Source: Anaeramoeba ignava BMAN (Eukaryota; Protista; Anaeramoebae). Taken from it: a DNA stretch of 64,000 bases. This document shows positions 1 to 64,000 of this stretch, piece by piece. Made by a program: the position numbers and the translations under genes. Numbering within the stretch: the stretch's first letter is position 1; every line of letters starts with the position of its first letter. The notes beneath the pieces were generated by a model. That model was not told where the DNA came from. It did no database searches and saw nothing but the letters and a program-made list of their open reading frames with translations. The DNA lies in NCBI GenBank assembly GCA_028826165.1, contig JAPDFW010000063.1:620001-684000 (forward strand), in the 5' to 3' direction.

Positions 1-218
1 TAATAAATCAAAATTAATAAATCAAAATTTAAAATTAAAATTAATAAATCAAAATTAATAAATCAAAATTAATAAATCAAAATTAATAAATCAAAATTAA
101 TAAATCAAAATTAATAAATCAAAATTAATAAATCAAAATTAATAAATCAAAATTAATAAATCAAAATTAATAAATCAAAATTAATAAATCAAAATTAATA
201 AATCAAAATTAATAAAAT
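1..218 (+). repeat. 14-bp tandem repeat (AATTAATAAATCAA)n filling an intron of the CEP76/CC2D2A-like gene
   Basis: Directly visible repeat, ending at an AG acceptor at 219-220. Confidence 0.85.
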
Positions 219-220
219 AG

Positions 221-1622
221 ACAAGATGTTTGGTGCACTCCAAATTTCTTTTTAGAAATGAGAAAAGGATCACAAGAAGAACATGCAATGCTTCAAGTCA
301 ATATGTTTTTATCACTTAATATTGATGCTTATTTTTGTTATGGAAAAACAAAATCAGGAGAAGGTCATTCATGGGTTCTTGTTAGAGAACCTGATTCATC
401 AATAACATTTTATGAAACTTCAACATCTAAAGAATATCATATTCCTTCAAAATGGAAAGGAGAAACAAAAGGAGAATTAAGTCTTGATTTTGATAGAAAA
501 AATCAAAGTATTTAAAAAAAATAATTTTATAAATAATAATAATAAATTTTGTTTTTTTAAAAAAAAAAGTTGAAGATAAAGAGGAAATTAAAAATGATAA
601 TAAAGAAGCTCTTTTAGATAGTGATTTAAGTATTGAAGATGAAAAGGATCAAAACAAAAACCAAATTCCAAAAGAAACTCCAAAAGCAGAAAAAGAATTC
701 CAATTATTTAATATTGTTCATTTTTCAAGTGATAGAATTTCTCTTCCTTATTCTCAATTACATATTGTTGCAAATCATAAAAATTTATGGGCTAATATTC
801 AACCTTCTTTAGATCCTGCTAAAATTACTTATGATTTTGAAAATGATGATTTATGGAATCCTTTTGTTGATAAAGATTTTACTATTGATGTTAAACCTTA
901 TTATGAACATAAGAGAATTGGACCTAAGTAAATTATTATAAAATATTTTTATAGAAAATTTTCCAAAAACATGAAATTTGAAATTTTAATTTAAATTTTT
1001 AATTTTTTAAAGATTAACAGATGGAAGAGCTCGTTCAATTCAAATACAAATAAGAGAAGAAGTTTTTTCAGGATTTACTAATTGGAGACATGGAGAACAT
1101 TTAAAAACACCAAAAATCCAAAAAATGGTTCCAGTAATTGAAAGTGGATTAGAATTTTTTGAGAAATTAGCATTAGGAAAAATTGATGAAAAAGATAAAA
1201 AGGAATATTTCCTTTGGAAAGGAAAATTAACACAAGTTACACCTCCAGGTTATTCATTTCAAGGTGTTCCTATTAATTTTTCTTATATTGATCCTTCTCG
1301 AATTAGAAATTATGTTTTGGAACATTATGATTTCCATAAAGAAACTAATAAAGATGTTTGTTTTTCTGTTGGTGCTTATGTTAAAACTTATCATAATTCA
1401 ATTTGTTCTGTTTGGGTTTTTATTGTTAAAATGATTCCTATTCCTCCTGAAAAGAAAAAAGTTGATGATTCAATTGAAGATGAAAATAATAACAATAACA
1501 ATAATAACAATAATAATAACAATAATAATAATTTGGAAGATAGTGATTCAGAAGATAATAAAAGTAATAAAGATGAAACTCTTGATAATCAACCAGTTAC
1601 TCCACTTTTACAAAAGAAATGA
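221..1622 (+). CDS. CEP76/CC2D2A-family protein (transglutaminase-like domain plus C-terminal domain), 5'-partial. Exons ~221-507, 570-927, 1013-1622
   Basis: Spliced translation gives DVWCTPNFFLEMRKGSQEEHAMLQVNMFLSL...GHSWVL, LPYSQLHIVANHKNLWANIQP...LWNPF and FSVGAYVKTYHNSICSVWVFI, which match CEP76/CC2D2A motifs. GT-AG introns join in frame. Confidence 0.75.
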
Positions 1623-1798
1623 ATTTTCAATTAATTTTCTTTTTCTTTTTCTTTTTTTTTGCTTTTATTTGATTTGATTTCATTTCAAAAAGAAAAATTT
1701 TTCACTTTTTCTTCTTTTTCTTCTTTTTTCTCTTTTGAATTCAAAAAAAATCCCGAAAAGAAAAAAAAAATATTTTTGTTTTTGTTCTTTTTGTTAAA

Positions 1799-3335
1799 TT
1801 AAAAATCTTGAATATAACCAAAAAAATTAGACCAATCTTGAAAACTTTTAGATCCTTTTTCTAAATAAACTTCTCTTTTTAAAGATCTATCAACAATATC
1901 ATTTAAAGAACCAATAACAGAACCTCCAATCCAAGAAATATAATTAGCATTTTTTTTATTATGATTAAAATGTAATTTTCCTTTTAAAAATTGAACATCT
2001 TTAAAATATTCATCATTATCTAATTTGAAATCAACTTCTTCTCTTAATCTTGAAAGAAATCCAGGAATCATTGAAGTTCCTCCACATAAAATAATATTCT
2101 GTGAAACAGAAGCTCTAACATCACAATTACAACTTTTTAAACATTCAATAAAAATATCAATAATTGATTCAAATTCATTTTCTTCTTTTCCTTCAAATAA
2201 AATATCACTTATTTTCCCTCTTATTTTGCCTTTTATTATTAAATTGTAATTCTTTTCTTTGATTCTTATTGGGATTTTAATATCTTCAATTTCTAGTTTT
2301 TCCATTTCTTTTTGATTTTCTTTTGGTTTTTTTTCAATTTGAAGTTTTTTTATCAATTCATTTTGTTTTTTGTTAATTTTTTGATTTGGATTAATTTTCT
2401 CATATTTTCCTCGAATAAAAACAATTTTTGAAATTATATCTTCCAAAGTTTCATCATCAATTTCTTGGATCATTTCTTTTGTAATTTGAGATTTTTCTTC
2501 TAAATTTAAAATTAGCAATTCTCTTAAATTTTGAATAATATCAATCATTCCAAGCTCTGTATAATATAAATTAGAATATAATGGAACACCTTCATAAACG
2601 TAAAAATGAAAATAAAATAATAATAATATCAAAGAAAAAAAAACTTTTTTAATAAAATTTTTCTTTTAACATGAAATTTGTAAATAATAATTTTTTTAAT
2701 AAAATATAAAAATATTTTTAATTAAAAGGATATTGGAATAATTCGAGTTTCACTTCTTCCACAATCTATTATTAATCCATCTTTCTTTTTATAAGGAATT
2801 AAAGTAAGAAAAGGATTTGGAGCAAATAAAACAAATGGAACTTGATATTTTTCAAATAATTGTTTTATAATTTCCTTTTTAATGGAGTTGGACATAAAAC
2901 ATCATCACAAATAATTACAACAATATCTTTTGTATTAACTTGTAAATATCTTTAAATGAAAATTATTAATATAAATTTTAATTAAAAAATTTTTATTTTT
3001 TTATTTTAAATTTTTTATTTACTTTAAAAATACTAAATTTAAACCTTTGTTAACTAAATGAATCCAAGATTGTTCAGTAATTTGATTTGTTTTTTTTAAA
3101 GGAAATAACTTTATTGAAAAAATTTTTTTTAAATTAAATTAATAAATCAATAAAATTTTTAAATAAAAAATATAATAATAACTTTTTCTTTTGTTTCTGG
3201 ATTTATTGAATTTAATTTTATAAAATATCTTGGAGAAGAATCACCAGCAAATCCACATTTAATAAAATATGAACCAAATTCAATAACAATAATTGTTTTT
3301 TCACTTAATAAACCTAATTTTAATCTATCTGTCAT
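1799..3335 (-). CDS. ACTR10: Actin-related protein 10 (Arp11, dynactin pointed-end subunit). Exons ~3335-3183, 3108-3023, 2949-2734, 2599-1799; one homopolymer frameshift near 2878
   Basis: EKTIIVIEFGSYFIKCGFAGD, DDVLCPT, YQVPFVLFAP, IIDCGRSETRIIP|VYEGVP, NIILCGGTSMIPGF and ISWIGGS match Arp10/Arp11. Confidence 0.85.
2600..2733 (-). other. U12-type (minor spliceosome) AT-AC intron, 134 nt, phase 0
   Basis: Minus strand reads CCA|ATATCCTTTT...TTCTTTGAT...TTTTAC|GTT TAT GAA GGT. Removing it restores IIP-VYEG in frame. Confidence 0.85.
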
Positions 3336-4416
3336 TTCTTAAATATTTTCTTTTAAAACAAATGAAAAATGAAAAAAATGAAAAATGAAAAATGAAAATT
3401 TAATTTTTGATTTTAATTTTAATTTTTGATTTTAATTTTGAAATGAATTTTAAATTTAATTTTAATTTTAATTTTAATTTTAATTTTGGATTTTATTTAA
3501 TTTTAATTTTAATTTTAATTTTAATTTTAATTTTGATTTTAAATTTTAATTTTGATTTTAAATTTTAATTTTAATTTTAATTTTAATTTTAATTTTGATT
3601 TTAAATTTTGATTTTAATTTTAATTTTAATTTTAATTTTAATTTTAAATTTTAATTTTAATAAAAGAAAATTTTATTTTCTAAAAATTTTTAAAATCTTT
3701 TTTCGATAACGAGAAAAATTTTGTTTTTGGATTTTGGATTTTTATTTTGAAAAATTTGAAGAAAATTTTAATTTTAATTTTAATTTTAATTTAATTGTTA
3801 TTGGGAAAAATGATGAGGAAAGAAAAAGAAAAGCAAAAATTTTGAATGAAAAGAAGAAATTTTAATTTTAATTTTAATTTTTTAATTTTTAAGAAATTTT
3901 AATTTTGACGAATTTTGATTTTAATTTTAATTTTGATTTGGATTTAAAAAATTTTAATTTTAATTTTAGAATTTGAATTTTAATTTTGAATTTAATTTTA
4001 ATTTTAATTTTAATTTTAATTTTAATTTTAAAATTTTTTCGAGTGATAACGAGAAAATTTTGTTTTTTCACGAGCGGAGTAAAATTTAATTTTAATTTTG
4101 AAAAATTTGAAGAAATTTTAATTTTTAATTTAAATTTTTGATTTTGAAAACCCAAAAGTTGGGAAAAATGTTGAAAGAAAAGCAAAAATTTTGAATGAAA
4201 AAGAAGAAATTTTAATTTTAGGAATTAGGGGAAAATTTTTCAATTTTTAAGAAATTTTAATTTTAATTTTAATTTGAAGAATAATTTTTTATTAATTTAA
4301 TTTTAAAAATTTTAATTTTAATTTTAAATGATTTTTGATTTTTTTTGATTTTTTAATTAATTTTAATTTTAATTTTAATTTTAATTTTGATTTTAATTTT
4401 AATTTTAATTTTAATT

Positions 4417-5890
4417 TTAAATGAAATAAGCTTCAATCTCTTCAACAACAAATTTATTAGTAGTTCCAGTTAAATAACTATATGCTTCTTTTGTTCCTTC
4501 TTGAATTCCATTTGGTAAATTATAAGTTTTCCCAAAATATGAAAAACCAGTTTTTAAATCAGACATTAAACAAATATCACGACCAGCTCCAAATTGTGGA
4601 TGCCAAGAATATTCAAAATGAACAGCAACATTTTCTTTCCCCTTTTTAACTGTAAATTTCTCTGGTTTTCTATCATTCTTATCATTTCTTAATGTAAAAA
4701 TAAATGCATCTGGATCAACAATATCACCTGAATCATAATCAATTCCTCCTCCATGTCGAATAGTATGTTGATTCCATTTTTTTCTATCTCCTGTAAATCC
4801 TACTTTTGTAAATCCTCCAAAGATAAAATTATCTTTTGTTTTGATAATAACTAATGTTTTCCCTTTTTCATCAGCTTTTTTATGAAATTCATAGGAATCA
4901 AATCCATCTCTTTTGGCTGAAAATCCTTTCTTCATTTTGGAAAAGAATTCATCATCATTTATCCATTCTTTTAACTTATTGAAATATTCTTTTTCTTTAA
5001 TAATTGATGATGATTTAAATCTTGATTTGAAAATGAATGAATTTTGATTTTGATTTTCTTTTTCAATAAATTGATTTAATTTTTTTTCATTGTTTTGATT
5101 TTGAAGTTTTTGGAATTGAATTAATTTTTCTGAAATTTCATTTGGAATTAAATCTTCTTTTAAAGTATCTTCAAGTTCTTGTTTTGAAAAATCAATAAAT
5201 CTGATTTTATCAATAATATTTGAAATTTGTTTTTGTAATTTTTCTTTTTCTTGAATAATATTTGATTTATGTTTTCCCCATTTCATTATTGATTGAAAAA
5301 TATCAAAATCATTCATTGAAATTTCATCTTTGGATAAAATAAAATTTAAATGATTTTCTTCAAGTTCAAGAAAAAGGAGTTTTAATAAATTCTTCAAATC
5401 TATCCAAAATAAATTGATAAGAAAAATCCAATAATTCATTTAATTTTATTGATTCAGATAATTTAAGAACACCAACAGCAATTTCAAATTTAAAATTCTT
5501 TTTAATAAATTTTGAACAAGTTTCAATTAATTCATCAATTAAATATTTTGATGAAAAAATTAAAATTTCAATAACATTTTCTGAATTAATTTCAATTTTT
5601 CCTGAATAAAAATAATTTAAAATTGAAGATAGAATTGAATTTGAAACATCTTTTAAAATTAATTTATTTTCTTGATATTCTTTCATTTTAGATTTTAAAA
5701 GAGATTTAAAATATTGACTTCTTGAAGAAAGAATTGATTTATGAGTTTTAAATGAAGTTTTATTTTGTTCACAAATTATTTCAAAATCAAAATAACTTTC
5801 ATTTTCATTTTCATTTTCATTTTGATTTTGATTTTGAAATAAATTTTTTAAATCTTTTGAAAGTTTTTCTAAATTTGAATAAGTTTCCAT
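4417..5890 (-). CDS. BTB/POZ-BACK-TLDc protein; frameshift near 5370
   Basis: BTB (DFEIICE..FKTHKSILSSRSQYF, YFYSGKI), BACK-like (IFQSIMKW, IRFIDF) and TLDc (RDGFDSYEFHKKAD, FIFGGFT, VEEIEAYFI) in two overlapping ORFs. Confidence 0.85.
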
Positions 5891-6017
5891 TTTATTAAAT
5901 TGAGAAAAGAAAAAAAATGAAAAAAGCAAAAAATTTAAAACAAAAAAAAGTGGAAATTGAGAATTATTTATTTCCGTTAATAATGATGGAAAAAAGAGAA
6001 GAACATCAATAAATAAA

Positions 6018-6850
6018 AAATGAGAATAGATTTAATTTAATATTTAATTTAGAAATTAATTTAAAAATATAATTTAATATTTAATTTTATGTTTAAAATA
6101 TTAATTTAATGTTTTAGATTTAAATATTTTATTATTTAAATATTTAACATATAAATATAAAAAATGAGAATAGATTTAATTTAATATTTAATTTAGAAAT
6201 TAATTTAAAAATATAATTTAATATTTAATATTATGTTTAAAATAATAATTTAATGTTTTAGATTTAAATATTTTATTATTGAGATGTTAAACATATAAAT
6301 ATAAAAATGAGAATAATTTTATATTATTTTATTTTAAAAAGAAAATTAATAAAAATATAAAATTTAGAATTAATTTTAAATGTATTTATTAATTCTTATT
6401 CTTTATTTAATTTTGGTTTTAAATTAATTAAAATATTTTATTAAATTTATTTAATTAATGAGAATAATTTTATATTATTTTAAGTAAATAAAAAGTTAAT
6501 AAAATATATAAAATAGAATTAATTTTAAATGTATTTATTAATTTTTCTTTATTTAATTTTTGAAATAAATTAATTAAAATATTTTATTAAATTTATTTAA
6601 TTAATGAGAATAATTTTATATTATTTTAAATCAAGAAAAGTTAATAAAAATATATAAAATAGAATTAATTTTAAATGTATTTATTAATTATTCTTTATTT
6701 AATTTTTGAAATAAATTAATTAAAATATTTTATTAAATTTATTTAATTATTGGGAATAATTTTATATTATTTTAAGTAAAGAAAAGTTAATAAAATATAT
6801 AAAATAGAATTAATTTTAAATGTATTTCTTAATTATTCTTTATTTAATTT
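6018..6850. repeat. ~145-150-bp degenerate tandem repeat, ~6 copies in two subtypes, in a divergent intergenic region
   Basis: ATGAGAATA anchor recurs at ~6020, 6163, 6307, 6458, 6604 and (degenerate) 6750. Confidence 0.8.
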
Positions 6851-6904
6851 TTTTTTATTCATTTTTCATTTTTCATTTTTCATTTTTCTAAAAATAAATC
6901 AAAA

Positions 6905-9900
6905 ATGAAAATTATTCAAATCCTTTTTCTTTCTTTCTTTTTAATATTTTTAATTAATTCTCAAGATTCAATTAAAGGATGTGGAGGTTTTATAAAAATA
7001 TCAAATGAACTTAAAAAGTATTTTAAAAACAAAAAAAATAATTAAAAAATTAAAAAAAATTTTTTTTTCATTTTAAAAAAATTATTTAGTTTAATAAAAA
7101 CAATAGATTTAACAGAAATTTCAATTGAACTTTATAATACTGATACAAATTTCTTAAAAGAAAAACAAAATTGTGCACCAAATGGTTTTTTTTATAAATA
7201 AAAAAATTAAAAATTTAAAATTAAAATTTAAATTAAAATTAAAATTAAAATTAAAATTAAAATTAAAATTAAAATTAAAATCAAAATTAAAATTAAAATT
7301 AAAATTAAAATTAAAATTAAAATCAAAATCAAAATTATAATTAAAATTAAAATTAAAATTAAAATTAAAAATTAAAATTAAAATTAAAATTAAAATTAAA
7401 ATTAAAATTAAAATTAAAATTAAAATTAAAATTAAAATCAAAATTAAAATTAAAATCTAAATTAAAATCAAAATCAAAATTATAATTAAAATTAAAATTA
7501 AAATTTAAATTAAAATTAATATTTAATTTAAATTAAAATTAAAATTAAAATTAAAATTTAAAATTAAAATTAAAATTAAAATTAAAATTAAAATTAAAAT
7601 TAAAATTAAAATTAAAATTAAAATAAAAATTAAAAATTAAAATTAAAATTAAAATTAAAATTAAATTTAAAATTTAAATTAAAATTAAAATTAATATTAA
7701 ATTTAAAATTAAAAATTAAAATTAAAATTAAAATTAAAATCAAAATTAATAATTAATAATTAATAATTAAAATTAAAATTAAAATTAAATTTAAAATTCA
7801 TTTATAAAATTTAAAAAGGATATTATTTTATTCCAATTTATGAAGCAAAAGGTGATTTTATTTTAACTGTTAAAGGACCTGAAGGTTGGTCTTTTGGTAA
7901 ATAAAATAATATTTTAAATTCAAAAAAAAAACATTTTTATGATTAATTTTCTTATTTCTATTTTAAAAAAAAATAAGTTCCAAATGAATTTAAAGTTACA
8001 ATTTCAGATGAAATTAATACATGTGAAAATGATATTAATTTTGAATTTTCTGGATTAGAAATTACTGGAAAAGTAAAAAATTCAAAATTAAAAAATTCAA
8101 ATTTAAAAATTCAAATTTAAAAAATTCAAATTAAATTTATTTTTTATTTATTTTTTATTTATTTTTAAAGGTTGAATCAACTTGTGATAATTGTGAAAAA
8201 GGTGTTAAAGGAATTAATGTTAATTTAATTCAAAATGAAAGAATAATTAGAACTTCAAAAACAAATGAAAAAGGAATTTATACTTTTAAAAATCTTCTTC
8301 CAGATAAATATTCATTTGAAATTGATAAATCAACTTTTCCAAATTCTTGGATTTTTGATATTGATGTAAAAATTAAAATTAAAATTAAAATTAAAAATTC
8401 ATTTATAAAATTAAAATTTAAATTAATATTAAAATTAAAATTAAAATTAAAATTAAAATTAAAATTAAAATTAAAATTAAAAATAAAATTAAAATTAAAA
8501 TTAAAATTAAAAATTCATTTATAAAATCATAATTTAAATTAATATTAAAATTAATATTAAATTTAAATTAAAATTAAAATTCATTTATAAAATTAAAATT
8601 CATTTATAAAATTAAAATTAAAATTAAAATTAAAATTAAAATTAAAATTAAAATTTAAATTAAAATTTAAAAATTTAGATGATTAAAGATTATCAAATTG
8701 ATTTCATAAATCATAATGTTAATAAACCATTAACAATTAAAAGATTTTCAATTGAAGGAAAAGTTTTAGATTCAGAACAAAATTTAGAAAATAATAAAAT
8801 AGCAAATGCAAAATTTATTTTATTTACAACAAAAGAAATGATAGAAAAAAATGGATTTAAAATTGAAAATGAAATTAAAACAATAAAAGAAGAAGAAATT
8901 GAATATTTTCCAATATTAACAACTGAATCAGATTTAAATGGATTATTTACTTTTTCAGAAATTCCATGTGGAGATTATGTTATTATTCCTGTTTCAATTC
9001 CTTTTCAATTAGAACCTAATTTTAAAAAAATTTCAGTTGTTAATAATGTTTTTGATGCTGGAAATTTTAAAGTTCTTGGTTTTACTGCTGTTGGTTATGT
9101 TAAAAATAAAGGTGGTTCTCCTATTTCAAATGTATTAATTACAATTAATGGTAAAGAAACTGCAATTACAAATGAAGAAGGGTAAAAAAATTTATAAAAT
9201 TAAAATTCATTTATTAAATTAAAATTCATTTATAAAATAAAATTAAAATTCATTTATAAAATTAAAATTAAAATTCATTTATAAAATTAAAATTCATTTA
9301 TTAAATTAAATTAAAATTAAAATTCATTTATAAAATAAATTAAAATTAAAATTCATTTATAAAATTAAAATTCATTTATAAAATTAAAATTCATTTATAA
9401 AATAAAATAAAATTAAAATTCATTTATAAAATAAAATTAAAATTCATTTATAAAATAAAATTAAAATTCATTTATAAAATAAAATTAAAATTCATTTATA
9501 AAATTAAAATTAAAATTCATTTATAAAATTAAAATTAAAATTAAAATTAAAATTAAAATTAAAATTAAAATTAAAATTAAAATTCATTTATAAAATTAAA
9601 TTAAAATTAAAATTCATTTATAAAATTAAAATTCATTTATTAAATTAAAATTCATTTATAAAATTTTAAAAAAAAAATAGTCAATTCAAATTCGGAAATC
9701 TTCAAAAAGGAAATTTTCAAATAAAAGCTCAAAAAAATCATTTCTATTTTGATAATGAACTTACAAAAAATATAATTCTTTCACCATCTAATTATCAAAT
9801 ACAAGATATAATTGCAGTAGGATATGATTTATGTGGAACAATTAAATTACAAAACAACCAAGAATTAAAAAGAAAAATTAATTTGCAAATGATTGATTCA

Positions 9901-12294
9901 CATGAAAGAAAATTTACACAAATAACAGATAATAAGGGAGAATATTGTTTCAAAGTAATTTCAGGTGAAGAATATACAATTCAACCTATTCTTACACAGA
10001 AAGAAATTGAAAATGGATTTTCACTCAATTCAATCACTGTTTTTCCTATTCAAGTTCAAAATGAACCAATTTTTAATATCGATTTTATTCAAACAATTTT
10101 AAGTATAAGTGGGAAAATTAATTGCATTTTATCCAATTGTTTTGATTTAAAAATCAAAGTTATTCTTAAAGAAAATTCAAAGCAAATTTCACAAGAAACT
10201 TTTATCAATAAAGATGGTTCTTTTGTAATTGATAATGTGATTCCAGGAAATTATAAAATTAGAGTTGATGAAGAAACTTTTTGTTGGGAAAATGAAGAAT
10301 ATCCGGTTCAAATTGAAACAGAAAATATAGCAAACATTGTATTTCAACAAAAAGGATTCTTATTAAAGGCTCAATCTTCAAATTCTTTTATTGCAGAATG
10401 TGAAATTTTATCATTTTCTCAAGATTCAGAAACTATCGCAAAAATTCCTATTCAATTCAATCAAGGTTTAAATTTAATTTGTTTGGAAAAATGGGGATTA
10501 TATAGAATTAAACCAGATGATTGTTTCTTATTTGAGAAGGAAGAGTATTTTTATAATTATCAAAAATCAAGAAATGAAGTTATTGATTTCAAATTAACAC
10601 ATATTAAAGTTGAAGGAATTCTTGAAATTGAAGAAAAAGAAGAAAATTTAAATGAAATTCAAATTGATATAAAAACCATCAAAACAAAAACTTCTGATGA
10701 AGGAGAAATTACTGATACAAAAACTCAAACCATTTTTGCTCAAGCACAATCCTCTTCAAAACCATCTTCTTATCAATTCACTCATTACGCAAAAATTGAT
10801 TCAAAAACAATTTATATTCCAAAATCAAAATCACTTTTATTTTATCCAAAAAATCAAGAAATTGAAAATTTAAATGGTCAAGAATGCCCAATAAAATTGA
10901 GAATATTTGAAGGCAAAAAAGGTAAATTTATCACAGGAAAAATAACACCAGCATTAGAAGACGTTAGAATCATAATCAAAAACGAAGCAGAAAAAGAAGA
11001 ATATGAAACAAAAACAGATTCAAAAGGAAAATATAAATATGGACCAGTTGAAGATCCTGGAAAATATCAAATTTCAGCAATAAAAGCAGGATATGTATTT
11101 ACAGAAGAAGCAGAAAAAGGGATGTTTAGATTCCGAAAACTTGGGAGTATCAAAATCAAAATTGAAGACAAAAAAGAAGGAAACAAACCAGTTTCAAACG
11201 TACTTCTATCATTATCAAGTAGTTCAGGCTATCGAAGTAATAATATAGTTGGAGTAGATGGAACATTTTTATATCAGAATTTGGAACCAGGAGAATATTA
11301 TCTTTCTGTAATGTTGAAGGAATACGACTTCACTCCTTCATCAGGATTAATCAAAGTTGAAGAAGGAAAAGATGTTGATTTTTCTATTGAAGCTTTTAAA
11401 GTTGCTTTTAGTTTATTTGGATCAATTACAACTTTAAATAATAAACCAATAACTGGATTGACAATAAGAGCAGAATCCCAAAATCTCAAAGAAATTCATC
11501 AGGAAGAAACCCAATCAAATTCAAACGGCAATTACAGAATTAGAGGATTGAAACCAAATGTTAATTATTTAATTTCCGTTATGAAAAAATCTTCTTCTCA
11601 GAAAATTATTCCAAATCAAATTTCAGTTCATATTGATCAAAGTGATGTTTCAAATTTGAATTTTATCGGGTTTGATAACAAGAACAATTTGTCTCAAATT
11701 ATAGGAATTGTCAATTCAAGTTACATAAATAATATCACAATTGAACTTGTACCTAAATTAGATTCTATTAAGAAAGAAATGGAGAAAAAGAATTTCCCAA
11801 TGAAAGTTCATCCAATTCCTTTATCATTAAATCAATCATTTTTTTACTTTCCAAATGTTCTTTATGGTAATTATTCCGTTATTTTAAATACTGATCTCTC
11901 AAGAAATGAATACACATTTGATAAAAATCCTCAAATTGAAATTATTATTAATGAAAATGAAAATGAAAAATTATTTGGAAATTTAAGTTTAAATGATTTA
12001 ATTCAATTTGATTTTTACCCAAAAAATTTGGATAATTCTCAATTTAATTCTTCAAGTTATTCTCCTTTTATTTCTTTATTTTTCCTTCTTTTATTGGCTA
12101 TTTCTGTTATTGCTGGTCTTAATTATAAAATTACTTTGGAATTTTATAAAAATTATCAACAATCCAAAAGTTTTAAAATTTCTTTTCAAAAAATTTGGAA
12201 AAAAAATCAAACTAAAATTGATGATTCAAATGATTTTTTAAATCATAAACATTTTGGAAGAACAAAAATTAATAAAGGAAAAAAGAAAAATTAA
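6905..12294 (+). CDS. NOMO1: Nodal modulator (NOMO)-like ER type I membrane protein. Exons ~6905-7017, 7090-7184, 7819-7896, 7978-8072, 8171-8365, 8679-9181, 9681-12294
   Basis: Signal peptide followed by GCGGF; CAPNGYYFIPIY..KGDFIL..GWSF; repeated prealbumin-like beta domains; FCWE; LEPGEYYLSVMLKEYDF; YRIRGLKP; C-terminal TM helix and KKKN tail. Confidence 0.88.
7200..7800 (+). repeat. (AAAATT)n microsatellite filling a NOMO intron; similar tracts at 8366-8678 and 9182-9680
   Basis: Directly visible. Confidence 0.95.
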
Positions 12295-12394
12295 ATTAGA
12301 ATAAAATAGAAAAAATTAATTAGAAAAATTTAATTAAAAAAAAAGGAAAAAAGCAAAAAATTTTTTTTCATTTTTTTTCATTTTTAAAAAAAAT

Positions 12395-13893
12395 ATGAAT
12401 TTAAATAATTTAAATAATCTAAACAATTTAAATAAAATTAAACATCATTTTCAATTAATTAATTCAATTTATTCTTTAAGAAATTCTTCAAATAGTTTCC
12501 AAAATTTTACAATTTTAACTGGAAAAAATTTAATTAAAATTTATTCTCATAAATTAATTTTAAGTTGTAGATCTTCTTATTTTTATCAAATTTTTAAACA
12601 AAATCCTTCTTTAAATGAAATTTCTTTTCCAGAAATTAACGAAACAATTATGAATCTTATTTTAGATTATATTTATAAAGGAGAAATTGATTTTAATGAA
12701 AGAAATGTTTTTAAAATTTGGAATATTTCTCAAAAATTTGAATTAAATGATTTATCAAATTCAATTCAAACTTATTTAGAATCAAATATTCAATTATCAA
12801 ATGTTTTTAAAATTTTCAGAAAATCAAAATCAAATTCAAAATTAAATCATCAATCATTTGATTTTATTATTCAAAATTTTGAAAAATTAATTCCTTTCAT
12901 TTCCAAATCAAAATTATCAGAAGAACAAATGAAAGAAATTCAAAAAACAAAGAAAACATTGGAACAAATCAATTTAAAAAATGAAAAAAGAAAATCAAAA
13001 AAAAGATAAACAAATTCAAAAGGATAGTGAAGCAATTAATAAAAGAAATGAAATGATATTAAAACAAGAACATGAATTGAAAGATAAACAAAATCATTTG
13101 GATTTTTTATTGAAAGAAAATGAAAGATTAAAAACTCAAATTCAAAACCAAAATCAAAACCAAAAACAAATTCCAAAAACAAAAACAAATTATCGAATCA
13201 ATTCCAAAAAAACAGAAAAATAAATTATTAAAAGAATCAACAATTTTAAATGAAGAATATTTGATAAATCTTCAAAAATGGATTCCAAATCAAAATTTTT
13301 TCAAATTATGTAAATTGGGATTTTCAAAAAAAAAAAATGATTTTAACACTAATGACTTCCATCAAAAATCAGATGATAAAGGAGAAACATTAGTTTTAAT
13401 CAAAACAGAAAAAGGATTTATTTTTGGAGGTTATACTTCAGTTGGATTTAAAAAACCAAAAGATGAAGAATTTGAAGAAACTCAAGCGTACACAATTGGT
13501 GCAGAAGAATTTAAAAAAAAATGTTGTTATCCAGATGAATTATCATTTCTTTTCACTTTGAAAAATCCTTATAATTTTCCTCCTTCAAAATTTCCTCTTC
13601 AAAAAAAAGATCTCCCATATACTATTTACTCTTGTGATTATGGCTCTGGAAATTTTGCTTTTGGATTAAGTTTGGAAAGTTCAGGTTTCGTTCATCGAGG
13701 AAATTTGAAAGCTGATCTTTTATTCAATTCTAATTGGGATCATGTCGATTCAGATTTTGGATTAAATTATCAAATTCCTCCTGGTTTTACTTATTATAAG
13801 AATGAAGGTGAATCAAAAGATAAAAATTTGAAAGATTCAAAAACATTTTTTACTGAAGGTGGAAAGCAAGAATTTGAAATTTATTTTAAATAA
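12395..13893 (+). CDS. BTB/POZ-coiled coil-TLDc protein; two apparent homopolymer frameshifts
   Basis: IYSHKLILSCRSSYF and LDYIYKGEI (BTB); DFHQKSDDKGETLVLIKT..FIFGGYT and EFEIYF (TLDc), across three consecutive ORFs. Confidence 0.8.
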
Positions 13894-13899
13894 CTTCCT

Positions 13900-14487
13900 T
13901 AATTAAAATTAAAATTAAAATTAAAATTAAAATTAAAATTAAAATTAAAATTCAAAATTAAAATCAAAAATTAAAATTAAAATTAAAATTAAAATTAAAA
14001 TTAAAAATTAAAATTAAAATTAAAATCTAAAATTAAAATTAAAATTAAAATTAAAATTAAAATTAAAATTAAAATTAAAATTAAAATTAAAATTAAAATT
14101 AAAATTAAAATTAAAATTAAAATTAAAATTAAAATTAAAATTAAAATTAAAATTAAAATTAAAATTAAAATTAAAATTAAAATTAAAATTAAAATTAAAA
14201 TTAAAATTAAAATTAAAAATTAAAATTAAAATTAAAATTAAAATTAAAATTAAAATTAAAATTAAAATTTAAAATTAAAAATTAAAATTAAAATTAAAAT
14301 TAAAATTAAAATTAAAATTAAAATTAAAATTAAAATTAAAATTAAAATTAAAATTAAAATTAAAATTAAAATTAAAATTAAAATTAAAAATTAAAATTAA
14401 AATTAAAATTAAAATTAAAATTAAAATTAAAATTAAAATTAAAATTAAAATTAAAATTAAAATTAAAATTAAAATTAAAATTAAAAT
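13900..14487 (+). repeat. ~590-bp (AAAATT)n microsatellite between convergent genes
   Basis: Directly visible, nearly perfect hexamer array. Confidence 0.97.
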
Positions 14488-14687
14488 AAAAAAGTGGAAC
14501 AAGAAAAATATTTTAAATTTGAAATTAATTGATTTTTTTATTATTATTAAGAAACGAAACAGAAATTAATTTTTGTTTTGTTGTTATTGATTTTGATATT
14601 GAAAAAAAAAGAAAATATTTTTGTTTTGTTTTTGAAAAAGAAAAGAATTAAAAAAAAAGTGAAAACAAAAAAAAATTAATTAATTAA

Positions 14688-15416
14688 TTAATTCTTAAGA
14701 ATTTCAAGAATACCAGCTTCATCAATAATTTTAACATTCAATTTCTTAGCTTCTTGATATTTAGGGGTAGTTTGAATAGTAGCAACAAGAAAATCAGTAG
14801 ATTTAGTAACTTTATTAGAAATCTTTCCACCTTTATCAGTAATTTCAGTTTCAATTTCTTTTCTGTCTTTCTTAAAAGGACCAGTTAAACAAATAGTTTT
14901 TCCTTTAACAGTTTCTTTTGGAGTTTCATCTTCTGATTTTGATTCAGATTTTGATTCAGATTTTGATTTGGATTTTTTCTTTTCTTCAGATTTTGATTTT
15001 GATTTGGATTTTTTTTTATCTTCTTTTTTTGTTTCTTTTTTTGTTTCTTTTTTCTTCTTTTCATCTCCACTTGATTTACTAACTGATTCTGATTCACTTG
15101 ATTCAGATTCAGAATCACTTGTTAAATCATACTTGATTTCAAAATCTTTAGTATCCACAATTTTTCCTTCTTTAATACATTCACGAACAAATTCTTTTGA
15201 GATTATTTTTGCATTATATTTTAATGCTGTTTTGATTCTTGATTTTAAATTTCTTGCTTCTTCTTGTTTCATTACAAAATATTTTGTTTGCTTGGTTAAT
15301 TTTGATAATACTTTTCCACTGTATATTTCAATTGGATATCGTATTTTTTTTGTGTGAAGTGATAAAACAAATGTTAAACCTTCAAAGATTGTTCCTTTTT
15401 TTTGTTTTTTAGACAT
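14688..15416 (-). CDS. Small protein with two BRCT domains joined by a Ser/Lys/Glu-rich linker
   Basis: IFEGLTFVL...GKV...AKIISKEFVRECIKEGK, and GKTICLTG...GGKISNKVTKSTDFLV...KYQEAKKLNVKIIDE (RFC1/NAD-ligase-type BRCT). Confidence 0.8.
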   Translation of the reverse strand: MSKKQKKGTIFEGLTFVLSLHTKKIRYPIEIYSGKVLSKLTKQTKYFVMKQEEARNLKSRIKTALKYNAKIISKEFVRECIKEGKIVDTKDFEIKYDLTSDSESESSESESVSKSSGDEKKKKETKKETKKEDKKKSKSKSKSEEKKKSKSKSESKSESKSEDETPKETVKGKTICLTGPFKKDRKEIETEITDKGGKISNKVTKSTDFLVATIQTTPKYQEAKKLNVKIIDEAGILEILKN

Positions 15417-15540
15417 TTTTTTTTTGTTTAGAATTTAAAGTTTTTTTTTTTAAAAAATAATAAAAAAGAGTTTTTTTTTTTCAAAAATGAAAAATGAATT
15501 TTTTTTATTTTTTTTTTCTATTAAATTCTTTTAAATTAAA

Positions 15541-15626
15541 TTAACGGTTTTTAATTAAAAAATTTAATTATTTTTTTTTAACGAATTTTTTTATTTTTTA
15601 TTTTAACGAATAATATTAATCGTTAA
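15541..15626. promoter_or_regulatory. Cluster of TAACG(G) Myb-like sites in the BRCT/CDC20 divergent promoter
   Basis: TTAACGGTT at 15541, TAACG at ~15579 and ~15604, CGTTAA at 15621, in otherwise CpG-poor DNA. Confidence 0.4.
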
Positions 15627-15780
15627 AATTAAAGTTAAAATTAAAATTAAAATTAAAATTAAAATTAAAATAAAATTAAAAATAAAATTAAAAATATTTT
15701 ATTCCACTTTTTTATTTTTTAATTTATTTTTTTTTCTCCTTTTTTTTTAATTTAAATTTTTAATTTTAAACTAATAAAAA

Positions 15781-17650
15781 ATGTCAAATCAATCAACTTT
15801 TGATGAATTATTTAGATTTGATACACCTTTAAATTCAAATATTATTCCAAGATGGAAAAGAAAACAAAATGAATTAAATAATAAAATATCAAATTCTAAA
15901 TCAAAATCTAAATCAAATTTAAAATCAAATTCTAAATCAAATTTAAAATCAAATTCAAAATCAAATTCTAAATCAAAATCAAATTCAAATTCTAAATCAA
16001 ATTCAAAATCAAATTCTAAATCAAATTCAAAATCAAATTTAAAATCAAATTCTAAATCTAAATCAAATTCAAATTCAAATTCAAATTCAAAAATAAAAAC
16101 ACCAAAACAATCAAGATTAATTAGAACAAAATCAACACCAATTTTTGAATCAAATTCAAAATCAAAATTTATTAATAAATCAAATAAAAAATCAAATTCA
16201 AAATCTCGTTCTAAATCTCCTCGTTATGATAGATTTATTCCTTCTCGTTCTTCTGATCTTGATTTAACAAACTACCATTTAACTAATCAAAATAATATCC
16301 TTCAAATCAAAGATGATGATACTCCAAATAAAACTGAATACAAAAATACATTAGCAAATAGTCTTTTATTAAATCAAAATATAAACTCAATCCAAAATGA
16401 TTCAAATAACTCAATAAAATCAAATACTTCAATTGATTCAAATGAAAATGAAAATTTCTTTTTATTAAACAAACCAAATTCAAGCAAAAAAGATTATAAA
16501 ATATTAACATTTAAAGAAAAAGCTCCAATTCCAAATAAACCATTACAAAATCAAGTCAATTCACTTTATTCTCAAAATAAATTTGATGCAAAAATTAAGA
16601 AAAAAAACAACAGATCAATCCCTCAAGTTCCAGAAAAAAATCTTGGATGCACCCGATTTTATAGATGACTACTATTTGAACCTTCTGGATTGGAGTCCAA
16701 CTTCAATACTTGCTATTGCTTTGAGTTCAAGTGTTTATTTGTGGAACTCAATCAGTGGGGATATCACAGAACTATTCCCGCAAAACGATGAAGATGAGAA
16801 CATTATAACATCTGTTTCATGGATACAGAATGGGAACATCCTTGCTATTGGAAGAGATGATGGTGATGTTCAACTTTGGGATACAGAAAAATTATTTCAA
16901 ATTAGATCAATGAAAGGTCATTTATCAAGAGTATCTTCACTGAGTTGGAATTCACATATTTTATCAAGTGGTTCAAAAGATACAATGATATTTAATCATG
17001 ATGTCAGAATTTCTCAGCACCAAACTGCCGTTTTAAAAGCTCATTCTCAAGAAGTTTGTGGGCTTAAATGGTCACATGATGGAAATCAATTAGCAAGTGG
17101 AGGAAATGATAATATTTTAAATATTTGGAAAATCAACTCATATGATAATCCAGATTTCACTTTAAGAGAACACACCGCAGCAGTCAAAGCAATTGATTGG
17201 TGTCCTTGGCAAAGGTATTTACTCGCTTCTGGAGGCGGAACTGCTGATGGCAAAATTAGGTTTTGGAATACTCAAAATGGAATTTGTTTGAATTCTATTG
17301 ATTCAGGTTCTCAAGTTTGTGCTTTGAAATGGTCAAATACTCATCGTGAAATTGTTTCTTCTCATGGTTTTTCTCAATTCCAATTATCTGTTTGGAAATA
17401 TCCTTCTTTGACTAAAATAACTGATTTAAAAGGTCATACTTCTAGAGTTCTTCAATTAGCTTTATCTCCTGATGGATCAACTGTTTGTTCTGTTGCTGGT
17501 GATGAAACTTTGAGATTTTGGAAGATTTTTGCTTCAAATGAATCTCTTAAATCAAATTCTTCTTTGTTTTCTCTTTCAAAAGGAAATTTGAATAATTCAA
17601 AAATTATTCAAAAGAAAAGAGGATTAATTCAAGATTTTAATATTAGATGA
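15781..17650 (+). CDS. CDC20: APC/C activator CDC20/Fizzy; one extra A near 16640 splits the ORF
   Basis: PRWKRK, C-box DRFIPSR, KILTF, ILDAPDFIDDYYLNLLDWS, WD40 repeats (QEVCGLKWS, LASGGGTAD) and C-terminal IR tail. Confidence 0.95.
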
Positions 17651-17674
17651 AATTAAAATTAAAATAAATTTTTT

Positions 17675-19577
17675 TTAATAATTTTGATAATTAAATTTTT
17701 GGATTAATAAATCAAATAAATTTGGATGTGTTTGATTTAATTGAAAATAATCAATTCCTTTTTTAATTTCTTCAATTATTTCTTTTGTAATTTTAGTTTC
17801 TTTTTTAATTTGTTTTTTCTTAAAAGAATATTCTAAAATTTGGAAATCTTCATTTTCATTTTCATTTTCATTTTCATTTTCATTTTCTTCATTAATTTGA
17901 ATTATTTCTTTATTTGTTATTGTAATTTCAATTTCTTCTTTTTTAATTTGATTTGAATAAATCCAATATTCAAATATTTGAAATTATTTATTACTTAATT
18001 CACTATAATCTGTAACTTTATTTGAAGTATCATTTGTAACAGATAAAAACATTCCTCGATATAATTCACTTCTCATTATTAATATTAATTTTGGAAATTT
18101 ATATTGTTTTTCTTTTCTTTCAATTATAAAATCTTTTTCATTTTCATTTAAATAAATTCTTTTCATTGTTTCTTCAATTTTTTCATTTAAATTTATAATT
18201 TCTTTAATTTCAGAATATAATTTTGGATTTATAATTCTGTTTGAATAAATCATTTCAAATATTTGATTTGATTCTTTAATTGATTTTTTTGAAATAATTT
18301 CTTGAAGTTTTTCATTTTCATTTTGATTTTGATTTAATCTATATTTCAATATTAATTTATGAGCTTCAATTATTTCTCCATTTTCGGTTTTAAATGAAAT
18401 ATCACAAAATTCTTTTCTTTGAAATAATTTTATCAAATCTTCTTCAAGATTGGAAAAAGAAGAAAGAAAAGGAGAATAATAAAGAAATGAATTATTATAT
18501 CCACAAGAAACATGATAATTGAAAATATTTTCATTAAATCTTAATTTGGGAATATCAGTTTGAATAGGATCTAAACGATTTGTTGAACCTCTCGTTCCTA
18601 ATTGACCTAAATTATTTCTCCCAAAAACAAAAAGTTCCTTACTTGATGTTAAAATCAAACTATGATCATTTCCAACAGAAAAATCAATAATATAATCATT
18701 TTCAAATAAAGATGATTTGATTTCAGTAAATTTATAAGTATATTCCCGATTTTTGACAACTCCATTATATTCATATCTTCCACATGAATAAAGTTTTCTT
18801 TTTAGATCATTTTCAATCAACATTATTGAATGATAATATCCACATTGAATATTAATTATTTTACCTTTTGGAATATTTTGGATTTTGGTTAATTTTTGGA
18901 ATTCTTCTTCTTCTTATTTGAAAATTTCCTAACCCAACTTGATGATATTCATTATTACCACATCCAAATAATTCTTGATTTGAATTTAAAAGAAAAACAT
19001 GATTTGAATAATTTCCTGAAAATATTTTAGAAACATTTTTCATCATTAAAATTGGTTTTTCTGTTTTATTAAGTTTTTCAGAATCAAAAACAAGTTGATA
19101 ATATTGATTTGAACCAATTCCATAAACATTTTGATTTGAAGTTAATAAGTAAATTGAACTATATCCAGAAACAATATCTTCAATTATTTTATCATTTTTA
19201 TCTTCAATTAATGATGAAATATTGATAAATTCTTTTGAATTAATATATTTTCCTTTTGCAAATACATTTCCTTCTATTGTTAAAATAGCTTCATTTCGAG
19301 AACCAACAGTTACTTTTTGAATATTTTCTTCAATTTGGATTTTTTCAGGATTTTGTTTTGAATTATTTTCATATAAATATTCTATTGCTTTTCCATTTTT
19401 AAAAAGGAAAATTGTTGAAAAACTTCCTGATGAAATTTGTTTAATTTGTTTTTCATTTTCATTTTCATTTTCATTTTCATTTTCAAATTTAAATTGAATT
19501 GGTTTTGTTATTGAATCTTGTTCATTTTTGATAAGTTTTGGAGAATAATTTTGTCCAAAAAATAAACAATCATTCAT
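17675..19577 (-). CDS. RCC1-repeat plus BTB-like protein; frameshift near 18910 and in-frame TAA at 17984-17986 (possible pseudogene)
   Basis: RCC1 motifs (VYGIGSNQYYQL, FSVGNDHSLILT, FGRNNLGQLG) followed by FCDISF...AHKLILKYR and LILIMRSELYRGMF. The reading continues FQIFEYWIYSN after the stop. Confidence 0.75.
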
Positions 19578-19610
19578 TTTTGAAAAGAAAAAAAATAATA
19601 AAAATAATTT

Positions 19611-19652
19611 TTCATTTTTTTCATTTTTTTCATTTTTTTCATTTTTTTCATT
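19611..19652 (+). promoter_or_regulatory. Tandem TCATTT(T) initiator-like elements upstream of the ATG; the same pattern precedes most genes in the window
   Basis: (TTTTTCA)n lies 40-80 nt upstream of ATG 19692. Equivalent sense-strand tracts precede at least 13 other start codons. Confidence 0.6.
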
Positions 19653-19691
19653 TTAATTAATAAATCAAATTTAAATTTAATATAAAAAAAA

Positions 19692-22600
19692 ATGAATCAA
19701 AATAATTTAAATTCAAACACACAAAAACCTCATTCAAATCAAAATCAAAATCAAAATCAAATTCAAAATCAAAATCAAAATCAAATTCAAATTCAAAGCA
19801 TAAATCAATTAAAACAAATTTATAAAGCAATTAAAACAAATGATATTCAATTTTTTGATTCAATTTCAACTTTGAAAACAACAGAACAATTTGAAAAAGA
19901 AAATGAACCTTTTCTAAAATTTGCTTTTGAAAACAAATCAAAAAAAGAAATTATTCAAAAACTTATTGAAAAAGAAACAAATTTAAATTGGGTTGATAAA
20001 TATCAAAATAATCCTTTACATATTGCTTTAGAAAATGAATATCCAAAAGAAATTATTGAATTATTAATTTCCAAAGGTTCTGATATTAATTCAAAAAATA
20101 AATGGAATGAAATACCTTTACATATTGCTTTGAGAAATAAATATCCAAATGAAATTATTGAATTATTAATTTCCAAAGGTTCTGATATTAATTCAAAAAA
20201 TAATCAAAATGAAATACCTTTACATATTGCTTTGAAAATAAATATCCAAATGAAATTATTAAATTATTAATTTCCAAAGGTTCTGATATTAATTCAAAAA
20301 ATTATTGGAATGAAATACCTTTACATATTGCTTTAGAAAATCAAAATCCAAATAAAATTATTGAATTATTAATTTCCAAAGAATCTGATATTAATTCAAA
20401 AAATTATCGAAATGAAATACCTTTACATATTGCTTTGAAAAATAAATATTCAAAAGAAATTATTGAATTATTAATTTCCAAAGGTTCTGATATTAATTCA
20501 AAAAATAAATGGAATGAAATACCTTTACATATTGCTTTGAAAATCAATATCCAAAAGAAATTATTGAATTATTAATTTCCAAAGGTTCTGATATTAATTC
20601 AAAAAATTATCGAAATGAAATACCTTTATATTGCTTTGAAAAATAAATATCCAAAAGAAATTATTGAATTATTAATTTCCAAAGGTTCTGATATTAATTC
20701 AAAAAATAATTGGAATGAAATACCTTTACATATTGCTTTAGAAAATCAAAATCCAAATGAAATTATTAAATTATTAATTTCCAAAGGTTCTGATATTAAT
20801 TCAAAAAATAATCAAAATGAAATACCTTTACATATTGCTTTGAAAAATAAATATCCAAATGAAATTATTGAATTATTAATTTCCAAAGGTTCTGATATTA
20901 ATTCAAAAAATAATGAAAATGAAATACCTTTACATATTGCTTTGAAAAACTAAAATCCAAATGAAATTATTAAACTATTAATTTCCAAAGGTTCTGATAT
21001 TAATTCCAAAAATAAACAAAATGAAATACCTTTACATATTGCTTTCGAAAATAAATATCCAAATGAAATTATTGAATTAATTTCCAAAGAATCTAATATT
21101 AATTCAAAAAATAAACTGAATGAAATACCTTTACATATTGCTTTGGAAAATAAATATCCAAATGAAATTATTGAATTATTAATTTCCAAAGGTTCTGATA
21201 TTAATTCAAAAAATTATTGGAATGAAATACCTTTACATATTGCTTTGGAAAATAAATATCCAAATGAAATTATTGAATTATTAATTTCCAAAGGTTCTGA
21301 TATTAATTCAAAAAATAATGAAGATGAAATACCTTTACATATTGCTTTCGAAAATGAATATCCAAATGAAATTATTAAATTATTAATTTCCAAAGGTTCT
21401 AATATTAATTCAAAAATAGATGAAGATGAAATACCTTTACATTTTGCTTTGAGAAATCAATATCCAAATGAAATTATTGAATTATTAATTTCCAAAGGTT
21501 CTGATATTAATTCAAAAAATAATCAAAATGAAATTCCTTTACATATTGCTTTCGAAAATAAATATCCAAAAGAAATTATTGAATTATTAATTTCCAAAGG
21601 TTCTGATATTAATTCAAAAAATTATTGGAATGAAATACCTTTACATATTGCTTTGAAAAATAAATATCCAAATGAAATTATTGAATTATTAATTTCCAAA
21701 GGTTCTGATATTAATTCAAAAAATAAACTGAATGAAATACCTTTACATATTGCTTTGGAAAATAAATATCCAAAAGAAATTATTGAATTATTAATTTCCA
21801 AAGGTTCTGATATTAATTCAAAAAATAATGAAAATGAAATACCTTTACATATTGCTTTGAAAAATAAATATCCAAAAGAAATTATTGAATTATTAATTTC
21901 CAAAGGTTCTGATATTAATTCAAAAATGGATGGAAATGAAATACCTTTACATTTTGCTTTGAGAAATAAATATCCAAAAGAAATTATTGAATTATTAATT
22001 TCCAAAGGATCTGATATTAATTCAAAAAATTATCGAAATGAAATACCTTTACATATTGCTTTCGAAAATAAATATCCAAATGAAATTATTGAATTATTAA
22101 TTTCCAAAGGTTCTGATATTAATTCAAAAAATAATTGGAATGAAATACCTTTACATATTGCTTTGAAAAATAAATATCCAAAAGAAATTATTGAATTATT
22201 AATTTCCAAAGGTTCTGATATTAATTCAAAAATAGATGGAAAAGAAATACCTTTACATTTTGCTTTGAGAAATAAATATCCAAAAGAAATTATTGAATTA
22301 TTAATTTCCAAAGGTTCTGATATTAATTTAAAAATGGATGGAAATGAAATACCTTTACATTTTGCTTTGAGAAATAAATATCCAAAAGAAATTATTGAAT
22401 TATTAATTTCCAAAGGTTCTGATATTAATTCAAAAAATAATTGGAATGAAATACCTTTACATATTGCTTTGAGAAATAAATATCCAAAAGAAATTATTGA
22501 ATTATTAATTTCCAAAGGTTCTGATATTAATTCAAAAATAGATGGAAAAGAAATACCTTTACATTTTGCTTTGAGAAATAAATATCCAAAAGAAATTATT

Positions 22601-24125
22601 GAATTATTAATTTCCAAAGGATCTGATATTAATTCAAAAATAGATGAAGATGAAATACCTTTACATTTTGCTTTGAAAAATAAATATCCAAATGAAATTA
22701 TTGAATTATTAATTTCCAAAGGATCTGATATTAATTCAAAAATAGATGAAGATGAAATACCTTTACATTTTGCTTTGAAAAATAAATATCCAAAAGAAAT
22801 TATTGAATTATTAATTTCCAAAGGTTCTGATATTAATTCAAAAAATAAACAAAATGAAATTCCTTTACATATTGCTTTGGAAAATAAATATCCAAATGAA
22901 ATTATTGAATTATTAATTTCCAAATGTTCTGATATTAATTCAAAAAATAATCAAAATGAAATACCTTTACATATTGCTTTGAAAATAAATATCCAAAAGA
23001 AATTATTGAATTATTAATTTCCAAAGGTTCTGATATTAATTCAAAAATAATGAAAATGAAATACCTTTACATATTGCTTTGAAAAATAAATATCCAAAAG
23101 AAATTATTAAATTATTAATTTCCAAAGGTTCTGATATTAATTCAAAAAATAATCAAAATGAAATACCTTTACATATTGCTTTGAAAAATAAATATCCAAA
23201 TGAAATCCAAATTTTATTAATGAGAGATTTGAATATTTTTGAATTGAAAAGAAAAAGAATTAATCAAGAAATAATTGAATTATTTCCAAAAATTTATTCA
23301 TTTAATGATGATTTAAACAATTTTTTGAAATCAAATGAATTTAAAGATATTGAAATTAAAAGTAATGATGGTGAAATAATTAAAGCTCATAAACAAATTT
23401 TATTAATTAGATTTAATAATAATCAAACAATTTTAACAAGATTTATTAATATTTGCAGAAGAAAATCAAAAGAAATTATTCAATTTTCATTAAATTTTCT
23501 TTATACAGGATTTATTGATTTTGATAAATTTATTGAAAAATTTAATCAAAAATTTAATCAAAATGAAACAAATGATTCAAATTCAAATTATCAATTTTTA
23601 TTTTCAAATCAAATTGAAAAAATACAAAAAGAAGAACAAGAATTAATTTTAAATCAAATTGAAAATCAAAATGAAAAATTTGAAAAAGGGTTAATTTATG
23701 ATTTATTTGAACAAACAGGATTTGATTTAAAATGGATTAAAGAAAAAGAAGGAATAAAAGGAATATTAAAAGATTTTGAAAAATTTTATCAACAAAATGA
23801 AACTAAAGATTTTACAATAATTGTTGAAGAAAAAGAAATTAAAGTTCATAAATTAATATTACAAATAAGAAGTGAATTATTTAAAGGAATGTTTTTAAGT
23901 GTTAATGATTTATCAAATCAAGTTCATGATTATTCAGAAAAATCATTTGAAACAATTCAACAATTAATTTATTTTCTTTATAATGATAAAATTGATGAAA
24001 CAAAAATAACAAAAGAAAATATTGAAGAATTTACTGATTTAAAAGATTTTTATCAATTAAATCAAAAATCAATTTTAGGATCTTATTTACTTGATTTTTA
24101 TTCCAAATCTTTTTCAAAAAATTAA
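19692..24125 (+). CDS. Ankyrin-repeat (~32 x 34 aa) plus BTB-like protein, paralogue 1; several frameshifts and one TAA
   Basis: [30 protein letters not shown] repeats; C-terminal [19 protein letters not shown] and [30 protein letters not shown]. Confidence 0.88.
20007..23210 (+). repeat. 102-bp coding tandem repeat (ankyrin), ~32 units
   Basis: CCTTTACAT anchor at 20013, 20115, and so on to 23166. Confidence 0.95.
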
Positions 24126-24218
24126 TTTTAATCAATAATTTTCATTTTTTCATTTTTTCATTTTTTTCATTTTTTCATTTTTTTTAATAAATCAAATTTA
24201 AATTTAATATAAAAAAAA

Positions 24219-26558
24219 ATGAATCAAAATAATTTAAATTCAAACACACAAAAACCTCATTCAAAATCAAAATCAAATTCAAAATTAAAATCAAAATCAA
24301 AATCAAAATCAAAATCAAAATCAAAAAAATCAAAATCAAAATCAAAATCAAAATCAAAATCAAAATCAAAATCAAAATCAAAATCAAAATCAGAATCAGA
24401 TTCAGAATCAAAATCAAAATCAAAATCAAAATCAAAATCAAATCAAAATCAAATTCAAAACATAAATCAATTAAAACAAGTTTATAAAGCAATTAAAACA
24501 AATAATATTCAATTTTTTGATTCAATTTCAACTTTGAAAACAACAGAACAATTTGAAAAAGAAAATGAACCTTTTCTAAATTATGCTTTTGAAAATAAAT
24601 CAAAAAAAGAAATTATTCAAAAACTTATTGAAAAAGAAATTAACTTAAATTGGGTTGATAAATATCAAAATAATCCTTTACATATTGCTTTAGAAAATCA
24701 ATATCCAAAAGAAATTATTGAATTATTAATTTCCAAATGTTCTGATATTAATTCAAAAAATAAATGGAATGAAATACCTTTACATATTGCTTTGAAAAAT
24801 AAATATCCAAAAGAAATTATTAAATTATTATTTTCCAAAGAATCTGATATTAATTCAAAAAATAATGAAAATGAAATACCTTTACATATTGCTTTGAGAA
24901 ATAATTATTCAAAAGAAATTATTAAATTATTAATTTCCAAAGAATCTGATATTAATTCAAAAAATAAATGGAATGAAATACCTTTACATATTGCTTTGAA
25001 AAATCGATATCCAAATGAAATTATTGAATTATTAATTTCCAAAGAATTTATTATTAATTTAAAAAATAATGAAAATGAAATACCTTTATATATTGCTTTG
25101 AAAAATAAATATCCAAAAGAAATTATTAAATTATTAATTTCCAAAGAATCTAATATTAATTCACAAAATAAATGGAATGAAATACCTTTACATATTGCTT
25201 TGAAAAATAAATATCCAAAAGAAATTATTGAATTATTAATTTCCAAATGTTCTGATATTAATTTAAAAAATAAATGGAATGAAATACCTTTATATATTGC
25301 TTTGAAATACCAAAATTCAAATGAAATTATTGAATTATTAATTTCCAAAGGTTCTGATATTAATTTAAAAAATAAACTAAATGAAATAGCTTTACATATT
25401 GCTTTGAGAAATCAATATCCAAAAGAAATTATTGAATTATTAATTTCCAAATGTTCTGATATTAATTCAAAAAACAAACTAAATGAAATACCTTTACATA
25501 TTGCTTTGAAATACCAAAATTCAAAAGAAATTATTAAATTATTAATTTCCAAATGTTCTGATATTAATTCAAAAAACAAAATAAATGAAATACCTTTACA
25601 TATTGCTTTGAAAAATAAATATCCAAATGAAATCCAAATTTTATTAATGAGAGATTTGAATATTTTTGAATTGAAAGAAAATGAAATTAATCAAGAAATA
25701 ATTGATTTATTTCCAAAAATTTATTCATTTAATGATGATTTAAACAATTTTTTGAAATCAAATGAATTTAAAGATATTGAAATTAAAAGTAATGATGGTG
25801 AAATAATTAAAGCTCATAAACAAATTTTATTAATTAGATTTAATAATAATCAAACAATTTTAACAAGATTTATTAATATTTGCAGAAGAAAATCAAAAGA
25901 AATTATTCAATTTTCATTAAATTTTCTTTATACAGGATTTATTGATTTTGATAAATTTATTGAAAAATTTAATCAAAAATTTAATCAAAATGAAACACAA
26001 ATTGATTCAAACTCAAATTATCAATTTTTATTTTCAAATAAAATTGAAAAAATACAAAAAGAAGAACAAGAATTAATTTTAAATCAAATTGAAAATCAAA
26101 ATGAAAAATTTAAAACAGGATTAATTTATGATTTATTTGAAAAAACAGGATTTGATTTAAAATGGATTAAAGAAAAAGAAGGAATAAAAGGAATATTAAA
26201 AGATTTTGAACAATTTTATCAACAAAATGAAACTAAAGATTTTACAATAATTGTTGAAGAAAAAGAAATTAAAGTTCATAAATTAATATTACAAATAAGA
26301 AGTGAATTATTTAAAGGAATGTTTTTATTAAATGTTAATGATTTATCAAATCAAGTTCATGATTATTCAGAAAAATCATTTGAAACAATTAATCAATTAA
26401 TTTATTTTCTTTATAATGATAAAATTGATGAAACAAAAATAACACAAGAAAATATTGAAGAATTTAATGATTTAAAAGATTTTTATCAATTAAATCAAAA
26501 ATCAATTTTAGGATCTTATTTAGTTGATTATTATTCCAAATCTTTTTCAAAAAATTAA
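24219..26558 (+). CDS. Ankyrin-repeat (10 units) plus BTB-like protein, paralogue 2, intact 779 aa
   Basis: Uninterrupted ORF with N- and C-terminal regions nearly identical to paralogue 1. Confidence 0.92.
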   Translation: MNQNNLNSNTQKPHSKSKSNSKLKSKSKSKSKSKSKKSKSKSKSKSKSKSKSKSKSKSESDSESKSKSKSKSKSNQNQIQNINQLKQVYKAIKTNNIQFFDSISTLKTTEQFEKENEPFLNYAFENKSKKEIIQKLIEKEINLNWVDKYQNNPLHIALENQYPKEIIELLISKCSDINSKNKWNEIPLHIALKNKYPKEIIKLLFSKESDINSKNNENEIPLHIALRNNYSKEIIKLLISKESDINSKNKWNEIPLHIALKNRYPNEIIELLISKEFIINLKNNENEIPLYIALKNKYPKEIIKLLISKESNINSQNKWNEIPLHIALKNKYPKEIIELLISKCSDINLKNKWNEIPLYIALKYQNSNEIIELLISKGSDINLKNKLNEIALHIALRNQYPKEIIELLISKCSDINSKNKLNEIPLHIALKYQNSKEIIKLLISKCSDINSKNKINEIPLHIALKNKYPNEIQILLMRDLNIFELKENEINQEIIDLFPKIYSFNDDLNNFLKSNEFKDIEIKSNDGEIIKAHKQILLIRFNNNQTILTRFINICRRKSKEIIQFSLNFLYTGFIDFDKFIEKFNQKFNQNETQIDSNSNYQFLFSNKIEKIQKEEQELILNQIENQNEKFKTGLIYDLFEKTGFDLKWIKEKEGIKGILKDFEQFYQQNETKDFTIIVEEKEIKVHKLILQIRSELFKGMFLLNVNDLSNQVHDYSEKSFETINQLIYFLYNDKIDETKITQENIEEFNDLKDFYQLNQKSILGSYLVDYYSKSFSKN

Positions 26559-26657
26559 TTTTAATCAATAATTTTCATTTTTTCATTTTTCATTTTTTTC
26601 ATTTTTTCATTTTTTCATTTTAATTAATAAATCAAATTTAAATTTAATATAAAAAAA

Positions 26658-29600
26658 ATGAATCAAAACAATTTAAATTCAGAATCAGAATCAAAATCAA
26701 AATCAAAATCAAAATCAAAATCAATATCAAATTCAAAATCAAATTCAAAATCAAATTCAAAATCAAATTCAAAATCAAATTCAAATTCAAAATCAAAATC
26801 AAAATCAAATTCAAAATCAAATTCAAATTCAAATTCAAATTCAAAATCAAAATCAGAATCAAATTCAAATTCAAAATCAAAATCAAAATCAAAATCAAAT
26901 TCAAAATCAAAATCAAAATCAGAATCAAAATCAGAATCAGAATCAGAATCAAAATCAAAATCAAATTCAAATTCAAATTCAAATTCAAAATCAAATTCAA
27001 AATCAAATTCAAAATCAAAATCAAAATCAAAATCAAATTCAAAATCAAATTCAAAATCAAAATCAAATTCAAAATCAAATTCAAAATCAAATTCAAATTC
27101 AAAATCAAATTCAAATTCAAATTCAAAATCAAAATCAAAATCAAATTCAAAATCAAAATCAAAATCAAATTCAAAATCAAAATCAAATTCAAATTCAAAT
27201 TCAAAATCAAATTCAGATTCAAATTCAAAATCAAATTCAAATTCGAAATCAAATTCAAAATCAAAATCAAATTCAAATTCAAAATCAAAATCAAATTCAA
27301 AATCAAAATCAAATTCAAATTCAAAATCAAAATCAAATTCAAATTCAAATTCAAAATCAAAATCAAATTCAAATTCAAATTCAAAATCAAAATCAAAATC
27401 AAATTCAAAATCAAATTCAAAATCAAAATCAAAACCAAATTCAAATTCAAAATCAAAATCAAATTCAAATTCAAATTCAAAATCAAATTCAAATTCAAAA
27501 TCAGAATCAAATTCAGATTCAAATTCAAAATCAAATTCAGATTCAAATTCAAAATCAAATTCAAATTCGAAATCAAATTCAAAATCAAAATCAAATTCAA
27601 AATCAAAATCAAAATCAAATTCAAATTCAAATTCAAAATCAAATTCAAAATCAAAATCAAATTCAAAATCAAATTCAAATTCAAATTCAAAATCAAAATC
27701 AAAATCAAAATTCAAAATCAAAATCAAAATCAAATTCAAAATCAAAATCAAAATCAAATTCAAATTCAAAATCAAATTCAGATTCAAATTCAAAATCAAA
27801 TTCAAATTCGAAATCAAATTCAAAATCAAAATCAAATTCAAATTCAAAATCAAAATCAAATAAAAAATCAAATTCAGATTCAAATTCAAAATCAAATTCA
27901 AAATTCAAAATCAAAAAATCAAAATCAAAATCAAAATCAAATTCAAAATCAAAATCAAATTCAAATTCAAAATCAAAATCAAATTCAAATTCAAATTCAA
28001 AATCAAAATCAAATTCGAAAAAATCAAATTCAAAATCAAAATCAAAATCAAAATCAAATTCAAATTCAAAATCAAATTCAAAATCAAATTCAAATTCAAA
28101 ATCAAAATCAAATTTAAAATTCAAATTCAAAAATCAAAATCAAATTCAAATTCAAAATTCAAAAAAATCAAAAAATTAAAATCAAATTCAAATTCAAATT
28201 CAAATCTCAAAATCAAATCAAAAATCAAATTCAATTATTCAAAAAAATTCCAAATTCAAAATCAAAATCAAATTAAATCAAAATCAAAATTCAAAATCAG
28301 AAAATATCAAAATCAAATCAAAATCAAAACAAATTCTTTGGAAAATAAAAATCAAAAGAAATTTCAAATTCAAATTCAAAATCAAAATCAAAATCAAATC
28401 AAAATCAAAATCAAATTTAAATTCAAATTCAAATTCAAAATCAAAATCAAAAGAAATTCAAATTCAAAATTCAAATTCAAATTAAAATCAAAAAAAATTC
28501 AAAAAAATTCAAATTCAAAAATAAAATCAAATCAAATTATTGTTTTCAAAATCAAAATCAAAATCAAATTCAAATTCAAAATCAAAATCAAAGGTTCTGA
28601 AATCAAAATTCAAAAAAAATTCAAAATCAAAATCAAAATCAGAATCACAAATTGCAAATTAGAAAATAAAATTCAAAAGAAATTATTGAATTCAAATTTC
28701 AAATTAAAATTCAAATTCAAATTCAAATTCAAAAATCAAAATCAAATTCCAACTACAAATTCAAATTGAAAAATCAAAATCAAAAAGAAATTCAAAATCA
28801 AATTCAATTTCAAAAATCAAAATCAAATTCAAAAATAAATCAAAATGAAAGAATTTACAAATTCAAAATTCAAAATGAAAATAAAAATCCAAATCAAATT
28901 CAAATTAAATTTCCAAATTCAAATTCAAAATCAAAAATCAAAATGAAAATGAAAAATCAAAATCAAATTCAAAATCAAAATCAAAATCAAAATCAAATTC
29001 AAAATCAAATTTCAAATTCTAAAATCAAATTCAAAAATAATCAAATTGAAAATTCAAATTCAAAATAAAAATCAAATCAAATTCAAATCAAAAATCAAAA
29101 TCAAAAGGTTCAAAATCAAATTCAAAAATCAAAAGAAATACCTTTACATTTTGCTTTCAAAAAATCAAAATCAAAATCAAAATTCAAAATCAAAATCAAA
29201 GGTTCTGAAATTAATTCAAAAATTATCAAATTAAATTCAAACAAATTAACATCAAATTCAAATTGAAAAATAAAATCAAATTCAAATTCAAATTCAAAAA
29301 TCAAATTCAAAATCAAAAAAATCAAATTCAAACTCAAATTCAAAAATCAAATTCAAAATCAAATTCAAATCAAAATTGTTTTTGAAAAATAAAAATCAAA
29401 TGAAAAAATCAAATTATTAAATTCAAATTCAAAATCAAATTTCAAAAATCAAAATCAAATTCAAAATCAAAATCAAATTCAAAATCAAAATCAAATTCAA
29501 ATTCAAAATCAAATTCAAATTCAAATTCAAAATCAAATTCAAAATCAAAATCAAATTCAAAATCAAAATCAAATTCAAATTCAAAATCAAATTCAAATTC

Positions 29601-31934
29601 AAATTCAAAATCAAAATCAAAATCAAATTCAAAATCAAATTCAAAATCAAATTCAAAATCAAAAACAAAACATAAATCAAATCAAAATCAAAATCAAAAC
29701 ATAAATCAAAACATAAATCAAAACATAAATCAATTAAAACAAGTTTATAAAGCAATTCTAAAAAATAATATTCAATTTTTTGATTCAATTTCAACTTTAA
29801 AAACAACAGAACAATTTGAAAAAGAAAATGAACCTTTTCTAAAATTTGCTTTTGAAAATAAATCAAAAAAAGAAATTATTCAAAAACTTATTGAAAAAGA
29901 AAATAATTTAAATTGAGTTGATAAATATCAAAATAATCCTTTACATATTGCTTTAGAAAATCAATATCCAAATGAAATTATTGAATTACTAATTTCCAAA
30001 GGATCTGATATTAATTCAAAAAATAAATGGAATGAAATACCTTTACATATTGCTTTGAAAAATCAATATCCAAATGAAATTATTGAATTATTAATTTCCA
30101 AAGAATCTGATATTAATTCAAAAAATAAATGGAATGAAATACCTTTACATATTGCTTTGAAAAATAAATATCCAAATGAAATTATTGAATTATTAATTTC
30201 CAAAGGATCTGATATTAATTTAACTTTTGAAAAAATTGGGTTGATAAATATCAAAATAATCCTTTACATATTGCTTTGAAAAATAAATATCCAAATGAAA
30301 TTATTGAATTATTAATTTCCAAAGGTTCTGATATTAATTCAAAAATAATGGATGAAATACCTTTACATATTGCTTTGAAAAATAAATATCCAAATGAAAT
30401 TATTGAATTATTAATTTCCAAAGGTTCTGATATTAATTCAAAAAATAACAAATGAAATACCTTTACATATTGCTTTGAAAAATAAATATCCAAAAGAAAT
30501 TATTGAATTATTAATTTCCAAAGGTTCTGATATTAATTCAAAAAATATCAAAATGAAATACCTTTACATATTGCTTTGAGAAAATAAATATCCAAAAGAA
30601 ATTATTGAATTATTAATTTCCAAAGGTTCTGATATTAATTCAAAAAATAAATGGAATGAAATACCTTTACATATTGCTTTGAAAAATAAATATCCAAATG
30701 AAATTATTGAATTATTAATTTCCAAAGGTTCTGATATTAATTCAAAAAATAATGAGAATGAAATACCTTTACATATTGCTTTGAAAAATCAATATCCAAA
30801 AGAAATTATTAAATTATTAATTTCCAAAGGTTCTGATATTAATTCAAAAAATAATCAAAATGAAATACCTTTACATATTGCTTTGAAAAATAAATATCCA
30901 AAAGAAATTATTGAATTATTAATTTCCAAATGTTCTGATATTAATTCAAAAAATAATGAAAATGAAATACCTTTACATATTGCTTTGAAAATAAATATCC
31001 AAATGAAATCCAAATTTTATTAATGAGAGATTTGAATATTTTTGAATTGAAAGAAAATGAAATTAATCAAGAAATAATTGAATTATTTCCAAAAATTTAT
31101 ACATTTAATGATGATTTAAACAATTTTTTGAAATCAAATGAATTTAAAGATATTGAAATTAAAAGTAATGATGGTGAAATAATTAAAGCTCATAAACAAA
31201 TTTTATTAATTAGATTTAATAATAATCAAACAATTTTAACAAGATTTATTAATATTTGCAGAAGAAAATCAAAAGAAATTATTCAATTTTCATTAAATTT
31301 TCTTTATACAGGATTTATTGATTTTGATAAATTTATTGAAAAATTTAATCAAAAATTTAATCAAAATGAAACAAATGATTCAAATTCAAATTATCAATTT
31401 TTATTTTCAAATAAAATTGAAATTGAAAAAATACAAAAAGAAGAACAAGAATTAATTTTAAATCAAATTGAAAATCAAAATGAAAAATTTAAAAAAGGAT
31501 TAATTTATGATTTATTTGAACAAACAGGATTTGATTTAAAATGGATTAAAGAAAAAGAAGGAATAAAAGGAATATTAAAAGATTTTGAACAATTTTATCA
31601 ACAAAATGAAACTAAAGATTTTACAATAATTGTTGAAGAAAAAGAAATTAAAGTTCATAAATTAATATTACAAATAAGAAGTGAATTATTTAAAGGAATG
31701 TTTTTAAGTGTTAATGATTTATCAAATCAAGTTCATGATTATTCAGAAAAATCATTTGAAACAATTAATCAATTAATTTATTTTCTTTATAATGATAAAA
31801 TTGATGAAACAAAAATAACAAAAGAAAATATTGAAGAATTTACTGATTTAAAAGATTTTTATCAATTAAATCAAAAATCAATTTTAGGATCTTATTTACT
31901 TGATTATTATTCCAAATCTTTTTCAAAAAATTAA
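26658..31934 (+). CDS. Ankyrin-repeat (~11 units) plus BTB-like protein, paralogue 3, with a ~3-kb N-terminal microsatellite expansion; disrupted (pseudogene or poor assembly)
   Basis: Same MNQNNLNS start and same C-terminal ~300 aa. TGA replaces TGG at ~29914; multiple frameshifts. Confidence 0.7.
26678..29730 (+). repeat. (TCAAAA/TCAAAT)n hexamer expansion, clean to ~27900 and degenerate/mosaic to ~29450
   Basis: Directly visible; encodes (SK/SN)n in frame with ATG 26658. Confidence 0.9.
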
Positions 31935-32018
31935 TTTTAATCAATAATTTTCATTTTTTCATTTTTCATTTTTTCATTTTTTTTCATTTTTTCATTTTTT
32001 CATTTTTTTTAAAAAATA

Positions 32019-32594
32019 ATGAATAAAAAAATAATAATTCCAGGAGAAAGAATTGGAAAAGCAAGTGAATATGAATCAGGAAAAGGAACTTATATTAACA
32101 ACAATTACATATATTCATCACAATTAGGGAAAATTAAAATAGAAAGCAAACAAACAGGGAAAAAAATAATTGAGATTGAAAATAAACAAGAAACAGCAAT
32201 TTCAAAAATACCCAAAATTGGGGATAAAGTTACATGCAAAGTTATTAAGATAAATCCACGATTAATTAAGGTTCATATTTATTGTGTTGAAGAAAAACAA
32301 TTGAATGAACCATTTTTTGGAATAATTTTAACTCATGATATAAAATCTACAGAAATTGATAAAATTAAAGTTGAAAATTGTTTTAAACCTAATGATGTTA
32401 TTTTGGCTGAAGTCATTTCTCTTGGAGAAAGTAGATCTTTTAGTTATTATTTATCAACTGCTAAAGATGATTTAGGTGTTATTTTGTCAATTAATTCTGA
32501 TGGTTTTTTTTTATTTCCTTATTCTGATTCTGAAATGATTTGTCATGAAAATCAATCAAAAGAAAAAAGAAAAGTTGCAATTTTAAAAAAATAG
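32019..32594 (+). CDS. CSL4: Exosome complex component CSL4 (EXOSC1)
   Basis: IIPGERIG..GKGTY..IYSS..G, IPKIGDKVTCKV, CFKPNDVILAEVISLG, YYLSTAKDDLGV, EKRKVA. Confidence 0.93.
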   Translation: MNKKIIIPGERIGKASEYESGKGTYINNNYIYSSQLGKIKIESKQTGKKIIEIENKQETAISKIPKIGDKVTCKVIKINPRLIKVHIYCVEEKQLNEPFFGIILTHDIKSTEIDKIKVENCFKPNDVILAEVISLGESRSFSYYLSTAKDDLGVILSINSDGFFLFPYSDSEMICHENQSKEKRKVAILKK

Positions 32595-32654
32595 AAAATA
32601 AAATTTTTAAATTTAAATTTTTTCATTTTTTCTCTTCCTTTTTAAAAAGAAAAA

Positions 32655-35575
32655 ATGTTTTTAAATTCAAATAAATTTAATTCTTTATTTCCAAATTTTA
32701 AATTTCAAAAAAATCTTTCTTATGAAATTTCTTCTAATCAATTATTAATAAATTCAAAAAATTTAATAATTTCAAATGAAAATTTTTATTCAATAAAAAG
32801 AAATGTAAATTAAAAAATTAATCAAAAAATCAAAATTATAAATAAAAAATAAAAAAATAAAAATAAAAAATAAAGAATAAAGAAATTTCTGTTTTTGATA
32901 TTCAAAAAAATCAAGAAATATCAATAATAAATTCAAATCAAAATAAATTTACAGATATGTGTTTTTCAAATTGGGATGATCAATTTTTAATAACATCAAA
33001 TGAATCTAAAATAAAAGTAAAAACAAAAAAATTTTTTTGCTTTTTTAAAAAATTTATTTTTAATCTAAAAAAAAAAAAAAGGGTTGGAAAATTAATCCAA
33101 AAAATCAATCAAAACCATTTAATAGATCAAAAAAAATTTATCCAATTTTTGATCTAAATGCTCATAATAAAGAAATTACTTCATTTTCTTTTCATCCTTC
33201 TTGTTCCAATTTATTTGCTTCTTCTTCTTTTGATAATTCTTTTAAAATTTGGGATTTAAATCAACAAGAAACAGTTTTAGATATAAATTCTCTTGAAAAT
33301 TCATTATTAAATTTTGTTTGGAATTTTAATGGTTCACAAATTATTTCAATTTTTGAAAATAATTTTTTTGGATTATTTGATCCAAGAAAAAAAAATTTCC
33401 CAGATTTTATTCATGAATTATATTATATTCCTTCAAGAATTTGTTGGCTTGGAAATTCTGAAATGTTTTTAATTACAGGAAAACAAAATGATTTTTTAAG
33501 TTTTTCCATTTATGATTCTCGAAAACTTGAAAATCAACCAATTCAATCTTTTGAAATTATTGAATCTCAAAAAAATAATCTTATTCTTCCTTTTTTTGAT
33601 CAAGATTCTGGTTTGATTTTTATTGCTCCAATGGATGAAAAATTGATTTCAGTTTTTCATTTACAAAATTCTTTTCCTTTTACAATTCAACTTCCAAATT
33701 TTAATGATTTTTTTCAACATCAAATTGGATTAACTTTATTACCTAAAAAAATTGTTAATATTTCTCAATTTGAAATTGTTCGTTTTCTTCAACTTTCACA
33801 AGAAAAAGTTTCTTCAATATCTTTTCAAATTCCTTCAAAAGTAACTTTTCTAAAAAGAAAAAAATTTATTAAACAAAAAAATTAATTCTAAATTTTTTAT
33901 TCCACTTTTTTTTTTTCAAATTTTTTCATAATAATAAATTAAGAATTTTTTATTTGATCCAAATAAGAAAAAAGAATATTATTCAAAATTTTCAAATAAT
34001 AAACCTTCAATATCAAAAGAAGATTGGTTAAAAGGATTAAATAAAGATCCAAATTTTATTGAATTTTTTAATGAAAATGAAAATTTAACGAAAAATGTTT
34101 ATCAAATAAAAAGAGAAGAAGATTTACAAAAAATTCAAGATAAACAAAAGGAAAATATTCCAAAAATTAAAGAATCAAAAAAAAAACAACCAAAATTAAA
34201 TCAATATCAATCAAAAGTTAAACATACATTTTTAACAAGATCATCTCAAATGCAAAGTTTTTTTGGATTTGAAACTTTGAAAAAAGAAATTAATCAAAGC
34301 AATCATTTAACTTCAAATTCAGAATATTTTGTAACTCATGATTCAAATCAAGAAGGGAATCTTCGAATATTTAATATTAATAAATTTGGAGAAAATTCAG
34401 AAAATAACAAAATTTTTTCAACAATTAATGCTCATGATTTTTCAATTACAGATTTTAATTTATCAAAAACAAACCCTTCTTTATTATTAACATCATCTTC
34501 TCAATCACAAGAAATTAAACTTTGGAAAATATCTTCATTATCAGAAAATCCTTTTTCAAATGTTAATTCTGAAATGATTTATGATCCAAAAAATCAAGAA
34601 AATATTGTTTTAATTAAATTTCATCCTTTAGCTCAAGATGTATTTGCTTCTGGATATCTAAATCACAATATTAAGCTTTGGGATGTTTCTGAAAGTTTTC
34701 CTAAATTGCAATTTGATGCTGGAGAGGATAAAGGAGATTTATTAGATTTTGAATTTAATTGCAATGGATCTTTAATTTCAACAATTTCAAAAAATGGAAT
34801 AATCCAAATTTTTGATCCAAGATCATCAGAAATATCACAAAATACAAATTATAATGAAAAGAGAGAAGTAGCAAGAATTTGTTGGCTTGGGAATTCAGAT
34901 CAAATTCTAATTACAAACATGTCAAAATTAATAGGACAAGAATTTTATTTATTTGATTTAAGAAAATTTGAAATTCCAATTAAAAAGGGAGTTTTTTCAA
35001 GTAATCAAACAATGATTTTACCATTTTTTGATCAAGCAACAAATTTAATTTTTTTAGCAGAAATTGGATCTGTTATTCGATATTATGAAATTGTTTCTGA
35101 TTCTGAATTTTTACATTTTATTTCTGAATATCAATCACCAATTCAATTTTATTCAATAAATCAACTTCCAAAAACAATTTGTGATTTCAAAGAAGTTGAA
35201 ATTGATCGTTTCTTAACTGTTTCAAATGATTCTATTGAATTTATTAAAGCTCATGTTTTTAGAACCAGAAAAGAATATTTTCAAGATGATCTTTTTCCAC
35301 TTTTTCCTTCTAATCAAATTTCAACTTTAAATTCTCAAGATTATTTTAAAGGTTTAAATTCAAATCCTGTTTTGATTTCTTTAAAACCTGATGATATGAT
35401 TCCTTTAAGTCAAGCTCCTGAGAAAATTGAAAATGAAATGATTGAGAAAAAAGAAGAAGAAGAAATTAATGATGATTTTGTTTTAAAAAAATGGTCTGAA
35501 GTTATTAGTTTATATGAAGAAGAACCAAAAGAGAATTTAAAGAATATAATTGAAGATTTTGAATGGGATGATTAA
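32655..35575 (+). CDS. CORO7: Tandem (double) coronin, coronin-7-like; three short introns
   Basis: Two coronin WD40 units (FHPS/FHPL, FDPR, RICWLG, LPFFDQD/LPFFDQA, EIVRF/EIDRF), RKEYFQDDLFP and acidic C-terminal EDFEWDD. Confidence 0.82.
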
Positions 35576-35589
35576 TTTTCAAAATTTTA

Positions 35590-38165
35590 ATAATAAATTT
35601 AAATAAAAATTAATAAAAAATATTAAAATAAAATTAAATATAAATTAATAATAAATTAATAAATATTTTAAATTAAAAATAATATTTAGAAATAATTTTA
35701 TTATTATTTAAAATTAAAAATAAATTTAAATTTAAATAAAAATTAATTAAAATATTTTATTCCACTTTTTTTTTATTAAAAATATTTAAATAAAATTAAA
35801 TATAAATTAATAATAAATAATTAAATATTTTTAAATTAAAAATAATATTTAAAAATAATTTTATTATTATTTAAAATTTAAAAATAAATTTAAATTTAAA
35901 TAAAAATTAATTAAAAATATTTTATTCCACTTTTTTTATTAAAAATATTTAAAATAAAATTAAATATAAATTAATAATAAATATTTAAATATTTTAAATT
36001 AAAAATAATATTTAAAAATAATTTTATTATTATTTAAAATTAAAAATAAAAATAAATTTAAATAAAAATTAATTAAAAATATTTTATTCCACTTTTTTTT
36101 ATTAAAAATATTAAAATGAAATTAATATAAATTAATAATAAATAATTAAATATTTTAAATTAAAAATAATATTTAAAAATAATTTTATTATTATTTAAAA
36201 TTAAAAATAAATTTAAATTTAAATAAAAATTAATTAAAATATTTTATTCTACTTTTTTTTTATTAAAAATATTTAAATAAAATTAAATATAAATTAATAA
36301 TAAATAATTAATTATTTTAAATTAAAATTAATATTTAAAAATAATTTTATTATTATTTAAAATTAAAAATAAATTTAAATTTAAATAAAAATTAATTAAA
36401 AATATTTTATTCCACTTTTTTTTATTAAAAATATTTAAATAAAATTAAATATAAATTAATAATAAATAATTAATTATTTTAAATTAAAAATAATATTTAA
36501 AAATAATTTTATTATTATTTAAAATTTAAAAATAAATTTCAATTTAAATAAAAATTAATTAAAAATATTTTATTCCACTTTTTTTTATTAAAAATATTTA
36601 AATAAAATTAAATATAAATTAATAATAAATATTTAAATATTTTAATTAAAAATAATATTTAAAAATAATTTTATTATTATTTAAAATTAAAAATAAATTT
36701 CAATTTAAATAAAAATTAATTAAAAATATTTTATTCCACTTTTTTTTTATTAAAAATATTAAAATAAAATTAAATATAAATTAATAATAAATAATTAAAT
36801 ATTTTAAATTAAAATTAATATTTAAAAATAATTTTATTATTATTTAAAATTAAAATTTAAATAAAAATTAATTAAAAATATTTTATTAAACTTTTTTTTA
36901 AATAAAATTAAATATAAATTAATAATAAATTAATAAATATTTTAAATTAAAATAATATTTAGAAATAATTTTATTATTATTTAAAATTAAAAATAAATTT
37001 AAATTTAAATAAAAATTAATTAAAAATATTTTATTCCACTTTTTTTTTATTAAAAATATTAAAATGAAATTAATATAAATTAATAATAAATAATTAAATA
37101 TTTTTAAATTAAAAATAATATTTAAAATAATTTTATTATTATTTAAAATTAAAAATAAATTTAAATTTAAATAAAATTTAATTAAAAAATATTTTTATTT
37201 TACTTTTTATTAAAAAAAATATTAAAATAAAATTAAATATAAATTAATAATAAATAATTAATTATTTTAAATTAAAATTAATATTTAAAAATAATTTTAT
37301 TATTATTTAAAATTAAAAATAAATTTAAATTTAAATAAAAATTAATTAAAAATATTTTATTCTACTTTTTTTATTAAAAATATTTAAATAAAATTAAATA
37401 TAAATTAATATAAATTAATAAATATTTTAAATTAAAATAATATTTAAAAATAATTTTATTATTTAAAATTAAAAATAAATTTCAATTTAAATAAAAATTA
37501 ATTAAAAATATTTTATTCCACTTTTTATTAAAAAATAAAAAAATAAAATTTAATAAATAAAATTAATAAATTAAAATTAATAAATATTTTTAAATTAAAA
37601 ATAATATTTAAAAATAATTTTATTATTATTTAAAATTAAAATAAATTTAAATTTAAATAAAAATTAATTAAAATATTTTATTCCACTTTTTATTAAAAAT
37701 ATTTAAATAAAATTAAATATAAATTAATAATAAATAATTAAATATTTTAAATTAAAAATAATATTTAAAAATAATTTTATTATTATTTAAAATTAAAAAT
37801 AAATTTAAATTTAAATAAAAATTAATTAAAAATATTTTATTCCACTTTTTTTATTAAAAATATTTAAAATAAAATTAAATATAAATTAATAATAAATAAT
37901 TAAATATTTTAAATTAAAAATAATATTTAAAAATAATTTTATTATTATTTAAAATTAAAAATAAATTTCAATTTAAATAAAAATTAATTAAAAATATTTT
38001 ATTCCACTTTTTTTTTATTAAAAATATTTAAATAAAATTAAATATAAATTAATAATAAATAATTAAATATTTTAAATTAAAAATAATATTTAAAAATAAT
38101 TTTATTATTATTTAAAATTAAAAATAAATTTAAAAATTAAAATATTTTGTTCTACTTTTTTTTTT
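35590..38165. repeat. ~160-bp AT-rich tandem satellite, ~16 copies, each with TATTCCACTTTT or a variant
   Basis: Anchor at ~35761, 35926, 36088, 36248, 36411, 36574, 36735, 36887, 37035, 37199, 37361, 37517, 37682, 37841, 38003 and 38151. Confidence 0.95.
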
Positions 38166-38186
38166 TATTAAAATTTTTTTTGTAAG

Positions 38187-38865
38187 TTAATTTTCAAATT
38201 TTGCTATAAGTTTATCTTTTTCTTGTTCAAGTTTTTGTTTTAAATTTTCTCTTTCTTTTAAAGTTTCTTGTTTAAGTTTTTCAAATTTTTCATTTTTTTC
38301 TTTTAAAGATTTATTAAAAGAATCTTCTTTTTCAATCTTTTTTAAATTAAAATTTTAAATTTAAAATTTAATAAAGAAAATAAAATATTTACAAAGAAAA
38401 TAAAATATTTTACATCTTTAATTGAGAATTCTTTTTCAAGAAGTTGAACTTTTTTAACTGATTCTTGAACTAAATTTAATTGAAAATAATTTAATTGAAG
38501 AAAATTTAATAAGAAAATTTAATAAGAAAATTTAATTGAAAATAATTTACATTCTTTTTGAACTTTTTCACAATATTTATCTCCATCTTCAATCATAACA
38601 GGAAATTGTTTTTCAGTAAATTTTTGAAATTTTTCATTTAAATTATCAAGAATTTTAACTTCTCTATCATTTCTTTTAATTTCAAATTCATTAACAATTA
38701 ATTCAACTTCATGATCAAAGAAATTTTGTTTATCAAAAATTGAATCATGAATTTTTTTTAAATCTATTTTGTTTATTAAATTAATTTTTAATTTTTAAAT
38801 TTTTAATTTTTTAATTTTTAAATAAAACCTTTGAATAATTTTTTAGTTTTAAATTGAATTGACAT
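38187..38865 (-). CDS. BLOC1S5: BLOC-1 subunit 5 (Muted); 4 exons, absent from the ORF track
   Basis: Spliced translation MSIQFKTKKLFKDLKKIHDSIFDKQNFFDHEVELIVNEFEIKRNDREVKILDNL resembles Muted (IKDLGEIHSRLLD...FVKEFEEKRGLREMRVLENL). GT-AG introns in phase. Confidence 0.78.
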
Positions 38866-38891
38866 TTTATTTTATTTTGTTTTGTTTTAAA

Positions 38892-38978
38892 AATGAAAAA
38901 ATGAAAAAATGAAAAAATGAAAAAATGAAAAAATGAAAAAATGAAAAAATGAAAAAATGAAAAAATGAAAAAATGAAA
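38892..38978 (-). promoter_or_regulatory. (CATTTTTT)11 array of initiator-like TCATTT directly upstream of BLOC1S5
   Basis: Perfect 8-bp period, ending ~28 nt before ATG 38865. Confidence 0.55.
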
Positions 38979-38982
38979 ATTT

Positions 38983-41900
38983 TTAATTTTTTATTTTTCT
39001 TGTTTTTAAATTAAATGATTTTATTTTTTCTTGAAGTCTTTCATATGTTTGATTTAAATCTTTAAATTTATTTAATGAATTTGATTTTTTAGAATTAATT
39101 TCTGATAAATTTTCACTTTGATTAAAACTAAATTTTTCATTTTCTTGTTGAAAATTATTATTTTTAAAATTTGATTGATAAATTTTTTGATTTAAGTTTG
39201 AATTTAAATGAATTGAAGGAGAATAAGAATGATTAATTGAAGAATAAGAATTTAAATTAAAATCTTTTTGATTTTGATTTTGATTTTGATTTAGATTTTG
39301 ATTTAAATTTAAATGAATTGAAGGAGAATAAGAACGATTAATTGAAGAAGAATAAGAATTTAAATTAAAATCTTTTTGATTTGATTTTTGATTTGATTTT
39401 TGATTTGATTTTTGATTTAATTTTTGATTTGGTTTTTGATTTAATTTTTGATTTTTTAAATTTTTAAATTTTAAATTTTTAATTTTGATAAAGTTAAATT
39501 TGAATCTTTTAAATTTTGATTTTGATTTTGATTTAAATTTTGATTTTGATTTTGATTTTGATTTGATTTTGATTTAGATTTTGATTTTGATTTAGATTTT
39601 GATTTTGATTTAGATTTTGATTTTGATTTAGATTTAGATTTTGATTTTGATTTTGATTTTGATTTTGATTTTGATTTAAATTTAATTTTTTAATTTCTTC
39701 TTTTTGATTTTTTAATTCATTTTTTAATCGATTATTTTCTTTTAAAAGTGTATCATTATCAATAGAAATTTGATTTAAAATATTTGAATTTTTTGAATTT
39801 TTTAAATCTTCTAATTCATAATTCAAATTATAACATTTTTGATTTAAAAATGATATTTCTTCATTATCATTTTGAATTTTTTCTTCTCGAATTAAAATTT
39901 CATTTGAAAACATATCAATTTGTTCTTTTAAATCATTTCTTTCAGATTCTAAAATTAAATAATTGCTTTTAATTTGTGATAATTCATCAATTAATTTTTC
40001 TTTTTCATTTTCAATTGTTTTTAAATAAGAAATAAATTGTTTCACTTTATTTTCAAGTTTCCCAATTTTTTCATCATTTATTTTAATTGAATCTTCTACA
40101 AAATTCCTTAAATCTTCAATATTATAAGTTAGTTTCTTTGTTACTTCTTCAAAATTTATCTTCAATTCATTCAAAAGAATTAATTTTTTCATAATTGAAT
40201 TTGTTATTGAATTTTCTTCTTCAAAATTAAAATTAAAATTTAAATTTTCAGTTTTTTCTAAATTAATATCATTTGGTAAAAGAATCAAAAGATTATCAAA
40301 AATTGATTGAAGAATTCGATGTCTTTCATTAAATTCTTGTTGAATTTGAAATTGAAATTGACTTTTTTCTTTTGATAATTTTTCATTTTCAACAAATAAA
40401 TTTTCAATTTGTAAATTTTTTTCTGAAAGTTTTGATTTTAAATCCTTTATTCTTCTTTCATGATTAGCAAGGAATTGATTTATATTGTTTTCTGTTTTAT
40501 TGTATTCTTCTGAGAATTGATTGATATGTTGAGATTTACGTTGAATTTCTATGTTTTTTTGTTCAATTTCTTCTTTTAAATTTTCCATTTCTTTTTCAAG
40601 TGAATTGAATTGAATAAAATATTCTTTTTCCTTTTCTTTCATTTCATTTTGTATTTGATTATAATTTTGTGAGTATTCTGTAATAATTTGTTTTTTTCTG
40701 TTTAAATCTTGTTGAATTTTCTGCTTTTCAGAATTTTGTGATTGAATTTTTTCTTCAAGGTTTTCAATTTGATTTTGTAATTGAAAAATTTTTTCATTTT
40801 TTTCTTGTATAAAATTCTTCATATTTTCAATTTGTTTTTCTGTTTCTTTTTGATTTTGAGAAAATTCATTGAATAATTCTTGGAGTTTTTGTTGATTGAA
40901 TTGTGAATTTTCTTGTTGAAAAGAAAATATGGTTTTTTTGTTTTCTTCATTTAATTTTTGTAAATCTTTAATTGTTTCTTCATTTTGTTTTATAACAGTT
41001 TCAAGTTGATTTCTAGTTCGAATTAAATTTTGGTTTTCATTCCTTAATTTTAAAACTTCTTTATTTATTTCTTCAAATTTTTTTGATTGAATTGAATTTG
41101 AATCATTTTTAATTTTGATTTTTTGATCCAATTCTTTTTGCTTTTGATTTAATTCATTTTGAAGATTTTGTATAGTTTGTTTAAAAATAGACATTTCATG
41201 CATTTTTTGTTCTTCAATAGATTTACATTTTGAATTCAATTCTTGATTTTCTTTTTCAACTTCATCAAATCTTTTTTGAATATTTTCTAATTGATTTGAA
41301 TATTCTTTCATTTTTTCAAATATTTTTGATGAATTTAGTTCCATTTTTTTGATTTTTTGATTGTATTTAAAAGAAAGTTGTTTTTGTTTGTCTTCTAATT
41401 CATTTCTAGTTTCTTTTTCATTTTGAATCATTTGCTGTTTTTGAGATTGAATTTGCATTTCTTTTTCTTCAGAAATTTTTCTTAACTCTTGAATTTCTTG
41501 TTTAAGATTTTGGATAGTTAATTCCAATTTTTTGTTTTTATTTTCCAATTCGTTTATATTTTTTAAATCACCTTCAATTTGATTTTTTTCTGTTTCTTTT
41601 TCTTTCAATAAAATACTGCTTTGTTTTAAATTATTTTCTATTTCTTCATTTTTTTGATTTATAAATTTAACTTGCTCTTCTTTTTCATTTAATTTATTGC
41701 TAAAAATTTCAAGTAATTGTTTTTGTTCTTGAATTTTATTCTTTTTCTTTTGCATTTTTTGATTGATTTGATTTATGGTTTCTTGAAGATTATCTAATTG
41801 TATTTTTTGCTCTTCATAATTTTCAATTTGATTTTGAAGAAATTGCAAATTTTGTTCATTTTCGTTTAATTTTTGTTGGAGATTTTGAATAATTTGTTCT

Positions 41901-44427
41901 TTTTCATCAACATCAACATCACTTTCTTTTTGTTTTTCAATAAATTCTTGATTTTCTTGGATAATTTCATCAATTTTATTTTGAAGAATTTTATTTTCAG
42001 TTTGTAATTTTAAAATTTGTTGTTTTTTGGATTGAATTTCTTGATTAGAATTTTTTTCTTTTAAAGATGATTGTTTTTTTAAGTTTTCAATTTGTAATTT
42101 TAAATCTTGAATTTTTTGATCATCTAAAAAAGAGGAAGTTTTAGAAAATGATTGATTTTGTTGAATTTGTTGGATAATTTGAGACATTTTTTCTTTTGTT
42201 TCGAAAATTTCAGTTTCTTTTTGAACAACTTCATTTGTTAAATTTTCATTTTCTAATTGCAATTCATTGATTTTATCATTAAGTTGATTAATTTGTGAAT
42301 TATTTAAATCTTTTTGATTTTCTAAAAATAAAGGATTGAATTGATTCTTTTGCTTGCATTAATAATTGATCTCTTTCATTTATCTCTTCATTTAATTCAT
42401 CTATTGTTGTTTTTAAATCAACTACTTGTTGGGGATATTGATTTTGGATAATTTCACTTTGTGATCCAAGTATTTTTTTTAATTCTTGTTCTAAATAATA
42501 TACTTTTTTTCTAAGATTTGAAATTGTATCTCTTAATTCAAATTTAGTCTAATTTTACAAAGATTTTAAATAAAATTATTATAAAAATTTATTATTAAAA
42601 TTATTATTAAATTTATTATTAAAATTATTATTAAAATTATTATTAAAATTATTATTAAAATTATTATTAAAATTATTATTAAATTTATTATTAAAATTAT
42701 TATTAAATTTATTATTAAATTTATTATTAAATTTATTATTAAATTTATTATTAAAATTATTATTAAATTTATTATTAAATTTATTATTAAATTTATTATT
42801 AAATTTATTATTAAAATTATTATTAAATTTATTATTAAAATTATTATTAAAATTAAATTAAAAATTATTATTAAATTTATTATTATTAAAAATTTATTAT
42901 TAAATTTATTATTAAATTTATTATTAAAATTATTATTAAAAATTATTATTAAATTTATTATTAAATTTATTATTAAATTTATTATTAAAAATTTATTAAA
43001 ATTAAATTAAAAATTATTATTAAATTAAAAATTTATTATTAATTATTTAAAATTATTATTAAAATTATTTTTTATTAAATTTATTATTAAAAATTTATTA
43101 TTAAAATTATTATTAAAATTATTATTAAATTTATTATTAAATTTATTATTATTATTATTAAATTTTATTATTAAAATTTATTATTAAAAATTATTATTAT
43201 TATTATTAAAATTTATTATTAAATTTATTATTAAAAATTATTATTATTAAAATTTATTATTAAAATTATTATTAAATTTATTATTAAAATTTTATTATTA
43301 AATTTATTATTAAATTTATTATTAAATTTATTGTTATTAAATTTATTATTAAATTTATTATTATTAAATTTATTATTAAATTTATTATTAAATTTATTAT
43401 TAAAAATTATTATTATTATTATTAAAATTATTATTAAATTTATTATTAAAATTATTTATTAAAATTTATTATTAAAATTATTATTAAATTATTATTAAAA
43501 TTATTATTAAATTATTATTAAAATTTTATTATTAAAAATTATTAAAATTATTATTAAAATTATTAAAATTTATTATTAAATTATTATTATTAAAATTATT
43601 ATTAAAATTATTATTAAAATTATTATTAAATTTATTATTAAAATATATTATTAAAATTTATTATTAAAATTATTATTAAAAATTTATTATTAAAATTATT
43701 ATTAAATTTATTATTAAAAATTATTATTAAAATTATTATTAAAATTATTATTATTATTAAATTATTATTAAAATTATTATTAAATTTTATTATTTTATTA
43801 TTAAAATTATTATTATTAAAATTATTATTATTAAAAATTATTATTATTAAAATTATTATTAAAATTATTATTAAAATTATATTATTAAATTTATTATTAA
43901 ATTTATTATTAAAATTATTATTAAAATTATTATTAAAATTATTATTAAAAATTATTAAAATTTATTATTAAAATTATTATTAAAATTTATTATTAAAATT
44001 ATTATTAAATTTATTATTAAATTTTAAAATTATTATTTATTATTATTAAATTTATTATTAAAATTATTATTAAATTTTATTATTAAAAATTATTAAAATT
44101 ATTATTAAATTTATTATTAAAAATTATTTTATTATTAAATCTCTTTTTTTTATTATTAAATTTATTATTAAAATTATTATAAAATTTATTATTAAATTTA
44201 TTATTAAAATTATTATTAAAATTATTATTAAATTTATTATTAAAATTATTATTAAAATTATTATTAAAATTATTATTAAATTTATTATTAAAATTTATTA
44301 TTAAAATTTAATCGTTAAATTTAAATTGTGTTAATGAAATAAAAAGGAAAAAAACCTTTGATTTGCGTAAAATTGTTTTTAAATTTTGATTTTGCTTAAA
44401 ATTATTATTTATTTTTAAATTATCCAT
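38983..44427 (-). CDS. Long coiled-coil protein with an N-terminal centrosomin motif 1 (CM1/Cnn_1N)-like domain. Exon 1 44427-44356, then an intron, exon 2 from 42548; frameshifts near 42325 and 39550
   Basis: ISNLRKKVYYLEQEL...VDLKTTIDELNEEINERDQLLMQAKESI resembles CM1 (NFNLKLRIYFLEE...ELKVEVESLKRELQEREQLLIKA), followed by a >900-aa heptad-rich ORF. Confidence 0.65.
42570..44308. repeat. ~1.7-kb 12-mer satellite (TTATTATTAAAA/T)n filling intron 42549-44355
   Basis: Directly visible, almost free of G/C, bounded on the minus strand by AAG|GT (44355) and TTAG| (42549). Confidence 0.9.
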
Positions 44428-44486
44428 TTCCTTAAAAAAAAGAAAAAATGAAAAAATGAAAAAAAAAATGAAAAAAAAATTTTGAA

Positions 44487-44909
44487 TCATTTCAATTTTT
44501 CAGAAACGTTTTTAACAAATTCTGCAGCATAATCAGAATCCAAATCACCAGTATTCCAACGATAACCAAGACCATCTTTATTTCTTCTAGGAATAATATG
44601 GAAATGAATATGAAAAATTTCTTGACCAGAAAATTTTCCGTTATTTGATAATAAATTCCAACCTTCAACGCCTTCCTGTGAAATAACTGCAGATGCAATC
44701 TTGGGAATAATTCCCATAACTTCTTTCGCTGTTTCTTCATCAAGTTCATTTAAATATTCAACATGCTTTTTTGGTATAACTAATACATGTCCTTTACTTA
44801 ATGGTTTGATATCTAAAAATGCAAGTGTGTTTTCATCTTCATAAATTTTGTAACTTGGTATTTCTCCTTTTATAATCTTGCAAAATATACAATTTTTTTG
44901 ATTTTCCAT
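44487..44909 (-). CDS. Histidine triad (HIT/HINT) nucleotide hydrolase
   Basis: CIFCKIIKGEIP, AFLDIKPLSKGHVLVIPKKH, GQEIFHIHFHIIPR (HxHxH). Confidence 0.95.
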   Translation of the reverse strand: MENQKNCIFCKIIKGEIPSYKIYEDENTLAFLDIKPLSKGHVLVIPKKHVEYLNELDEETAKEVMGIIPKIASAVISQEGVEGWNLLSNNGKFSGQEIFHIHFHIIPRRNKDGLGYRWNTGDLDSDYAAEFVKNVSEKLK

Positions 44910-44944
44910 ATTTTCTTGTTTTTTTTTTTTGAAATGAAAAAAAA

Positions 44945-45860
44945 ATGAAAAAAATGAAAATATTTATTTTTGCTTTTTTTTTAAAAAATTTAAAATAAGA
45001 AAAAAAGTGGAATAAAAATAAAATTAAATTTAAAAATATTATTTTATTAAATAAAATATTATTATAATTAAATTAATTTTATTTTAAATATTTTTAAAAA
45101 TTTAATCAAAGTCAAAATGAAAATATTTTTTTTTTTAAAAAATTTAAAAATAAAATTTTTAAAAATTTAATTATTAAATAAAAAAATGAAAATATTTTTT
45201 TTTAATTTTTAAAAATTTAAAATAATAAAAAGTGGAATTTTAAATTTAAAAATATTATTTTATTAAATAAAATATTATTATAATTAAATTAATTTAATTT
45301 AAATATTTTTAAAAATTTAATCAAAGTCAAAATGAAAATATTTTTTTTTGCTTTTTTTTTTAATTTTTAAAATAATAAAAAAAGTGGAATAAAAATAAAA
45401 TTAAATTTAAAAATATTATTTTATTAAATAAAAAATATTATTATAATTAAATTAATTTTATTTTAAATATTTTTAAAAATTTAATCAAAGTCAAAATGAA
45501 AATATATTTTTTTTTAAAAAATTTAAAATAATAAAAAAAGTGGAATAAAAATAAAATTAAATTTAAAAATATTATTTTATTAAATAAAATATTATTATAA
45601 TTAAATTAATTTTATTTTAAATATTTTTAAAAATTTAATCAAAGTCAAAATGAAAATATTTTTTTTTGCTTTTTTTTAAAATATTTAAAATAATAAAAAA
45701 AGTGGAATAAAAATAAAATTAAATTTAAAAATATTATTTTATTAAATAAAATTATTATTATAATTAAATTAATTTTATTTTAAATATTTTTAAAAATTTA
45801 ATCAAAGTCAAAATGAAAAAATATTTTTTTTGCTTTTTTTTTTAATTTTTAAAATCATTT
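44945..45860. repeat. ~155-165-bp degenerate tandem repeat (5-6 copies) containing AAAAGTGGAATAAAA and AATCAAAGTCAAAATG
   Basis: AAAGTCAAAATG at ~45108, 45323, 45487, 45641, 45805; AGTGGAAT at ~45006, 45231, 45383, 45539, 45701. Confidence 0.85.
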
Positions 45861-45904
45861 TTCACTTAATTTTAAATAAAGAAAAGAAAAAGAAAAAAAG
45901 TGGA

Positions 45905-46517
45905 ATGGAAAAAAAAGAAGAACAAAAAAAGAAAAGTAAAAATTAATTATTTTAAAATTTTAATCAAAAAAAAAAAAAAATTAATCAAAAAAAAATTTTT
46001 AAAAAAAGATTTAAAAAATAATTCACAAAATTATCTTAAAAATAATATAATAAATGCAAGAAAATCAAGTAAGAAAAAATTTTTAATTTAAAAAGAAAAG
46101 GAAAAATCAAAATTTTTTAATTTAAAAAAAAAAGAAAAAAATCAAATTTTAAAAAAATCAAAAATTATAAATTCAAGAAAATTAGGTTTTATTCCAAAAT
46201 ATCTTAAAGAAATTAAAAAAAATAAATTAAAAAAAATAAAAGAAAAAGAAAAGAAAAGCAAAAAAAAAGAAGAACAAAAAAAAGAAGAACAAAAATTTTT
46301 TGTTTTAAATTTAAATGAAAAAAATGAAATTTTAAATAATTTAAAAGAAAAATTAAAAAATTTAGAAAGTAAATATCATAAATTACCTGTAATAATTGAA
46401 ACAGATATTTTGAAAAAAAAGAAAAAAAATTTAGAAAATGAAATTGATGAAGTTTCAAATTATATTGAGGTTTTTTCAAGAAATGAAGAAATTTGTATTG
46501 AAAATGATTCTCAATAA
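45905..46517 (+). CDS. Enkurin-domain protein (ENKD1/enkurin-like); spliced and frameshifted, absent from the ORF track
   Basis: Fragments NYLKNNIINARKS, KLGFIPKYLKEIKK and LESKYHKLPVIIETDILKKKKKNLENEIDEVSNYIEVFSRNEEICIE* match the enkurin-domain pattern (GxVPxYL ... IKIFSR). Confidence 0.65.
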
Positions 46518-46558
46518 AAAAAAGCAAAAAATTATTTTTTATTCCACTTTTTTATTAT

Positions 46559-49500
46559 TTATTTTTTTAAAATTTCTTCCCATTCTACATCTCCAAGATT
46601 TGTTTCTAAATTAAATGAATTTTCGTTAATTATAATTGAAGGAAATAATTCTTGAAGATAAAAACTAAATAGATTGTAAAATAAATTGTAAAATAAGTAA
46701 ATAGAAAAATAAGTAAATAGATTGTAAAATAAAAAAACAAACCTATCCCAAAATTTTAATAAACCCATATAAGTTTGAATTCCAAGAATTCCATCATATT
46801 TTTTATAACTTGGATTTAAATATTCTTGATTAGAATTAAGTAAAGTCCATAAAGAATAAGTTCTATATTGTAATTTTTTTTCAAATCTTTCAAAATCATT
46901 ATCACATAAAAAAGTCCCAAATCTTCTTGAATTTAAATGTTCCAAAATTGAAAGAAGAAAAAAAGAATTAAATTCAAAAGCATTTGGAAATTGAGAAACA
47001 CATTGAAAAACACAATCAATCCATTGAATAAAAATAGGTGAATTTTGCTTATTAAAAGTATTCATTGAATCACAATGACCACATCTTTCTGTGAATTTAT
47101 GACCAAAACTAATCCAATCTTTTTCAATAAGAATAGAAAATCCTTTTATTGTTCTGTAAAATGGATCAAGAATAACTTCTGCTAAAGAACATACTTGTGA
47201 AGTATTATGTACAATAATTGTTCCAATTCCTGCTTGAAAATGTTCATTTTCTGTTGAGAGATCATAAACATAATTTGTTTCATCTTTATCAATTTTACTC
47301 TTTTTAATTATACAATTATTTTCAAAATTTAATGAATTGAAGTTTCGTTTTGATTCTTCACAAAAAATCTCGAAAACATTCATTTCTTCATTAAAATTTA
47401 CAAAACAATTTTTCTTGAATAACAATTTAATCAACAAATATAATCCAGCAATAAATATTTTACTTGATGAATTTAATATCATATTTTCCAATTTGAAATT
47501 TCTTTTTGTTTGATTAAATTCTCCAATTAAAAATCCATTCCAAAAAGATTCAATTAAATTTAGATCAAGATTGAAAATTAAATTTGGAATTTTTCTATTA
47601 TGATCTTTGTCAAAAAAATTATCATCAAAAAATTGAATAAATTCATCAATAACATCTTTTGATTTACTTTTTTCATAATTAATTTGAATTTGGTTTTTAA
47701 TAATTGAAATTGAAATTTGAGAATTGAATGAATTGAGTAACTTTTCAATAATTAATTTTGCTATAAATAAGACTTTCAATGAATTATGATGTAAATTCCA
47801 AAGATGAGATGATGAATTTACATTTCCATTAACTGTAAAAAGACCAAAAAACCAAATCAAATTATTTGTAATTTTCATTTCATTAAATTTATTTTGAGTT
47901 TGGAGAGTATTTTGTAAATCAAGTTCTTCTTCTTTTTGTATATTTAAATGAATTTTAGGGAAAATATTTAAATCAATTTCACTTTGTAATAATTTATCTC
48001 CAATTTGAGCTTTTTCTGCTTTAAAACAATTTCCTGAAGGATCAAGAAGACTATGACCAGTTGTAACATCAACAGATCCTGATTTTGTTTGAATTCTAAC
48101 AAGATCTTCTTTAGTCTTATGACGAATAATTTGATTTATTTTCGTAAATCCTAATTCTGTCCAAACTTCTATATTTTCATTAACAAAACAACTTTCTTTA
48201 TTTTTGATAAATTTATCTTTTTTCCATAATAAATCAAAATTCCTTAATTGATCAATTCTAAAAATTCCAATAAATTTCTTTGAAAAACGACATAAAATGG
48301 GTGAATCATGAGAAACACTACGATCCCAACCATCAGAACAATGAACAAGAACAGAACAATTTTTTTGAATAGATTCAACAACTTTAATTGAAGATTGCAA
48401 TAATTTTTGAATATGAAAAAGCCATTTTGTTTGAGCTAAAAATTCAAACCATTTTTGATCATCTTGTTTTTTATTTACAGTTTTTCTACATAATTTTCTT
48501 AATAATTCATAACTATTTCTCATATGATGAATATTTTCAATTCCCAAAAAAGTTAAAGAACATTCAGGATAATTTGAAATATTTTCATAACCTCCTCCTT
48601 TAGTTTTATTTCCGATTGCATTTATTTTAGGTCTACAATCAAAAATATCAAATGGTTTATTGGAACTCATTTTTTGGATAATTGAAATATATTTCTCATC
48701 AATTTGAGATCTATTAGAAAAAACTCCTTTTTTTTTTTGTTTTAAAAAGAAGAAAAACAAAATTTAATTTATTTGGAATAATTCTCTCTTTCTTTATTAA
48801 ATAAATTTTTATTACCTTTTTTAGGTTGTGATGATCTTGTAATACAAACTAATTTTTTTGGATGTTTCCATGTTAAAACTGGAAATCTTTTTTTTGTTCT
48901 AAATTTTGCAATCATTTCAAGTTCTTGTTTTGTAATATCTTTTGGAATAGCTAAAATATTTGGATAAGTTGGTGATAAATTAAAATTATTATTCCAATCA
49001 ATAATTATCCAATTCATATCTGAAAAATCTTTTGTGTTTTTTTTTTTTCAATTAATTAATTAAATTTAGATGAATTTTTTTTATTATTAAAAAGATCTTA
49101 TAAAAATTATTTCATTCTTTTACTTTGTCTTTCAAATTCTTCATTTATTTTATAAATTGACCATCCAAAATCTATTAAAGATTGATCAAAAATATTTTTA
49201 TGTTGAAAAGCAAATGAAAGTGTTATTTCATTTATAAATGAATTTTTGATAATTGAATCAAAAAGGAATGAGAATTTTTCATCTTTTTCAAAAATAAAAA
49301 ATTTAAATTTTCTAAAAGTTTTTTGATAAATTGAAAATCCAAAAGCATTTAAACCTAATTTTTAATTTTAATTTTTAATTGAAATTTTGATTTAAATTTT
49401 AATTTAAATTTGAATTTGATTTAATTTTGAATTTTGATTTTTTGATTTGATTTTGAATTTTTTTAAAATTTTGAATTTGAATTTTGAATTTTGAATTTGA

Positions 49501-50599
49501 ATTTGAATTTGAATTTGAATTTGAATTTTGATTTGAATTTGAATTTTGATTTGAATTTTGAATTTGAATTTGGGATTTGGAATTTGAATTTGAATTTTGA
49601 ATTTTAAATTTTGAATTTTATTTTGATTTGAATTTTTGAATTTTGAATTTAAAATTTTTTAAATTTTGATTTTGAATTTTTAAAATTTTTGAATTTTTGA
49701 ATTTTTTTGAATTTGAATTTTTGAATTTTGAATTTTGAATTTTATTTGAATTTTGATTTTGAATTTGAATTTGATTTTGAATTTGAATTTTAAATTTGAA
49801 TTTGATTTTTTGAATTTGAATTTGATTTTTGATTTTGATTTTTGAATTTTGAATTTAAATTTGATTTTTTTAATTTTTTGAATTTGAATTTAATTTTAAA
49901 ATTTGAATTTTGAATTTGAATTTTGAATTTGAATTTTGAATTTGAATTTGAATTTGAATTTGAATTTGATTTTGATTTTGGATTTAAATTTGAATTTGAA
50001 TTTGATTTTGAATTTGAATTTAAATTTGAATTTTAATTTTGAATTTGAATTTGAATTTTGAATTTGATTTTGAATTTGATTTGAATTTGAATTTAAATTT
50101 GGATTTGAATTTGAATTTAAATTTTGGATTTGAATTTGAATTTTGATTTGAATTTGAATTAACCATTATTAAATTGTTTTTCAATTTTTTTAATTTTTTG
50201 AATTTGTCCTAAAGGAATTGAGATAAAATGAAGTTTATTTGCCTATATTTTTTAAAAAGAAAGAAAGAAATAAATTAATTTTTTAAGGAAATCTTTAATT
50301 AAATAAAATTTTAAATTAAACTTTATGTTTTGGAAGAAAGATTAATCGATAATTTGTTAAAATTAAACTTCCTAATAAAAGAGAATCTGATGAAAGATGG
50401 AAATAAGAAATGTTCTCAATAAAAAAAATTTGATTTTCATTTATTATCCAAAATTTTTCATTTTCAATTTTGTTATTTTTCTTTTAAAAATTAATTGAAT
50501 AAAATTGTTTTTTTGATTAAATTTTTAAATTAAAAAGTAAATTAAATAATAAATTTTAAATACAACTTCAATAGATAATCTATTTATTTTCCTTTTCAT
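46559..50599 (-). CDS. Myotubularin-family phosphoinositide 3-phosphatase (PH-GRAM plus PTP-like domain) containing an intein. Exons ~50599-50564, 50480-50322, 50242-50164, 49354-49124, 49028-48816, 48726-46743, 46664-46559
   Basis: GSLILTNYRLIF, ISIPLGQI, GWSIY..EEFERQ, LSPTYP, FRTKKRFPVLTW, RSSQP, FDCRP..NA..N..KGGGYE, GIENIHHMRNS, VLVHCSDGWDR-[intein]-TSQVCSLAEVILDPFYRTIKGFSILIEKDWISFGHKF, QFPNAFEFN, RFGTFL. Confidence 0.95.
47204..48319 (-). mobile_element. Intein (372 aa) with a degenerate LAGLIDADG homing-endonuclease domain
   Basis: In-frame 1116-nt insert. Block A SVSHDSPI, block B VDVTTGHSLL (TxxH), block F YVYDLSTENEHFQAG, block G IIVHN, then extein Thr. Removal restores HCSDGWDR-TSQ. 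Confidence 0.95.
49360..50160 (-). repeat. Degenerate (AAATTC/AAAATC)n microsatellite filling myotubularin intron 3 (49355-50163)
   Basis: Directly visible. Confidence 0.85.
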
Positions 50600-50707
50600 T
50601 ATAAAAATAATAAAAAATAAAAAAGAAAAGATGAAAAAAAAATGAAGAGAAAAAAATTAAATTTTTAAAAATCATTTTTTTTTTCATTTTTTTTTTTAAT
50701 AATAAAA

Positions 50708-52298
50708 ATGTCTCATAAACAATTTATGTCTTTTCAATTTGAAAATATTTATAAATTTCCAAAAAATACAGAATTAATAAAAGATGATTCTTTATCTGAA
50801 GGAGAAGAAGATCTTTCTTTAAAATTTATAGAATGTATTCCTGATGAAGGTGAAAAAAAAAACATTAATTTTTAATTTTAATTCGAATTTTAATTCCGAA
50901 TTTGAATTTATAAATTTTAATTTTAATTCCAATTTGAATTTATAAATAATTTTAATTTTAATTTTAAGAATTTGAATTTTAATTTGAATTTTAAATCCGA
51001 ATTTTAATTTTAAATGAATTTTAATTTTAAATGAATTTTAATTTATAAATGAATTTTAATTTATAAATGAATTTTAATTTTAAATAAATTTTAATTTGAA
51101 TTTAGTTCTATTTTTAATCTTTGAATATCTTGATAAACCTTTTCATCTTGGAATTTGTTCTTGTGTTAATTATCAATTTAATAAAGTTGCTGAAAATAAA
51201 GAAATTTGGCAAAAAATTATTAAAAAAAATATAAATTTATTGGATTTTGATGAAATTAAACTTGCAAATGATAAAAGAACTTTTTATATAAATAATTCAT
51301 TTGGATTAAAACAATATTTTTCATCTAATTCAAAAATAAATGATGAAAATTTTGATATTTTAAATGAAAAAAATGATTTGGAACAAAAAACAGAAAATTT
51401 AGATCCAAAAATTCAAGATTTTTTGATTCAATTTGATCAAAATCCAAAATCATTTTTTGTGAATCAATTAAAAAAATATCAAAAAGTTAAAAAGAAAAGA
51501 GATAAAGAAGAAAGAAAATTCAAAAGGAAAGAAAATTGGGAAAAATTTAAATATTTTTTAGAAGATAATCGATATTTCTTTCTTTTACTTCTTATTGTTA
51601 TTCAATTATGGTTAATTTCTTGGAAATTAGAAAGCAAAAAGAGTTTTTGGATTTTGATTTTTTTACCTTCATTTCTAAATATAATATCTTTCAGATATTT
51701 GGGATTTAAAGATGATGTAGAAAGAGAATGGTGTTGGGAATTTATCAGGAATTCTTTGAATATTGATGGATTAATATTGATGTTTTTATCAGTTAAATTG
51801 GATTTTTTTTCTCAATTTCCTTTATATATTATTGTTATGTTTATTTGGTTTACTTTCTTTTATGAAATTGCTTTTCTTTTCAAAATTAATTGGATAGATT
51901 TCAAATGGGAATTAACTGAAAATTTATTTATAATTATAGCAATTCTTTTCCATTTTTTAATTGGATTTTTTGTTCTATTTGCTTTTCTTAAAATTGATTA
52001 TCAGAAAAATTTTGATTGGGATAAAATTTTTATTCCTCTTTTTATTTTAAATGCAGTTGTATTTTTACAATGTTTTGCTTTGGGTTGTGGTTATTATCTT
52101 GATTATACTTTTAACAATATTACTTATTGGTTTTCTCTTTTTCTTATTTTTTTAATGTTATTTATTACTGAAATTTTTACTCTTCTTTTTCTTTTGAAAA
52201 AATGGGAAATTAATTTTTATTTTATTCTTTTCCCACTTTCTTTGTTATCAAGTTTTTGTTTAATTTTTTATATTCCTTTTAAAATATTCAATAATTAA
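50708..52298 (+). CDS. F-box protein fused to a multi-pass TMEM185/TMEM60-like membrane domain. Exons ~50708-50849 and 51106-52298
   Basis: Spliced IECIPDEVLFLIFEYLD...ICSCVNYQFNKVAENKEIW (F-box), then ~8 hydrophobic segments with SWKLE..FWILIFLP, SVKLD and FLKID...WDKIFIPLFI repeats. Confidence 0.7.
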
Positions 52299-52446
52299 AA
52301 ATAATAATAAAATTATTTGAAATTTGGAATTTAATTTCTTTTGAAAAAAAAAAAGTGGAATTGATTATTTTTAATTTGTTAAATCCTAAATTATTTTTTT
52401 TAATTAAAATTAAATAAAATAAATTAATCAATAGAAAGAAAAAGTA

Positions 52447-54846
52447 TTATAAAAAAATTACTTCCAAAGCAGCAACAATATTTATTTGACGACCTTTTAT
52501 TGAAATTCCATTTAATTTAATTGCTTTTTTTTGATCTTTATGTGATTCAAATTCAACAAAACCAAATCCTTTACTTTTTCCATTTTGAAATCTTGCAATT
52601 CTACATTCTTTAACTTTAAATTTACTAAATATCATTGCAAATTCTTCATCTTTCATCTCAAAAGGAAGATTTTTAACATGAACTCTCACTTTACTTAATT
52701 TTTTTTTTGGAGTATCAAAAGCAGCAGTAATAGAGATTTTTCGACCTTTTATTGAAATTCCATTTAATTTAATTGCGTTTTGTTGATCTTGATGTGATTC
52801 AAATTCAACAAAACCAAATCCTTTACTTTTCCTTTTTTCAATCTTGCAATTCTACATTCTTTAACTTTAAATTTACTAAATATCATTCTAAATTCTTCAT
52901 CTTTCATCTCAAAAGGAAGATTTTTAACATGAACTCTCACTTTACTTTCTTCTTTTTTTGGAGTAATAAAAGCAGCAGTAATAGAGATTTTTCGACCTTT
53001 TATTGAAATTCCATTTAACTTAATTGCGTTTTGTTGATCTTGATGTGATTCAAATTCAACAAAACCAAATCCTTTACTTCTTCCTTTTTTCAATCTTGCA
53101 ATTCTACATTCTTTAACTTTAAATTTACTAAATATCATTGCAAGTTCTTCATCTTTCATCTCAAAAGGAAGATTTTTAACATGTATTTGAACTTGACTTT
53201 CTTCTTTTGGCATCAATTCTTTTCGATTCTTTGAGTTTCTTTTTCCTTGTCTAATTTCTTTTAATCGAATTTCTATTGTTTGTCCATAAATTTCTGTTCC
53301 ATTAAGTTTATCAATTACTTTTTTTGCTCCTTTTAAATTTTTCATATCAACAAATGCATATCCTGTTGAGAAACCAGTTTTGGGAAAAATAGTTACTCGA
53401 ATACTAAAAGAAAAGAAAAGAAAAAAGATTCAAAAAATAAATTCAATAAATAATCTCACTTTATTTATTTTGATTATTTTTTTTTTTTACACTTCTGAAA
53501 TTTTGGAAAATTCTTTTTGAATTTGTTCTTTTGTAAAAGCAAGTGGTAAATTTCCAACATAAAGTGTTGTCTTGATTTGATTTACAAAAAAAAATTTGGA
53601 AAAAAATTAACTTCATAATTTGTTCTTAAAAAATATCTAAAAACTTCAAATAAAAATAATTTCTTACTTTTTCTTGATTATTGATTTGATTATTGATTTG
53701 ATTATCAATAGAATTATCAATAGAATTATCAATAGAGTTATCAATAGAGTTATCAATAGAATTATCAATAGAATTATCAATAGAATTATCAATAGAATTA
53801 TCAATAGAATTATCAATAAAATCATCATTTGAATCATCATCTGAATAATCATTTGAATCATCATCTGAATAATCAATAGAATCATCATTTGAATCATCAT
53901 TTGAATCATCATCTGAATAATCATTTGAATCATCATCTGAATAATCAATAGAATCGTTATTTGAATAATCAATAGAATCATTTAAGGAATCATTTAAAGA
54001 ATTATCAATTTTCTTTAAATCTTGTTTTTCTTCTTCAACAAAACTCACAAATTTCTTTTTTTGATTTGATTTTTTAGAAATTAGTTCATCTTTTTCTTTA
54101 ATTAAATTTTCAAGTTCATTTATTTTTTTATCCTTTTTTTGATTAAATTCTTGAAGTTCTTTTAAATCTTTTTGAAGTTTTTGGATTTCTTCATCTTTTT
54201 CTTTTTTAAATCGTTTATTCTTTTTATTTTTTTTAGAAATTAATTCATCTTTTTCTTTAATTAAATTTTCAAGTTCATTTATTTTTTTATCCTTTTGTTG
54301 ATTAAATTCTTGAAGTTCTTTTAAATCTTTTTGAAGTTTTTGAATTTCTTCATCTTTTTCTTTTTTAGATCGTTTATTCTTTTTATTTTTTTGTTTGATT
54401 TCTTGATTTGAATTTTGTTCCACTTTTTCAATATAATTTCCATTATCTTTTTCCTTTTTATTTCCTTTTTTTCTTGTTTTCTTTTCATGACGATGATGAT
54501 GTTTTCTTGATGAATTTGTTTGATTTTGATTTTGATTTTGATTTTGATTTTGATTTTGATTTTGATTTTGATTTTGATTTTGATTTTGATTTTGATTTTG
54601 ATTTTGATTTTGATTTTGATTTTGATTTTGATTTTGATTTTGATTTTCATTTTGATTTTGATTTTGATTTTTATTTTAATTTTGATTTTGATTTAAATTT
54701 TGATTTTCATTTTCATTTTGATTTAAATTGTTTTTCTTTTTTTTCTTAGATTTTTTCAATTCTGTTTCTTCTTTTTTAGTTTCTTGAATTAAATTTTTTT
54801 CCTTTTCCTTCTTTTTTTGTTTCTTTTTATTTTGTAAATCATTCAT
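52447..54846 (-). CDS. RNA-binding protein with coiled-coil/low-complexity N-terminus and four RRMs; two short introns, frameshifts, start uncertain
   Basis: RNP2/RNP1 motifs LYVGNLP...TGYAFVDM, then 3x VHVKNLPF...SKGFGFVEF at 84-aa spacing. Confidence 0.8.
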
Positions 54847-55322
54847 TTTTCTGTTTCTTTTTGGATGTTTTTTTAATAAAAAAAAAGAAAGAAAAAATTT
54901 TTGAGTAAAATTTAATCAGAATTAAATCTTCTTTTTTTAAAATTTTTGTTTATTTTCAAATATAAATTATTTTTTAAAATAATTTTTATTATTAAAGAAG
55001 TATTTTTTTCATTTTCAAAAATGAAATAAAATGAAATTTAATTTGAATGAATTTGATTTTTGTTTTCAAAAAATAATAATTTAATAAATTTACTAAATTT
55101 CTTTTTGTTTTTTTTTTCTTTTTATTTTTGATTTGAATTGAATTGAAAAAAAGATTTGAATTGAAAAAAAGAATTGAAAAAAATGAAAAAAATGAAAAAA
55201 AAATTGAATTGAAAAAAAAAAGTGGAATTTGGAATTTGAATTATTTTGCTTGTTTTCTGTTTTGATTTTGGTTTCTTTTAAATTGTTTCTCTTTTTTGTT
55301 TTTGTTTTTCTTTTAAATTGAT

Positions 55323-58300
55323 TTAGTTTGATTCTAAATTATCTTCGCAAAATCTGTAAAAATGAACTAATTTTGATAATTTTAATTTTGGAAAGTTTTC
55401 AAACTTTTTTATATCTTCAAAAGTAATGAATTCATTATCAAATAATTCATTAAAAATTTCATCTTCTTTAATTGATTTAGGTTTTTTTGGTTTTTCTATT
55501 AAAATTTTAACTAATTTATCTAAACCTTCAAATAATTTGTTTTTAATTTTAGATTCCAATTTTTGGAATTCTGTTTTAATTGTTTGCTTTTCTTGAAGTG
55601 ATAATTGTTCTTGATATTCTTCAGGTAAAACTCGAGAAGGATGATTTAATTCTTTAACAATTTTATCAGATTTATCAATGTTTTTGTTTAATTTTTGTAA
55701 GGAGAATTGATGAATTTTATGAAATAAATTTGATTCTTGTTTTTCTTGTTGTTCTTGTTTTTCTTGTTTTTCTTTTTCTTTATAAATTTGATCAAAAGGA
55801 AGAAGAAATGTATCAATTGTTTTAAAATCTGGATTTAAATCATCTAAATAATATATTTCCCATTTTTCTTCAAAACAAATTCGGAATGTTTGATTTTCAC
55901 TTGATGAAAGATGAACAAAAAGAATAATAGTTTGTCTTTCTTTTTTCTCAAAATTTTCATTAGATTCAATTAAACTTTTAATATGTTGAAATGATTTCAT
56001 AATGTTTTTATCTGAAGATATTTCGAATTGAATGAAAATTGCTTTTTTATTTTCTTCTTTTAAATGAGAATTAATTGAGTTATTAAAATCATCTGTTTTC
56101 TCAAAATTTGTAATATTGATTATTGTGTAATTTTTGGTTTCATTTTTATAAAGTTCTCTAAATCAAATGGTGGTGAATTTGTTAAAATAATCAAATTATT
56201 TTCCTTTTCATTTTCCTTTTTTGATATTTTATCAAGTAAATCTTTTAAATCTGATGCTGTGTTTTGACTATAATTATCCAAATCTTTTTGAAGTGTTTCT
56301 TCAAATTCATTCAATTTTTCATGCTTTTCTTGTTTTTGTATTAAATGTTTTTTAAGATGAATCATTGTTCCTAATTTAGCAATTTTGTGCCAATAATCTT
56401 GATGAGGAATTGTTTTTTGTTTTGTTAATTTTGATTCTTTTTCTTGTAATTTGAATGAAAGAGAAGAAATTAAATCAGGATGGAAACCTGCTAATAATTG
56501 TGATGTTTTTGTTGATGTTATTTTTTTGATGTTTCCAAAATAATTTTGGATTTCTTGTTGATAATTTTTCCCTATCTCATTAAGAATATCATTTGAAGTA
56601 ACAAGTTGTTTTTCAAATTGATTTAAAATTGCTGGTGATAAATCTGTATAAGCTCTTTCTTTAGGCATAATAACAACAATTCTTGATGCTGGATTAATAA
56701 ATACTCTTGTTGTTGATGCTCCAAAACTTATATTTGAAATGTATTTATTCCCAATAACTGTGTATCTTTGATTTAATACATCATATAATGGTTCAAATAA
56801 TTGTTCTTGATTACATAAAACAATAATATTTGTATCAGCAATTAAATTGGCAACATTTTTCAAATCATGATAAGTTTGAATTTCTTTATCTTCATTGAAA
56901 TATGATCCATATAAAAGTTTAATGTTTCTTTCTTTAATATCTTTTTTCAATTTTTCAATAATTAATGGAAGAATTGTCATTTCTTCACAAATTATCATTA
57001 TGTGTCTTGATTTTATTTCTTGTTCATTTGGATTAATTTCTAAATTATCAGTAATTAGATTCATTGTTGATTTTTTTTCCATTATCTCATCATTCCAATA
57101 ACCATATTTTTTTAATAATGGTTGGATAATCTCATCAAAAAATTTTTTAGATGCTCCTCCAAAATTTCTGAGAAATGATTGAAAAACAATTTCTAAAATT
57201 TCTTGTTTTGAACATTCATTTTTCTTACCTTTCTCTTTTTTATCTTTCATATCATATCCAATCATTTTAATTAAATAATAAAAATCTCTTAATCCAAAGA
57301 AATTTTCCCTAATTATTCTTTCTTCACTTTCTTCAGTTTTTTTGATTTTTTTTTGTTGTATTTGAAATATTTCAAAATAAATTTCTGCAAGTTTTTCTGG
57401 TATTTTGAATTCTTTTTTACTTGGTTTATAAATTGATTCAATGAAAATTGATCCAAAAATTGATTTTCCTGTTTCTTTTAATTCTTCTTTATCTGGATCA
57501 TTTTTGAAGAAATATTCCTCGATTTGTTTTACTTGCATCAAGTTTCCAATTTGAAATTGCAATAACTGGGAATTTGTCTTCATCTCTTCTTGCATCTTGA
57601 TCAGATAATTCAAGTTCTTTATGTAATACTTTTAATGGGAATTCTGGATTCATTTCTGCAAGTGCAACTTCATCTAATAAAACAACTGGAACATTTCCTC
57701 TTCTTTGATATTGAAATTCTTGAAATTCTTCATATTCTAAATTTTCTAAATATTCTCTTTGTTGTTGTTTATAGTTTCTTGCTTGTTCAAATATTTTTTC
57801 TATAGCTCTTGGTGTTGTTTGAGGTGAACATTGTAATGGGAAAACTTGAATTCTTTTAAGTTTTCCTTCTCTAACATATTCATTATTTGATGAATTACTT
57901 AACCAATTCTTTAAAATATCGATTGATAATGATTTTGAAGTTCCTAATTTTAATTTTAATTTTAATTTTAATTTTAATTTTAATTTTAATTTTAATTTTT
58001 AATTTTAATTTTAATTTTAATTTTAATTTTAATTTTAATTTTAATTTTAATTTTGATTTTAATTTTAATTTTAATTTTAATTTTAATTTTAATTTTAATT
58101 TTAATTTTAATTTTAATTTTAATTTTAATTTTAATTTTAATTTTAATTTTAATTTTAATTTTAATTTTAATTTTAATTTTAATTTTAAATTTACCTGGTT
58201 TTCCAATTATGAATAAAGGAATTTTGGTTTGAATACAAATAAATTCAACTAATAAATTTTCTGTTAATGCTTCATTTGGTATAATTCCTTGTGATTTTAA

Positions 58301-61300
58301 ATATGATTTATCATCAATATTCCTAAAGAATTGTGTTCTGAGTTGATTTATAGCTTCTAAAAATTCATTTGTTGTTGTTGGGAATGCTGGTTGAAGATAA
58401 TGAAAAAATGGAGTAATTTTAATATCTTGCAAAATATATGAATAATAATCTGATCTTAAATTATCTGGAAATCTACATCCATAACTTATAAAAATTGATA
58501 AAATAATTCCAATCATCATTTTCCTTTTCTTTTGTTGAAATTTAGATTGCTTCATTGCTCTAAATTCTTCAGGATCAATAAAAAGGTTAAGTGTTAAACC
58601 ATCATTCAAAAGATATTCCCAAATTTTAAGTGTTCTTGCTGCATCTCTAAGTGAAATTGGAGTTTTTATATCAAATAATTTTAATTTTGCAAATTGATGT
58701 GTTTTGGAAAGTAAATGCCTAAAAAGTTCAATTGATTCATTAATTTCATCTTGAGTAAATCCCCAATTATTCCTAAATTTTTGTTTAATCATTTCATTTA
58801 AATAAAGTTTTTCACTTTCATCATCAAGTGATCCAAAATCAAAAATATGATCAAAAAATGAATCAGGAATTTCTCTAACTCGATAAACAGCTTTTTTTAA
58901 TTTTTTAACTTCTTTTGATCTTTCTCCATAATCAAAAATTGATTTCAATTCGAATCCAAATTCTTTTTCAATTTCATTTTCATTTTCATTTTCATTTTGA
59001 TTATTATTGTTATTATTATGATTTTGATTTTGATTTTGATTTTCATTTTGATTTTGATTTTGATTTTGATTTTGATTTTGATTTTGATTTTGATTTTGAT
59101 TTTGATTTTGATTTTGATTTTGATTTTGATTTTGATTTTCAATTTGATTTTGATCTGCTTTTGCTTCGGCTTTTCTATAAGGATTTGCAATTGCAATAAA
59201 TTGAAATTCTTTTGGAACTGTTTTTCCTTTATAAATTCTATCAATAATTAAATTCTTCATTAATGAAATACATTCTTTGGAAGCTGTATTAAATTGATCA
59301 AAAATAAATATTTGTGGAATATTTTCTCTTCTATTTGCTAACTTTTCTTCAATTATTTCACTTATCATTTCTTCTGTTGTTCCTCCATGAATATCTAAAA
59401 TGTTTAAAGGTTTTCCAAGTAAATCGTTAAATAAAAATTTGATTAATCTTGTTTTTCCACATCCTGTTTCTCCTAACATAATAACTGGTAATCCTGAAGA
59501 TAATCTTTGTTGAATTAAAACACATTTGATAAAATTATCATTTGTTAATCTATAATTTAAATTATTGATAATATTTGGTAAAATAAGTAATCTATTTTGT
59601 GCATCTCCAATTTTTAAAAGCAAATTTAAATTTTCTTGAATTGAATATTGATTTTCTGTTGAAATAGGTCCAAATGAAATATTTCTCCCTCTTAATCTAC
59701 TTTTTATTTCTTCAGAAAAAAATGTTTTTGTGATTTCATTTCGAGAAAGAACTTTAAAATAATCAATTGGTTGTTCTCTTTGACTTCTTGAAAAAGCTAC
59801 AATTTGTGAATCTTTCATTTTTTCATCCCATGATAAAGATGTTGTAAATTTATTACATTGAGATTCTTTTTTAATAATTTCAGTTGAAGAAAATGATCTT
59901 TTATTAATTGTAGATATTGTTTCAATTATTAAATTTGAAATTGAATTTCTGAATTCTTGAGCCATTTCTCTTTTATTTGCAAATAATCTTGTTGTTTCTG
60001 GATAAAAATCATTCCAATCTTTAATTAATTTAATATAAAATCCAAATAAATTCCAAAAATTGTTTAATAACATAAAAGTTGCTTCATTTTCATTAATTCT
60101 ATTAATTTCAAGAGTTTTATCAAATAATTGTTTTAGATTATAATTTGAATTTAGTAAAATTTCATCTCTTTTTGCAAAATTTAGATTATTAAAATTTTCT
60201 TCTTTTTGGTTTAAAAAATTTGAACAAATCACGATATTTTCATTAATATTTTGAATAATAATTTGGTTTTCATCAATTTCATATTTATATTTGCAAATAG
60301 TTTCTGAATCTGTTTTGCATTCTTTTTGTTCAATAAATTTAAGAGATGGGAAATATTTTAATCCAAATTCAGAATCTTTAACTCGTGAATTTGGAATTTC
60401 AAAATAAAACAAGTGTTTTTCTGGTTCAAAAATGAAAGTAGAATCATCATTTGAACATCTTTTATCTTCAATATTTCCAAATATTAATAATAACCAAATT
60501 AACTCAACTGTTTCATTTCCAGCAGAATAAGCTAAATCAAAATGGAAACATTTTCTTGAATTTGGTGATTTTTGTTCTTCTTCTATTAATTTTTGTATTA
60601 ATGATTTTGGATCATCTTTGAGAATATCAATATGGCAATATTTATATGGATTTTTTTTATTTTTTGTTTTGGAATTGATTTCAAATAATTCTTTTCTAAT
60701 TTGGAATGTTTTACCAGAACCTGCTAATTTTGAAATGAATACTTTCATTTTTTTAGATCTTTCTGGAAATTTCTCTTCCCATTCTTTTTGAATAAATTTT
60801 ATTTGTTTTGATATTTTTGTTTCTTGATCATCTTTATTCTTCTTTTCTGCTTTTTCCAATTTAAATTCATTTTGAATTTGATCTTGTTTTAAACTTGTGA
60901 AGAAAGAACTCAAATAATTTCTTGTTTCATTTGAATTTTCTAATGAAAATAACATTATTGATTTTTGTTTTGCTTGTGAATTATGTCTTCTTGTTGTTTT
61001 AAGTTTTGAAATCAATTTTTTTTGTAATGTTTTAGAAAGTTTATGAGGAAAAATAATTGAAAATAATTGATCATCAATTAATGTTTGTGATTTTTTAAAT
61101 AAAATAATAAATCTGGAAATATCATCTTCAGTTGTGTTTTTGTTACAAAAAAGAATTTGTTCTTTTGTTGGGAATTTTTTTGTGTATTTAAGATATAATG
61201 TTGTGAGAAATTCATAAATTTCCATTTCTTTTTGAATTTGAATAACAAATATTGGTTCTTGATTTTGTGGTGGCCAATTTGTGGAAAATAATTTTTGAAG

Positions 61301-63040
61301 TTCATTTTGTGATTTTGATTGTTTTTTTTTTGTTTGAATATCTGCTAATTCTCTTTTGAAAGAACGGAAATCTTTTGATTCATCATTTTTATTTCTTTTC
61401 CATTTAAAATTTTCATCTATTCCTGATAAATCAAGAGATGGTCTTATTTTTTCAATTTCTTTTGATTCTTTTGATTTAAGTGCATTATAAATTTCTTTAA
61501 TTTGATCAAATTGATTTTCAAGTTTTTGATGTAATTCTTGAATAAATAATTTAAAATCTTCTTCTTCTTTTTCATTTCTTTCCCATTTAAATTCTGAATT
61601 AATTTTTGATAAATGAAGAATTGGTTCAATTTTTTTAATTTCATCTCCATTATTTGATTTAAGAGAATTGTAAATAATTTTGATTTGATCATAAGAATAA
61701 AAGAAACTGTAAAAATATTTTCTAATTACTTCTTTTTCTATTTCTGTCCATTCCTTTTTCAATTTTCTCATTTCATCAATTATATTTTGCAAACTGTTTC
61801 TTGATTTAATTTCATTTTTAATAGAATAGCCTTTAATGAATTTAGGATGAATTGATTTCTTGAAATGATCAAATAAATTAATCATTTCTTGTATAAGTGG
61901 AATATAACCAGTAAACTTTTGTACTTTTGTGTCTTTTTCTTCATTTTCAAGTAATAGCATATTAATATCAACAAAATCTTGTAAAGAAAATTTATTTTGA
62001 TCATTTTTCTCTTTTAATTTAAAAATTTCACATTCAAATTCAATTTCATCTTTAATTTCAAATTTAAATGTTTTATTGGGGTTAGATAAAATATTTTCTA
62101 AATTTTTGAATGCTTTTTGTTTAGGTGTTTCAAGTTTTTGTCTGATTAAATCAATAATTTCTGGTAACGAAATGAAAATTTGTTTAATAGTTCTTGATTG
62201 TTGATCTTGATTAAATCCAAGTGATGATTTCTTTTTCCAATTTTTTTCATTTTCTTTGATTAAATTAATTAATTTGCTTAAAGTTGTAATTCTTGATTTT
62301 TCTTCTGATAAAAATTTTTCAAGTCTACTTCTAATATAATCAAAAGGTGCTTCAAAAATAAAAAACTCTTCATCAATCAAATCCATTACATTACTCCAAT
62401 CGTCTGTATATTCTTTCATAAAATTGAATAATTGATCATTAAAAATTGGAACACCATCTCTTACTTCTTTTATAGGGAAAATATCTGAAAGGAATGAAAA
62501 AAATTCTGGATTTAAACCTTGAATAAATTTTTGATAAAGGTTATAAAATGATTCAACATATTTTAAACTTTTAGTTTCTATTGATTTTCCAAAAATTGAT
62601 TTAAATTCTTCAAATTCTTTATCTTTTAATTCAAATTTTTCACAAAAGTGAATAAAAACTGGATAATTTTGATTTGATTCTTTTCCAAATTCAAAAAAAG
62701 GAAAGTAAAGTGAATTTGAATGGATTTTTCTTTCTATTGAATCACCAAATTGAAGGATATTTTTATTGGAAGAATCTTCAGTAATAACAAAATAAAAAGG
62801 AACTTCTAATATTTTGTTTAAATCAAGTTGCAAATACCAAATTGATTCATTTTCGTTTAGTTGATCCATTTCATGAATTTCATTTTCATTTTCTTTTTCA
62901 ATTTCTTTTTCTTTTTCTTTTTCTTTTTGTTTTTGTTTTTGAGGAATAACAATGAAAACTTTTTCTTTTTCTTTTTTCTTTTTAGGATCAATTAAAAGGG
63001 AAATTTGAATTAAATTTTGTTTTAAATTATTTAATTCCAT
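55323..63040 (-). CDS. RNF213/mysterin-like multi-AAA+ protein (~2,450 aa) lacking a recognisable RING/RZ E3 module; intron 57944-58194; frameshifts near 57500 and 56130
   Basis: SKLAGSGKT, PVIMLGETGCGKTRLIKFL, IHGGTT, IANPYRK, VYRVREIP, DFGSL, SLRD, NEALTENL, PLFIIGKPG|TSKS, LQCSP, VVLLDEVALAE, ISNWKLDASKTNRG, FFGLRDFYYLIK, RNFGG and LYDVLNQRY, all collinear with the RNF213 AAA core. Confidence 0.88.
57944..58194 (-). repeat. 251-nt GT-AG intron made almost entirely of (AAAATT)n, splitting a Walker A motif
   Basis: CCA G|GTAAAT...(AAAATT)n...TTAG|GA ACT TCA AAA TCA restores GKPGTSKS. Confidence 0.92.
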
Positions 63041-63487
63041 TTTTAAAAAAAAAATGAAAAAAAATGAATAAAAACTTTTTTATTTTTTTTATTTAAATTT
63101 AATTTTTTTGCCTGCATTTTATTTTAAATTAAATTTTTTTTATTTATTTTTTTTGGACACTTTTTTTCTTAATTTTTTTCAATTAGATCTATATTTAATA
63201 TTATTTGGATCATCTTTTAATGAAATGAATAAAATTAAATTTAAGAAAACAAATTACATTTTGAATTAACTTTTTTATTTTTTGCTTTTTTTTTTTTTAC
63301 AATTAATTGATTTCTTTATTAGAAAAAAATTAAAATAAAGTCAGACAACTCAAAAATAATTGTTTTTTAAATAATAAATTAAAAAACAATAAAAAGGAAT
63401 AATAAAATTTATTCAAAATTAATTTTAAAGAATTTTTTAATGGGAATTAATTAATTTAAATTATTTTATTTTTGAAAAAAACAATTA

Positions 63488-64000
<513 letters not shown>

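Follow-up and report, generated by a model that had tools for sequence, protein, structure and literature searches.

The 64,000-nucleotide stretch of Anaeramoeba ignava DNA analyzed here (the window) carries a nuclear myotubularin gene whose catalytic CX5R loop is interrupted by an insert that is confirmed, on its sequence and predicted fold, as a class 1 intein. Our preferred reading, to which we assign a probability of about 0.85, is that of a trapped class 1 intein of the polymerase/topoisomerase family, its endonuclease decayed and its splicing constitutive, residing in one branch of the A. ignava myotubularins. The existence of this intein is already known. Its host protein, KAJ5075926.1 (UniRef A0A9Q0RCY0; P0002 in our set), a 935-aa precursor, stands in GenBank as [quoted passage not shown] a name by which the depositors evidently recognized it and which removes the novelty implied by the original prediction. 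What is added here is a pair of predicted sister inteins in two more A. ignava paralogs, one unlabeled and one in a host whose catalytic motif appears dead. Neither these sisters nor the decayed LAGLIDADG domain nor the kinship with viral polymerase inteins figured in the original prediction.

The host gene and its insert

Exon-by-exon mapping of KAJ5075926.1 onto the window yielded seven exons separated by six spliceosomal introns (Table 1), and a search of cluster representatives gave 100% identity over the intein. The host, from a metamonad, matches MTMR2 structures at an E value of 1e-70. It carries HCSDGWDR, the myotubularin catalytic signature (PMC2927912), in a PF06602 domain accompanied by a PH-GRAM domain, the sequence features of an active myotubularin, and by this intact motif and these domains it is a predicted active enzyme. 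It has the PH-GRAM domain, phosphatase domain, and HCSDGWDR loop in common with active myotubularins of the MTM1/MTMR1/MTMR2 type (PF06602) but differs from them in that the intein parts the loop from the next helix and in belonging to an Anaeramoeba-specific expansion.

Table 1. Features of the intein-bearing myotubularin gene, in window coordinates
Feature	Position	Strand	Basis
Myotubularin gene (PH-GRAM + myotubularin phosphatase), 7 exons	46559..50599	-	Exons by peptide walk, ends approximate to codon
Large exon: catalytic domain N-side, whole intein, C-side	46745..48724 (about)	-	Exon mapping, ORF
Catalytic loop HCSDGWDR, Arg = -1 residue	48320..48343	-	MTMR2 alignment, exon mapping
Intein, 372 aa, Ser1 to Asn372	47204..48319	-	ORF, Pfam, TIGR01443, fold
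N-terminal Hint region, residues ~1-112, block A Ser1	47984..48319	-	Motif alignment, model
Block B T86-x-x-H89	48053-48064	-	Motif alignment
Degenerate LAGLIDADG homing endonuclease, residues ~149-325	47345..47875	-	Motif alignment, fold
Block C, Asn164 where relatives have Asp/Glu	47825-47854	-	Motif alignment
Block E, G-D-G lost	47516-47545	-	Motif alignment
C-terminal Hint region, residues 336-372	47204..47314	-	TIGR01443, motif alignment
+1 Thr, splicing nucleophile and conserved Thr after the CX5R Arg	47201..47203	-	Thr in 116/116 empty homologs listed

The 1,116 nt of the insert form 372 codons with 0 stops, against a mean of 37.6 and a minimum of 20 stops in 2,000 shuffles of the same bases. 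A Ser directly follows HCSDGWDR, His-Asn stands just before TSQ, and the host flanks align to MTMR2 (PDB 1zsq) as two pieces abutting at 354/355. The original prediction of an open 372-aa frame splitting VHCSDGWDR/TSQ right after the catalytic Arg (the slash marks the insertion point, here and below) was thus borne out. The insert is absent from 116/116 other myotubularins checked among the best 120 of 870 matches. It lies wholly within one exon (about 48724 to 46745); as a candidate GT-AG intron it was rejected, the sole shift giving clean removal being GT..TA.

All of the class 1 splicing residues that had been predicted were recovered. Judged by the class 1 residue criteria of PMC10663303, the insert is in frame and has Ser1, Thr+1, the TxxH of block B, a block F of YVYDL (with D353) followed by H360, a block G of H371-N372, and a predicted Hint fold. 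The profile search proposed with the original prediction gave a split outcome, with the TIGR01443 match exceeding its cut-off and the Pfam Intein_splicing match (E = 6e-8, 33 bits) falling slightly below its own (35.8). An alignment-based AlphaFold model of the intein (pLDDT 88, pTM 0.89) retrieved the full-length inteins PI-PkoII and TliVMA (2cw7 and 7qsu) in Foldseek at an E value of 1.5e-15. No second intein motif like this one was found in the 64-kb window.

Filled and empty paralogs

Two further A. ignava myotubularins, at loci taken from genome GCA_028826165.1, contain inteins at the matching position with 36 to 37% identity to the window intein. The first (KAJ5078849.1; P0006) has a 370-aa intein (L001:9491-10600) in an intact loop. 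Its GenBank name is only "myotubularin-related protein," with no mention of an intein, and it has no Pfam intein match; the intein may have been overlooked in annotation. The second (KAJ5068930.1; P0007) has a 382-aa intein (L002:9091-10236) with all splicing residues kept, and its loop reads QSANGRDR, without the catalytic His and Cys, making it a predicted pseudophosphatase. The search for empty paralogs suggested earlier was also fruitful: among the best 120 of 870 matches, an intein is missing from at least three A. ignava paralogs, which have an intact HCSDGWDR-T, and from two A. flamelloides proteins whose loops are likewise intact; further paralogs may exist beyond these 120 best matches. 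Filled and empty paralogs thus stand together in one genome (two predicted active hosts, one predicted pseudophosphatase host, and three empty), a set in which it could be asked whether an intein in a protein unrelated to DNA metabolism is carried neutrally or has a regulatory role.

No myotubularin intein was found outside A. ignava, either among the 116 other homologs (from the best 120 of 870) or among the top 150 intein relatives. The DNA pattern of the N-junction had two matches in metagenome contigs, both intein-free, and the myotubularin motif was not found in viral contigs. The A. ignava paralogs have intron positions around the large exon in common, and in the four genes mapped, no intron near the intein site was found that might block entry into the empty Anaeramoeba paralogs. 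An empty A. flamelloides myotubularin gene (L006:3261-9340) has a single 6-kb intron and none of the introns common to the A. ignava paralogs. In a metagenomic myotubularin gene (L088:60-123, reverse strand), an apparent intron starts within the catalytic Arg codon, which is the intein site, and is followed by a 4-base repeat.

Host trees were built with intein columns dropped or with the two host halves treated separately, the vertebrate rows being non-human only. Without intein columns, the six A. ignava proteins grouped at 94/96, the three empty ones at 100/99 (starred), and the intein-bearing trio only weakly, at 75/56; when the halves were analyzed separately, the trio was not recovered. 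The intein tree, an unrooted tree of 64 full-length rows drawn from about 150, placed the three myotubularin inteins in one clade (100/99, starred). The three filled paralogs are most simply explained by a single insertion and subsequent duplication. Homing between paralogs is a possible source of the sister inteins, and the host trees give no separation between these two routes. A third possibility is that the intein was gained and later removed precisely from the empty branch.

Conserved splicing domain and decayed endonuclease

The window intein has no Pfam LAGLIDADG match, and both LAGLIDADG motifs are recognizable in 65/77 polymerase inteins versus 0/3 myotubularin inteins. None of the three has the acidic residue and Gly ending blocks C and E that mark an active endonuclease. 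The two-repeat LAGLIDADG fold is kept (matches to I-DmoI and PI-SceI) in a model that draws on aligned sequences of intact relatives. Conservation is distributed unevenly along the three sisters, with 49 to 53% identity in the N-terminal Hint region, 64 to 70% in the C-terminal Hint region, and 27 to 30% in the endonuclease region, where polymerase inteins share 42%. All class 1 splicing residues are kept in three of three. A conserved Hint domain beside a diverged, motif-less endonuclease indicates, at the level of sequence, that splicing has been under selection in the myotubularin inteins while homing has decayed.

On the favored reading, the mRNA would keep the insert, as in the GenBank model, and yield the full-length precursor. 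Ser1 would undergo an N-O acyl shift at Arg/Ser, aided by T86/H89 and D353; the ester would then pass to Thr+1; Asn372 would cyclize with H371/H360; and an O-N shift would rebuild HCSDGWDR-T in a phosphatase of ~563 aa. The +1 Thr, which would act as nucleophile while also being the conserved residue after the Arg, would account for the ability of this site to host an intein, and the splicing domain would persist because any deletion short of an exact one would disrupt the loop. Splicing is most likely constitutive rather than regulated. The original prediction made phosphatase activity depend on splicing. For the window protein this very probably holds as regards maturation, but it does not extend to the cell as a whole, which has at least three intein-free paralogs. 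The precursor itself may be inactive, although this is uncertain because Ser1 occupies the position after the CX5R Arg; a precursor model made without alignment had a pLDDT of 34.5. The cysteine-independent Ser/Thr junction with a -1 Arg may serve protein engineering.

Relatives and origin

Apart from the trio, the relatives extracted comprised 111 PolB YGD, 28 PolB SAN, 7 topoisomerase II, and 1 glycosyltransferase intein (plus 1 mis-parsed), and a myotubularin is, as had been predicted, an unusual host beside these mostly PolB and topoisomerase II proteins. The sites of these relatives were almost all YGD/TDS and SAN/SMYG in PolB and two sites in topoisomerase II, with one in the glycosyltransferase. 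Named relatives include the PolB of Cafeteria roenbergensis virus and Aureococcus anophagefferens virus, and the best viral structural matches of the window intein are giant-virus polymerases. A scan of viral contigs by alignment found 558 relatives, many on GVMAG (giant-virus MAG) contigs, with YGD/TDS in 65/69 parsed sites; the same scan with a single intein sequence found none.

The giant-virus PolB pol-c inteins (Mimivirus, PMC549080; CroV YP_003970184.1) resemble the window intein in Ser1, TxxH, terminal Asn, +1 Thr, LAGLIDADG layout, and similar length, with ~26 to 32% full-length identity. In contrast to them, the window intein sits in a non-homologous host, at GWDR/TSQ rather than YGD/TDS, with decayed endonuclease motifs and a -1 Arg. 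With sequence kinship present and the YGD/TDS PolB site absent, it is a relative of the pol-c allele and not a member.

The fungal VMA1 (PI-SceI) and PRP8 inteins begin with Cys. They too are nuclear eukaryotic inteins with a Hint plus LAGLIDADG fold but sit in different hosts and have 10 to 12% identity to the window intein in structural alignment.

Sequence relationships point to a non-allelic jump out of the family of Ser/Thr inteins found in DNA polymerase B and topoisomerase II, a family common in giant viruses. The event would be non-allelic because the myotubularin host is not homologous to the polymerase, and it would have occurred within the A. ignava line, with spread among paralogs by gene duplication or homing. 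The donor need not have been a giant virus, since one close PolB relative lies on a prokaryotic-virus-like contig. An intragenomic donor is also possible, given that none of the matches was identified as a polymerase intein of A. ignava itself. The DNA likeness between the myotubularin and polymerase sites is weak (8.6/24 versus 6.2 +/- 2.1, against a background that is not frame-matched). In the intein tree, again unrooted, the row nearest the trio is a glycosyltransferase intein on a long branch (91/97, not starred). A related Ser/Ser intein (P0118:245-585), carried by small ENA contigs of prokaryote-like or virus-like character, interrupts a family 4 glycosyltransferase, a further non-replication host of the same intein family.

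The intein expansion in Anaeramoeba mentioned with the original prediction agrees with the main text of PMC10710043, according to which the A. ignava genome has 103 inteins, with 18 host groups described as novel, and splicing was demonstrated for three other Anaeramoeba inteins. That paper also argues that inteins have spread in this genome through viruses and by non-allelic insertion. The words "myotubularin" and "phosphatase" are absent from that main text, and our literature search found no paper pairing Anaeramoeba with myotubularin. The window intein would provide a worked example of non-allelic spread, with the PolB/topoisomerase II intein family inside an unrelated signaling enzyme.

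Alternative readings

Reading the insert as intronic, as a product of misassembly, or as viral or contaminant sequence is scarcely credible. A GT is present one base into it, but no AG matches that GT, so the insert is not removable as a GT-AG intron. Its predicted Hint fold and the homologous inteins at three loci on three contigs also speak against this reading, as do the six introns of the host gene itself and a GC3 (0.10) near that of its exon (0.07 to 0.08). A different objection to constitutive splicing is that the intein might splice poorly or not at all, or only cleave, leaving a crippled redundant gene. The window myotubularin has a host branch length of 0.81, versus 0.26 for P0006, and is without the C-terminal tail found in its sisters; redundant empty paralogs are present, and the -1 Arg departs from the usual Asp/Asn of the intein family. 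This is nevertheless very unlikely in view of the open frame, the complete splicing residues in three copies, the far better conservation of the Hint regions than of the endonuclease, and the intact host catalytic motif.

The original prediction also raised a posttranslational switch on PI3P signaling, which gained no positive support. In its fullest form, a virus-type polymerase intein would have been immobilized and domesticated, and conditional splicing, responsive to temperature, pH, metal, redox, or lipid binding, would control the maturation of some myotubularins, both active ones and pseudophosphatases, and gate PI3P/PI(3,5)P2 turnover. If true, eukaryotic phosphoinositide signaling would contain a native switch based on protein splicing, but we consider this improbable. 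The intein does sit in the active-site loop and, with its endonuclease decayed, persists in three paralogs that have diverged deeply, yet active-site placement and long retention are expected for any intein. Prokaryotic inteins with conditional splicing exist (PMC10663303), and all three myotubularin inteins have a Cys near position 10, but a Cys1 disulfide trap is ruled out by Ser1/Thr+1, and no sensing domain was seen in the predicted intein model. At least three A. ignava paralogs with intact loops and both A. flamelloides myotubularins retrieved are without an intein. The predicted pseudophosphatase P0007 retains one where splicing would have no catalytic activity to control, although the folding of that protein might still be gated.

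Other features of the window

Elsewhere in the window, a CDC20/Fizzy gene is split across two overlapping ORFs (15781-17650), through a frameshift or an intron. Tandem genes of ankyrin-like repeats and BTB-like domains, judged by eye, occupy 19692-31934 and have near-identical C-terminal parts. Between the HIT and myotubularin genes lies an AT-rich tandem repeat (45240-45855; period ~163, 3.8 copies, 92% matches), and an intron of ~809 nt in the myotubularin gene (49356-50160) is filled by a 6-base microsatellite. A very large gene in pieces (55323-63040) has a dynein-related AAA domain (AAA_5 match) and appears RNF213-like by eye.
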